Of a DNA stretch of 64,000 bases, positions 1-64,000 are shown piece after piece. Source of the stretch: Escherichia coli. GTDB lineage: Bacteria; Pseudomonadota; Gammaproteobacteria; Enterobacterales; Enterobacteriaceae. The position numbers and the translations under genes were made by a program. Each line of letters begins with the position of its first letter. The first letter of the stretch is position 1. The stretch lies in the NCBI RefSeq assembly GCF_029227855.1, contig NZ_CP074356.1; one strand, 5' to 3'. The notes under the pieces are model-generated. The model was given only the letters and a program-made list of their open reading frames with translations. It was not told the DNA's origin and ran no database searches.

Positions 1-698
1 CTGGTTCGATGATGATTGGTTATGCCGGAATGGGCGTACCAATTGACTACCTGTTAGCGGCATCGCTGATGGCGATCCCTGGCGGTATTTTGTTTGCACG
101 TATTCTTAGCCCGGCAACCGAGCCTTCGCAGGTCACATTTGAAAATCTGTCGTTCAGCGAAACGCCGCCAAAAAGCTTTATCGAAGCAGCGGCGAGCGGT
201 GCGATGACCGGGTTGAAAATCGCCGCTGGTGTGGCGACGGTGGTAATGGCGTTTGTCGCAATTATTGCGCTGATCAACGGTATTATCGGCGGAATTGGCG
301 GCTGGTTTGGTTTTGCCAATGCTTCTCTGGAAAGTATTTTTGGCTATGTGCTGGCACCGCTGGCGTGGATCATGGGCGTGGACTGGAGTGATGCCAACCT
401 TGCGGGTAGCCTGATTGGGCAGAAACTGGCGATTAACGAATTTGTCGCTTACCTGAGTTTCTCCCCATACCTGCAAACGGGCGGCACGCTGGAAGTGAAA
501 ACCGTGGCGATTATCTCCTTTGCGCTTTGTGGTTTTGCTAACTTTGGTTCTATCGGTGTTGTCGTTGGGGCGTTTTCGGCTATTTCGCCAAAACGTGCTC
601 CAGAAATCGCCCAGCTTGGTTTACGGGCGCTGGCAGCAGCAACGCTTTCCAACCTGATGAGCGCGACCATTGCCGGGTTCTTTATTGGTTTAGCTTGA
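1..698 (+). CDS. psuT: Nucleoside transporter (NupC/CNT family), 5'-truncated by window edge; paralogue of nupX
   Basis: ORF 9..698 is open to the window start; C-terminal part closely parallels the 2635..3885 product; position next to yeiL/rihB. Confidence 0.8.
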   Translation, partial: GSMMIGYAGMGVPIDYLLAASLMAIPGGILFARILSPATEPSQVTFENLSFSETPPKSFIEAAASGAMTGLKIAAGVATVVMAFVAIIALINGIIGGIGGWFGFANASLESIFGYVLAPLAWIMGVDWSDANLAGSLIGQKLAINEFVAYLSFSPYLQTGGTLEVKTVAIISFALCGFANFGSIGVVVGAFSAISPKRAPEIAQLGLRALAAATLSNLMSATIAGFFIGLA

Positions 699-765
699 GT
701 TTCATTGCCGGATGTACGCGCTTATTAAGTGTTGCATCCGGCAATCGCGCTATTGCAAATAATTT

Positions 766-1425
766 TTACTGCATCATCCCGGAGAATTTATTCTCCGGGT
801 CCATCTCCAGCGCCAGTCCTGACAACTGCTTTCTGTTTTTAATTAGATACCCTTTCTTGCTTTTAATTAATAAACCGTCGTGAATGAATTGCGCGAGAAC
901 ATATAAAAGATGTCGATAAGAAACGCCTAAATACTCTGCCGCTTGCGTATGCTTTTCGTGATAAAGATCACCTTCCTGCGAGAGTAATATAAATGCTGCC
1001 AGGCGATTCACTAACGGAAATGATTGATTCTGAGTTAAAGAAACAATATTACGGTAATTTTTATGACTTAAGGTGACGCAGAGTTTTCGTAAAAATAGCG
1101 TGTCGTTTAATAACACCGGGCGGTAATGTTTCATAGGGAGCGCAAGGCACCAACACTCTTCAATAGCCTGCACCGCACGCGGTTCATGGTCTTTGTCGAT
1201 TAACTCAATCTCGCCAATAAAACAGGGAGCGGCAAAGAAATCGATCAGCGACACGCGACCATTAGCAAGCGTGGCGTAAAGCCTGGCGCGGCCTCGCGTC
1301 AGGTAAAACAGCCAGGACGGCTGTTGCCCTTCCTGCACAATGTAGTCACGCGCTAAAAAATGAAACAGCCGCGTATCGGCTGAAACATCCGTTGAAAAGC
1401 AATCCTTAAACGCGGATTCACTCAT
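766..1425 (-). CDS. yeiL: Crp/Fnr-family transcriptional regulator YeiL
   Basis: ORF 766..1464; start trimmed to the internal Met of [10 protein letters not shown].. from recalled K-12 N-terminus; C-terminal HTH. Confidence 0.75.
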
Positions 1426-1593
1426 CAATTGCTGCTTAAGATCATTATTGTGGATTTCTTTCACGATGTTTATCCGCTATGAGATTTCTCATATTTAGCA
1501 TACGTACGCTGTTGTTAAGATTCAATCATCGGCCCGGTCGAATTTTCTTTGCTGTAGAAAAAATAACGCAACTGGAAACAGAGGAAATAAACA

Positions 1594-2535
1594 ATGGAAA
1601 AGAGAAAAATTATTCTGGATTGTGATCCGGGTCATGATGATGCTATTGCAATGATGATGGCAGCGAAACATCCGGCAATAGATTTATTAGGCATCACCAT
1701 TGTGGCGGGTAATCAGACGCTTGATAAAACATTAATTAATGGCCTGAATGTTTGCCAGAAACTGGAGATTAATGTTCCGGTTTATGCGGGGATGCCACAG
1801 CCCATTATGCGTCAACAAATCGTTGCCGATAATATTCACGGTGAAACCGGACTTGATGGCCCGGTATTCGGGCCGCTGACCCGCCAGGCAGAAAGCACTC
1901 ATGCGGTGAAATATATCATCGATACCCTGATGGCAAGTGATGGCGATATCACTCTGGTGCCGGTTGGTCCACTTTCAAACATCGCGGTGGCAATGCGTAT
2001 GCAACCCGCGATCCTGCCGAAAATCCGTGAAATTGTGCTGATGGGCGGCGCTTACGGTACTGGCAACTTTACGCCATCCGCCGAGTTCAACATCTTTGCT
2101 GACCCGGAAGCCGCACGCGTGGTGTTCACCTCCGGCGTTCCATTAGTGATGATGGGCCTCGATCTCACCAACCAGACCGTTTGCACCCCGGACGTGATTG
2201 CACGGATGGAAAGGGCAGGCGGCCCCGCCGGAGAGCTGTTCAGCGACATCATGAACTTCACTCTCAAAACGCAGTTCGAAAACTACGGCCTTGCTGGCGG
2301 CCCGGTGCACGACGCCACCTGCATCGGTTATCTGATCAACCCTGATGGCATTAAAACCCAGGATATGTACGTCGAAGTGGACGTCAACAGCGGCCCTTGC
2401 TATGGGCGTACGGTCTGCGACGAACTGGGCGTTCTTGGCAAGCCCGCCAATACCAAAGTCGGCATCACTATTGATACTGACTGGTTCTGGGGATTAGTCG
2501 AAGAGTGCGTGCGCGGCTACATCAAAACCCATTAA
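1594..2535 (+). CDS. rihB: Pyrimidine-specific ribonucleoside hydrolase RihB
   Basis: 313 aa; N-terminal DCDPGHDD nucleoside-hydrolase motif. Confidence 0.9.
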
Positions 2536-2634
2536 GTGTTGATAACAAGCCGGGTCAGTATCGCAAGATGCAGGCCCGGCTATTTCTGATGGGCAGAAAG
2601 CCGTCGCCCAAAATGACATGAAGAGATAATAACT

Positions 2635-3885
2635 ATGGATGTCATGAGAAGTGTTCTGGGAATGGTGGTATTGCTGGCAATTGCGTTTTTGCTGTCAGTA
2701 AACAAGAAGAAGATCAGCCTGCGTACCGTTGGCGCGGCGTTAGTGTTACAGGTCGTGATTGGCGGCATTATGCTTTGGTTACCGCCAGGGCGTTGGGTCG
2801 CTGAAAAAGTCGCTTTTGGCGTGCATAAAGTGATGGCGTACAGCGACGCGGGTAGCGCATTTATCTTTGGTTCTCTGGTCGGACCGAAAATGGACATCTT
2901 ATTTGATGGCGCTGGATTTATCTTTGGTTTCAGGGTATTACCGGCAATTATCTTCGTTACAGCACTGGTGAGTATTCTCTACTACATCGGTGTGATGGGG
3001 ATCTTAATTCGCATTCTCGGCGGTATATTCCAGAAAGCATTGAATATCAGCAAGATTGAGTCATTCGTCGCTGTCACTACCATTTTCCTCGGGCAAAACG
3101 AAATTCCGGCAATCGTCAAACCCTTTATCGATCGTCTGAATCGCAATGAATTATTTACGGCTATTTGTAGTGGCATGGCCTCGATTGCTGGTTCGACAAT
3201 GATTGGTTACGCCGCACTGGGCGTGCCTGTGGAATATCTGCTAGCGGCATCGTTAATGGCGATCCCCGGCGGGATCTTGTTTGCCCGCCTGTTAAGCCCG
3301 GCTACCGAATCTTCGCAGGTTTCCTTTAATAACCTCTCTTTCACCGAAACACCGCCAAAAAGCATTATTGAAGCCGCCGCTACAGGGGCAATGACCGGAC
3401 TGAAAATCGCCGCAGGTGTGGCGACAGTAGTGATGGCATTTGTCGCCATCATTGCGTTAATTAACGGTATTATCGGCGGCGTTGGCGGCTGGTTTGGTTT
3501 TGAACATGCCTCGCTGGAGTCCATTTTAGGTTACCTGCTGGCCCCACTGGCGTGGGTAATGGGTGTTGACTGGACTGATGCGAATCTTGCCGGGAGTTTG
3601 ATTGGACAGAAACTGGCAATAAATGAATTTGTCGCTTATCTCAATTTCTCACCCTATCTGCAAACGGCTGGCACTCTGGATACTAAAACCGTGGCGATTA
3701 TTTCTTTCGCGTTGTGCGGTTTCGCTAACTTTGGTTCTATCGGGGTGGTGGTGGGGGCGTTTTCTGCGGTTGCGCCACACCGTGCGCCGGAAATCGCCCA
3801 GCTTGGTTTACGCGCGCTGGCAGCGGCGACACTTTCTAACCTGATGAGTGCCACCATTGCAGGATTCTTTATTGGCTTAGTGTAG
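2635..3885 (+). CDS. nupX: Nucleoside permease NupX (NupC family)
   Basis: 416 aa polytopic membrane protein; paralogue of the psuT fragment at window start. Confidence 0.85.
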   Translation: MDVMRSVLGMVVLLAIAFLLSVNKKKISLRTVGAALVLQVVIGGIMLWLPPGRWVAEKVAFGVHKVMAYSDAGSAFIFGSLVGPKMDILFDGAGFIFGFRVLPAIIFVTALVSILYYIGVMGILIRILGGIFQKALNISKIESFVAVTTIFLGQNEIPAIVKPFIDRLNRNELFTAICSGMASIAGSTMIGYAALGVPVEYLLAASLMAIPGGILFARLLSPATESSQVSFNNLSFTETPPKSIIEAAATGAMTGLKIAAGVATVVMAFVAIIALINGIIGGVGGWFGFEHASLESILGYLLAPLAWVMGVDWTDANLAGSLIGQKLAINEFVAYLNFSPYLQTAGTLDTKTVAIISFALCGFANFGSIGVVVGAFSAVAPHRAPEIAQLGLRALAAATLSNLMSATIAGFFIGLV

Positions 3886-3897
3886 TGCGCGATTTAT

Positions 3898-3933
3898 GAG
3901 CCGGATAAGACGCGGTCAAGCGTCGAATCCGGC
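3898..3933. repeat. REP-like palindromic element
   Basis: gccggataagacgcg...cgtcgaatccggc imperfect palindrome between convergent nupX and yeiI. Confidence 0.6.
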
Positions 3934-3940
3934 AACATTG

Positions 3941-5029
3941 TTACACCATCGGCACTAATGAAAGCGCGTTATCGGCAGACAGGGTAGGGTTGTTTAAGCT
4001 GCCGCTGGCGCGTGAAATTGCCGCGCAGGCCATCGCAAAATGGGCGCTGTCACGGAAATTGTTTCCCTCCAGAAAGCTATATACCAGGCCCGCCATAAAA
4101 CCATCGTCAGCACCAAAACTGTCTACTGTCGTATGCGCTGGTGCGGTCAGCAAAAATTGTTCTCCATCCTTTTCGCTGCAATAAACAGACTCATCGGGCA
4201 AATAAACAAACAGTTGCTGAACGCCTTGCTGATGCAACGCATTCACTGCGGCATTACGGTCAGCATCGCTGGTGATCGCCTGTCCCCATAAAATTTCCAG
4301 CTCCGGTAAAGTGGGTTTCAGGGTGTGAATATGCGCCAGCCAGTGTTTGATTTTGCCCGCTTTGAATTCTGAAACGGTATCGACAAACACCGGGATTTCA
4401 TCAGCGAGGGTAAAGACCCACTCCAGCGCCTCGGCTGTCAGGTTGCAATCAGCCAGTACCACGCCCGCATGACGAAGTAAATCGCGCGACCCGTTCAGTA
4501 GTTGCGGTGTCAACTGATCCAGCAGATGGGTATCGTTAATCGCCAGCACGGTTTGATCGTCTCGATTGGCAATTGCCAGATACGTCGATGTGCTTTGACC
4601 ATGTAAACGAACGCAGCCGGAGACATTCACGCCGGCGCGGCGCGTTTCTTCCAGGAGCATTTCGCCATAAAAGTCATCGCCAATCACTGAAAGCAAATGG
4701 ACGTCGCGGCCTAACAGCGCCAGATTGTGGGCGATATTGCGTCCAACGCCGCCTGCCGAGCAATGAATTGTACCGGGATGAGAAGCCGCTTGCGGGTAAC
4801 GGATATCCGCCATCCCGCGAATATCCATATTGATTGTCCCCACCACTACGCAGTATTCCTGCTCGGTGAGAATGTAACCTTTGCCTTTAATCCGACCTTT
4901 GCGCATTAAATCCATAATATGCGCCGCAACACGCGAACGGCTGATTTGCAGCATGTCCGCAATTTCGTTCTGCTGAATCAGCGGGTTACGCCGTAAAATT
5001 GCAAGGATCTCCTTCTCCCGGTTGTTCAT
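3941..5029 (-). CDS. yeiI: HTH-domain sugar/nucleoside kinase (PfkB family) YeiI
   Basis: 362 aa; N-terminal HTH followed by ribokinase-like domain. Confidence 0.8.
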   Translation of the reverse strand: MNNREKEILAILRRNPLIQQNEIADMLQISRSRVAAHIMDLMRKGRIKGKGYILTEQEYCVVVGTINMDIRGMADIRYPQAASHPGTIHCSAGGVGRNIAHNLALLGRDVHLLSVIGDDFYGEMLLEETRRAGVNVSGCVRLHGQSTSTYLAIANRDDQTVLAINDTHLLDQLTPQLLNGSRDLLRHAGVVLADCNLTAEALEWVFTLADEIPVFVDTVSEFKAGKIKHWLAHIHTLKPTLPELEILWGQAITSDADRNAAVNALHQQGVQQLFVYLPDESVYCSEKDGEQFLLTAPAHTTVDSFGADDGFMAGLVYSFLEGNNFRDSAHFAMACAAISRASGSLNNPTLSADNALSLVPMV

Positions 5030-5031
5030 CT

Positions 5032-5889
5032 TCAGGCTACCGCTTTTTCAGTTTGTTGCGCTTTCAGCCAGGCGATCTCTTCTGCCCAGATATCCGGGTT
5101 GATGGTTTCAAGGATCAGCGGAATGCCGTCGAAACGGTCGTCCTGCATGATCCAGCGGAACGCATCATGACCGATATTGCCTTCACCGAGGCTATGATGG
5201 CGGTCAACGCGGCTGCCAAAGGTGCTTTTCGCATCGTTAAGGTGCATCCCGCGCAGATACTTAAAGCCGACAATACGGGCAAAATCCGCGAACGTTTTCT
5301 CGCATTCGGCTGGAGTACGCAAATCATACCCGGCAGCAAAAGCATGGCAGGTATCAATGCAGACGCCGACGCGGGATTTATCTTCCACGCCGTCGATAAT
5401 CGCCGCGAGATGTTCGAATTTAAACCCTAAGTTACTGCCCTGACCGGCGGTGTTTTCAATCACCGCTGTCACACCTTGAGTTTTATCCAGCGCAATGTTG
5501 ATGGATTCGGCAATACGCGCAAGGCAATCCTCTTCTGAAATCTGCATCAGATGGCTGCCAGGGTGGAAGTTGAGCAAAGAAAGCCCCAGCTGTTCGCAAC
5601 GCTGCATTTCATCTATAAACGCATCGCGCGATTTTTCCAGAGCTTCAGCGACCGGATGTCCGAGGTTAATCAGATAACTGTCGTGAGGAAGAATTTGCGC
5701 CGATGTGTAGTGATATTTTTCACAGGCGGCTTTGAATTCATCAATGGTTTGCGTCGTGAGCGGTGCGGCACGCCACTGACGTTGGTTTTTGGTGAACAAG
5801 GCAAACGCGGTTGCGTCGATTTCGGCGGCGCGAATTGCGGCATTTGCCAGACCGCCAGCAGCACTAACGTGCGCTCCAATGTATTTCAT
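5032..5889 (-). CDS. nfo: Endonuclease IV (AP endonuclease)
   Basis: 285 aa; xylose-isomerase-like TIM barrel fold with His/Asp/Glu metal ligands. Confidence 0.95.
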
Positions 5890-5962
5890 GCGAGGACTCC
5901 TGTTAAACCCGCTGGAGGAAAACGGTAATGATAGCGGGTTAACAGGAGCAAGATGTAGTGGT

Positions 5963-7012
5963 TTATGCGATGACGCTTTGAATCACATAGTTAATCGCAC
6001 CACCACCAACAATCAGCCAGGCAAACAGTACCAGTGCCATCAGCAGAGGTTTCGCCCCGGCTTTTTTCAGTGCGCTGACGTGAGTGGTCAGACCCAGCGC
6101 CGCCATCGCCATTGCCAGCAGGAAGGTATCCAGCGTTACCAGCATGTTCACCACGCTCTGCGGTAACAGGTGGAACGAGTTAAAGATGGCAACTACGATG
6201 AACAAGATGGCAAACCACGGAATAGTGATTTTGCTTTTCTCGCCGCTGTTCGCCCCAGACAGCTGTTTAACACGCGCCGCCAGCAGGATGAGGAACGGAG
6301 CCAGCATCATCACGCGCAGCATTTTGGAAATAACTGCTGCGTTTTCTGCATCCGGGCTGATGGCATGACCTGCCGCCACCACCTGCGCCACTTCGTGCAC
6401 AGTAGAACCAATGTAGATACCGAAAGTTTCCGGACTAAACCATTGAGACATCAGCGGATATATCGCCGGGTAGAGGAAAATCGCCACGGTCCCGAAGATA
6501 ACAACGGTTGCAACAGCCACGGTTACTTTACTGGCTTCCGCTTTCACTACCGGCTCAGTCGCCAGTACCGCGGCAGCACCACAAATACTGCTACCGGCAC
6601 CGATCAACCAGCTGGTGTGCTTATCCAGACCAAACACTTTCTGCCCCAGGAAGCAAGCCAGCAGGAAGGTACTGGACAGCGTCAACACGTCAATGATGAT
6701 CCCACTGATACCGACATCGGCAATTTGCGAGAACGTCAGACGGAAGCCATAAAGAATGATACCCAGACGTAATAAATATTGCTTGGCAAACAGCACACCA
6801 CCGTCACAGCTTTTCCAGATGTGCGGATAGATGGTGTTGCCTAAAACCATCCCCAACAAGATTGCGAGGGTGAGGGCACTAAACCCGGCACCCGCAACCG
6901 CGGGAATGGAACCACCCCACAGGGCGACCCCGGTGATAACTGCACTCAGGGCTAACCCCGGAATAAAATGCCACAGTGTACGATGTTGTTTCTGTAAGGT
7001 GATATTCGTCAT
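5963..7012 (-). CDS. yeiH: UPF0324 inner membrane protein YeiH
   Basis: 349 aa polytopic membrane protein; divergent from LysR regulator yeiE. Confidence 0.85.
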
Positions 7013-7110
7013 AACCCTCTCCTTTAACCGGGCATAAGGTTACGACTAACTGGTTTAAAAATAAAATTGATTATATATTTATAATTAATCTTTATAAGTG
7101 GTAAGCGACT

Positions 7111-7992
7111 ATGCACATCACCCTCCGGCAGTTGGAAGTTTTTGCAGAAGTATTGAAAAGTGGATCAACCACCCAGGCGTCGGTGATGCTGGCGTTGTCG
7201 CAATCAGCAGTGAGCGCAGCCTTGACCGACCTGGAAGGGCAGCTTGGCGTGCAACTGTTTGATCGCGTGGGGAAAAGACTGGTTGTTAATGAACACGGGC
7301 GGCTGCTCTATCCGCGCGCGTTGGCACTGCTTGAACAGGCGGTTGAAATCGAACAACTGTTTCGCGAAGACAACGGCGCGATTCGTATCTATGCCAGTAG
7401 TACTATCGGTAACTACATTCTGCCTGCAGTTATCGCCCGTTATCGCCATGATTATCCGCAGTTGCCGATTGAACTTAGCGTTGGGAACAGCCAGGACGTG
7501 ATGCAAGCGGTGCTGGATTTCCGCGTTGATATTGGCTTTATTGAAGGACCGTGCCACAGCACTGAAATCATCTCAGAACCGTGGCTGGAAGACGAGCTGG
7601 TGGTTTTCGCCGCGCCGACTTCGCCATTGGCTCGTGGTCCGGTCACCTTAGAACAGCTGGCCGCTGCGCCGTGGATCCTGCGTGAACGCGGCTCCGGCAC
7701 GCGGGAGATTGTCGATTATCTGTTGCTGTCACATTTACCGAAGTTTGAGATGGCGATGGAATTAGGTAACTCCGAGGCAATCAAACATGCGGTGCGTCAT
7801 GGGTTGGGAATTAGTTGCCTGTCGCGACGGGTGATTGAAGATCAATTGCAGGCAGGCACATTAAGTGAAGTTGCGGTCCCTCTGCCGCGCCTGATGCGTA
7901 CGTTGTGGCGTATACATCATCGGCAAAAACACCTTTCCAACGCGCTACGGCGCTTTCTGGACTATTGCGATCCCGCGAATGTACCGCGTTAA
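7111..7992 (+). CDS. yeiE: LysR-type transcriptional regulator YeiE
   Basis: 293 aa; N-terminal LysR HTH. Confidence 0.85.
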
Positions 7993-8196
7993 GTTGCTGT
8001 ACAAGAACATGCTGGTGCTGTGTCGATTTCGTGACGCAGCGCCCTCAGCATGCATTCGCCAGAAAAGAGATTGGCTGCTTTACTTATAATCCCTGGGCGA
8101 TCATGAAGGTGTCTTATAACCGTGTATTTCTGCCGGAAGGATTGCCAATCGTCTGCTACAATCGCGCCTCATTTTTAAGATGGATAGCATTTTTGT

Positions 8197-9666
8197 ATGG
8201 GTTCCGAAACTAAAACTACAGAAGCGCCGGGCTTACGCCGTGAATTAAAGGCGCGTCACCTGACGATGATTGCCATTGGCGGTTCCATCGGTACAGGTCT
8301 TTTTGTTGCCTCTGGCGCAACGATTTCTCAGGCAGGTCCGGGCGGGGCGTTGCTCTCGTATATGTTGATTGGCCTGATGGTTTACTTCCTGATGACCAGT
8401 CTCGGTGAACTGGCTGCATATATGCCGGTTTCCGGTTCGTTTGCCACTTACGGTCAGAACTATGTTGAAGAAGGCTTTGGCTTCGCGCTGGGCTGGAACT
8501 ACTGGTACAACTGGGCGGTAACTATCGCCGTTGACCTGGTTGCAGCTCAGCTGGTCATGAGCTGGTGGTTCCCGGATACACCGGGCTGGATCTGGAGTGC
8601 GCTGTTCCTCGGCGTTATCTTCCTGCTGAACTACATCTCAGTTCGTGGCTTTGGTGAAGCGGAATACTGGTTCTCACTGATCAAAGTCACGACAGTTATT
8701 GTCTTTATCATCGTTGGCGTGCTGATGATTATCGGTATCTTCAAAGGCGCGCAGCCTGCGGGCTGGAGCAACTGGACAATCGGCGAAGCGCCGTTTGCTG
8801 GTGGTTTTGCGGCGATGATCGGCGTAGCTATGATTGTCGGCTTCTCTTTCCAGGGAACCGAGCTGATCGGTATTGCTGCAGGCGAGTCCGAAGATCCGGC
8901 GAAAAACATTCCACGCGCGGTACGTCAGGTGTTCTGGCGAATCCTGTTGTTCTATGTGTTCGCGATCCTGATTATCAGCCTGATTATTCCGTACACCGAT
9001 CCGAGCCTGCTGCGTAACGATGTTAAAGACATCAGCGTCAGTCCGTTCACCCTGGTATTCCAGCACGCGGGTCTGCTCTCTGCGGCGGCGGTGATGAACG
9101 CAGTTATTCTGACGGCGGTGCTGTCAGCGGGTAACTCCGGTATGTATGCGTCTACTCGTATGCTGTACACCCTGGCGTGTGACGGTAAAGCGCCGCGCAT
9201 TTTCGCTAAACTGTCGCGTGGTGGCGTGCCGCGTAATGCGCTGTATGCGACGACGGTGATTGCCGGTCTGTGCTTCCTGACCTCCATGTTTGGCAACCAG
9301 ACGGTATACCTGTGGCTGCTGAACACCTCCGGGATGACGGGCTTTATCGCCTGGCTGGGGATTGCCATTAGCCACTATCGCTTCCGTCGCGGGTACGTAT
9401 TGCAGGGACACGACATTAACGATCTGCCGTACCGTTCAGGTTTCTTCCCACTGGGGCCGATCTTCGCATTCATTCTGTGTCTGATTATCACTTTGGGCCA
9501 GAACTACGAAGCGTTCCTGAAAGATACCATTGACTGGGGCGGCGTAGCGGCAACGTATATTGGTATCCCGCTGTTCCTGATTATTTGGTTCGGCTACAAG
9601 CTGATTAAAGGAACTCACTTCGTACGTTACAGCGAAATGAAGTTCCCGCAGAACGATAAGAAATAA
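8197..9666 (+). CDS. lysP: Lysine-specific permease LysP (APC family)
   Basis: 489 aa, 12-TM amino-acid permease. Confidence 0.9.
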   Translation: MGSETKTTEAPGLRRELKARHLTMIAIGGSIGTGLFVASGATISQAGPGGALLSYMLIGLMVYFLMTSLGELAAYMPVSGSFATYGQNYVEEGFGFALGWNYWYNWAVTIAVDLVAAQLVMSWWFPDTPGWIWSALFLGVIFLLNYISVRGFGEAEYWFSLIKVTTVIVFIIVGVLMIIGIFKGAQPAGWSNWTIGEAPFAGGFAAMIGVAMIVGFSFQGTELIGIAAGESEDPAKNIPRAVRQVFWRILLFYVFAILIISLIIPYTDPSLLRNDVKDISVSPFTLVFQHAGLLSAAAVMNAVILTAVLSAGNSGMYASTRMLYTLACDGKAPRIFAKLSRGGVPRNALYATTVIAGLCFLTSMFGNQTVYLWLLNTSGMTGFIAWLGIAISHYRFRRGYVLQGHDINDLPYRSGFFPLGPIFAFILCLIITLGQNYEAFLKDTIDWGGVAATYIGIPLFLIIWFGYKLIKGTHFVRYSEMKFPQNDKK

Positions 9667-9686
9667 GTTTCCTCCCTTCCTTGCTA

Positions 9687-9712
9687 AGCCCTCTCAACCG
9701 AGAGGGCTTTTT
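9687..9712 (+). terminator. Rho-independent terminator downstream of lysP
   Basis: agccctctc-aacc-gagagggct stem-loop followed by TTTTT. Confidence 0.75.
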
Positions 9713-9760
9713 CAATTCCATTTCCCTGACAAATCATGCGGATATAAAATTTAACATTTG

Positions 9761-9790
9761 GATTGATAATTGTTATCGTTTGCATTATCG
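9761..9790 (+). promoter_or_regulatory. Fur box in cirA promoter region
   Basis: gattgataattgttatcgtttgcattatcg matches GATAATGATAATCATTATC-type iron box upstream of the siderophore receptor gene. Confidence 0.6.
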
Positions 9791-9958
9791 TTACGCCGCA
9801 ATCAAAAAAGGCTGACAAATCAGAGGCTGTTCCGGCTTTCTGGGATGATCACCTGCATACAAATAAGTCCACCGCGATGCTGCCGTACGCAAGGGGACAT
9901 GAAGAAGATGTGAGCGATAACCCATTTTATTTTCGTAGTTACCTCATGGAGATATGGA

Positions 9959-11938
9959 ATGTTTAGGTTGAACCCTTTCGTACGGGTCGGGCTGTGTTTG
10001 TCCGCTATTTCTTGTGCATGGCCTGTGTTAGCGGTCGATGATGATGGCGAAACGATGGTTGTCACTGCATCTTCCGTTGAGCAAAACCTTAAAGATGCAC
10101 CCGCCAGTATCAGCGTCATTACCCAGGAAGACCTGCAGCGAAAACCGGTACAGAATCTGAAGGATGTCCTCAAAGAAGTGCCTGGCGTACAACTGACGAA
10201 CGAAGGGGATAACCGTAAGGGCGTTAGTATTCGTGGTCTGGACAGCAGCTACACCCTGATTCTCGTCGACGGTAAACGCGTTAACTCCCGCAATGCCGTC
10301 TTCCGCCACAATGATTTCGATCTGAACTGGATCCCGGTCGATTCCATCGAACGTATTGAAGTGGTCCGTGGCCCGATGTCGTCGCTGTACGGTTCCGATG
10401 CGCTCGGCGGTGTAGTGAATATCATCACCAAAAAAATCGGTCAGAAATGGTCGGGTACCGTTACCGTCGATACCACCATTCAGGAACATCGCGATCGCGG
10501 TGATACCTATAACGGTCAGTTCTTTACCAGCGGACCATTAATTGACGGCGTGCTGGGAATGAAAGCTTACGGCAGCCTGGCAAAACGTGAAAAGGATGAC
10601 CCGCAAAACTCAACGACCACCGATACCGGAGAAACGCCGCGTATTGAAGGTTTCTCCAGCCGCGACGGCAATGTGGAATTTGCCTGGACACCGAATCAAA
10701 ATCACGATTTTACTGCCGGATACGGTTTCGACCGTCAGGATCGTGATTCCGACTCGCTGGACAAAAACCGCCTGGAACGCCAGAACTACTCCGTCAGCCA
10801 TAATGGTCGTTGGGATTACGGCACCAGCGAACTGAAATACTACGGTGAGAAAGTCGAGAACAAAAACCCTGGCAACAGCAGCCCGATAACTTCCGAAAGC
10901 AATACGGTCGACGGCAAATACACGTTGCCGCTGACGGCGATTAATCAGTTTCTCACGGTTGGCGGTGAATGGCGTCACGACAAACTTAGCGATGCGGTGA
11001 ACCTGACCGGGGGAACCAGCTCCAAAACATCTGCCAGCCAGTACGCGCTATTTGTTGAAGATGAATGGCGGATCTTCGAGCCGCTGGCGCTGACGACCGG
11101 CGTGCGTATGGACGATCACGAAACCTACGGTGAACACTGGAGTCCGCGTGCCTACCTGGTTTATAACGCCACCGACACCGTAACGGTGAAAGGGGGCTGG
11201 GCGACGGCATTTAAAGCACCTTCTCTGTTGCAACTTAGCCCTGACTGGACGAGCAATTCCTGCCGTGGCGCATGTAAGATTGTGGGTAGCCCGGATCTGA
11301 AACCAGAAACCAGCGAAAGTTGGGAACTGGGGCTTTACTACATGGGCGAAGAAGGCTGGCTGGAAGGGGTGGAATCCAGCGTGACCGTTTTCCGTAACGA
11401 TGTGAAAGATCGTATCAGCATCAGCCGTACGTCTGACGTCAACGCTGCACCGGGCTACCAAAACTTTGTTGGTTTTACAGCGAACGGTGTGCCGGTATTT
11501 AGCTACTACAACGTTAACAAAGCTCGTATTCAGGGCGTGGAAACCGAACTGAAAATTCCGTTCAACGATGAATGGAAACTGTCACTCAACTACACCTACA
11601 ACGATGGTCGTGATGTCAGCAACGGCGAAAATAAACCTTTATCCGATCTGCCGTTCCATACCGCTAACGGTACGCTGGACTGGAAACCGCTGGCGCTGGA
11701 AGACTGGTCATTCTATGTTTCTGGTCACTATACCGGGCAGAAACGCGCCGACAGCGCGACGGCTAAAACACCGGGCGGTTATACCATCTGGAATACCGGT
11801 GCGGCCTGGCAGGTGACTAAAGACGTCAAACTGCGCGCAGGCGTGCTGAACCTTGGCGACAAGGATCTCAGTCGTGACGACTACAGCTATAACGAAGACG
11901 GACGTCGTTACTTTATGGCAGTGGATTATCGCTTCTGA
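9959..11938 (+). CDS. cirA: TonB-dependent catecholate siderophore / colicin I receptor CirA
   Basis: 659 aa; signal peptide, TonB box, C-terminal beta-barrel ending in aromatic residue. Confidence 0.9.
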
Positions 11939-11968
11939 CAGGAAGATGCCCGGCGAACCGGGCAGACT

Positions 11969-12838
<870 letters not shown>

Positions 12839-13062
12839 TCATCATACCGTTTATTCAATGTGCTGTGAGTAACTTTCACTTCCGTATTTGCATAACGATG
12901 TTTTAACATCTGCTGATGAAAGGCAGCGGCAATTACAATAATTATCGCTGTGAATACTGGATTATGTGCGCCGCCTCACGCACAATAATCAGGCTGTAAA
13001 TCAGCTTAATAACTTTGCCCCCACGCAGGGCGGAGGCGTCACACCTGCAGGAGAAATCATAA

Positions 13063-13731
13063 ATGCCATCACTCAGTAAAGAAGCGGCCCTGGTTCATGA
13101 AGCGTTAGTTGCGCGAGGACTGGAAACACCGCTGCGCCCGCCCGTGCATGAAATGGATAACGAAACGCGCAAAAGCCTTATTGCTGGTCATATGACCGAA
13201 ATCATGCAGCTGCTGAATCTCGACCTGGCTGATGACAGTTTGATGGAAACGCCGCATCGCATCGCTAAAATGTATGTCGATGAAATTTTCTCCGGTCTGG
13301 ATTACGCCAATTTCCCGAAAATCACCCTCATTGAAAACAAAATGAAGGTCGATGAAATGGTCACCGTGCGCGATATCACCCTGACCAGCACCTGTGAACA
13401 CCATTTTGTTACCATAGATGGCAAAGCGACGGTGGCTTATATCCCGAAAGATTCGGTGATCGGTCTGTCAAAAATTAACCGCATCGTGCAGTTCTTTGCC
13501 CAGCGTCCGCAGGTGCAGGAACGTCTGACCCAGCAAATTCTCATTGCGCTACAAACGCTGCTGGGCACCAATAACGTGGCTGTCTCTATCGACGCGGTGC
13601 ATTACTGCGTGAAAGCGCGTGGCATCCGCGACGCAACCAGTGCCACAACAACGACCTCTCTTGGTGGATTGTTCAAATCCAGTCAGAATACGCGCCACGA
13701 ATTTCTGCGCGCTGTGCGTCATCACAACTGA
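13063..13731 (+). CDS. folE: GTP cyclohydrolase I
   Basis: 222 aa; matches recalled FolE sequence. Confidence 0.95.
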
Positions 13732-13747
13732 TTAAAAGGCAGGAACC

Positions 13748-14905
13748 ATGGAGCGCAACGTCACGCTCGATTTTGTTCGCGGCGTCGCCATTCTGGGGAT
13801 CCTGCTATTAAACATCAGCGCCTTTGGGCTACCAAAGGCGGCTTATCTCAATCCCGCCTGGTACGGCGCTATTACGCCGCAGGATGCATGGACCTGGGCA
13901 TTTCTCGATCTCATCGGCCAGGTGAAATTCCTCACGCTTTTTGCGCTGCTGTTTGGTGCTGGCCTGCAAATGTTGCTGCCCCGTGGCAGACGCTGGATCC
14001 AGTCGCGGTTAACGCTGTTAGTCTTGCTGGGCTTTATTCACGGTTTATTGTTCTGGGACGGCGATATTCTGCTGGCTTACGGGCTGGTGGGCTTAATCTG
14101 CTGGCGGCTGGTGCGCGATGCGCCATCAGTAAAAAGCCTGTTTAATACAGGCGTCATGCTTTATCTGGTGGGGCTTGGCGTTTTGATGTTATTGGGGCTG
14201 ATTTCCGACAGCCAGACCAGCCGCGCCTGGACGCCGGATGCATCGGCTATTTTGTATGAAAAATACTGGAAGCTTCACGGCGGCGTTGAAGCGATCAGTA
14301 ATCGTGCCGACGGTGTTGGCAACAGTTTACTGGCACTGGGCGCACAGTATGGCTGGCAACTGGCAGGGATGATGCTCATTGGTGCGGCGCTGATGCGCAG
14401 CGGCTGGCTGAAAGGGCAGTTCAGCTTACGTCACTATCGTCGTACTGGTTTTGTGCTGGTGGCGATTGGGGTGACCATTAACCTTCCTGCCATCGCCCTG
14501 CAATGGCAGCTGGACTGGGCGTATCGCTGGTGTGCCTTCTTACTTCAAATGCCGCGGGAACTGAGTGCGCCGTTTCAGGCGATTGGCTATGCGTCGCTGT
14601 TTTATGGTTTCTGGCCGCAATTAAGCCGCTTTAAGCTGGTGCTTGCGATCGCCTGCGTCGGACGGATGGCGCTGACCAACTATCTATTGCAAACGCTGAT
14701 TTGTACCACGCTTTTTTACCACCTCGGTTTGTTTATGCATTTTGACCGCCTGGAGCTGCTGGCGTTTGTTATTCCGGTATGGCTGGCGAATATCCTCTTC
14801 TCTGTTATCTGGCTGCGTTACTTCCGCCAGGGGCCGGTGGAATGGCTCTGGCGTCAGTTAACTTTGCGTGCTGCCGGACCGGCAATATCTAAAACATCAA
14901 GATAA
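13748..14905 (+). CDS. yeiB: DUF418-family inner membrane protein YeiB
   Basis: 385 aa polytopic membrane protein immediately downstream of folE. Confidence 0.8.
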   Translation: MERNVTLDFVRGVAILGILLLNISAFGLPKAAYLNPAWYGAITPQDAWTWAFLDLIGQVKFLTLFALLFGAGLQMLLPRGRRWIQSRLTLLVLLGFIHGLLFWDGDILLAYGLVGLICWRLVRDAPSVKSLFNTGVMLYLVGLGVLMLLGLISDSQTSRAWTPDASAILYEKYWKLHGGVEAISNRADGVGNSLLALGAQYGWQLAGMMLIGAALMRSGWLKGQFSLRHYRRTGFVLVAIGVTINLPAIALQWQLDWAYRWCAFLLQMPRELSAPFQAIGYASLFYGFWPQLSRFKLVLAIACVGRMALTNYLLQTLICTTLFYHLGLFMHFDRLELLAFVIPVWLANILFSVIWLRYFRQGPVEWLWRQLTLRAAGPAISKTSR

Positions 14906-15046
14906 CGATCTGGATCACATTCGTTAACAAAACGGCTGTAACCGTTTCCATTGCTGTGACTCGATTCACGAAGTCCTGTATTCAGTGCTGACAAAATAGC
15001 CGCCAGCAAGCAGTCATTTACTGCAATCTCATAACAGGTAGTGAAT

Positions 15047-16087
15047 ATGATCACCATTCGTGATGTAGCGCGTCAGGCTGGCGTCTCTGTGGCAACGGTT
15101 TCCCGAGTGCTCAATAACAGTACGCTGGTCAGTGCCGACACGCGTGAAGCAGTAATGAAAGCCGTTAGTGAGCTGGATTATCGACCAAATGCCAATGCCC
15201 AGGCGCTGGCAACTCAGGTTAGCGACACCATTGGCGTGGTGGTGATGGACGTTTCTGATGCGTTTTTCGGCGCGCTGGTAAAAGCGGTGGATCTGGTCGC
15301 CCAGCAGCATCAGAAATACGTGCTAATCGGCAATAGCTATCATGAAGCGGAAAAAGAGCGTCACGCCATTGAGGTGTTAATTCGCCAGCGTTGTAATGCA
15401 TTGATTGTTCACTCAAAAGCATTGAGTGACGATGAGCTGGCACAATTTATGGATAACATTCCCGGTATGGTATTAATCAACCGCGTTGTGCCGGGGTACG
15501 CCCATCGTTGCGTTTGCCTGGATAATCTCAGCGGTGCCCGAATGGCGACGCGCATGTTGCTGAATAACGGTCATCAACGTATTGGTTATCTTTCTTCCAG
15601 TCACGGCATTGAAGATGACGCCATGCGTAAAGCAGGCTGGATGAGTGCGTTGAAAGAGCAGGATATTATTCCGCCGGAAAGCTGGATTGGCACTGGCACG
15701 CCGGACATGCCGGGTGGTGAGGCGGCGATGGTTGAACTGCTGGGGCGCAATCTACAACTTACCGCTGTATTTGCTTATAACGACAATATGGCCGCTGGCG
15801 CACTGACAGCATTAAAAGATAATGGCATTGCGATTCCGTTACATCTCTCCATCATCGGTTTCGATGATATTCCCATCGCCCGTTACACCGACCCGCAATT
15901 AACGACCGTACGTTATCCCATTGCTTCAATGGCGAAATTAGTCACCGAACTGGCCTTGCAGGGGGCAGCAGGCAATATTGATCCTCGTGCCAGCCACTGT
16001 TTTATGCCGACGTTAGTGCGTCGCCATTCTGTCGCAACACGCCAGAATGCGGCGGCGATCACTAACTCAACAAATCTGGCGATGTAA
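15047..16087 (+). CDS. galS: LacI-family repressor GalS (mgl/gal isorepressor)
   Basis: ORF 15041..16087; start trimmed to [23 protein letters not shown] (LacI HTH). Confidence 0.9.
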
Positions 16088-16098
16088 CCGCTTTCAAT
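16082..16098. promoter_or_regulatory. gal-operator-like sequence (possible GalR/GalS site) upstream of mglB
   Basis: tgtaaccgctttcaat resembles the GTGNAANCGNTTNCAC gal operator; adjacent to the CRP site. Confidence 0.35.
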
Positions 16099-16099
16099 C

Positions 16100-16115
16100 T
16101 GTGAGTGATTTCACA
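16100..16115. promoter_or_regulatory. CRP binding site in galS-mglB intergenic region
   Basis: tgtgagtgatttcaca = TGTGA-N6-TCACA perfect half-sites. Confidence 0.6.
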
Positions 16116-16366
16116 GTATCTTAACAATGTGATAGCTATGATTGCACTGTTTTAACGTTGTAACCCGTATGTAACAGTGAATAATCACTTTCACCGAGGT
16201 AATAGCGTCATAACAACAATTAAAGCCGTTTTCTGGAGCGTTACCGGGCATGGAAGAACGAATTTTAAAAAGTGAGCTTCGGCGTTCAGTAACACTTCAT
16301 TAACTCTACTGCCCCGCCGAGCATTTATCTCAAGCACTACCCTGCATAAGAAAAACCGGAGATACC

Positions 16367-17365
16367 ATGAATAAGAAGGTGTTAACCCTATCTGCTGTGA
16401 TGGCCAGCATGTTATTCGGTGCCGCTGCACACGCTGCTGATACTCGCATTGGTGTAACAATCTATAAGTACGACGATAACTTTATGTCTGTGGTGCGCAA
16501 GGCTATTGAGCAAGATGCGAAAGCCGCGCCAGATGTTCAGCTGCTGATGAATGATTCTCAGAATGACCAGTCCAAGCAGAACGATCAGATCGACGTATTG
16601 CTGGCGAAAGGGGTGAAGGCACTGGCAATCAACCTGGTTGACCCGGCAGCTGCGGGTACGGTGATTGAGAAAGCGCGTGGGCAAAACGTGCCGGTGGTTT
16701 TCTTTAACAAAGAACCGTCTCGTAAGGCGCTGGATAGCTACGACAAAGCCTACTACGTTGGCACTGACTCCAAAGAGTCCGGCATTATTCAGGGCGATTT
16801 GATTGCTAAACACTGGGCGGCGAATCAGGGGTGGGATCTGAACAAAGACGGTCAGATTCAGTTCGTACTGCTGAAAGGTGAGCCGGGCCATCCGGATGCA
16901 GAAGCACGTACCACTTACGTGATTAAAGAATTGAACGACAAAGGCATCAAAACTGAACAGTTACAGTTAGATACCGCTATGTGGGATACCGCTCAGGCGA
17001 AAGATAAGATGGACGCCTGGCTGTCTGGCCCGAACGCCAACAAAATCGAAGTGGTTATCGCCAACAACGATGCGATGGCAATGGGCGCGGTAGAAGCACT
17101 GAAAGCACACAACAAGTCCAGCATTCCGGTGTTTGGCGTCGATGCGCTGCCAGAAGCGCTGGCGCTGGTGAAATCCGGTGCACTGGCGGGCACCGTACTG
17201 AACGATGCTAACAACCAGGCGAAAGCGACCTTTGATTTGGCGAAAAACCTGGCCGATGGCAAAGGTGCGGCTGATGGCACCAACTGGAAAATCGACAACA
17301 AAGTGGTCCGCGTACCTTATGTTGGCGTAGATAAAGACAACCTGGCTGAATTCAGCAAGAAATAA
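16367..17365 (+). CDS. mglB: Periplasmic galactose/glucose-binding protein
   Basis: 332 aa with signal peptide. Confidence 0.95.
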
Positions 17366-17425
17366 GACTGATTGGGCGCAGTCGTTTACTGCGCCCTTAT
17401 TGTATGGCCAACAAGGTAAAATTAT

Positions 17426-18946
17426 ATGGTCAGCTCAACGACTCCGTCTTCCGGGGAATACTTGTTGGAAATGAGCGGTATCAACAAGTCTTTTCCTGGT
17501 GTTAAGGCACTTGATAACGTTAATTTAAAAGTCCGGCCACATTCTATCCATGCATTAATGGGGGAAAACGGCGCAGGAAAATCAACATTATTAAAATGCC
17601 TGTTTGGTATTTATCAAAAAGACTCCGGCACCATTTTATTCCAGGGTAAAGAGATCGATTTCCATTCTGCCAAAGAAGCGCTGGAAAATGGTATTTCGAT
17701 GGTACACCAGGAGTTAAACCTGGTATTACAACGTTCGGTGATGGATAACATGTGGCTGGGGCGATATCCCACCAAAGGCATGTTTGTCGATCAGGACAAA
17801 ATGTACCGCGAAACCAAAGCGATTTTTGATGAACTGGATATTGATATCGATCCGCGTGCGCGCGTCGGCACATTATCCGTTTCGCAAATGCAGATGATCG
17901 AAATCGCCAAAGCGTTTTCCTATAACGCGAAAATTGTGATTATGGATGAACCGACTTCTTCGTTGACCGAAAAAGAGGTCAATCATCTGTTCACTATTAT
18001 TCGTAAATTAAAAGAGCGCGGCTGCGGTATTGTTTATATCTCGCATAAAATGGAAGAAATCTTCCAGTTATGTGATGAAGTTACCGTATTGCGCGACGGT
18101 CAGTGGATCGCTACCGAACCGCTGGCAGGGCTGACGATGGACAAGATCATCGCCATGATGGTTGGGCGTTCTCTTAACCAACGTTTCCCTGACAAAGAAA
18201 ACAAGCCGGGCGAAGTGATCCTCGAAGTGCGTAACCTGACGTCACTGCGCCAGCCGTCGATTCGCGATGTCTCGTTTGATCTGCATAAAGGGGAGATCCT
18301 CGGTATTGCCGGTCTGGTGGGGGCGAAACGTACCGATATTGTTGAGACGTTATTTGGTATTCGCGAGAAATCGGCTGGCACCATTACGTTGCACGGCAAA
18401 AAGATCAATAACCATAATGCCAACGAAGCCATAAACCACGGATTTGCACTGGTAACTGAAGAGCGCCGCTCAACGGGAATTTATGCCTATCTGGATATCG
18501 GTTTTAACTCGTTAATTTCCAATATTCGCAACTACAAAAATAAAGTTGGTTTACTGGATAACTCGCGGATGAAAAGCGATACCCAGTGGGTGATTGATTC
18601 GATGCGGGTAAAAACACCGGGTCATCGGACGCAAATTGGTTCGCTCTCCGGTGGTAATCAGCAAAAGGTGATTATTGGTCGCTGGCTACTAACGCAACCA
18701 GAAATATTAATGCTCGATGAACCGACGCGCGGTATTGATGTCGGGGCGAAGTTTGAGATCTATCAGTTAATTGCCGAACTGGCGAAGAAAGGCAAGGGGA
18801 TTATTATTATCTCCTCCGAAATGCCTGAGTTGTTAGGGATAACAGACCGTATTCTGGTTATGAGCAATGGTCTCGTTTCCGGAATTGTCGATACAAAAAC
18901 AACAACGCAAAACGAAATTCTGCGTCTTGCGTCTTTGCACCTTTAA
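17426..18946 (+). CDS. mglA: Galactose/methyl-galactoside ABC transporter ATPase (tandem ABC domains)
   Basis: 506 aa, two Walker A/ABC signature sets. Confidence 0.95.
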
Positions 18947-18961
18947 GATTAGGGGCTTCCC

Positions 18962-19972
18962 ATGAGTGCGTTAAATAAGAAAAGTTTTCTTACTTACCTG
19001 AAAGAGGGCGGTATTTACGTCGTTCTTTTAGTCTTGCTGGCGATTATTATTTTCCAGGACCCAACATTTTTAAGTCTGTTGAACTTAAGTAATATTCTCA
19101 CCCAGTCATCGGTGCGTATTATTATCGCGCTCGGTGTGGCAGGGTTAATTGTCACCCAGGGGACCGATCTTTCTGCTGGTCGTCAGGTAGGGCTGGCGGC
19201 AGTGGTGGCAGCGACATTATTGCAGTCCATGGATAACGCTAACAAAGTGTTCCCGGAAATGGCGACGATGCCGATTGCGCTGGTTATTCTGATTGTCTGT
19301 GCCATTGGTGCGGTGATCGGTTTGATTAACGGCCTGATTATCGCTTATCTCAACGTGACGCCTTTCATTACCACACTCGGCACGATGATTATCGTCTATG
19401 GTATCAACTCGCTCTATTACGATTTTGTCGGGGCGTCGCCAATTTCTGGTTTTGACAGTGGCTTCTCTACCTTTGCTCAGGGCTTTGTCGCGCTGGGAAG
19501 TTTCCGTCTCTCTTACATCACCTTTTACGCGTTGATTGCGGTGGCGTTCGTCTGGGTGTTGTGGAACAAAACCCGCTTCGGTAAGAACATTTTTGCCATT
19601 GGCGGTAACCCGGAAGCGGCGAAAGTATCTGGTGTCAACGTCGGCCTGAACCTGCTGATGATCTACGCGTTGTCTGGTGTGTTCTATGCCTTCGGCGGGA
19701 TGTTAGAAGCCGGACGTATCGGCTCTGCCACCAACAACCTCGGCTTTATGTATGAGTTGGATGCTATCGCGGCATGTGTGGTGGGTGGTGTATCGTTCAG
19801 CGGTGGTGTAGGGACGGTGATTGGCGTGGTGACCGGGGTGATTATTTTTACCGTCATCAACTATGGCCTGACGTACATCGGCGTAAACCCATACTGGCAG
19901 TACATCATCAAAGGGGCGATTATTATCTTCGCAGTGGCACTGGATTCACTGAAATACGCACGTAAGAAATGA
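18962..19972 (+). CDS. mglC: Galactose/methyl-galactoside ABC transporter permease
   Basis: 336 aa membrane permease. Confidence 0.95.
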   Translation: MSALNKKSFLTYLKEGGIYVVLLVLLAIIIFQDPTFLSLLNLSNILTQSSVRIIIALGVAGLIVTQGTDLSAGRQVGLAAVVAATLLQSMDNANKVFPEMATMPIALVILIVCAIGAVIGLINGLIIAYLNVTPFITTLGTMIIVYGINSLYYDFVGASPISGFDSGFSTFAQGFVALGSFRLSYITFYALIAVAFVWVLWNKTRFGKNIFAIGGNPEAAKVSGVNVGLNLLMIYALSGVFYAFGGMLEAGRIGSATNNLGFMYELDAIAACVVGGVSFSGGVGTVIGVVTGVIIFTVINYGLTYIGVNPYWQYIIKGAIIIFAVALDSLKYARKK

Positions 19973-19984
19973 TGTGAATGTGGG

Positions 19985-20036
19985 TATTGCCGGATGCGCC
20001 GCATCCGGCAATCGGTGCCAAATGCCGGATGCGTCT
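19985..20036. repeat. REP element(s)
   Basis: gccggatgcgccgcatccggc palindrome plus partial second copy between convergent mglC and preA. Confidence 0.7.
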
Positions 20037-20042
20037 CTGATT

Positions 20043-21278
20043 TTACAACGTTACCGGGTGTTCTTTCTCTCCCTTCTTAAACTTCACTTCCCCAAGATCA
20101 ATACAACCCACCGGGCAGACGTGACCGCAAAGCAGACAACCGACGCATTTCTCGGTATTACAATGCGGCGTGCGGGTTTTCTCGCTCCATTCCATCGCCT
20201 GGTGACCGCCGTCGTAACAGGAAATATAACAGCGTCCACAGCCAACACATTTATCGAGATTGATATGGGGATAGACAATATAACTGCGGTCTAAATCTTC
20301 CGCCGGGACAATATTGTTATTCGCCAGACCTACCATCTCCTGCAACGAATCAAATCCCTGATCGGCGAGATAATGCGATAACCCGCTCGCCATATCTTCT
20401 ACGATGCGATAGCCGTACTGCATAATGCCGGTGGTCACCTGTAACGTTGCTGCGCCGAGCAATAAAAACTCCGCCGCATCCTCCCAGGTTTCAATGCCGC
20501 CGATACCGCTGATCGGGAAATCGCGCAGCTCTGGATGGGTACGCATTTGCTGAATGAAGCGCAGGGCGATCGGTTTTACCGCTTTACCGGAATATCCGGA
20601 AATACTCGATTTACCGTTAACGATCGGCATACCGATTTTCTGATTAAGATCGATATTGGTGATGGATTTAACGGTGTTAATCGCCGCAATGCCATCTGCG
20701 CCGCCGCGCTTCGCCGCCAGCGCCACTTCGCACATATCACCGATATTCGGCGTCATCTTCGCCAGCATCGGCAGCGTGGAACCCCGTTTCACTGCCCGAC
20801 AATATTTTTCTACCAGCTCCGGGCTTTGCCCGACATCGCTACCCATCGCATGAGAAGTCATTTGCGGACAGGAGAAATTACACTCGATCATATCCGCGCC
20901 AGCTTCTTGCACCAGGCGCGCCAGCTCCTCCCATTGCTGCTCATTTTCCCCCATGATCGAAGCGATCAATACTTTGTCCGGGTAATCTTCCTTCAGCCGA
21001 CGCAGGGCGGCCAGATTCTCTTCCAACGGATGTTCAGCAATCTGCTCCATATTTTTGAAGCCGATAAAACCGGTATCTTCTTTCACCAGATGATCAAAAC
21101 GCGGCGAGACTTCGTTGGCGATAAAAAAGCCGATCGTTTTAAACACCACGCCGCCCCAACCTGTGTCGTAGGCTTTGGCACACATCTCATAGCAGTTGCC
21201 TACAGGCGAAGAAGAGAGGCAGAACGGATTGGGAAACTTCACGCCGCAAAAAGTAATCGAAAGATCTTTCGTTAACAT
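20043..21278 (-). CDS. preA: NAD-dependent dihydropyrimidine dehydrogenase subunit PreA
   Basis: ORF 20043..21284 trimmed to [10 protein letters not shown]..; C-terminal ferredoxin-type Cys clusters. Confidence 0.9.
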
Positions 21279-22510
21279 GAGCAAGCTCCCTCTAAATAGT
21301 GATGAATCGCCTCGGCGGCTTCTTTCCCGGTTTTCACGGCATAGACCACGGTTTTGTCACCCTCAACAATATCGCCAGCAGCAAAGACTTGCGGATCGCG
21401 GGTCTGGTAATTTTGTGTATTGATGGTGTTACGCTGCGGCTCTAACTCCGCAAAGGCATCCAGTCTGGCATGCTGACCGACGGCGAGAATAATTTTATCT
21501 GCCGTCATCGTCAGTTCGCCCGGTAACCGTACATGCTTAAACGTGACTTTATTGCCTTCCACGGCTACTGGCGTAAATCCATCGATGATCGAAACGCCCA
21601 GCTCCCGGGCGCTGGCAAACTCTTTTTCGCTTGCCGGAAACTCATCTAACTCTTCACGCGCTACGCAAGTTACCGCCTGACAGCCGAGAACTTTCAGCGT
21701 GCTGGCTACGTCCATCGCGACATCACCGCCGCCGATAATTAATGCGCTTTGTGGAATGCTGATATCGCCTTGCGCCTGTCGTGCACGTTGCAAGAAGTCG
21801 ACGGCAATCTCAACGTCGCTATGCTCAAACAGTGGTAGCCCCGAACCGCTCGATAACCCCACAGTGACCAGTACCGCGCGGTTTTCCGCTTTCAGCTGCT
21901 CCAGGGTGAGTGTGTTACCGATTTCGTTATTGCATTTAATGGTCACGCCCATTTTTTCGATACGGGCGATTTCTGCATCCAGTACTGATTGCGGTAACCG
22001 GAATTGCGGAATGCCGTTACGCAACCAGCCACCGGGTTGTGCTTCTTTCTCATAGATCGTGACGTCATAACCCTGGTTTGTCAGTGTCACACTGGCCTGC
22101 AATCCGGCAGGACCCGCGCCAATAATGGCGACTTTGCCGAGCGTTTTAGTACCGGGCTGATAAATTTCCATCCCAGTTTGTTGTTCAAAATCAGTAACAA
22201 AACGCTGTAAGCGACCGATATCAATGGGAGTATCAACACCGGCACGGGTACAACCGCTTTGGCATAATTTCTCCGTCGGGCACACTCTGGCACAAACGGC
22301 ACCGAGGGCATTATTTTCGCGAATTGTCTCGGCAGCGCCTTTAAAATTACGAAAGTAGATTGAGCGAATAAATTTCCCCGGATCGGTCTGTGCCGGGCAA
22401 GCCTGACTACAGGGAGCGTCATGACATAATAAGCAGCGAGAGGCTTCTTTAATCGCCAGTAAAGGCGTAAAAGCCGGAGTGAGTTCATCCAGATAATTTT
22501 GTTGCGGCAT
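21272..22510 (-). CDS. preT: NAD-dependent dihydropyrimidine dehydrogenase subunit PreT
   Basis: 412 aa; Fe-S Cys motifs and GAGPAG nucleotide-binding motif; overlaps preA start. Confidence 0.9.
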
Positions 22511-22602
22511 GTGATCTTCCTTAATGCTATGAGTAATTAAGGCGAACGCTAAATAGATATTGCGTGCTGATATTAAGGCTATGCGCGTGGGGAAATTTAA
22601 AC

Positions 22603-22618
22603 TGTGAAAGGATTCACA
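22603..22618. promoter_or_regulatory. CRP-like site upstream of preT
   Basis: tgtgaaaggattcaca = TGTGA-N6-TCACA, about 95 bp upstream of the preT start. Confidence 0.45.
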
Positions 22619-22703
22619 AATAGCTGCGGTTCAGAATGTTATATCCGCAGCTTATTAAGTGAAGTAATAATTATTCTCAATAATTAACAGAAAAGAGAAA
22701 ATA

Positions 22704-24699
<1,996 letters not shown>

Positions 24700-24758
24700 G
24701 GCGTTGCCTCATAATCATGTAATGGGATAACAGTTTACGAACCCGTTATGGCTTTATA

Positions 24759-24774
24759 TGTGATCTTAATCTCA
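24759..24774 (-). promoter_or_regulatory. cdd promoter CRP site (proximal)
   Basis: minus-strand TGAGATTAAGATCACA upstream of cdd; cdd is a recalled CRP/CytR-regulated promoter. Confidence 0.5.
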
Positions 24775-24808
24775 TTAATTATGCAACGCGTGAAACTTAC
24801 ATCAAAAA

Positions 24809-24824
24809 TGCGCGACGCATCGCA
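24809..24824 (-). promoter_or_regulatory. cdd promoter CRP site (distal)
   Basis: minus-strand TGCGATGCGTCGCGCA palindrome about 50 bp upstream of the proximal site. Confidence 0.45.
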
Positions 24825-24828
24825 AATT

Positions 24829-25955
<1,127 letters not shown>

Positions 25956-26157
25956 TTAATTCGTAAAACGTGCTACCGATCACATTAAGAAATCAGCGCT
26001 TATTTTTTCGCTCCCGGGCATTACGCAATGAGCAGCGAACTCAGGCATACATCAAGCATAGAGAGGGAATGCAGTTTGCAGCAATCCCTCTTTGCAGACC
26101 TTTAATCCGCTGACCATAGGCGCTAACATAGCGCCTCATTTTTTTGCGGGTGATGAT

Positions 26158-27105
26158 ATGCGTGTGTTACTGGCACCGATGGAGGGTGTACTCGACTCTC
26201 TGGTGCGTGAATTGCTGACCGAAGTTAACGACTACGATCTGTGCATCACCGAGTTTGTCCGCGTGGTGGATCAACTGCTGCCGGTAAAAGTCTTTCATCG
26301 CATTTGCCCTGAGCTACAAAACGCCAGCCGGACACCATCCGGTACGCTGGTGCGCGTGCAGTTGTTAGGTCAGTTCCCACAATGGCTGGCAGAGAATGCC
26401 GCCCGTGCGGTCGAGTTAGGTTCCTGGGGCGTGGATCTCAATTGCGGCTGCCCGTCGAAAACGGTTAACGGTAGCGGCGGTGGGGCGACGTTACTCAAAG
26501 ATCCTGAACTCATCTATCAGGGTGCAAAAGCGATGCGTGAAGCTGTACCGGCGCATTTGCCCGTCAGCGTGAAAGTGCGTCTGGGCTGGGACAGCGGTGA
26601 GAAGAAATTTGAAATCGCCGATGCGGTGCAACAGGCTGGCGCTACGGAGCTGGTAGTACATGGGCGGACAAAAGAGCAGGGTTACCGCGCGGAGCATATT
26701 GACTGGCAGGCGATTGGCGAGATTCGCCAGCGGCTGAATATTCCGGTGATTGCCAACGGTGAAATTTGGGACTGGCAGAGCGCGCAACAATGCATGGCGA
26801 TCAGCGGCTGTGACGCAGTGATGATTGGTCGCGGGGCGCTCAATATTCCCAACCTGAGCCGGGTGGTAAAATATAACGAACCGCGAATGCCGTGGCCGGA
26901 GGTGGTTGCTTTGCTGCAAAAATATACCCGTCTGGAAAAGCAGGGCGATACCGGGTTATATCACGTAGCGCGGATTAAACAGTGGTTGAGTTATTTGCGT
27001 AAAGAATACGATGAAGCAACGGAATTATTTCAGCATGTTCGGGTGTTGAATAATTCCCATGATATTGCAAGGGCTATTCAGGCAATTGATATCGAGAAAC
27101 TCTAA
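26158..27105 (+). CDS. dusC: tRNA-dihydrouridine synthase C
   Basis: ORF 26092..27105 trimmed to [11 protein letters not shown].. (Dus family TIM barrel). Confidence 0.9.
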
Positions 27106-27257
27106 GAAACCATAGTGATGTTTTTTGACAATGTGTTAGCTCTTTATCAATAGGCCGCACGGTTGTTTGGTGGCGTCAAAATCGCCGAGGCGTTCCCTGA
27201 AGGCCGGGGCAGCCCACATGGATGTGGGCTGAGGGCGCGTTTTACAGGGATAATGAG

Positions 27258-27268
27258 ATGGACGCTCC
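27258..27268. repeat. Left subterminal inverted repeat of IS element
   Basis: atggacgctcc; reverse complement recurs at 28623..28633 and, imperfectly, over the transposase RBS at 27326..27335. Confidence 0.5.
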
Positions 27269-27336
27269 AGATTTTACGGTATCAAAGTACCAGACTGGAT
27301 CGTTGCAATACGTCCTGAAAAATTAGGAGCGTCCAC

Positions 27337-28362
27337 ATGAAAGTATCAACTCTTGGTATCGACTTGGCAAAGAACGTTTTTCAGCTTCATGGTGTCGATC
27401 ATGAAGGCCATACTATTTTGCGTAAAAAGCTCACCCGGGCTAAGTTTGTTCAGTTTGTGATTCAACTGGAACCTTGTCTGATTGGCATGGAAGCCTGCTC
27501 ATCCAGTCATTATTTTGCGCGATTATTCACCCGCTATGGTCATGAGGTAAAACTCATACCTCCGCAGTATGTGAAGCCTTATGTGAAAACGAACAAGACG
27601 GATGCAGCAGATGCTGAAGCAATCTGCGAAGCGGTAACCCGTCCGAATATGCGTTTTGTTCAGATAAAAACCGAAGAGCAGCAGGCCGTTTTAGCGTTAC
27701 ACACTGAACGGGGAATACTTATCCGTGAGCGGATTGCCTGTGCCAATAGTTTAAGAGCCACACTTGCTGAGTTTGGTATTACGATTGCGGCCGGACAAAA
27801 CCATTTAACCCGTGAGCTGCCAGCCATTCTGGAGGATGGCGAAAATGGTTTATCTCCCTTTGTCAGAACCAGCATCTACAGACAGTCTAAACATATCCGG
27901 GAACTTGAAGAACAAGTTAAACAGGTAGAAGAAGCTCTGGCCTCCTGGTATAGAACGCAGGAAGCCTGCCAGAGAATGGCCAAGATCCCGGGGGTTGGCA
28001 TGCTAACGGCCACTTATGTGGTAGCAGCAGTGGGTAATGCCCGACAATTCAGTACCGCAAAGCAGTTCGCTTCATGGCTGGGGCTGACACCAAAGGAACA
28101 TTCCAGCGGCGGGAAACAGCAACTGGGAGGGATCAGCAAACGTGGAGATGGATATTTCCGATACCTGCTGGTTCACGGCGCACGCGCACTTACCGCCTGG
28201 GTCAACCGAAACGGCGCGGTTGAGGAGAATTCCTGGCTTCAGGGACTCCTTGAGCGGAAGCACTACAATGTAGCTGTTGTCGCCATGGCGGCAAAAACAG
28301 CGAGGATCATGTGGTCAATATTGTCACACAATACTGAATATCAACCTCGGCAGCTCGCCTGA
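27337..28362 (+). CDS. IS110-family transposase/recombinase (DEDD RuvC-like N-domain plus C-terminal Ser domain)
   Basis: 341 aa; N-terminal GIDLAK, GMEACSS, DAADAEAI and C-terminal SSGG...GGISKRGD motifs typical of IS110/IS1111 transposases; resembles IS4321/IS5075 more than IS621. Confidence 0.9.
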   Translation: MKVSTLGIDLAKNVFQLHGVDHEGHTILRKKLTRAKFVQFVIQLEPCLIGMEACSSSHYFARLFTRYGHEVKLIPPQYVKPYVKTNKTDAADAEAICEAVTRPNMRFVQIKTEEQQAVLALHTERGILIRERIACANSLRATLAEFGITIAAGQNHLTRELPAILEDGENGLSPFVRTSIYRQSKHIRELEEQVKQVEEALASWYRTQEACQRMAKIPGVGMLTATYVVAAVGNARQFSTAKQFASWLGLTPKEHSSGGKQQLGGISKRGDGYFRYLLVHGARALTAWVNRNGAVEENSWLQGLLERKHYNVAVVAMAAKTARIMWSILSHNTEYQPRQLA

Positions 28363-28640
28363 CACAAGGTCAGTCAATCTGACGAGGTGCTGAAAAAAAG
28401 TTAACGTCCTGGTAGGTGCAAGTGACTTCAGAAGATGGCAAAACAGGTAAGACCGCAGGCAGGATACACCGAGAGGTAACAAGGGCAAGTTAGCCCGTAG
28501 AGGATGATTGGTACCTGCCTGGCGGATTTCATCATGGTTCGGGATAAAAATCCCATCAGAAACCGGATATATGGCTGCACCTACCCGTTTTATTACATAA
28601 CTGAAGAAAGCATTGCATTCCGGGAGCGTCCATATATGTT
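28363..28640 (+). ncRNA. Candidate IS-encoded guide (bridge/seek) RNA in right-end non-coding region
   Basis: IS1111-group elements encode their guide RNA downstream of the transposase; region has no ORF and several short stems (gtcagtcaatctgac); extent is guessed. Confidence 0.3.
28623..28633. repeat. Right subterminal inverted repeat of IS element
   Basis: ggagcgtccat, reverse complement of 27258..27268. Confidence 0.5.
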
Positions 28641-28863
28641 ACCTCGCGCCCGACCCGGTAGCCGTAAGGGATAAGCCGAGGGCACCGCGCAGCGGCGATT
28701 TTGTTCGCCAGAGCCCGGGGGGGCAGGGGGCGGCGGCGATTGGTCGCCCCCTGCGCGCTCCCTGCGCCAGTGATTATATGAAGCAATGCACATGACAGGA
28801 GCGCAACAGGATGAGAGACTGAAATATTCTCGTTATTTTCGGATCTGATGACATTAATTAATT

Positions 28864-28947
28864 TTAAAATATCATCTTAAATACGCCAGTCACCACCAGT
28901 AGCCCAATCAGGAAAATAATCAATACAGCCCAGAGTATAATTTTCAT
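28864..28947 (-). CDS. yohP: Small membrane protein YohP (27 aa)
   Basis: Minus-strand ORF MKIILWAVLIIFLIGLLVVTGVFKMIF, below the 60-aa cut-off of the ORF track. Confidence 0.7.
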   Translation of the reverse strand: MKIILWAVLIIFLIGLLVVTGVFKMIF

Positions 28948-29170
28948 TGGCGTTCCTTTATTTGTGAGTGCTGAATAAGTATAGGAAAAAACGAAGCCCT
29001 TTGCCGCTATCCATAAACGATTAAGATAAATCGGAAGATATCATTCACTTAGTGTATATTTTTCTGGATATGTCGTTTTATTGCCACTGATGTATTGCCA
29101 CGCGAAACTAAAAAATATATCGCAACACACGGTAATCTCCGCGCACCTTTTCTTACCTGATTATTCCCCC

Positions 29171-30607
29171 ATGAATCGTGATTTTTTTTATCCAGCCATC
29201 GCCTGTTTTCCGCTGTTACTGATGCTGACCGGGTGTGCGCCTATGCATGAAACCCGCCAGGCGTTAAGCCAGCAAACGCCCGCTGCACAAGTTGACACCG
29301 CATTACCCACGGCGCTGAAAAATGGTTGGCCAGACAGCCAATGGTGGCTGGAGTATCACGATAATCAACTCACTTCCTTAATTAATAACGCACTACAGAG
29401 CGCACCGGATATGCAGGTGGCTGAACAGCGCATTCAGCTGGCTGAAGCCCAGGCGAAGGCAATTGCCACTCAGGATGGTCCGCAGATCGACTTTTCTGCG
29501 GATATGGAGCGGCAAAAAATGTCTGCAGAAGGGTTAATGGGGCCGTTTGCTCTGAACGATCCTGCCGCAGGTACGACCGGTCCGTGGTACACCAACGGTA
29601 CTTTTGGCTTAACGGCGGGCTGGCATCTCGATATCTGGGGAAAGAATCGGGCGGAGGTTACTGCTCGCCTGGGTACGGTTAAAGCACGGGCGGCGGAACG
29701 CGAGCAAACCCGCCAATTGCTGGCTGGCAGCGTAGCCCGTCTGTACTGGGAGTGGCAAACCCAGGCGGCGTTAAACACTGTCTTACAGCAAATCGAAAAA
29801 GAGCAGAACACCATTATCGCCACCGATCGCCAGCTATATCAGAACGGGATTACTTCTTCAGTTGAAGGTGTGGAAACCGATATTAATGCCAGCAAAACCC
29901 GGCAGCAGCTCAACGATGTCGCGGGGAAAATGAAAATTATTGAGGCACGGTTAAATGCACTCACAAATCACCAGACAAAGGCATTGAAGCTTAATCCGGT
30001 CGCGTTGCCGAAAGTGGCAAGTCAGCTTCCTGATGAACTGGGGTACTCCTTACTGGCCCGGCGGGCAGATTTGCAGGCGGCGCACTGGTACGTTGAGTCA
30101 TCGTTAAGCACTATTGATGCGGCAAAAGCGGCATTTTATCCTGACATCAACCTGATGGCCTTCCTGCAACAGGATGCGTTGCACTTAAGCGATCTGTTCC
30201 GTCATTCCGCGCAGCAAATGGGCGTTACGGCAGGCCTGACGCTACCCATTTTCGATAGTGGTCGTCTTAACGCCAACCTCGATATCGCAAAAGCCGAAAG
30301 CAACTTGTCTATCGCCAGCTACAACAAAGCGGTGGTTGAAGCGGTGAATGACGTGGCGCGGGCAGCCAGTCAGGTTCAGACACTGGCGGAGAAAAACCAG
30401 CATCAGGCGCAAATTGAGCGCGATGCCTTGCGTGTAGTAGGTCTTGCGCAGGCGCGCTTTAACGCGGGCATCATTGCGGGTTCCCGCGTCAGCGAAGCCA
30501 GAATCCCCGCGCTGCGTGAGCGGGCCAATGGCCTGTTATTGCAAGGGCAGTGGCTGGATGCCTCCATTCAACTCACTGGTGCGTTGGGCGGGGGTTACAA
30601 ACGCTGA
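29171..30607 (+). CDS. mdtQ: Outer membrane efflux lipoprotein (OMF / NodT family) MdtQ, apparently intact
   Basis: ORF 29081..30607 trimmed to MNRDFFYP..; lipobox LTGC; two OEP-type repeats. Confidence 0.75.
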   Translation: MNRDFFYPAIACFPLLLMLTGCAPMHETRQALSQQTPAAQVDTALPTALKNGWPDSQWWLEYHDNQLTSLINNALQSAPDMQVAEQRIQLAEAQAKAIATQDGPQIDFSADMERQKMSAEGLMGPFALNDPAAGTTGPWYTNGTFGLTAGWHLDIWGKNRAEVTARLGTVKARAAEREQTRQLLAGSVARLYWEWQTQAALNTVLQQIEKEQNTIIATDRQLYQNGITSSVEGVETDINASKTRQQLNDVAGKMKIIEARLNALTNHQTKALKLNPVALPKVASQLPDELGYSLLARRADLQAAHWYVESSLSTIDAAKAAFYPDINLMAFLQQDALHLSDLFRHSAQQMGVTAGLTLPIFDSGRLNANLDIAKAESNLSIASYNKAVVEAVNDVARAASQVQTLAEKNQHQAQIERDALRVVGLAQARFNAGIIAGSRVSEARIPALRERANGLLLQGQWLDASIQLTGALGGGYKR

Positions 30608-30659
30608 TGATATGCGCCTTCTATACTTAACGTTTATTCAGCGTTAAGTGGAGAACTCG

Positions 30660-31421
30660 ATGGCACAGGTCGCGATTATTACCGCCTCCGATTCGGGGAT
30701 CGGCAAAGAGTGCGCGTTATTACTGGCGCAGCAGGGGTTTGATATTGGCATTACCTGGCACTCAGATGAATAAGGGGCAAAAGATACCGCGCGTGAGGTA
30801 GTTAGCCACGGCGTACGTGCGGAGATCGTGCAGCTGGATCTCGGCAATCTACCAGAAGGGGCACTGGCGCTGGAGAAACTCATTCAACGGCTGGGGCGTA
30901 TTGATGTGCTGGTGAATAATGCGGGCGCAATGACCAAAGCGCCGTTTCTTGATATGGCTTTCGATGAGTGGCGCAAGATTTTTACCGTTGATGTCGATGG
31001 TGCATTTTTATGCTCGCAAATTGCTGCCCGCCAGATGGTGAAACAAGGGCAGGGTGGTCGCATCATCAACATTACGTCGGTGCATGAACATACGCCGTTG
31101 CCGGATGCCAGCGCCTACACAGCCGCTAAACATGCGCTCGGCGGGTTAACCAAAGCGATGGCGCTGGAGCTGGTCAGGCATAAGATTTTGGTGAATGCGG
31201 TTGCACCTGGGGCGATCGCCACGCCAATGAACGGCATGGATGATGGCGACGTGAAGCCCGGCGCGGAGCCTTCGATTCCCTTGCGGCGTTTTGGCGCAAC
31301 GCATGAGATTGCCAGCCTGGTGGTGTGGCTTTGTTCGGAGGGCGCAAATTACACCACTGGGCAGTCGTTGATAGTGGATGGCGGCTTTATGCTGGCGAAT
31401 CCGCAGTTCAAGCCAGAATAG
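30660..31421 (+). pseudogene. yohF: Short-chain dehydrogenase YohF with in-frame ochre codon at codon 38
   Basis: ATG at 30660, Rossmann SDSGIGK motif, then TAA at 30771..30773; same frame continues as an SDR to 31421. Confidence 0.8.
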
Positions 31422-31459
31422 CGCAGTGAGGTGCGTGGTTATTTCAATGGGTAATATTT

Positions 31460-31545
31460 GGGTAGGCATGATAAGACGCACAAGCGTCGCATCAGGCATG
31501 GTGCACCGGATGTCGGATGCGGCGCGAACGCCTTATCCTAGGCAA
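31460..31545. repeat. Tandem REP elements
   Basis: gcatgataagacgca...gcgtcgcatcaggc and ccggatgtcggatgcggcgcgaacgccttatcc between yohF and yohD. Confidence 0.65.
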
Positions 31546-31550
31546 TGGTT

Positions 31551-32129
31551 TTACGCCTGATTATCCGGCTTTTTCTTCCCGCGCCGTTTCAGCCACCAGC
31601 GCACGCCTACCACCAGAACCACGACCAGAATCAACCAGACCCAGTGCTTCAAATGCTGGTCGAGATTGTGCAACCACGGCGCAATCACCTGACCACCAGC
31701 GTAACCGATAGTGGTAAAAATCAACGCCCAGGCAAATGCGCCAAGGATATTCAGTGGCAGAAAGATTTTCGGCGGCAGCTGGCTGGCACCAATCAGCGTC
31801 GGGCCAATGACCCGAAAGCCATACATAAAGCGCGTACCAATGACAAACAGATACGGATGGCGTTGGATAAGTTTCTGCGCCCGCTCAATTTTATCCTGAT
31901 GTTTCGAGAAACGGCGTAACAGCTTGCCGCCAAACCGCCGCCCGCACAGATAAAGCACCTGGTCGCCAATCATGCCGCCAAGCGCCACAGAAAGTACCAC
32001 CAGCGGGAACTTTAATAGCCCCTGATGTGCCGCAACGCCTCCCAGCAAAGTCACGGTTTCACCTTCCGCCAGGCTACCGATCACCAGCGCGGCATAACCA
32101 TATTGTGAGATGAGTGTATTGAGATCCAT
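31551..32129 (-). CDS. yohD: DedA-family inner membrane protein YohD
   Basis: 192 aa. Confidence 0.85.
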   Translation of the reverse strand: MDLNTLISQYGYAALVIGSLAEGETVTLLGGVAAHQGLLKFPLVVLSVALGGMIGDQVLYLCGRRFGGKLLRRFSKHQDKIERAQKLIQRHPYLFVIGTRFMYGFRVIGPTLIGASQLPPKIFLPLNILGAFAWALIFTTIGYAGGQVIAPWLHNLDQHLKHWVWLILVVVLVVGVRWWLKRRGKKKPDNQA

Positions 32130-32298
32130 AGGCCAGTCTGTCTCCCTTTAGTTGCCTGTAAGCATACACCCTGTGAATAGTTCACGCTGACAAAGGACAT
32201 ACATCAGACGCTGCAAATTACATGAGCGAACAAAAAATAATCACAAGCTGACTTATACTTGAACTGTCAGGTTCATGAACTCACAACAAGGGGGCGGT

Positions 32299-32886
32299 AT
32301 GAGCCATGTCTGGGGACTGTTTTCCCATCCCGATCGTGAAATGCAGGTGATTAATCGTGAAAACGAAACGATTTCTCATCACTACACCCACCACGTTTTG
32401 CTGATGGCGGCGATTCCGGTGATTTGCGCCTTCATTGGCACTACACAGATTGGCTGGAATTTTGGCGATGGCACTATTCTGAAGTTATCCTGGTTTACCG
32501 GACTGGCGCTGGCTGTCTTGTTTTACGGCGTTATGCTGGCTGGGGTCGCGGTGATGGGGCGGGTCATCTGGTGGATGGCGCGCAATTACCCACAGCGTCC
32601 GTCACTTGCGCACTGCATGGTCTTCGCGGGCTACGTTGCAACTCCGCTGTTTTTAAGCGGTCTGGTGGCGCTTTATCCGCTGGTCTGGTTGTGTGCGCTG
32701 GTCGGCACGGTGGCGCTGTTTTACACCGGCTACCTGCTTTATCTCGGTATTCCGAGCTTCCTGAATATCAACAAAGAGGAAGGCCTTAGCTTCTCCAGTT
32801 CGACGCTGGCGATAGGCGTGCTGGTGCTGGAAGTGCTGCTCGCCCTTACCGTTATACTATGGGGTTACGGTTATCGTTTGTTCTAG
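32299..32886 (+). CDS. yohC: Yip1-family inner membrane protein YohC
   Basis: ORF 32275..32886 trimmed to MSHVWGLFSHPD.. Confidence 0.8.
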   Translation: MSHVWGLFSHPDREMQVINRENETISHHYTHHVLLMAAIPVICAFIGTTQIGWNFGDGTILKLSWFTGLALAVLFYGVMLAGVAVMGRVIWWMARNYPQRPSLAHCMVFAGYVATPLFLSGLVALYPLVWLCALVGTVALFYTGYLLYLGIPSFLNINKEEGLSFSSSTLAIGVLVLEVLLALTVILWGYGYRLF

Positions 32887-33059
32887 AAAGTTCTTTTGTG
32901 TTGCATTGCTGGCGTAAATGTCAGCAATGCAGCATTTCCTCACGATTCTCCTTTGACGATCGCACTTTTTGCTCGTTATGATGGCGTCGCTAGCCTCAGT
33001 AAATCCTTACTCCGGCGGTGCGCAACCCGTGCGCGTGAACCACTATCTGAATGCTCATC

Positions 33060-33992
33060 ATGCCGAAATTTCGAGTTTCTTTATTTAGCCTGGCCCTGAT
33101 GCTGGCTGTGCCTTTGGCACCGCAGGCCGTTGCGAAAACGGCAGCCGCTACCACCGCTTCACAGCCGGAAATTGCCTCCGGTAGCGCGATGATTGTTGAT
33201 CTGAATACCAACAAAGTGATCTATTCGAACCACCCGGATCTGGTGCGTCCGATTGCGTCTATCAGCAAATTAATGACCGCGATGGTCGTGCTGGATGCGC
33301 GACTGCCGCTGGATGAAAAACTAAAAGTGGATATCAGCCAGACGCCGGAGATGAAAGGGGTCTATTCGCGCGTACGACTGAACAGCGAAATCAGCCGTAA
33401 AGATATGCTGTTGTTGGCGCTGATGTCTTCAGAAAACCGCGCGGCGGCAAGCCTTGCGCACCATTATCCCGGTGGTTACAAAGCCTTTATTAAGGCGATG
33501 AATGCGAAAGCGAAATCGCTCGGAATGAACAACACGCGCTTTGTTGAACCGACCGGATTGTCGGTGCATAACGTTTCAACCGCCCGTGACTTAACCAAAC
33601 TGCTCATTGCCAGCAAACAATATCCGTTGATCGGGCAGTTAAGTACTACCCGGGAAGATATGGCAACCTTCTCTAACCCGACGTATACGCTGCCATTCCG
33701 CAATACTAACCATCTGGTGTATCGCGATAACTGGAATATTCAGTTAACCAAAACCGGCTTTACCAATGCGGCGGGCCATTGTCTGGTGATGCGTACGGTT
33801 ATCAATAATAAACCGGTGGCGCTGGTAGTGATGGACGCGTTTGGCAAATATACCCATTTTGCCGATGCCAGCCGCCTGCGTACCTGGATTGAAACCGGTA
33901 AAGTGATGCCTGTTCCGGCAGCAGCGTTGAGCTATAAAAAACAAAAAGCCGCCCAGATGGCGGCGGCGGGGCAGACGGCACAGAACGATTAA
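33060..33992 (+). CDS. pbpG: D-alanyl-D-alanine endopeptidase PBP7
   Basis: ORF 33051..33992 trimmed to MPKFRVSLF..; SxxK (SISK) and SEN motifs. Confidence 0.9.
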
Positions 33993-34030
33993 ATGAATGA
34001 CGGATGGCGATACTCTGCCATCCGTAATTT

Positions 34031-35746
34031 TTACTCCACTTCCTGCCAGTTTTTCCGCTTACTGGTTTTACCGATCCCCGGATTCATGCTGTTGGTCGGA
34101 TCGTTCTCGCGATAAAACTTCTGCAACGTCTCCGGTGCTTTATACAAATGACCGACGTTATGCTCGGCAGGGTACTGCGCGCCGCGCTGCTGTAGCAGTT
34201 CCAGCATCTGTTCTTTCAACGCATGCACATCCACGCCTTTTTTAACGATGTAATCCTGATGGAAGACATAGCACATAAAATGGCCGTAATAGAGCTTGTG
34301 CACCAGCTGGCTGTCGATGTCCGGCGGTAAATGCTCATACCACTCGGTGTCGTTACGCCGCAGAGCGATATCCAGTGCCAGAATGTCTTCGACTTCATCG
34401 GAATGCACCGCCTGATAACGAATTGCTGCGCCCGCAGCGGCGAAACGGTGTAAAAACGCTTTGCTACCTTCCTCCGGCGTACAGACAAAGAAATCGCCTT
34501 CGGCCTGTTTGAAATAATCCACCAGCCACGATTTGGCTTCACCGACGCCATCGCCCGCCATTTTTAACAGCAGATGATGCTCGTATTTATCGCGCCAGTT
34601 TTTCATGCGCGGCGGTAAATGGCTGGGGAACAGGTGACCGAATTTTTGCATCGCACGGTCGGTAAAATGCGGACGGAAGAATTTCACTTTCTCCAGCATC
34701 GCATCGGTGCGCCCCTTGAGATTAAAGAAGAACGGCATCTTGTCGGTGCCTAACTTATCAATCATCAGGAAGGTGTCTTTGCCGTATTTTTCCGCAATAT
34801 CGTAGATATCCCGGTGCATATATTCCCCGGCAACCGGCAGATTTTCGAAATTAGCCAGAATATGACGGCGGATTTCGGTCAGCACTTCCGGCTGGTTGGT
34901 ACCGATATAAAACACCTGCTGATTTTTTTCCGCTTCGAAGGTATCAAGACGTACCGCAAAGACGGCCAGCTTCCCGGCGCAACCAGAAGATTCAAATAAC
35001 CGATCCGGATCGGCGTTATAACGTGCGGGCGTGTCGGCTTCAATATCACGAACGCGGTGGACATAGTCATAATCGTGGGCGTGACGACCATCGTGACGCA
35101 CATCGTCATCTTTGATGCGATCGTCATCCAGCTTGCTAAGGATCTGCTCCGGCGTTTCGCCGAGCTCAATCCCCAGATGGTTCACCAGCGTCAGCTTGCC
35201 ATCTTCATTTATACGCGCGAATAACGACATTTCGGTATACGCCGGGCCACGTTGCACCAGTGAACCACCAGAGTTATTACAGATACCGCCGATAACCGAT
35301 GCGCCTATACACGATGATCCAATCACCGAGTGCGGTTCGCGTCCCAGCGGTTTGAGGGCTTTTTCCAGCGAATAGAGCGTGGTGCCCGGATAGGCCAGCA
35401 CCTGTTCGCCCTTGCCAAGAACGTGCAGCTTGTCGAGACGCAGGGTGCTGATGATCACGATATCGCGATCATAGTCGTTACCGTTTGGCGTCGAGCCTTC
35501 GGTCAGACCTGTATTGGCAGCCTGCATCAGAATAATTTTGTCGGCGGTGACGCAGGCTTTCAGCACCCGCCACAATTCCAGTAGTGAGCCAGGGAAAACG
35601 ACAGCCAGTGCGTCGCCCTGACCAGAACGGAAGCCCTTGCGATAGCGGGCCGTTTTTGCGGGATCGGTGAGCAGGTGTGAAGAACCCACCAGTCGGGCAA
35701 GTTCATTCAAAAAGGCTTTATTATCAGTTGTTGTCATGGAAGACAT
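34031..35746 (-). CDS. dld: FAD-dependent D-lactate dehydrogenase
   Basis: ORF 34031..35779 trimmed to MSSMTTTDNK.. (571 aa). Confidence 0.95.
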   Translation of the reverse strand: MSSMTTTDNKAFLNELARLVGSSHLLTDPAKTARYRKGFRSGQGDALAVVFPGSLLELWRVLKACVTADKIILMQAANTGLTEGSTPNGNDYDRDIVIISTLRLDKLHVLGKGEQVLAYPGTTLYSLEKALKPLGREPHSVIGSSCIGASVIGGICNNSGGSLVQRGPAYTEMSLFARINEDGKLTLVNHLGIELGETPEQILSKLDDDRIKDDDVRHDGRHAHDYDYVHRVRDIEADTPARYNADPDRLFESSGCAGKLAVFAVRLDTFEAEKNQQVFYIGTNQPEVLTEIRRHILANFENLPVAGEYMHRDIYDIAEKYGKDTFLMIDKLGTDKMPFFFNLKGRTDAMLEKVKFFRPHFTDRAMQKFGHLFPSHLPPRMKNWRDKYEHHLLLKMAGDGVGEAKSWLVDYFKQAEGDFFVCTPEEGSKAFLHRFAAAGAAIRYQAVHSDEVEDILALDIALRRNDTEWYEHLPPDIDSQLVHKLYYGHFMCYVFHQDYIVKKGVDVHALKEQMLELLQQRGAQYPAEHNVGHLYKAPETLQKFYRENDPTNSMNPGIGKTSKRKNWQEVE

Positions 35747-35941
35747 TTTCCACTCCTTGTGGTGGCGAAAAAATATCACAAACTAGAATAGCGCCTTGTA
35801 TGACAATTCAGCGAGTGAATATTTTGAAAATTCAGACAATAAACTGAGCATTCTTTTTCTCTCTCCATCATGCTTATGGCAAACTACGGTTTTTGCACCA
35901 TTTTCGCTGCCTCGTCGGGCAACAGAGGAAGAAAAATCCAT

Positions 35942-38239
35942 ATGAAATGGCTATGTTCAGTAGGAATCGCGGTGAGTCTGGCCCTGCAGCCAGCACTGGC
36001 GGATGATTTATTCGGCAACCATCCATTAACGCCCGAAGCGCGGGATGCGTTCGTCACCGAACTGCTTAAGAAAATGACAGTTGATGAGAAAATTGGTCAG
36101 CTGCGCTTAATCAGCGTCGGCCCGGATAATCCGAAAGAGGCGATCCGCGAGATGATCAAAGACGGGCAGGTTGGGGCGATTTTCAACACCGTAACCCGTC
36201 AGGATATCCGCGCCATGCAGGATCAGGTGATGGAATTAAGCCGCCTGAAAATTCCTCTTTTCTTTGCTTACGACGTGCTGCACGGTCAGCGCACGGTGTT
36301 CCCGATTAGCCTCGGTCTGGCCTCGTCTTTTAACCTCAATGCGGTGAAAACAGTCGGGCGTGTCTCTGCTTATGAAGCGGCAGATGATGGCCTGAATATG
36401 ACCTGGGCACCGATGGTCGATGTCTCGCGCGATCCGCGCTGGGGACGTGCTTCCGAAGGTTTTGGCGAAGATACGTATCTCACCTCAATAATGGGTAAAA
36501 CCATGGTGGAAGCGATGCAGGGTAAAAGCCCGGCAGATCGCTACTCGGTGATGACCAGCGTCAAACACTTTGCCGCTTACGGCGCGGTAGAAGGCGGTAA
36601 AGAGTACAACACCGTCGATATGAGTCCGCAGCGCCTGTTTAATGATTATATGCCGCCGTACAAAGCGGGGCTGGACGCAGGCAGCGGCGCGGTGATGGTG
36701 GCGCTGAACTCGCTGAACGGCACGCCAGCCACCTCCGATTCATGGCTGCTGAAAGATGTTCTGCGCGACCAGTGGGGCTTTAAAGGCATCACCGTTTCCG
36801 ATCACGGCGCAATCAAAGAGCTGATTAAACATGGCACGGCGGCAGACCCGGAAGATGCGGTGCGCGTGGCGCTGAAATCCGGCATCAACATGAGTATGAG
36901 CGACGAGTACTACTCGAAGTATCTGCCTGGGTTGATCAAGTCTGGCAAAGTGACCATGGCAGAGCTGGATGACGCTGCCCGTCATGTACTGAACGTTAAA
37001 TATGATATGGGGTTGTTTAACGACCCGTACAGCCATCTCGGTCCGAAAGAGTCTGACCCGGTGGATACCAATGCCGAAAGCCGCCTGCACCGCAAAGAAG
37101 CGCGTGAAGTGGCACGCGAAAGCCTGGTGTTGCTGAAAAACCGTCTCGAAACGTTACCGCTGAAAAAATCAGCCACCATTGCGGTGGTTGGGCCACTGGC
37201 GGACAGCAAACGTGACGTGATGGGAAGCTGGTCCGCAGCCGGTGTTGCCGATCAATCCGTGACCGTACTGACCGGGATTAAAAATGCCGTCGGTGAAAAC
37301 GGTAAAGTGCTGTACGCCAAAGGGGCGAACGTCACCAGTGACAAAGGCATTATCGATTTCCTGAATCAGTATGAAGAGGCGGTCAAAGTCGATCCGCGTT
37401 CGCCGCAAGAGATGATTGATGAAGCGGTGCAAACCGCGAAACAATCTGATGTGGTGGTGGCTGTGGTCGGTGAAGCTCAGGGGATGGCGCACGAGGCTTC
37501 CAGCCGTACCGATATTACTATTCCGCAAAGCCAACGTGACTTGATTGCGGCGCTGAAAGCCACCGGTAAACCGCTGGTGCTGGTGCTGATGAACGGGCGT
37601 CCGCTGGCGCTGGTGAAAGAAGATCAGCAGGCTGATGCGATTCTGGAAACCTGGTTTGCGGGGACTGAAGGCGGTAATGCAATTGCCGATGTGTTGTTTG
37701 GTGATTACAACCCGTCCGGCAAGCTACCGATGTCCTTCCCGCGTTCTGTCGGGCAGATCCCTGTGTACTACAGCCATCTGAATACCGGGCGTCCGTATAA
37801 TGCCGACAAGCCGAACAAATACACGTCGCGTTATTTTGATGAAGCTAACGGGGCGCTTTATCCGTTCGGCTATGGTCTGAGCTATACCACTTTCACCGTC
37901 TCTGATGTGAAACTTTCTGCGCCGACCATGAAGCGTGACGGCAAAGTGACCGCCAGCGTGCAGGTGACGAACACCGGTAAGCGCGAAGGGGCGACGGTAG
38001 TGCAGATGTACTTGCAGGATGTGACGGCTTCCATGAGTCGTCCGGTGAAGCAGCTGAAAGGCTTTGAGAAAATCACCCTGAAACCGGGCGAAACTCAGAC
38101 CGTCAGCTTCCCGATTGATATTGAGGCGCTGAAGTTCTGGAATCAACAGATGAAATATGACGCCGAGCCTGGCAAGTTCAATGTCTTTATCGGCACTGAT
38201 TCCGCACGCGTTAAGAAAGGCGAGTTTGAGTTGCTGTAA
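35942..38239 (+). CDS. bglX: Periplasmic beta-glucosidase (GH3)
   Basis: ORF 35870..38239 trimmed to MKWLCSVGIAVSLALQPALA signal peptide (765 aa). Confidence 0.95.
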   Translation: MKWLCSVGIAVSLALQPALADDLFGNHPLTPEARDAFVTELLKKMTVDEKIGQLRLISVGPDNPKEAIREMIKDGQVGAIFNTVTRQDIRAMQDQVMELSRLKIPLFFAYDVLHGQRTVFPISLGLASSFNLNAVKTVGRVSAYEAADDGLNMTWAPMVDVSRDPRWGRASEGFGEDTYLTSIMGKTMVEAMQGKSPADRYSVMTSVKHFAAYGAVEGGKEYNTVDMSPQRLFNDYMPPYKAGLDAGSGAVMVALNSLNGTPATSDSWLLKDVLRDQWGFKGITVSDHGAIKELIKHGTAADPEDAVRVALKSGINMSMSDEYYSKYLPGLIKSGKVTMAELDDAARHVLNVKYDMGLFNDPYSHLGPKESDPVDTNAESRLHRKEAREVARESLVLLKNRLETLPLKKSATIAVVGPLADSKRDVMGSWSAAGVADQSVTVLTGIKNAVGENGKVLYAKGANVTSDKGIIDFLNQYEEAVKVDPRSPQEMIDEAVQTAKQSDVVVAVVGEAQGMAHEASSRTDITIPQSQRDLIAALKATGKPLVLVLMNGRPLALVKEDQQADAILETWFAGTEGGNAIADVLFGDYNPSGKLPMSFPRSVGQIPVYYSHLNTGRPYNADKPNKYTSRYFDEANGALYPFGYGLSYTTFTVSDVKLSAPTMKRDGKVTASVQVTNTGKREGATVVQMYLQDVTASMSRPVKQLKGFEKITLKPGETQTVSFPIDIEALKFWNQQMKYDAEPGKFNVFIGTDSARVKKGEFELL

Positions 38240-38248
38240 TGCTTTAGT

Positions 38249-38274
38249 AAGGGCGCGACGTTTGCGCCCTTTGC
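38249..38274 (+). terminator. Rho-independent terminator downstream of bglX
   Basis: aagggcgc-gacgttt-gcgccctt stem-loop plus T-run. Confidence 0.7.
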
Positions 38275-38313
38275 CTGATGTTCATATCTTAACTTGCTGA
38301 ATTTTCGCCCTTT

Positions 38314-38350
38314 GTAGGCCGGATAAGGCGCTCGCGCCGCATCCGGCAGG
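38314..38350. repeat. REP element
   Basis: gtaggccggataaggcgctcgcgccgcatccggcagg. Confidence 0.75.
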
Positions 38351-38490
38351 AAACGCCGGACCGAATATGCCTCTTAAGTATTTATCTGATTCTGCAACTG
38401 AATCCTTCCGCTCAGGCTAACCCCGCCATTATCAACTATGCTTTTCTCTTAATTCGCTGAAAACAACAGTAAAAGAATGAGGAAAGCATC

Positions 38491-39408
38491 ATGCCACTCT
38501 CAAAGGTCTGGGCAGGTTCACTGGTTCTGATGGCAGCCGTGAGCCTGCCGCTACAGGCGGCTTCCCCCGTTAAGGTCGGTTCAAAAATCGATACCGAAGG
38601 CGCGCTGCTCGGCAATATCATTTTGCAGGTGCTGGAAAGTCACGGTGTTCCTACGGTAAATAAAGTGCAACTGGGAACGACTCCCGTGGTGCGCGGGGCG
38701 ATTACTTCCGGTGAACTGGATATCTATCCGGAATATACCGGCAATGGCGCGTTTTTCTTTAAAGATGAAAACGATGCGGCATGGAAAAATGCCGGGCAGG
38801 GCTACGAGAAAGTCAAAAAGCTCGATGCAGAGCAAAACAAGTTAATCTGGCTGACGCCCGCACCTGCGAATAACACCTGGACCATCGCCGTGCGTCAGGA
38901 TGTGGCAGAGAAAAACAAACTCACTTCGCTTGCTGACCTGAGTCGTTATCTGAAAGAGGGCGGCACCTTCAAACTGGCTGCCTCAGCAGAGTTTATCGAA
39001 CGCGCCGATGCGTTACCCGCGTTTGAAAAAGCCTATGGCTTTAAGCTCGGTCAGGATCAGTTGCTGTCACTGGCTGGTGGCGACACGGCGGTGACGATCA
39101 AAGCCGCTGCCCAGCAAACCTCTGGCGTTAATGCGGCGATGGCTTACGGCACTGACGGCCCGGTCGCGGCGCTGGGGCTGCAAACCTTAAGCGATCCGCA
39201 AGGCGTGCAACCTATCTACGCGCCTGCACCAGTGGTGCGTGAGTCGGTGTTGAAAGAGTATCCACAAATGGCACAGTGGTTACAGCCAGTCTTCGCCAGC
39301 CTCGATGAAAAAACATTGCAGCAACTGAATGCCAGCATTGCTGTGGAAGGACTGGATGCCAAAAAAGTGGCTGCCGACTACCTGAAACAAAAAGGGTGGA
39401 CGAAGTAA
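38491..39408 (+). CDS. osmF: Glycine betaine/osmoprotectant-binding periplasmic protein
   Basis: 305 aa with signal peptide; first gene of osmF-yehYXW ABC operon. Confidence 0.9.
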   Translation: MPLSKVWAGSLVLMAAVSLPLQAASPVKVGSKIDTEGALLGNIILQVLESHGVPTVNKVQLGTTPVVRGAITSGELDIYPEYTGNGAFFFKDENDAAWKNAGQGYEKVKKLDAEQNKLIWLTPAPANNTWTIAVRQDVAEKNKLTSLADLSRYLKEGGTFKLAASAEFIERADALPAFEKAYGFKLGQDQLLSLAGGDTAVTIKAAAQQTSGVNAAMAYGTDGPVAALGLQTLSDPQGVQPIYAPAPVVRESVLKEYPQMAQWLQPVFASLDEKTLQQLNASIAVEGLDAKKVAADYLKQKGWTK

Positions 39409-39414
39409 TTTCCC

Positions 39415-40572
39415 GTGACTTATCTACGTATTAATCCTGTTCTGGCGCTGCTGCTGTTGCTGACGGCAATCGCAGCGGCGCTGCCGTTTATCAGTTACGC
39501 GCCTAATCGTTTAGTTTCGGGTGAGGGGCGTCATCTCTGGCAGCTGTGGCCGCAAACGATCTGGATGCTGGTGGGCGTTGGTTGCGCCTGGATGACAGCC
39601 TGTTTTATTCCCGCTAAAAAAGGCAGCATTTTTGCACTCATTCTGGCGCAATTCGTCTTCGTATTGCTGGTGTGGGGAGCAGGAAAGGCGGCGACACAAC
39701 TGGCACAAAATGGCAGTGCGCTGGCGCGTACCAGCCTCGGCAGTGGTTTCTGGCTGGCTGCGGCGCTGGCATTGCTGGCCTGTAGCGATGCCATCCGCCG
39801 AATCTCCACGCATCCGCTGTGGCGCTGGTTGTTGCATATGCAGATTGCCATCATTCCGCTGTGGTTACTGTACTCCGGCACGCTTAACGATCTCTCGCTA
39901 ATGAAAGAATACGCCAACCGTCAGGATGTGTTTGACGACGCGCTGGCACAACATCTGACGTTGCTGTTTGGTGCGGTGCTGCCTGCGTTAGTGATTGGTG
40001 TGCCGTTGGGCATCTGGTGCTACTTTTCCACCGCGCGGCAGGGGGCGATTTTTTCGCTACTCAATGTCATTCAGACCGTGCCTTCGGTGGCGCTCTTTGG
40101 CCTGTTGATTGCGCCGCTTGCCGCGCTGGTTACGGCCTTTCCGTGGCTGGGTAAGCTCGGCATAGCAGGAACCGGAATGACACCCGCACTGATTGCGCTG
40201 GTGCTCTATGCCTTGCTGCCGCTGGTGCGCGGCGTGGTAGTCGGCTTGAACCAGATCCCGCGCGATGTGCTGGAGAGCGCCAGAGCGATGGGCATGAGCG
40301 GGGCGCAGCGATTCCTGCATGTTCAGTTACCGCTGGCGTTACCGGTATTTCTGCGTAGCCTGCGGGTGGTGATGGTGCAAACCGTCGGCATGGCGGTGAT
40401 TGCGGCGTTAATCGGCGCAGGCGGTTTTGGTGCGCTGGTTTTCCAGGGGCTGCTAAGCAGTGCCATTGATTTAGTGTTGCTGGGGGTGATCCCGGTAATT
40501 GTTCTGGCGGTGCTGATCGATGCGCTGTTCGATTTGCTTATCGCACTGCTGAAGGTGAAACGTAATGATTGA
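39415..40572 (+). CDS. yehY: Osmoprotectant ABC transporter permease
   Basis: 385 aa membrane permease. Confidence 0.9.
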
Positions 40573-41491
40573 ATTTAGCCATGTCAGCAAACTGTTCGGC
40601 GCACAAAAAGCCGTTAACGATCTCAATCTCAATTTTCAGGAAGGGAGTTTTTCGGTGCTGATTGGTACATCAGGCTCCGGCAAATCCACCACCCTGAAAA
40701 TGATCAACCGCCTGGTGGAGCATGACAGCGGCGTGATCCGCTTTGCCGGAGAAGAAATTCGCTCGCTGCCAGTACTGGAGTTGCGCCGCCGGATGGGCTA
40801 CGCCATTCAATCTATTGGCCTGTTCCCCCACTGGAGCGTGGCGCAAAACATCGCTACCGTGCCGCAATTACAAAAATGGTCGCGGGCGCGGATTGACGAT
40901 CGTATCGACGAATTAATGGCGCTACTGGGGCTGGAGCCAAATTTGCGTGAGCGTTATCCGCATCAGCTTTCTGGCGGTCAGCAGCAACGTGTGGGAGTGG
41001 CGCGCGCACTGGCTGCCGATCCGCAAGTCTTACTGATGGATGAACCTTTTGGCGCACTGGACCCGGTAACGCGCGGCGCGTTGCAACAAGAGATGACGCG
41101 CATTCACCGTTTGCTGGGGCGCACTATTGTGCTGGTCACTCATGATATTGATGAGGCGCTACGGCTGGCAGAACATCTGGTATTGATGGATCACGGTGAA
41201 GTGGTGCAGCAGGGCAATCCGCTGACGATGCTGACTCGTCCGGCGAATGATTTTGTCCGCCAGTTTTTTGGGCATAGTGAACTGGGTGTCCGCCTGCTTT
41301 CGTTACGTAGCGTGGCGGATTACGTGCGTCGCGAAGAACGGGCAGAAGGTGAGGCGCTGGCAGAAGAGATGACGCTACGCGATGCGCTCTCCCTGTTTGT
41401 CGCGCGGAGATGTGAAGTGCTGCCGGTGGTGAACACGCAGGGCGAGCCTTGCGGCACGCTGCATTTTCAGGATCTGCTGGTGGAGGCGTAA
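40565..41491 (+). CDS. yehX: Osmoprotectant ABC transporter ATP-binding protein
   Basis: 308 aa; Walker [18 protein letters not shown] signature. Confidence 0.9.
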
Positions 41492-41495
41492 GCGT

Positions 41496-42227
41496 ATGAA
41501 GATGTTGCGCGATCCGCTGTTCTGGCTCATTGCTCTGTTTGTGGCGCTGATTTTCTGGCTGCCTTACAGCCAGCCGCTGTTTGCCGCCTTGTTCCCACAA
41601 CTGCCACGACCCGTTTATCAGCAAGAAAGTTTTGCAGTTCTGGCACTGGCTCATTTCTGGCTGGTGGGAATTTCGAGTTTGTTTGCGGTGATCATTGGTA
41701 CTGGTGCCGGAATTGCTGTCACTCGCCCTTGGGGCGCGGAATTTCGCCCACTGGTGGAAACTATTGCCGCCGTTGGACAGACTTTTCCGCCCGTCGCGGT
41801 GCTGGCGATTGCCGTTCCGGTGATCGGCTTTGGTCTGCAACCCGCGATTATCGCCTTGATCCTTTACGGCGTGCTGCCCGTCCTGCAGGCAACACTTGCC
41901 GGGCTGGGAGCGATTGATGCCAGCGTGACAGAAGTTGCGAAAGGTATGGGAATGAGCCGTGGTCAGCGACTGCGTAAGGTCGAGCTACCGCTGGCGGCTC
42001 CGGTGATTCTGGCGGGCGTGCGAACTTCGGTGATTATCAACATTGGTACGGCGACGATCGCCTCAACGGTAGGGGCCAGCACGCTGGGTACGCCGATCAT
42101 CATCGGGCTTAGCGGATTTAATACCGCGTATGTGATCCAGGGGGCGTTACTGGTGGCACTGGCGGCGATCATTGCAGACCGCCTGTTTGAAAGGCTGGTG
42201 CAGGCGCTTAGCCAGCACGCAAAATAA
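41496..42227 (+). CDS. yehW: Osmoprotectant ABC transporter permease
   Basis: 243 aa. Confidence 0.9.
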
Positions 42228-42316
42228 AGGTATAACCTGCGAGCATGACGCCACCAATTCCGCCTAACGCCATAAACAGGAACAGGGCGATGACCCCAAT
42301 TTTAGCTATGCGCATA
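42209..42316 (-). CDS. yohO: Small membrane protein YohO (35 aa)
   Basis: Minus-strand [38 protein letters not shown], convergent with and overlapping the 3' end of yehW; below ORF-track cut-off. Confidence 0.6.
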
Positions 42317-42374
42317 ATGCACTCCTTATGTTAACGAAAGGATTGTACAGTAAAGCGCATTTGTTAACGAATCA

Positions 42375-43106
42375 TTAAATGCCGAGTGGGAAAATATCAT
42401 GGCCTTGTTCCTGCCAACTGGTAAGTTGCTGCTGTTGGGCAGAGGTTCGATTTTCACCGCACCACACCAGCAATGTACGGCCTTCGAACAGTTCAGGGCG
42501 TAGTTGATTGAGCGAGTGGGCGAGGACATCAATGCGCCATCCTTGTTGACTGGCAATCCAGCCCTCCAGCCACAGACGGGTGGTATCGTGAATATTCCAG
42601 CCAACCACCAGCGCATCTTTACCCTGTTTTTTACGTGCCGAAGCCAGACAAATGGCGATGTAGTTGATCAGTACGCCGTCGAGGATCGCCAGCAGCGCCT
42701 GGAGAGTCGGTTGTTGGCACTGAAGTCGTCGGCGCAGAGGAATAAACAGATGCGTGGTGAGTGTCTGGGCGGGGTAATCCTGACCGCGCTCTTTGATCCA
42801 CGTTCGCAGGCTATGCAGATTGCCGCTTTGCAGGTAAGTCAGTAATGTTTCTTGCTGATCGCGCCAGCCGTTCTGCACATCAACATTTTCATTACTGAGC
42901 AGCATTTTAACTTTGCTGACCTGCACGCCGTTGTCGATCCAGCGTTTGATCTCGCGGATCCGGTCAATATCGGCATCGTTGAACAGCCGATGGCCGCCGT
43001 CTGTCCGTTGCGGTTTCAGCAATCCGTAACGCCTCTGACACGCGCGTAACGTGACAGGGTTAATATCACAAAGCAACGCCACTTCACCAATTGTGTAAAG
43101 CGCCAT
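42375..43106 (-). CDS. mlrA: MerR-family regulator MlrA (curli/csgD activator)
   Basis: 243 aa; N-terminal MerR HTH. Confidence 0.9.
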   Translation of the reverse strand: MALYTIGEVALLCDINPVTLRACQRRYGLLKPQRTDGGHRLFNDADIDRIREIKRWIDNGVQVSKVKMLLSNENVDVQNGWRDQQETLLTYLQSGNLHSLRTWIKERGQDYPAQTLTTHLFIPLRRRLQCQQPTLQALLAILDGVLINYIAICLASARKKQGKDALVVGWNIHDTTRLWLEGWIASQQGWRIDVLAHSLNQLRPELFEGRTLLVWCGENRTSAQQQQLTSWQEQGHDIFPLGI

Positions 43107-43327
43107 CGTCTCACCCTTGCTCGCGAGGTCCCGGTTTAACTTTAGACGCAGTTTTGCGAACCAGGTAGTTTTGCCCGTTTTTTGTGCATCTATAGGGTGA
43201 TTTTATTTTTGCCAGGCGATTTTGAGTGATCGTACTCACGAATTCTCATTTTTCTGCAAGAGTTCAAAGAAAGTTAAACGCAGGCAATGTATGTTACGCG
43301 TTTTAAAGGGAAGTGTGGTTTGCGGGT

Positions 43328-45013
43328 ATGTACGATTTTAATCTGGTGTTGCTGCTGCTTCAGCAGATGTGCGTTTTTTTAGTCATTGCGTGGTTAATGA
43401 GTAAAACCCCATTATTCATACCGTTAATGCAGGTCACGGTTCGTCTGCCGCATAAATTTCTCTGCTACATCGTCTTTTCCATCTTCTGCATCATGGGCAC
43501 CTGGTTTGGGTTGCACATTGACGATTCTATTGCCAATACCCGTGCGATAGGCGCGGTAATGGGCGGCTTGCTCGGCGGTCCGGTCGTCGGTGGGCTGGTT
43601 GGTCTGACCGGCGGGTTACATCGATATTCGATGGGGGGCATGACCGCGCTAAGTTGCATGATCTCGACCATCGTTGAAGGATTGCTCGGCGGCCTGGTAC
43701 ACAGCATCCTGATCCGTCGCGGGCGCACTGATAAAGTCTTTAACCCCATTACCGCCGGTGCCGTCACGTTCGTCGCTGAAATGGTGCAAATGTTGATCAT
43801 CCTGGCGATCGCCCGACCTTATGAAGATGCGGTGCGTCTGGTGAGTAATATTGCTGCGCCAATGATGGTTACCAATACCGTCGGCGCGGCGCTGTTTATG
43901 CGTATATTGCTCGATAAACGCGCGATGTTTGAAAAATACACTTCGGCTTTTTCTGCCACTGCGCTAAAAGTGGCTGCCTCGACGGAAGGCATTTTGCGCC
44001 AGGGGTTTAACGAAGTGAACAGCATGAAAGTGGCACAGGTGCTGTATCAGGAGCTGGATATTGGTGCAGTCGCGATTACCGATCGAGAGAAATTGCTGGC
44101 TTTTACCGGAATTGGTGACGATCACCATTTACCCGGCAAACCGATTTCTTCGACTTACACCTTAAAAGCGATTGAAACCGGTGAAGTGGTCTACGCTGAT
44201 GGCAACGAAGTACCTTATCGTTGCTCTTTGCATCCGCAATGCAAACTGGGGTCGACGCTGGTAATTCCGTTGCGTGGTGAAAATCAGCGGGTGATGGGCA
44301 CCATCAAATTGTATGAAGCCAAAAACCGTTTATTCAGTTCAATCAACCGCACGCTGGGCGAGGGGATTGCGCAACTGCTTTCGGCGCAGATCCTCGCCGG
44401 GCAATATGAGCGGCAAAAAGCGATGCTCACCCAGTCAGAGATCAAACTGCTTCACGCCCAGGTGAACCCCCATTTTTTGTTTAATGCGCTTAACACCATT
44501 AAAGCGGTGATCCGTCGCGACAGCGAACAGGCCAGCCAGCTGGTCCAGTATCTTTCCACTTTTTTCCGCAAAAACTTAAAGCGGCCTTCGGAGTTTGTTA
44601 CTCTCGCCGACGAAATTGAACATGTGAACGCTTATCTGCAAATTGAAAAGGCGCGCTTCCAGTCGCGGTTGCAGGTCAACATTGCTATTCCGCAAGAATT
44701 ATCCCAGCAGCAATTGCCCGCGTTTACCCTGCAACCGATAGTGGAAAACGCCATTAAACATGGGACATCACAACTGCTGGATACAGGGCGAGTGGCGATC
44801 AGCGCCCGACGTGAGGGGCAACATTTGATGCTGGAGATCGAAGACAATGCCGGTTTGTATCAACCGGTAACCAATGCCAGTGGGCTGGGGATGAATCTGG
44901 TGGATAAGCGTTTACGTGAACGGTTTGGCGATGACTATGGGATAAGCGTCGCCTGTGAGCCTGATTGTTACACCCGAATAACGTTACGACTACCATGGAG
45001 GGACGAGGCATGA
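43328..45013 (+). CDS. btsS: LytS-type sensor histidine kinase BtsS
   Basis: ORF 43313..45013 trimmed to [10 protein letters not shown]..; 5TM-LytS, GAF and His-kinase domains. Confidence 0.9.
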
Positions 45014-45729
45014 TTAAAGTCTTAATTGTCGATGATGAACCGCTTGCACGGGAGAACCTGCGCGTATTTTTGCAGGAGCAGAGCGATATTGAAATCGTTG
45101 GTGAGTGTTCAAACGCCGTGGAAGGGATCGGCGCGGTGCATAAACTGCGCCCGGATGTGCTGTTTCTCGATATCCAGATGCCGCGCATCAGTGGTCTTGA
45201 AATGGTGGGGATGCTCGACCCGGAACATCGTCCGTATATTGTTTTTCTCACCGCGTTTGATGAATACGCCATTAAAGCCTTTGAAGAACATGCCTTTGAT
45301 TATCTGCTGAAGCCAATTGATGAAGCGCGACTGGAGAAAACGCTGGCGCGATTGCGTCTGGAGCGCAGCAAGCAGGATGTTTCGCTGTTACCGGAAAATC
45401 AACAGGCGCTGAAATTTATCCCTTGTACGGGGCATAGTCGGATTTATTTGCTGCAAATGAAAGATGTAGCATTTGTCAGCAGTCGGATGAGCGGTGTCTA
45501 CGTTACCAGTCACGAAGGGAAAGAGGGCTTTACCGAACTGACATTACGTACCCTGGAGAGTCGTACACCACTACTACGCTGCCATCGTCAGTATCTGGTT
45601 AACCTCGCGCATTTACAGGAGATTCGTCTGGAAGATAACGGCCAGGCCGAGTTGATTTTGCGTAATGGCTTAACCGTGCCGGTCAGCCGCCGTTATCTGA
45701 AAAGCTTAAAAGAGGCGATTGGCCTGTAA
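45010..45729 (+). CDS. btsR: LytTR-family response regulator BtsR
   Basis: Start [16 protein letters not shown]; 4-bp ATGA overlap with btsS stop. Confidence 0.9.
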
Positions 45730-45775
45730 AAGACTGCTAGAATGGCTTTTTGCCTCATCAACACCTGAAGGCCTC

Positions 45776-46246
45776 ATGCTAAGTAACGATATTCTGCGCA
45801 GCGTGCGCTACATTTTGAAAGCCAATAATAATGACCTGGTGCGTATTCTGGCGCTGGGTAATGTCGAAGCCACCGCGGAACAGATCGCCGTCTGGCTACG
45901 TAAAGAAGACGAAGAGGGTTTTCAGCGTTGTCCGGACATTGTTTTGTCGTCATTCCTCAATGGCCTGATTTATGAAAAACGCGGCAAGGATGAGTCTGCT
46001 CCGGCACTGGAGCCGGAACGTCGCATTAATAACAACATCGTGCTGAAAAAATTACGCATCGCGTTTTCGCTGAAAACCGATGATATTCTGGCGATCCTTA
46101 CCGAACAGCAGTTCCGCGTTTCGATGCCGGAAATTACAGCGATGATGCGCGCACCGGATCATAAAAACTTCCGCGAATGCGGCGATCAATTTTTACGTTA
46201 TTTTCTGCGTGGACTGGCAGCGCGCCAGCATGTGAAGAAAAGCTAA
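45776..46246 (+). CDS. yehS: DUF1456 protein YehS
   Basis: ORF 45719..46246 trimmed to MLSNDILRSV.. Confidence 0.75.
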   Translation: MLSNDILRSVRYILKANNNDLVRILALGNVEATAEQIAVWLRKEDEEGFQRCPDIVLSSFLNGLIYEKRGKDESAPALEPERRINNNIVLKKLRIAFSLKTDDILAILTEQQFRVSMPEITAMMRAPDHKNFRECGDQFLRYFLRGLAARQHVKKS

Positions 46247-46287
46247 GACGGGTATGGCGGCCATGCAAAAACATGGCCGCCGACAGA

Positions 46288-46749
46288 TTATTTCACTTCT
46301 TTAAAACCAGCGGCTTTCATCACCAGTTCCATTTGCGCCATAGTGATACCTTTTTTGGCATCTTCAGCAGAAACGTTGATTCCTGAAATACCCTGCAGGG
46401 CTTTGAAATCCACTTTTTCCATATCGATAGTCACGTTTTCCTGCGCGTAAGTATCGGTATAGGTTAATTTTTCTTCAACACCCGCGATGTTTTTGTATTT
46501 GGCGCTTAACGGCTCAAGTGTCTTGGCAGCGTCTTCTTTGGTGGTTGCACCAATGGAGGCAAATTGAATTTTGGTTTCAGAAGATTGCTTAAGCACCTTG
46601 TCACCTTTGTAGACATAGGTAATGGCAATTTCAGTACCGTTCAGATTGGCGCTGAATTTTTTCGATTCTTCTTTGTCACCGCAGCCAGCAAGAGAGAAAA
46701 CCAGAACAGATGCAACAACGAGGGAAAACAGCTTATTGAAAGCCTTCAT
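46288..46749 (-). CDS. yehR: DUF1307 lipoprotein YehR
   Basis: ORF trimmed to MKAFNKLFSL..; lipobox LAGC. Confidence 0.8.
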   Translation of the reverse strand: MKAFNKLFSLVVASVLVFSLAGCGDKEESKKFSANLNGTEIAITYVYKGDKVLKQSSETKIQFASIGATTKEDAAKTLEPLSAKYKNIAGVEEKLTYTDTYAQENVTIDMEKVDFKALQGISGINVSAEDAKKGITMAQMELVMKAAGFKEVK

Positions 46750-46873
46750 GTAAAACTCCATTTTATTTAATCAAGAAACTGGTGACTCTCACCAGGAGCT
46801 ATATAGGATATGCCTAACACCGTGACGTGAGCAGTCCGGAACTGGAGTGGAACTCTTAGTAAAAAGCACTATT

Positions 46874-48874
46874 TCATCCTTGTTGCTGAAGCATGGGGAA
46901 TAATTGTTCGCAAATCAAAACACCGTTATTCATTGCTTCTACCCGTGCCTCGCTTTCTGTATTACGAAATTGTGCCAACACATGTGCCAGCCGATAAAAA
47001 CCGACCGCGGTGAGGTCATTCGCCAGCAACTCTGCCTGACCAATAGCACTCTGTTCCTGATAGCGCCAGCCGTTATGGAGCAGTTGAATAAGTAACGCCT
47101 GGCAGCGCATCAGCAACTGATGAGCGGTAGACGGCACAGGCAAAACGCTGGCAGAAGGTAGCGGTGCCACAGGCGCAGTTTCTGCGTCCAGCGCCCAGGC
47201 GCGGGTTTTTGTCATCATCACCCGTGGTTCCAGTGTCAATTGCCCCTCTACAAAGCTGACAAAGCCAGAAACCAGACTCACGGGGTCGTCTGTTTGTTGC
47301 AAAAGCGCCGCCATGCGTTCAACGGCAAAAGGAGAACAGGCAGATGCGGGAAGGGATAACGTCAGCAGATTATCTTCACCTTCGCCGCTGATTACCTGCG
47401 CATCCAGCGTCTGGCGGCTGCTATCCCAACCGAGTGAAATACACTCAGCGACTGGCAGAATAAATAAGTTATCCACCTGATTAAGAGGCCGTATGCAGGC
47501 GGGGGGACGCTGGCGTAAATATTCCCGCAAAGCCACAATGCCCGGCTGGCGCAATGGCGCGCTCAACATTTGCCAGGCATCAGGCGACAGCGGCACAACG
47601 CTGCTTAAGCGGTTGCGGGTAGCTAACAGCAGCTCGCCATCGGCACTGCGTTTTGCTGCTTGTGAAACAATTTGCCCGCCCGCCAGTGCGCCAGCCTGAA
47701 AACTAAACAGCCGACGCGTAGCTGCCGGTGAGTTTTCCTGTTCACTTCGCGGCCAACTGCGCGAAAGGTGCAAAATACTGCCGGTGTCGGGATCGGTAAA
47801 CCAGATGCGTAAACCATAATGCTCAATATCCTGCCAGCAACGCATACCTAAAGACACCAGCCGCAGATGATCAAGCTTTGCTTCTCCGGCAATGCCAGAG
47901 CCAACGACCGTGCGCCACGGCACAGGAGGAACTTCACCAACACTGTCGCGCCGGGTCATCTCTTGCGCGCAATTTAATCGACTGTTTAATGCCGCAAGCT
48001 GACGTAAGCATTCTCCGGCATGATAGTGGCTGGCGCGGGCGTGGAAGGCATCAACGCTGGCGCGCAGTTGCCGTAGCGATTCACTCACCCAGCGCCAGTT
48101 GCAGCGTTCCGCCGCTTGCTGCGCGCGGCTGAAAGCAGCCTCGTAATGAATAAGCGGCTGGCTGATGCCGCCAAGCCATAACGCCTGGCTTAATTGCTGA
48201 ACATATTGACGACACGCGTCCCCCTCATCGTTGGCAAACGGATCGTCAGATGATGTGACGTGTTCGCTGCGCATCTGCCAGATTAAATGAGTAAATTCCG
48301 CTTGCTGCGCTTTGGCCTGGACAAAGGCCTGTACTGCCAGTACGACATGTTCGCAAAGTGTTCCTTCAATACAATCACAGCGAGCGAAACGAATGCTGCT
48401 GCGGGAATAAAAACGTACATCGCTCATCGGTAAGCGGGCAGAGGGAATTTCGCCCGGCGTACAGAACAACTCAATGGTGATGCCTTTAGCGACCAGTGCC
48501 TGTGCGCGTTTGCGGGTGGCATCGGGCAGGGTAGCCAGTTCTTCCAGCCAGATTGCCGGATCCCACTCTTCTTCTTTTTCCGTAGTCTGGGTGGTGGCGC
48601 AAAGTCGCTGATAACTTAAAACCAGCATCACGCGATGGCGGCACATGCCGCTGGCCCCGCAGCTGCACTGAGCCTCTTTCAGTGCCTGACCGTTCGCCAG
48701 CTGGGTACGGACACCGTCACTGAAGGTGGCGATTAAAGCGCCGTTCTCATGGCTGATTTCCGGGACGTTGCCATTTTCCAGTTCTTTAAGGCTGCGCTTA
48801 ACAAAACCGGCATTGCTTAACGCCGTCAAAGCTTGTGGTGTCAGTTCTAATAATTCCGGCCGTAGTGAATTCAT
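46874..48874 (-). CDS. yehQ: SWIM zinc-finger protein YehQ
   Basis: 666-aa ORF; CxC...CxH SWIM-like motifs; start overlaps yehP stop (ATGA). Confidence 0.8.
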   Translation of the reverse strand: MNSLRPELLELTPQALTALSNAGFVKRSLKELENGNVPEISHENGALIATFSDGVRTQLANGQALKEAQCSCGASGMCRHRVMLVLSYQRLCATTQTTEKEEEWDPAIWLEELATLPDATRKRAQALVAKGITIELFCTPGEIPSARLPMSDVRFYSRSSIRFARCDCIEGTLCEHVVLAVQAFVQAKAQQAEFTHLIWQMRSEHVTSSDDPFANDEGDACRQYVQQLSQALWLGGISQPLIHYEAAFSRAQQAAERCNWRWVSESLRQLRASVDAFHARASHYHAGECLRQLAALNSRLNCAQEMTRRDSVGEVPPVPWRTVVGSGIAGEAKLDHLRLVSLGMRCWQDIEHYGLRIWFTDPDTGSILHLSRSWPRSEQENSPAATRRLFSFQAGALAGGQIVSQAAKRSADGELLLATRNRLSSVVPLSPDAWQMLSAPLRQPGIVALREYLRQRPPACIRPLNQVDNLFILPVAECISLGWDSSRQTLDAQVISGEGEDNLLTLSLPASACSPFAVERMAALLQQTDDPVSLVSGFVSFVEGQLTLEPRVMMTKTRAWALDAETAPVAPLPSASVLPVPSTAHQLLMRCQALLIQLLHNGWRYQEQSAIGQAELLANDLTAVGFYRLAHVLAQFRNTESEARVEAMNNGVLICEQLFPMLQQQG

Positions 48875-50007
48875 GACTGAAGATTCTCCGCAAGCCAGGT
48901 CGCCAGTTCGCCCGGCGTCATGGCGGCTATTTGTGCACCGACATTAACCAGTGCCTGGGCCATATCGCGGTCATAGCAAGGTGTTGCGGTGCTATCGAGC
49001 GCCGCCAGTCCCAGCACTTTGACGCCGCTCTGGACACACTTTTTCACCTGATGCGTCAGCAATGATGATGAACCCCCTTCATAGAAATCGCTCACGAGGA
49101 TAATGACGCTTTTCGCTGGTTGTTCAATAAGTTGCCGACCATACTCCACGGCACTGGCGATATTGGTCCCGCCGCCCAGTTGTACTTTCATTAATAACTC
49201 TACTGGATCAGCAACGTCTGCCGTGAGATCAACGACGCTGGTGTCAAACGCCACCAGATGGGTACGAATGCCGGGTAACTGCCATAAACAGGCCGCCATC
49301 ACCGCAGAGTGGATCACCGAATCGACCATCGATCCGCTTTGATCAACCAGTAAGACCAGTTGCCATTGTTCGCTTTGGCGTTTAATGCGGCTGTTAAAGC
49401 GGGGGGATTCGATATACAACTTGTCGTGTTGCGGGTGCCAGTGTTGCAGGTTGGCGCGCAGAGTACTTTTGAAATCAAAGTTTCGCGCCAGTGGAATAAA
49501 TGAGCGGCGACGGCGATCGCGGACACCAGAAAAAGCCTGACGAACTTCCTTTGCCAGTCGCGCCATAATTTCTTCAACTACCTGGCGCACTATCCGGCGG
49601 GCGGCAGCCAGCACTTCGGGATTCATCAGATGTTTGGTGTGCAAAACGGCGCGTAACAGGCTTTCAGAAGGCTGCATACGTTCCAGCACGTCGAGATTCG
49701 TCAGCACATCTTCAATGCCGTAGCGCAGTACGGCATCGCTTTCCAGCCGCTCGATCACCTGTTGCGGAAACAGCGTGTGAATACTGTTGATCCACTCAGG
49801 GGTGGTGAGATTTGAGCCACCTAATCCACCAGAGCGTTCACCACGCTGGAGCCGTTCAGGATCGCGCCCATACAGCCACTCCAGCGCGTGGTCTATCTGC
49901 CGGGCGTTGTCATCCAGCCCACAAAGGGTCGTTTCTGCCGCTTCGCCAAGAATTAATCGCCAGCGTTGTAGCTCACGGGTGGTCAGAAGATCGTTCAGTT
50001 CAGACAT
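48871..50007 (-). CDS. yehP: von Willebrand factor A (VWA) domain protein YehP
   Basis: ORF 48871..50235 trimmed to MSELNDLL.. (378 aa); DxSGS MIDAS-like motif (VDQSGSM). Confidence 0.85.
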   Translation of the reverse strand: MSELNDLLTTRELQRWRLILGEAAETTLCGLDDNARQIDHALEWLYGRDPERLQRGERSGGLGGSNLTTPEWINSIHTLFPQQVIERLESDAVLRYGIEDVLTNLDVLERMQPSESLLRAVLHTKHLMNPEVLAAARRIVRQVVEEIMARLAKEVRQAFSGVRDRRRRSFIPLARNFDFKSTLRANLQHWHPQHDKLYIESPRFNSRIKRQSEQWQLVLLVDQSGSMVDSVIHSAVMAACLWQLPGIRTHLVAFDTSVVDLTADVADPVELLMKVQLGGGTNIASAVEYGRQLIEQPAKSVIILVSDFYEGGSSSLLTHQVKKCVQSGVKVLGLAALDSTATPCYDRDMAQALVNVGAQIAAMTPGELATWLAENLQS

Positions 50008-52231
50008 GGAAAACTCCCCAGTGTTGCAGCGATGCCAGTGCCTGCTGTTCGAGTTGTTGATGATGTGCAATGGCTTGTGGTGGACAATGCAACGGCATTT
50101 GCAGCGCTGAAACGGGAAGCTGTGCGAGCTGGTAATGCTCAAGCACCTGATGCGCCAGCGTCCCGCGTTCTCGTGGTGGTAGCCAGGCCATCGCTGCGCG
50201 TAAATCGGGCAGGGCGTTAATAAAATCGTCGTCACTCAGTTGATTTAAATGACTACTGAAACCGGCGATAAATGCCGGCTGACAGGCCAGTTGATGGCGG
50301 GCCAGCGCCAGCATCGTCAGCGCCGCTTCGGCACTGGCGTTGGGATGTTCCAGACGCATTAGTGCGCCAAGAGCCGCGCTGCGATCCAGCGCCGGGGCAT
50401 GAATCGCCTGACTGCGGCGCTCCAGTAAGGCTACCGCCGCAGAAAGCGAAACGCCGGGTAAATTAACGCCGCTATGTAGATCGCGCAGGATATGGCAAAG
50501 CGCCTGCCAGCTATGCAGGTGAGCGTGAAACTCCTTTTCCTCCGGTCTGCCGTTGGATTCACACAGCCAGAGTGTGCGATCGATAGCCGCGCATAACGTC
50601 GTCTGTAATATCTGCGCGCCTTGCATACCGCTAATTTCATCCAGCCGCCATAAGGCGTATAGCACTTCCAGCGCCTGGCCCATTTCGGCAAACTGATTTT
50701 CCTGGGCGATTAATAATGTAAGTTGCTCCAGTAATTGTTGACTGAAGGACGCCAGACCCGCTAACGCCGCCTGGCTAAGACATGTGGTGATACTGCCGAT
50801 TCCACCCGCGTCCAGCATATCGGCTTCTAATTTATTGCGTGCGGCTTCCTGGAGTGTGGCACCAAAGCAGGCGGCCTCAATCAATGCCGCATGCTGGCTA
50901 AGCGGGCGGGTTAATTTCCAGCGTTCTTCACCGTTGCCTGCAAGTGTCAGTGTGCTTCCCTGCTGGCGTACAATCCCTGGGATCTCCAGTATTACCAGCC
51001 GATGTAACACCTGACTTTGCGCCAGTCCATCGGGGGTAAAGCGATTTAAGGTAAGCTCTGCCGGAAGAGAGATTGTGGTACGTTCCAGTTCGCAGGTGAC
51101 ATCTTTTGGCAGAGGCGGCTGTGGCGTAGAGGGGGCAAGTTTACCGAATCCGCCACCCGCTAATGTGTCTATCAACGTTAGCAGAATCGGATCGGTATCG
51201 GGATGAATAACGCCGCGATAGCTCCACGGCAACGGCGCGTTCAAGGCTTCTTTAATCAGCGAGCCTGCTATGGCATCCAGCCAGTCAGTGCGTAACGGTA
51301 GTGTATGACCGCGCAACTGTGCCAGCGCCATCGCATGCAGATGAGCGGCAGCCATATCAGCGGTAGAAGCGGGCAATTTGTGCTGGCGCAAACGGGTAAG
51401 GATAGTTTTTAGCAGTTGTTCACCGGCCTGCTGTAGGCCCCACTGCCAGCACCAGTTTTGCCAGACCGGGGCAGGCATACCAGAAAGGTATCCTGCCAGC
51501 ACATCAAGGCGCTTTTCACTGTAGGGGGTGAGATAACAACCTGTAACGGCATCTGCCAGCTAGGGCAATTCCGGCGTGTTAATTTCCTGCGTGTATTCGC
51601 GCCACATCTTTGCCAGTGCCGGAGCATGCCAGCCGCCGCAGACGACTAACACGTCGCCATTGTTTTGCTGCATCGCCCATCCAATCCAGCGGGCCATAAA
51701 GGCTTCGCGCTGACGATTGAGGGCATCTCCGGGGGAATCGCCCCGCAGTTGTGCAAAATAGTGCGCCAGCGCAGAGGGTAATGCAGTTTGCTGGCTTTCA
51801 TCTTCGAACAAGTGATCCCACAGGGTGTCGCTGTTATCCATGCGGGTGGCACGCAGCAGTAAGGTCTGGCTGTCATCTTGCGTATCGGGTGATTCGTCTT
51901 CTTCTTCACTCTGCGCCCAGCAAGGCAAATCGATGAAGTAAGTTTGTGCCTGAATACGACGTGCGGCTTGTAGCGCCTGCCACTCCGGCGAAAATTCAGC
52001 AAATGGCGTCCAGGCACCACGCCCGGGGGCTGCACCGTCCTGATACTGGCAATAACTGTAAATAGCTACCGGAAGCTGGTGGGCTAAAAACAGTTCGTCT
52101 ACCCGGTCATTAAAATCAGCCGGGCCTTCAATCAACACGTATCGTGGCCGCTGGCTTTCGATTAACGATTTCACCAGCCGGGCGCAGGCCGGACTATGAT
52201 GCCGGATGCCGACAATTAACGGCTCGCTCAT
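50000..52231 (-). pseudogene. yehM: YehM, interrupted by a single in-frame amber codon
   Basis: ORFs 51560..52399 and 50000..51502 are in the same frame, separated only by TAG at 51560..51562; start MSEPLIVGIRHH at 52231 with GAGGAAAG RBS. Confidence 0.7.
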
Positions 52232-52241
52232 GCATCTTTCC

Positions 52242-53319
52242 TCACGGCAGGCGGTGGCGGGCTTGATAATAAGCCTGCCAGTGAGCTTCTTTATGTGTGG
52301 CGACACGCTGTTCGAAGTAACGGCGCAGACGCGCGCGATCTTCTTCGTTATCTTTAACGATGGTTCCGGCAATACAGTCCACCAGATCGGCTGGCTCACC
52401 TGCGCGATTCGCTAAAAACCAGGCGCGGACGCCCACTGCGTGGGCCACGTTCACGGCTTCAGCGGTGGATATAATTGCCGTCAGAGTATCCATTGACGTT
52501 TTCTTTTCGCCGTTGGCACGCAGATCGCGGAAGGTGCGGACCAGTAACTCCAGTACCGCGTCAGGCACTTTATGCGGAATACCGCTATGGGCCAGCAAAC
52601 GCGCCGAAGCACTGGCGACCAGTTCCAGCTCCTGGGCGAAATCCATAATCGGAAAGACGGTTTCAAAATCGAAGCGACGCTTTAGCGCGGCACTCATCTC
52701 ATTGACGCCGCGATCGCGGGTATTGGCAGTGGCAATAATATTAAAGCCTTCCCGCGCATAGAGCTGACTGGCTTCACCGGTGAGTTCCGGCACCGTCATC
52801 ACCCTGTCAGAAAGCATACCTAACAGACAGTCTTGTACTTCCAGCGGTGTACGCGTTATCTCTTCAAAACGGACGATTTTGCCGTCGCGCATTCCCTGGT
52901 AAAGCGGGGCAGGGACCAGTGCTTCCGTAGACGGACCATGGTTGATAAGCAGGGCGTAGTTCCATTTGATCTTCAGTAGTAGATGCGCCGCCCTGGATGG
53001 TTAACCCGGCATCGCCGCTAATAGCGGTTGCCAGTAATTCAGACAGGAGAGATTTTGCGGTGCCCGGTTCCCCCACCAACATCAAACCGCGCCCGGTGGC
53101 AAGAGTGACTAACATACGTTCGACAGCGGAGGGACTAATCACCACTTTACGGCTAATATTTTGCGCGCTATCGCCAAGGATAAAAGCACGGGCCGCAGGC
53201 AAACTTAACTGCCAACCGGGCGGGCAAGGTGCGTTATCATTTTGTTTTAATTTTGCCAGTTCATCGGCGTATAACACAGCAGCAGGCGGACGCTGCAGAT
53301 GATTATTCTGCGGTGACAT
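52242..53319 (-). pseudogene. yehL: MoxR-type AAA+ ATPase YehL, frameshifted
   Basis: Walker A GEPGTAKS lies in ORF 52864..53385; continuation ([26 protein letters not shown]) is in another frame from about 52965; total span 1078 nt is not a multiple of 3. Confidence 0.7.
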
Positions 53320-53431
53320 ATATTCATCCCTGAAATGTATTAATGAAATAAACGATATTTTACGCGCAATAAATGTTTGGCGCATTAGTTGTTTGAGCGA
53401 AAAATATCTGGAAAGCAGATCACAGTAAATA

Positions 53432-53466
53432 AAAAAACCTGCTGGTGAGGCAGGTTCTTTTATTTA
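53432..53466. terminator. Bidirectional rho-independent terminator
   Basis: aaaaaaa-cctgc-tggtgag-gcagg-ttctttt; A-run and T-run flank the stem, so it works in both orientations. Confidence 0.6.
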
Positions 53467-53513
53467 CTATTTTCAGGCCCAACACCGCAGCCTGTGCAAC
53501 ATCGTGTTCCAAC
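53432..53513 (-). ncRNA. Candidate antisense antitoxin sRNA (OrzO-like)
   Basis: Minus-strand -35 TTGCAA (53548..53543) and -10 TATAAT (53525..53520) put the start near 53513; first 18 nt are complementary to 53662..53679 in the toxin 5' UTR at 17/18; ends at terminator 53432..53466 (about 81 nt). Confidence 0.4.
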
Positions 53514-53519
53514 GAACGA

Positions 53520-53570
53520 ATTATAACCATCGGTGGACCCCGTTGCAATTAAGATAATGAGATTTATAAT
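53520..53570. promoter_or_regulatory. Divergent sigma70 promoter pair sharing a palindromic -35 TTGCAA
   Basis: Plus strand: TTGCAA (53543..53548), 16-bp spacer, TATAAT (53565..53570). Minus strand: the same TTGCAA, 17-bp spacer, TATAAT (53525..53520). Confidence 0.55.
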
Positions 53571-53751
53571 CCAGACGGTTGGGACGTTGCGCCGGATCGG
53601 ACCAATTTTAAGTCCTGGCTACCGGACGGGTGGTGCTGCAGGTGGTGCCCTGATCCGGAGTGCAACATCGTGGTCCAACATACGTAAACCAGTATCGACA
53701 GGCAGTGTAAGGGTAAGGTGCTGGTGTTGCGCTCCTTAATAAGGAGAGCGG

Positions 53752-53841
53752 ATGGACACGCTGACACAAAAGTTAACCGTGCTCATTGCCGTACTGGAGC
53801 TATTAGTGGCTCTGTTACGGTTGATTGATTTGTTGAAGTAA
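53752..53841 (+). CDS. zorO: Type I toxin-like small hydrophobic peptide (ZorO-like, 29 aa)
   Basis: AAGGAG RBS at 53741..53746 then MDTLTQKLTVLIAVLELLVALLRLIDLLK; single amphipathic helix like TisB/DinQ-type toxins; not recalled at this position in K-12. Confidence 0.6.
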   Translation: MDTLTQKLTVLIAVLELLVALLRLIDLLK

Positions 53842-53863
53842 TGGGCAAATTGAAACGCATCTA

Positions 53864-53887
53864 AGGGGGAATACCGTTTCCCCCTTT
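53864..53887. terminator. Stem-loop between convergent zorO-like ORF and yehK
   Basis: aggggga-ataccgtt-tccccct followed by tttaataaagctattttt. Confidence 0.5.
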
Positions 53888-53894
53888 AATAAAG

Positions 53895-54215
53895 CTATTT
53901 TTCTATTTCTTGGTTGAATATATTCTGTAGTTCGCGATTAAAAATGGCTATTACCGTTTCTGGTGATTCGCCCCGTAATTTTCGCTCATCAATAAACTCA
54001 TCTCTTATATAAATCAACGCATCATTTATTAGCGGGTCGACATCCTCTCGATCACGTTGATGAAATGTTGGATGTAGCCGGAATCGCTCCAGTCGGTAGA
54101 CGGAACCTGTAAATAATTCAGAGCATTTATGGATCTCAAGTCTGAAGGAAAACGGATCTTCAGGTACAGGGACCTCATAATCGTAAATAGCAACCAGCTC
54201 TTTTTGCACGATCAT
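53895..54215 (-). CDS. yehK: Uncharacterised protein YehK
   Basis: 106-aa ORF downstream of yehI. Confidence 0.65.
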   Translation of the reverse strand: MIVQKELVAIYDYEVPVPEDPFSFRLEIHKCSELFTGSVYRLERFRLHPTFHQRDREDVDPLINDALIYIRDEFIDERKLRGESPETVIAIFNRELQNIFNQEIEK

Positions 54216-54275
54216 CGCTTTTCCCGGTGGCAGGTCGTGTTAATAACGGGCAGTCGCATCACTGCCCGCTGTGTT

Positions 54276-57200
54276 TTAATGGAAAATGACGTCGGGTGCG
54301 CTTAACGCTTCACTCAAATCAAACACATCAAGTTCGGCAAAAGTGACAGATTTATTGTCACGGTATACATGAAGAGAACGGAAGCTCATTAGCGCTTTGC
54401 TATCAACATTGTAGTGGTTAAAACCGGATGAAAACTTAAGGACCAGCCGGTACTCGCCCAGGTCATAGACAAATGCATTCTCATAGCCTGACTCCCAGCC
54501 TTTGTATCGCATTCCCATAAGTTGCCCAACGGTAGCAGATTTACCTTCCCAGCGATTCAAACTATTACTGGCTGACTCGTCAGGCGTGAGCAGTACTGTG
54601 CGCCGTGCCAATTGGCGAAAAGGCGGCATAATTTCGTAATCGGCAAAAAGCTGTGCAAACTCACTGCGCATTTCTGCTGCCATTTCTAACGGGTGGGCAA
54701 TGCCAATCAGAGCATCGGCAGGCAGGTCAATTGGCTCATCTTGCTCATTGCAGAACTCCCCCTCAGCGGCCACACGAAAGGCGTTGAGTAAACGACGCGG
54801 TTCATTTGCCGGATAAACACCCCATATTAATCGCTGAGTAACCAGACGGGTAAAGGGATGATTAACAAACAGAGAATGAAAATCTGCCAGCGACCAGCGT
54901 CGGGTGGTGCGCAGGGCAGTTTCAAGACGCGGGAGCAGGTTTTTGCTCACCTGAGTGGCATCTTTTTTTAGCCCTTTTAGTCGGGCCAGTGCCTCGGGTG
55001 CTTTCAGTTGATCGTCATCGGCGCGCAACCGGGGAACGCTTTTCTGGCGAACGTTTTGCTGATCAAAGATAACCGGGTTAAGGTTTTCATCGAAGCGAAC
55101 GGTAAATTGCCGTGGACCAAAATCAAAAATCAACGCCTGCGGATCATCAAGACCCAGTGTTGGGACTAATCTGTCCGCTAACTGTTCCTGGCTTAGCCCT
55201 CGATTTTCTGCGACCACCTGAAGAAATTCCGCCGCGTTATCACGTAAGGGGCGGGATTTCGCCCGTTGCGATATATGATGCAGCTGTATCAGTGCCATAT
55301 CATTATTCATCTGAGTAAGTATGTTCAGGCCGCTGACGGCACGGGCAGATTTGCCTTCCTGTGGCCAGGCAAGGATCTGTGTCGTCAGATCCCGTGCCGT
55401 GCTTTCGTCGCCAAAGAGACTTAACGCCAGAAATGCCCAGTTGTCTTTTGCGGGAGCACCAGCTTGTTGCCACGCGGTGAAAAGATCCCAGGCAAAAGCT
55501 GCCAGCGTTTGCGGCTGGCAGAAAGTTTTCAGTTGTTCCAGTCCGCTATAAACGTCCGCCCTGGGTAAAGCGCAGCATTTCGCCGATAATTTCCAGTGCG
55601 TCATCGGTAACAGGCTGATTATTCGTGATAAGGCGCGGCCTGGACCACATTGCCGGCTGCCAGAAATCAGGGGCTTTTGGAATGCGTGTCGGGTAAATCT
55701 CTATTGGACTCTGTTTAAGTAAATGCTCCAGGGCAGGCCATACATCTGTACGCTGCCAGCGGTTTGCCGCGGTTTGCAGCAATTCACCATGTCCCTGTTC
55801 GTAAAGTAAACGTAGGGCAAGTAATGCAGCTTCGCTATTATCGCTGGATTTGGTGAAGACAAGAGGGATAAGTGCAGTAGCCGTATGTTCCGGCCATTGT
55901 AAAATCCACTGGCGAGCCAGATCACGCTGCGCCGCGAAACGTCGCCAGACGCGGGCAACGGGCAGGGCCAGTTCTGTTGCGCCAAAATTTAAAATTAACG
56001 GAAATGTTTCTTTTGGACGATATGAAAAAGCCAACAGCAGACCTGGTAGAGCATCCAATCCGAAGATACTGAGAAAATAGTCCTCACCCGCTAACAGATG
56101 CTTTTTCTCATTGATACGTAGCCAGAAAGTCAAAGCCATCTCACGCGGCAACTGTGCCAATAAATACAGGTTCCAGATACTCTTTTCCCGACGATAGCGT
56201 GAGTAGCTGTCATTTTCCCATATGTTAATTAACACTTCTACGTGACCGCTGCGAAGCGCCTGTTCTGCTAATTGTGCTTCCGGGGAGTTCCAGCCATTCA
56301 GGATCTCTTCAACCCGCCCCTGGTAGTAATGCCACTGAACAATGAGTGAATTGCGTGCAGCATCCAGTTTTCCGGGGAGTATATAATTCAGAAACAGCCA
56401 TACATCATCTCCAAAACCCAGCTCCTGTAGTACAACTCGTCCACTTTTATGTTCCATGCGTTCCGAAAGAGATTCCGTGCTGAAATAACGGGCAGACTCA
56501 GTGGCGGCAAGCCTCTCTCGTTCGCCTGGTTGCCAGTAAACTTGCGGCGTTAATTCGAACGGTGCCAAATCAAGACGTGGAACTGTCATTTTTTTCTTAC
56601 TACGCCACGGTGGTGAAACGAGGATTTCAGGCATTTGGCTGTTATCGGTGCTATCAATAACCGTTTTAGGCGGTGCCGATAAATAACTATTCAGCACTGA
56701 CCGGGCTTGAGTACTTAACCACGGCATCACCTCTTCTGCCAGTTGTGGCTGCGATGCCATCAGCGTTTGTAACAGCGTACGCCAGTATTCATCACGTGCT
56801 TTTTGCTGTGCAGGCAGCTTTTTGTCTTCGATGATTGGATAACCAGGGCGCGTAGGTGGTTCTTTTAGCGCCAGCAGTTCTGCCAGTGCGGCAAGCGTCG
56901 CATGGGGGAAATTTTTACTGTATTTAGCTACACGTTGCAGGCTGGGTTTGTTTTTATCAGCAACTAACAGCAGGGTGCGGATGACCTGCGGATGGTTAAT
57001 TTGTACCAGCAGACTGCCGCAATCTTCTTTATGGGCATACATTGCCAGGCGTGGAACGGCTGCCAGTCCTTGTTCGCGCAAAAGGGCAGCGCAGGCCGCG
57101 TAGCCGAAGTGGTTTTCATGCGACATGTAGCTGGCTTCCCGATCGCTAAATATATCCTGGCTCCAGTAGCGTTCGAGTTTTCTCACCGCTCTGGGGTCAA

Positions 57201-57906
57201 TAGCAACAACTTTTAACCACTCCTTAGAATGAAAATGAGTCCACGGGCATTCAAGGCTTACCAACTCATTGGCGATTTCTGGTTTTTCCGGGAGGATCAG
57301 AGCAATAAAAGGGCGGCGAACTTTGGTTATTCCTGGCAGTGCGGCAATGAGTTTGTCGGCGCAACGCTGCCAGCTGCTTTCCTCTGCCAGAGAGAGATGC
57401 TTACGCAGTCGGAGATCGAATTCGTTATAGGTTTCTGATCGATAACCATAGCCATAATCCTCGTTCTGATACTGCAATGTCACTAGCAGAGGATCACTTT
57501 CATAACATCGTGTAATAAACTGGCGTGCAATCACCACCTCAGTCGCATATTCCAGTCCCTCTTGTTGGACGATTTCGTCGAGCAACTGTTGGCTATCATT
57601 TTGCGCGATACAGGCTAGCGCCGCCATTGTCCGGGCCGGAACTGAGGGTTTGTGTTCGCCAATCAAGTTGATGGCCTGCGTAATGGCCGACTGCCACTCC
57701 AGTGAAAAATTTTCATAACGCCAGACAATGTTTTTTTTCTTCTCAGCTTTTTGTAGCAATTCATCACCCAGTGTCTGGATGAGGCTTTCAGTGATAACAG
57801 GCACCGGTTCGCCCGGCCAACTGCGATGGCTGAGCGGCGTTTTGCCTTTTTTATATTTCAGTTCCACTTGGGCGTTATCCGCCAGCCACGGTAATTCCTT
57901 GTCCAT
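54276..57906 (-). pseudogene. yehI: YehI (DUF4132 family giant protein), frameshifted
   Basis: ORF 55546..57906 (786 aa) and ORF 54276..55604 (442 aa) overlap in different frames; together they align end-to-end with the intact neighbouring paralogue. Confidence 0.65.
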
Positions 57907-57915
57907 GCTCTTTCC

Positions 57916-60900
57916 TTATTCAAACAGGGCTTCAATATCGTTAATGAGTTCGCTGGCGGTGATGTCGTCGAGCACGGAGAACTGCGCTTCCTGAGTTGAA
58001 TTACTCCCCCAGCCATAGCTTTCCGCTTTGCCTTCCCATAGCCACAGCTTGCTTAAGACCTGCTCAGCGCTAAGATCGGCTGGTGACATACCCACCGCAA
58101 AACCTTCGTCGATTTCCATGATTAACGACCAGCGACCGAGAGGTTTGATCATCCATCCGATCCAGCCTCCATCCTGTGGTTCGCCCTTTATCCAGCCTTT
58201 ATTTGCCAGCCCCATGACCCGGCCGCTCGGGCATTTTCTGCCTGCCCAGCGGGTCAGTTCGCTGGCGTTGCGCTCGGCTTCTGTCAGGGCGTAACTGTTA
58301 CGTTCAAGCTGACGGAACGGTGGTAGCAGTTCGTAGTCGGCAAAAAGCTGACCAAAGGCGACAGCATCCGTCGGTGATATTTCCAGAACGTGAGGAATGC
58401 CAACAGAGATATCGCCTTCCTGCAAGGTGAAAAGATCATCGTCAGCGGTGCTGTAGCTGTTATCTTCCGCCACCCTAAAGCACGCCTGTAGCTGGTTTTC
58501 GGCGCTATAAACGCCCCAAATCAGACGGCGGGTTAAGTGACGAACCAGCGGATGCTCAACCAGGAAGAGCTGAAAGTTTTCCGGCGACCAGCGGCGGCGC
58601 AGGCACATGGCGGATTCCAGCCTTGCTACCTGCTGGGCGGCGACGGTACGCGCATCTTTTTTCAGCAATTTGTAGCGGTTAACAGCATCGTTTGCCTGTG
58701 ATTCATCATCGCTTTTATTGGGTTTAGGTAAGTCTTTCAGGCGGCTGCCGGAAACATCGCGCACAAACGGTTTTAAGGTTTCATCAAAGCTGACGGTGAA
58801 CTGCCGTGGGCCAAAATCCAGCAGCAGCGAACCGTTATCATCCAGACCGAGAGCCGGTGCTAACCGATCTTCAAGCTCCGCTACCGTCAGTTCGCGACTT
58901 TCGGCAATGTCGGCAATTTTCTCTTTCGCCCGCTCCTGTAATGCTTTGAATTTCAGTTTCTGGGCAATGCCGTTAAGCTGCATCAGGGCGATATCACTAC
59001 TGATAGCGGCGAGGATATCCAGCCCGACGGTGGCGCGTTTATGCTGGGATTCACCAGGCCAGGCGCGTATTAATGGCGTCAGTTTGCGGGCGGTGTTATC
59101 GTTACCGAGAACGCCTAACGCAGTGAACGCCCAACTCTCTTTCGACGGCGCGCCAGCGGTCTGCCAGGCGGTAAACAGATCCCAGGCAAATTCAGCCAGT
59201 GAGTCGGCGGTACAGGCATCTTTCACCTGCAATAATCCCGGATACAGCGCCTCCTCCTGATGGAAGCGGAGCATTTCACCGAGGTGCTGGAGTGCGCTAT
59301 CGGGCAGTGATTGGGCATTTGCTTTTAATACCGGGCGGGTCCAGATCGATGGCTGATAAAAGGCCGGAAGAGTGGGGATTTTTGTCGGGTGATTATCTAA
59401 GGGATCGAGCGCAAGCATAGCGTTCACCGCATTTGTTACTTCCGGCTGGTTATAACGCCGGGCGATTTCTTGCAGTAATGGTTGATGACCGTTTTCGGTA
59501 AGCATACGCAATGCAGCGCGGGCGTTATCCTGTGCTTCACCGGCTTTGCCGAGCGCCGCAGACAGCAGGCCGGTAATGGCGTGTTCCGGGTATTTCAGCA
59601 GCCAGGTGCGGGCGTCTTGTCGTAGGGTTTTGAGTTTGTTGAAGGCGCGGGCGACGGCAGGTGCCAGCTCACTCGCTGCGAAGTAATTCGTTATGGGCAA
59701 GGCTTCCTGTGGATAGCGTGCAAGTGAGTTTACTAACCCAGGTAATCCTTTGAGTCCAAAATGTAACATGGCGTATTCGGTATCGGTATGCGGAGATAGA
59801 GTAAGGGCATTCCATGCTCTTACTGCTTTCTCCAGCGGCAATGTTGTCAAAATCCCCAAATGCCAATAATGCCCGGTAGGTGAATGAAACACCTTAAATT
59901 CACTTATTAAAGTTGAATAATCTTCATTTAGCCATGCCTCAACTACCGCTTCGGGAGCTTTAATATATGTACCAGCGATCCGTCGTTGAAAACCCATCCT
60001 TGCCAACAGATTGGCAGTACTTTCTTCATGACTAACCGTGATGTGTTTTGAATACCAGATATATTTCGCCAAAAGTTGATTACTGATTTCTTCTGTCAGA
60101 TAACTGATTGGCTCAATACCTAATGGTGCTAAATCAAGCACTGGAATCGGCGATTTTTTCTTTTTCGAAAGCCATGGTGGGGAGACTACTATGGCCGGCA
60201 GTAGATCGGCGCTGGCATGGTTTGAGGGCTGTGTCAGTTGTTGCTGGCATGATTTCAGCACTGCAACTGCGGGTGTCGAAAGCCAGGGAATGACCTGTTC
60301 TGCTAGTGTCGGTTGCGAGATAAGCATCGTCATTAGCATAATGCGCCAACTATTCTCTTCTTTTTGCACTAGAAGTTCCGCCAGTGCTGCCAGTGCTGCG
60401 TGTGGGAACGCAGCGCAGGCTTTCGTCATTCGATCGTGACAGCGTTTAGTATGCCCTGCTACACGTATAAGCAGTGTTAATGCGAACGGATGATTGATAT
60501 GACGCAACACATCGGCGCAGTAGTCACTTGCGACATAGGGAGCAAATCGGGGCAGGGCCGCAACACCTTGCTCCTGTAATACGGTGGCTGACCATATCGC
60601 ACCACAATAGTAATCATCAAAAATGGCATATGGCTCGTGATATTTTTCTAATGAGGCAAGAATGTGCTCATCAGTCGCCACTATTTTTAGCCACTCCAGC
60701 GAGGGTAATTTCTTTTGCCCCAGTAGACGCTGGGCAATTTCATGTGCAATTTCTGGTTTTTCGGGCAATAACAAAGCAATTAATGGTTGCCGCCATTCTG
60801 GAATATGTGGAACTGCGGCAATAAGTTTTTGTGCACATTTTTGCCAGAGAGACTCTTCCGCCAGTGATAAATGTTTACGTAGGCGTAATTCAAAGCTGGA

Positions 60901-61710
60901 ATATTGCTGCAAATAATCAGGTGAAATGCCAGACGACAGGAAAACAATATTATTGTTGACATAATCCCATTCAATAGATATTTGTTGAAGATGTATTATT
61001 ACATCAGTAGCATATTCCAGACCGCCTTCCTGAATAATCTGATCCATAACATCCGCACGCTCTTTATATCTCGTGCAGTGCAGTTCAAGTGCCGCGAGTA
61101 CAGCCATTACCGGTGATGGTAATTTTGTCGTTTTCGGGCTGTTAATCAGATCGATCGCCTGAGCGATGAAGTTTTGCCACTCTAAAGTACAGGCGCTGAA
61201 GTCAAATGTAGCTGTTTTGTTATCCCGTTGCGACACGCCACAGGCTAAGCGACGTAACTGGGTTAATTTATCTACAGGTGTAACAGGATCTCCGGGAAAG
61301 CGGCGATGGCTTAAGGTGGTGGGTACGACTTCAAGCGGAAAAACGACAGCAATATCTTTTGCCAGCCACGGTAAAATAACGTCTGTATTTTTGTCAGCCA
61401 CGTAGAATTCTGGTGTAACTGAGGGCTGTTCCTGAATGATGGTAGAAAAGTCAGATAATTCGAGAGATTTCGTTACCGTTCGAGTATGTTTCGATGTAGC
61501 ATTCTCCGCATGTTCCACATACCCCTTTTTCGTTTTCTCCGCAATCAGCTTGAGTTCCGCTTTTTCCGCCGCCGCAGCATCTGCAAAGCTTTTTACCTGA
61601 CTTTGCCCGTTGGTGCCGACTTTGCCCCAACTGATATTCAGTTCGTTTCCCTGCTGCTCCACCGCCCAGAATTTATGTGATTTTTCGTCCTGATAAATAT
61701 AGGTTTTCAT
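57916..61710 (-). CDS. molR: MolR-like giant protein: N-terminal WGR domain plus DUF4132-type body, intact 1264 aa
   Basis: N-terminus MKTYIYQDEKSHKFWAVEQQGNELNISWGKVG..KKGY is a WGR domain; body paralogous to yehI and to the upstream ORF; conserved C-terminus ITASELINDIEALFE. Confidence 0.65.
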   Translation of the reverse strand: MKTYIYQDEKSHKFWAVEQQGNELNISWGKVGTNGQSQVKSFADAAAAEKAELKLIAEKTKKGYVEHAENATSKHTRTVTKSLELSDFSTIIQEQPSVTPEFYVADKNTDVILPWLAKDIAVVFPLEVVPTTLSHRRFPGDPVTPVDKLTQLRRLACGVSQRDNKTATFDFSACTLEWQNFIAQAIDLINSPKTTKLPSPVMAVLAALELHCTRYKERADVMDQIIQEGGLEYATDVIIHLQQISIEWDYVNNNIVFLSSGISPDYLQQYSSFELRLRKHLSLAEESLWQKCAQKLIAAVPHIPEWRQPLIALLLPEKPEIAHEIAQRLLGQKKLPSLEWLKIVATDEHILASLEKYHEPYAIFDDYYCGAIWSATVLQEQGVAALPRFAPYVASDYCADVLRHINHPFALTLLIRVAGHTKRCHDRMTKACAAFPHAALAALAELLVQKEENSWRIMLMTMLISQPTLAEQVIPWLSTPAVAVLKSCQQQLTQPSNHASADLLPAIVVSPPWLSKKKKSPIPVLDLAPLGIEPISYLTEEISNQLLAKYIWYSKHITVSHEESTANLLARMGFQRRIAGTYIKAPEAVVEAWLNEDYSTLISEFKVFHSPTGHYWHLGILTTLPLEKAVRAWNALTLSPHTDTEYAMLHFGLKGLPGLVNSLARYPQEALPITNYFAASELAPAVARAFNKLKTLRQDARTWLLKYPEHAITGLLSAALGKAGEAQDNARAALRMLTENGHQPLLQEIARRYNQPEVTNAVNAMLALDPLDNHPTKIPTLPAFYQPSIWTRPVLKANAQSLPDSALQHLGEMLRFHQEEALYPGLLQVKDACTADSLAEFAWDLFTAWQTAGAPSKESWAFTALGVLGNDNTARKLTPLIRAWPGESQHKRATVGLDILAAISSDIALMQLNGIAQKLKFKALQERAKEKIADIAESRELTVAELEDRLAPALGLDDNGSLLLDFGPRQFTVSFDETLKPFVRDVSGSRLKDLPKPNKSDDESQANDAVNRYKLLKKDARTVAAQQVARLESAMCLRRRWSPENFQLFLVEHPLVRHLTRRLIWGVYSAENQLQACFRVAEDNSYSTADDDLFTLQEGDISVGIPHVLEISPTDAVAFGQLFADYELLPPFRQLERNSYALTEAERNASELTRWAGRKCPSGRVMGLANKGWIKGEPQDGGWIGWMIKPLGRWSLIMEIDEGFAVGMSPADLSAEQVLSKLWLWEGKAESYGWGSNSTQEAQFSVLDDITASELINDIEALFE

Positions 61711-61722
61711 TGCAAAGTCCTT

Positions 61723-64000
61723 TTAATCAAAAAGTGATTCGATGTCGTTAATGAGTTCGCTGGCGGTGATGGCATCAAGCGCGGAGAACGTGAGCGAGGG
61801 CTGTGTACTGTAGCGTTCCCCTGGTGAAGTGATTTTTACGCTTTCAACAGGTAGCAGGTCGCTATACCCCGTTTCGCCATAAATTAATGAAAAATGTTCT
61901 GTTTCAAGTTCGAGAGCGCCATAAGGGGTAGATTTGCGCATCGCATAGACGCTGCCGCTTTCTTCCAGACGTTGCCAGCCTCGACGTTCCAGCCCGACAA
62001 TGCGCCCGGCCTGGCAAAGACGTCCTTGCCAGCGTATCAATTCATGGGTATCACGTTCATTATCAGTAAGGTGGTAATAACCACGATCGAGTTGGCGAAA
62101 GGGAGGAAGCTTTTCGTAATCAGCATAAATTTGCCCAAATGCAGTGGCGGATTCAGGAGATATTTCCAGCACATGCGGTATACCGATGTTTCCTGCTGGC
62201 AGCGTGAATAACTCATCCTGCGCATCGCTGTAAGTGCTGTCTTCTGCGACCCGGAAGCAGGCGATCAGCGTGTTTTCCTCAGTATATACCCCCCATAACA
62301 CCCGTCGGGTTAAGTGACGTACCAGCGGATGCTCCACCAGAAACAGGCGGAACTGCTCTGCCGTCCAGCGTCTGCGCTGGCACATATCCTGCTCCAGACG
62401 ATCAATCTGCTGGCTGGCAATGGCGTGCACATCTTTCTTCAATTGTTTGAAGAGGTTAACGGAGTCAGTTGCCAGTGTTTGATCATCGCTCTGATTTGGT
62501 TTGGGTAAATCTTTCAGGACTTTGCCGTTTGCATCGTGCACTACAGGTTTTAAGGTTTCGTCAAAACCAACGGTGAATTGACGTGGGCCGAAATCCAGTA
62601 TCAGCGAGCCACTGTTATCAAGCCCTAAATCTGGAGCCAGGCGGTCTTCCAGTTCAGCCATAGTCAGCCCACGGTTTTCAGCAACTATGTTGATTTTCTC
62701 GCGGGCATGTTCCTGTAATGCTTTGAATTTAATTTTTCGCGCGATGCCATTAAGCAGCATTAGCGCAACATCGCTGCCAATATCAGCTAATACATCCAGC
62801 CCGTAAACCGCGCGTTTATGCTGGGATTCACCCGGCCAGGCACGGATAAGCGGGGTTAATTTACGTGCGGTGTCGTCATTGCCTAAAATCCCAAGCGAAG
62901 TAAATGCCCAGTTTTCTTTTGCGGGTGCGCCAGCTTCTGTCCATGCCGTGTAGAGATCCCAGCCAAAGTCAGCCAGTGATTCGTGGGTGAAGGTCTCTTT
63001 GATGGTCGCCAGCCCAGCGTAGGAGGTAATGTCGCGTGGAAAGCTCAACATTGTGCCCAGGTGGCGCATAGCGTCATCTGGCAGAGGCAGGTTGTTACTT
63101 TTAAGCCGTGGTCTGCGCCATAAGGTGAACTGATAAAAGCCGGGCAGTGGGGCGATTTTAGCGGGATATTCTTCCAGCGGATCGCTATCGAACAATGTTG
63201 CCAGCGCAGCTAAAACATCAGGTTGGTTGTATCTCCGGCCGATTTCTTCAATCGTTTCTCGCTGGTTTAATTTCACTAGCAGGCGGAATGCCTGGCGGGC
63301 ATATTCCCGATTTTGGCACGGTTTGCCCAGCGCCAAAGGCAGTAGCCCGGCGGCGGCATGGCGCGGGTTATTTGCCAGCCAATTAATGGCATCCTTGTAA
63401 GCCATTTTTTTCTGTAACCGCTGCGCCATTGGTAAGGCTAGTTCACTGGCCCCAATAAAGAGGGTGAATATCCACAGTCGTTGATGATCTCGTTGCAAGC
63501 AGGTCATAAACGCAGGAATGGCCGTACTACCAAAAACTGCCAGAATCTCTTTCTCACCTGAATATCGCTCCTCAATGATTATTTGGTTGAGAAATGAAAT
63601 CGCCTGTTGTCCCGGTAAGTAACAAAGCGCAGATAGATTCCAGCTTTTGTTGGCATTGTTGTGATATTTCGCAAACTCAGCTTTTAGTGCTGGAAAATCA
63701 AAGCGCAACAAGGCATCAACAGCGCTTTGCGGTATATATTTTTTTTCATGTAAGTCATCTTCGCAATGCAGCCATTCATTAAAACCTAATTGCCAAAGGA
63801 TTTGTTGTTCTGGTGTAAAAGGAATGAAAGATGTCTCCCAGCTTTCTTTTTCAATTAGTGGCAGGTCGGTAAATAAGGTTTGCTGTGATGACTGATATTG
63901 CGCGATTTCACTGAATCTGGATATGTCAGTATGACTGATTAACTCTGTAATTCCTGGCGTGATGTCAGTGACTGCAGGGATGGGAAGCACCGGTAAATCA
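61723..64000 (-). CDS. Third YehI/MolR-family paralogue, 5' end beyond window
   Basis: Frame stays open to the window edge; 755+ aa paralogous to the 57916..61710 product; C-terminus ITASELINDIESLFD. Confidence 0.7.
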   Translation of the reverse strand, partial: DLPVLPIPAVTDITPGITELISHTDISRFSEIAQYQSSQQTLFTDLPLIEKESWETSFIPFTPEQQILWQLGFNEWLHCEDDLHEKKYIPQSAVDALLRFDFPALKAEFAKYHNNANKSWNLSALCYLPGQQAISFLNQIIIEERYSGEKEILAVFGSTAIPAFMTCLQRDHQRLWIFTLFIGASELALPMAQRLQKKMAYKDAINWLANNPRHAAAGLLPLALGKPCQNREYARQAFRLLVKLNQRETIEEIGRRYNQPDVLAALATLFDSDPLEEYPAKIAPLPGFYQFTLWRRPRLKSNNLPLPDDAMRHLGTMLSFPRDITSYAGLATIKETFTHESLADFGWDLYTAWTEAGAPAKENWAFTSLGILGNDDTARKLTPLIRAWPGESQHKRAVYGLDVLADIGSDVALMLLNGIARKIKFKALQEHAREKINIVAENRGLTMAELEDRLAPDLGLDNSGSLILDFGPRQFTVGFDETLKPVVHDANGKVLKDLPKPNQSDDQTLATDSVNLFKQLKKDVHAIASQQIDRLEQDMCQRRRWTAEQFRLFLVEHPLVRHLTRRVLWGVYTEENTLIACFRVAEDSTYSDAQDELFTLPAGNIGIPHVLEISPESATAFGQIYADYEKLPPFRQLDRGYYHLTDNERDTHELIRWQGRLCQAGRIVGLERRGWQRLEESGSVYAMRKSTPYGALELETEHFSLIYGETGYSDLLPVESVKITSPGERYSTQPSLTFSALDAITASELINDIESLFD

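Follow-up and report, generated by a model that had tools for sequence, protein, structure and literature searches.

Tandem giant DUF4132 genes make up the variable leading half of a conserved yehLMPQ gene system that decays piecemeal in Escherichia coli

The accepted working model for MoxR–VWA systems assigns client binding to the VWA protein and client remodelling to the ATPase; CbbQ–CbbO and NorQ–NorD are further comparators of this kind. Midasin (Rea1), the eukaryotic ribosome-assembly AAA+ protein with a C-terminal MIDAS, carries six AAA domains. YehL is a named MoxR subfamily, one of seven, and the E. coli RavA–ViaA pair was characterised in the same paper (PMC3893208). Our literature search found no functional study of yehL, yehM, yehP, yehQ or yehI, of WGR together with MoxR, SWIM and vWA, or of WGR in phage defence, and zero papers on DUF5682. 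Here we analyse a stretch of 64,000 nucleotides from E. coli contig NZ_CP074356.1, hereafter the window, in which the yehLMPQ genes lie beside three giant genes (Table 1). Existing annotation and literature already cover the genes, their domains and the 'DUF4132 region', and no new entity is added.

Table 1. Positions of the DUF4132 array, its parts and the linked module within the window
Feature	Position	Strand	Remarks
yehQ, SWIM zinc-finger protein, last module gene, intact	46874..48874	-	
yehP, VWA (CoxE-type) partner of the ATPase, intact	48871..50007	-	
yehM (DUF5682), pseudogene	50000..52231	-	internal TAG at 51560-51562; flagged in relative M217 too
yehL, MoxR/AAA_5 ATPase, pseudogene	52242..53319	-	11-bp deletion at 52963; allele in ~215 genomes
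yehK, small gene, 106 aa, after yehI	53895..54215	-	frameshifted in several other strains
yehI, DUF4132 only, without WGR, pseudogene here	54276..57906	-	3631 nt versus 3633
yehI lesion site	55546..55550	-	immediate TAG at 55546-55548
Middle/yehI spacer, 9 nt, GGAAAGAGC	57907..57915	-	GGAAAGAG ribosome-binding site (RBS-like purine run)
Middle paralogue, intact, 1264 aa	57916..61710	-	orthologue of K-12 yehF/yehH (old 'molR'), 92% nucleotide identity
DUF4132 Pfam domain, middle gene (residues 988-1173)	58192..58749	-	inside the conserved C-terminal module, predicted alpha/beta
WGR-coding segment, middle gene (residues 7-69)	61504..61692	-	Pfam
Third/middle spacer, 12 nt, AAGGACTTTGCA	61711..61722	-	AAGGA ribosome-binding site (RBS-like purine run)
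Third paralogue, metG-side copy	61723..64000	-	window covers the 3' 2278 nt of the 3798-nt gene

The program-made list of open reading frames gives 54276..55604 (442 aa), 55546..57906 (786 aa) and 57916..61710 (1264 aa) on the minus strand, followed by 61723..63990, which is the third gene and continues past the window end. RefSeq annotates the same three genes on NZ_AP045174.1 (E. coli JNEC-KY178, where the window is 100% identical), with the labels yehI 'frameshifted', 'WGR and DUF4132' (1264 aa) and 'DUF4132' (1265 aa). Both sources bear out the first-pass annotation, which had described three adjoining minus-strand giants with these sizes and spacers, the last of them overrunning the window. 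The third paralogue is intact in the source genome (1265 aa, WP_001215556.1, with WGR and DUF4132); its start, promoter and LexA-type box all lie beyond the window end.

Pfam places WGR at residues 7-69 (E 1.1e-17) and DUF4132 at 988-1173 (E 3e-51) of the middle protein, and WGR at 5-67 (E 1.1e-17) and DUF4132 at 999-1182 (E 8.9e-48) of the third. YehI matches DUF4132 (E 1.2e-46) and has no Pfam match to WGR (PF05406). The earlier placing of WGR at the start of an intact middle gene, and its absence from yehI, therefore holds, with the correction that the third copy carries WGR too. With a C-terminal profile match and a length of ~1200 aa, all three proteins belong to the DUF4132 (PF13569) or 'MolR-YehI' family, which numbers 8901 representatives at 50% clustering. 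Amino-acid identity is 43% between middle and third, 38% between middle and YehI and 31% between third and YehI, and the pairwise E-values (0 or <1e-170) put the relatedness of the three giants far beyond chance.

The predicted fold begins with a WGR module, continues as a HEAT-like alpha-solenoid of ~800 residues and ends in a conserved C-terminal alpha/beta DUF4132 module of ~300 residues, which, in its modelled form, resembles no enzyme on structure comparison. The same architecture, with a C-terminal domain that appears non-enzymatic, emerged for the 1264-aa protein, whose domain and structure prediction the first-pass annotation had proposed as a check. A search of the PDB with the single middle-protein sequence gave matches through the WGR module only, while the family profile also weakly matched designed alpha-helical repeat proteins. 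PDB sequence searches with YehM and YehQ gave nothing useful. The closest solved relatives of YehL by sequence are the midasin AAA domains.

The window shows the gene order of a YehL-type MoxR/VWA system, though yehL and yehM are pseudogenes. The generality of this arrangement was assessed in a genome scan for DUF4132 loci, with an alignment of eight sequences as query. The 72 loci came from Enterobacterales, Burkholderiales, Xanthomonadales, Myxococcota, Geobacterales and mycobacteria, and metagenomic examples agree. At 48 of the 72 loci, all four of YehL, YehM, YehP and YehQ were encoded in the same orientation no more than 10 kb away, and some of them at 14; none was found at the remaining 10, several of which lie on short contigs or have arrays that take up the flank. 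Most loci carry a single DUF4132 copy (49 loci), with two, three, four and five copies at 8, 6, 3 and 1 loci respectively; the overall range extends from one to six or more, and usually at least one protein per array starts with WGR. No sixth conserved neighbour was found across the examined loci, and some family members stand alone with no ATPase module nearby. These results show a conserved system of five families, in which the DUF4132 giants, variable in number, precede YehL, YehM, YehP and YehQ. This system is widespread across bacterial phyla and present in the best-studied bacterial genome; its three-gene form occupies ~18 kb.

The trio is old. In a Klebsiella-like genome (L029) the order is apbC-metG, WGR-DUF4132, WGR-DUF4132, DUF4132, then yehL and yehM, and the three giants are one-to-one orthologues of those in E. 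coli at 55%, 60% and 60% identity, with YehL at 91%. Judged by these comparisons, the three genes are shown to be ancient paralogues; a recent tandem duplication was rejected on the 31–43% identity between paralogues and on the one-to-one orthologues in another genus. Identity to the L029 orthologues is 32–61% over the N-terminal 700 residues of the giants and 65–82% over the C-terminal 500. The giants thus evolve far faster than the ATPase YehL, and dN/dS is 0.18 for yehI against 0.05 for yehL and 0–0.08 for flanking genes.

Within E. coli the locus sits at a fixed core position by metG (5415 of 5426 genomes). Very strong PHROGs matches (for example phrog_20839, 1689 bits) involve families with no assigned function, whose alignments span these chromosomal proteins nearly in full; we read them as chromosomal DNA in prophage calls rather than as a sign of phage origin. 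Copy number varies: ~70% of E. coli, K-12 included, have two copies, in which the body of the third gene is absent and a third::middle chimera remains. This two-copy state is shown to be derived, recombination between the WGR-coding 5' ends having fused the first two copies. Nucleotides 9-203 of the middle gene, which span its WGR-coding segment, share 88% DNA identity with the corresponding stretch of the third gene; this is a gene-conversion tract and the substrate of the deletion behind the two-copy haplotype. In K-12, yehI is intact (1210 aa) and molR is fragmented into yehF and the pseudogene yehH, as the first-pass annotation had stated and the annotation of K-12 confirms; the statement needs amending in that K-12 has two copies, not three, and that its 'molR', besides being a pseudogene, is a recombinant chimera.

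Intactness varies as well as copy number. In 14 sampled genomes, 12 of the 36 DUF4132 genes were pseudogenes with differing lesions, distributed as 8/14 for the middle gene, 3/14 for yehI and 1/8 for the third copy. Fully intact systems are present in several E. coli lineages, with strains 4621, DETEC-S586 and PSJ-22 as examples and K-12 not among them. The system is therefore shown to be dispensable in E. coli and to decay piecemeal, with the middle copy often inactivated. In relatives such as M217 a dead ATPase module stands beside three intact giants. Together with the frequency of pseudogenes, this pattern could mean either that the giants are independent of the module or that nothing is under selection there.

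The yehI lesion calls for separate treatment. A frameshift had been placed near 55546..55604, and comparison with strain 4621 locates it as a 2-bp deletion at 55549/55550, which on the gene strand turns GGA CGT TTT TAT AGC into GGA CGT TTA TAG (T5 to T3). The truncated product of 786 aa loses the DUF4132 module. The lesion occurs in one of 5225 genomes; it is either private to this genome or an assembly artefact, the two being separable only with reads. The earlier suggestion that the surviving copy varies between lineages stands in general, given the differing lesions among the sampled genomes, and fails for the yehI lesion, which is no lineage marker. A homopolymer assembly error, with the gene intact in the real strain, is a minority possibility: the deletion falls within a run of five identical bases in a single genome, and the nearest relatives differ over a 10-kb stretch by that indel and four SNPs only. 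However, the usual error is the loss of 1 bp from a long run, not 2 bp from a short one, and no frameshift affects the remaining 43 genes of the window. Another 50 kb sampled from this assembly had frameshifts only in sctC and a YscQ-family gene, both of type III secretion, and none in housekeeping genes. Further decay is also expected where yehL and yehM are truly dead in the lineage; an indel-ridden assembly as the source of all three pseudogenes was rejected for these two, whose lesions are common to hundreds of genomes. The yehI frameshift in the window should be treated with caution, as a single-genome event of uncertain reality; if real, it is one more private step in the decay of the system.

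Outside the window, a LexA-type box, CTGGATAAAATTACAG, lies 10–25 nt upstream of the ATG of the first gene, fitting the pattern CTG-N10-CAG with an AT-rich spacer. Such a box also precedes the array in the second genus (L029). In a review, molR is counted as a LexA-regulated gene whose SOS box is known (PMC6590174). As a family-wide feature the box was rejected, being found in 3 of 65 tested loci, all of Escherichia or Klebsiella; DNA-damage induction is hence no property of the whole family.

Our preferred reading, to which we give somewhat less than an even chance, is that the giants are nucleic-acid-binding adaptor or sensor scaffolds for a split midasin-like motor, linked to the SOS response and in decay in E. 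coli. The giants would act as alternative adaptors or sensors, adaptor and client being inseparable from sequence. Binding of nucleic acid would fall to WGR and to the SWIM domain of YehQ; the rapidly evolving solenoid may bind a variable ligand, and the conserved C-terminal module may dock on the YehP–YehL pair. By analogy with midasin, this pair would work as a split machine in which the MIDAS grips a complex and the AAA+ ring pulls apart or remodels it. DNA damage would induce the array in Escherichia and Klebsiella, where it lies behind a LexA-type box. Against the scaffold proposal stand the restriction of the box to these loci, the stand-alone family members and the frequent pseudogenes, together with the intact giants beside a dead module in relatives such as M217. 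A bolder version, which we regard as rather doubtful, would make the giants and YehLMPQ a new class of surveillance system, with multiple fast-evolving WGR-HEAT sensors feeding one split midasin-like AAA+/MIDAS motor. It would answer nucleic acid that is damaged or foreign and, in enterobacteria, be controlled by the SOS response; its recurrent loss in E. coli would be a sign of a fitness cost.

A dedicated role in anti-phage or conflict defence, in which the giants would diversify to sense phage proteins or phage DNA and YehLMPQ would serve as effector or activator, seems to us unlikely, even though several observations agree with it. The sensor-like parts evolve fast beside a conserved ATPase; alleles are diverse within E. 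coli (87–100% DNA identity for the third gene, 86–100% for the middle protein); the third copy is polymorphic for presence; and arrays are amplified to 5–6 copies in Massilia. Some relatives adjoin AbiEii or lie amid Rhs/PAAR toxin and immunity genes, and HEAT-repeat sensing is known for DSR2 (PMC10981675). However, PADLOC-DB 2.0 gives no match for any of the eight locus proteins (E up to 0.01), the components show no recognisable nuclease, protease, NADase or pore-forming domain, and the fixed site by metG is no mobile defence island.

It is less probable still that the E. coli array is a functionless relic drifting to loss, in which case its lesions would be neutral and uninformative on mechanism. 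The pseudogenes in the 14-genome sample and the spread of the dead ATPase allele are what a relic would show, and in sublineage L1a of ST131 the region has taken up a resistance transposon, which is tolerated (PMC9334617). Yet the dN/dS of yehI still amounts to purifying selection, three one-to-one orthologues have been kept since the split from the Klebsiella-like genus, several lineages hold intact systems, and the operon is conserved across phyla. Transcriptional regulation of molybdate metabolism, suggested by a legacy 'MolR' name that databases still propagate, is very improbable: profiles and structure comparison found WGR, solenoid and DUF4132 and no regulator domain such as a helix-turn-helix, K-12 carries the gene as a pseudogene, and the operon partners are an AAA+/VWA machine.

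The analysis provides handles on function, namely natural strains with an intact system, the chimeric origin of the K-12 'molR', the faster evolution of the giants relative to the ATPase and the LexA-type box ahead of the array in enterobacteria. With DSR2, an immunity sensor built of HEAT repeats, the giants share a large single polypeptide, a long alpha-solenoid (predicted for the giants) and fast evolution, and in both the solenoid could recognise variable ligands. DSR2 has its own Sir2 NADase effector, in contrast to the DUF4132 proteins, which have no recognisable effector or PADLOC match. The likeness to PARP1-3, which sense DNA breaks, lies in the conserved W-G-R core of Pfam WGR and in weak sequence matches to the PARP3 WGR; the giants lack zinc fingers and BRCT, no ADP-ribosyltransferase domain was found coupled to their WGR, so that they are not PARP-type DNA-damage sensors, and the WGR is instead fused to the solenoid and DUF4132. 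As in MoxR–VWA systems, a MoxR-type AAA_5 ATPase gene adjoins a VWA/MIDAS gene in one operon, but the yeh module also always comes with DUF5682 and SWIM and with one or more giant DUF4132 proteins in front, and its ATPase gene in the window is a pseudogene. Midasin is a single polypeptide of ~4700–4900 residues in solved entries, whereas the yeh parts are separate genes, with giant partners unrelated to the midasin linker; what the two have in common is the pairing of AAA_5 with MIDAS.

Over its final 10 kb, the window matches the chromosome of E. coli JNEC-KY178 (NZ_AP045174.1; assembly GCF_055661385.1) at 100% identity, and some part of this stretch has a match in 5404 of 5426 complete E. 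coli genomes. Three adjoining giant paralogues had been proposed in the first-pass annotation, and the ORF list, the RefSeq and Pfam assignments (see table) and the 31–43% pairwise identity of the three proteins over almost their full length bear this out. The genes are separated by 9 and 12 nt, and both spacers contain a purine-rich ribosome-binding site. The same annotation had placed a WGR domain on the middle protein only. The middle protein does carry one and YehI does not, but the WGR of the third copy had been overlooked.

Features of the giant-gene locus and of the rest of the window (window coordinates unless a retrieved locus is named; L001 is the JNEC-KY178 genome)
Feature	Position	Strand	Details
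IS110-family 'RNA-guided transposase' gene	27337-28362		between dusC and yohP
yohF (SDR oxidoreductase)	30660-31421		annotated internal stop
yehM in-frame TAG	51560-51562		JNEC-KY178: 'internal stop'
yehL 11-bp deletion	52963		JNEC-KY178: 'frameshifted'
OrzO-P antitoxin RNA	53431-53506	minus	Rfam RF02083, 101 bits; between yehK and yehL
29-aa hydrophobic ORF (MDTLTQKLTVLIAVLELLVALLRLIDLLK)	53752-53841	plus	between yehK and yehL
yehK	53895-54215		intact
yehI, first ORF	54276..55604	minus	ORF list; RefSeq (JNEC-KY178): 'frameshifted'; Pfam (YehI): DUF4132 alone
yehI, second ORF	55546..57906	minus	ORF list
yehI 2-bp deletion	55549/55550		relative to strain 4621
Middle gene	57916..61710	minus	RefSeq: 'WGR and DUF4132 domain-containing protein', 1264 aa; Pfam: WGR 7-69, DUF4132 988-1173
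WGR-coding 5' end, middle gene	61504-61710
Third gene	61723..63990, exits window	minus	RefSeq: 'DUF4132 domain-containing protein', 1265 aa; Pfam: WGR 5-67, DUF4132 999-1182
WGR-coding 5' end, third gene	L003 25653-25855
LexA-type box (CTGGATAAAATTACAG)	L001 19531-19546		outside window
IS200C	L001 19620-20330		RefSeq: past window end in JNEC-KY178, followed by metG

The number of giant genes differs between E. coli genomes. In K-12, metG is followed by yehF, which encodes a WGR protein, then by the pseudogene yehH and by yehI, which is intact; yehF and yehH together show 92% DNA identity to the middle gene, and K-12 lacks the body of the third gene. At a coverage of at least 80%, the third gene is present in 1629 of the 5426 genomes (30%), with allele identities from 87% to 100%, and the remaining genomes match its first 197 nt only. 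The K-12 sequence is third-like in the upstream region and over the first ~160 nt, and middle-like from ~nt 168. Using as informative columns the fixed differences across six three-copy genomes, we found all six two-copy genomes tested (K-12, E2348/69, C311, Ec-042-T5, PSJ-22 and O145:H28) to resemble the third gene up to +15 at least, and the middle gene from +168 on. This common junction pattern means that the two-copy state is derived, having arisen when the WGR-coding 5′ ends recombined and ~3.8 kb were deleted. These ends share 83–88% DNA identity, and outside them the middle and third proteins are ~43% identical. Within the WGR segment, nucleotide identity is 83% between the third and middle copies of E. 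coli and 77% between copies 1 and 2 of a second enterobacterial genus, whereas orthologues across the two genera reach 71–73%. As paralogues within a species are thus closer than orthologues between genera, the pattern indicates concerted evolution of the WGR ends by gene conversion.

The second genus is represented by GCA_033836465.1, which, from its matching K. oxytoca, K. grimontii and K. spallanzanii relatives, is probably of the Klebsiella oxytoca complex. It carries, in this order, apbC and metG, two WGR-DUF4132 genes, one DUF4132-only gene, yehL and yehM. Its giants pair one-to-one with those of E. coli as best matches (copy 1 with the third protein, 55%; copy 2 with the middle, 60%; copy 3 with YehI, 60%), and the trio is therefore older than the split of the two genera. 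YehL is 91% identical over the same distance, so that the giants have evolved at several times the rate of the ATPase. Most of their divergence sits in the N-terminal 700 residues (32–61% identity per 100 residues), and the C-terminal 500 residues retain 65–82% identity between genera. Between K-12 and strain 4621, a near-identical reference for the window, dN/dS is 0.18 for yehI, 0.14 for yehQ, 0.13 for yehM, 0.065 for yehP and 0.05 for yehL, against 0–0.08 for flanking genes. Judged by these ratios, constraint is relaxed, with selection still purifying.

The giants belong to a large DUF4132 family, with 8901 cluster representatives at E values up to 0.001. Metagenomic relatives include the same operon, with one or two WGR-DUF4132 genes followed by AAA_5, DUF5682, VWA and SWIM genes, as well as a histidine-kinase fusion with a MoxR gene after it; others are solitary, one of them lying amid Rhs/PAAR toxin and immunity genes. 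A scan with one genome per species gave more than 537 relatives, of which the best 72 loci were analysed. Genes for YehL, YehM, YehP and YehQ all lie on the same strand within 10 kb in 48 of these 72, a partial set is found in 14, and none in 10, several of which are on short contigs or have their flanks taken up by long arrays. No further conserved neighbour gene was found in the 72 loci. One giant copy is present in 49 of them and two to five in 18, and four Massilia loci (L078, L085, L096 and L105) have five to six WGR-DUF4132 copies in a row, full or partial, upstream of a single yehLMPQ-like module, the largest copy numbers seen in the family. This spread in copy number marks tandem multiplication as a recurrent trait of the family rather than an oddity of E. 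coli. At locus L032, genes for an HSP90-like HATPase_c_3 protein and two unknown proteins lie ahead of a distant WGR-DUF4132 gene (146-4875), with no MoxR module; these neighbours may be an alternative partner set.

The frameshift that had been claimed for yehI was confirmed in position. Relative to strain 4621 (NZ_CP103479.1), in which all genes of the locus are intact, the window from 53066 to 64000 differs by four SNPs and the 2-bp deletion, which on the gene strand changes GGA CGT TTT TAT AGC to GGA CGT TTA TAG. The product would end after 786 residues, before the DUF4132 module is reached. A query of 121 nt with the site at its centre matched 5225 genomes, and JNEC-KY178 was the only one with the deletion, so the lesion is private, a single-genome event. 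An assembly error in the short homopolymer is rather unlikely: the window's 43 remaining genes are free of frameshifts, and in a second 50-kb sample of the same assembly frameshifts are confined to sctC and a YscQ-family gene, both for type III secretion, and thus the assembly does not look indel-ridden. These two genes are part of the ETT2 island, which in E. coli is often degenerate.

The yehL and yehM lesions are real and more widespread. About 215 genomes match the stretch with the yehL deletion at 99% or more, and ~370 match the 126-nt stretch with the yehM stop at this threshold, which tolerates one mismatch and makes ~370 an upper bound for carriers. Strain M217, of the same group, has both lesions and three intact DUF4132 genes. 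In this lineage, loss of the ATPase module thus preceded the yehI lesion, if the latter is real. Inactivated genes make up three of the eight in the cluster and one of 43 elsewhere in the window (Fisher p = 0.01); yohF is the sole other pseudogene in the first 46 kb. Identity to strain 4621 is 99.95% to the right of ~53065, with ~2% divergence to the left, a step that places a recombination boundary inside yehL. Strain 4621 lacks the window's IS110-family gene at that position. Between yehK and yehL, the OrzO-P RNA and the 29-aa ORF constitute a single copy of a Zor-Orz type I toxin–antitoxin locus, which O157:H7 has at the same site and K-12 lacks (PMC2887945). The adjacent yehK is frameshifted in E2348/69, AR_0058 and SC455, and no gene is called between the third DUF4132 gene and yehL in GCA_033836465.1; yehK is apparently a recent and unstable addition.

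By annotation, 12 of the 36 DUF4132 genes are pseudogenes in 14 genomes picked across the similarity range, a small sample not corrected for phylogeny. The middle gene is inactivated in eight of the 14, by frameshifts in K-12, E2348/69, CUVET19-1704 and O157 (where it is ~800 nt shorter), by IS1 in AR_0058, by a split in SC455 and by stops in C311 and O145:H28. Inactivation of yehI affects three of the 14 (this strain, C311 by a frameshift and Ec-042-T5 by a stop), and that of the third gene one of the eight three-copy genomes (O157, a stop). The whole system is intact in 4621, DETEC-S586 and PSJ-22 only. In ST131, a resistance transposon has been reported in the 'DUF4132 region' of 184 isolates (PMC9334617). 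The earlier proposal that lineages differ in which copy survives therefore holds as a general idea, since the paralogues are not uniformly intact, but the yehI lesion of this window is no lineage marker.

A review counts molR among the genes that LexA regulates and for which an SOS box is known (PMC6590174), and the mapped molR promoter is activated by BglJ-RcsB and not repressed by H-NS (PMC3950696). A LexA-type box lies 10–25 nt upstream of the ATG of the first gene, and a near-identical one occupies the same place in GCA_033836465.1. When 65 loci, including other taxa, were scanned at that position, the motif was limited to Escherichia and Klebsiella, which would make SOS control a local feature. 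The IS200C of JNEC-KY178, absent at this site from strain 4621, lies between metG and the first DUF4132 gene, ~100 nt upstream of the ATG and upstream of the box, and could alter the BglJ-RcsB/LexA-controlled promoter. The historic label 'molybdate regulator' is unsupported by domains and operon context.

Taken together, the comparisons establish an ancient trio of WGR/solenoid/DUF4132 proteins with conserved linkage to a MoxR-VWA-DUF5682-SWIM module, a fast-evolving solenoid part, recurrent tandem amplification and recurrent loss in E. coli. The closest solved sequence relatives of YehL are the AAA domains of midasin; none were found for YehM or YehQ. Our leading interpretation, offered tentatively, is that the giants would serve as alternative adaptor scaffolds that bind nucleic acid and whose conserved C-terminal module would dock onto a split, midasin-like AAA+/MIDAS motor, with induction by DNA damage in enterobacteria. 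A dedicated role in phage defence is a serious rival, supported by the diversification pattern; however, it is less likely given that there is no effector domain, that none of the eight proteins matched a PADLOC defence model and that the locus holds a fixed core position. Several PHROG families (phrog_20839, 36602, 28101, 30700, 33984, 31592, 29006 and 36295) gave near end-to-end, very high-scoring matches to proteins of the locus, and probably represent chromosomal DNA swept into prophage calls. That the array is a neutral relic in E. coli fits the pseudogenes but is quite improbable given purifying selection and the length of time for which all three copies have been kept.

The giant trio itself is already catalogued, through the RefSeq names, the Pfam families, the YehL MoxR subfamily and the ST131 'DUF4132 region'. 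To this we add that the common two-copy haplotype is chimeric in origin and that gene conversion acts on the WGR ends, together with an age for the trio, the rate contrast with YehL and a cross-phylum census of the operon.
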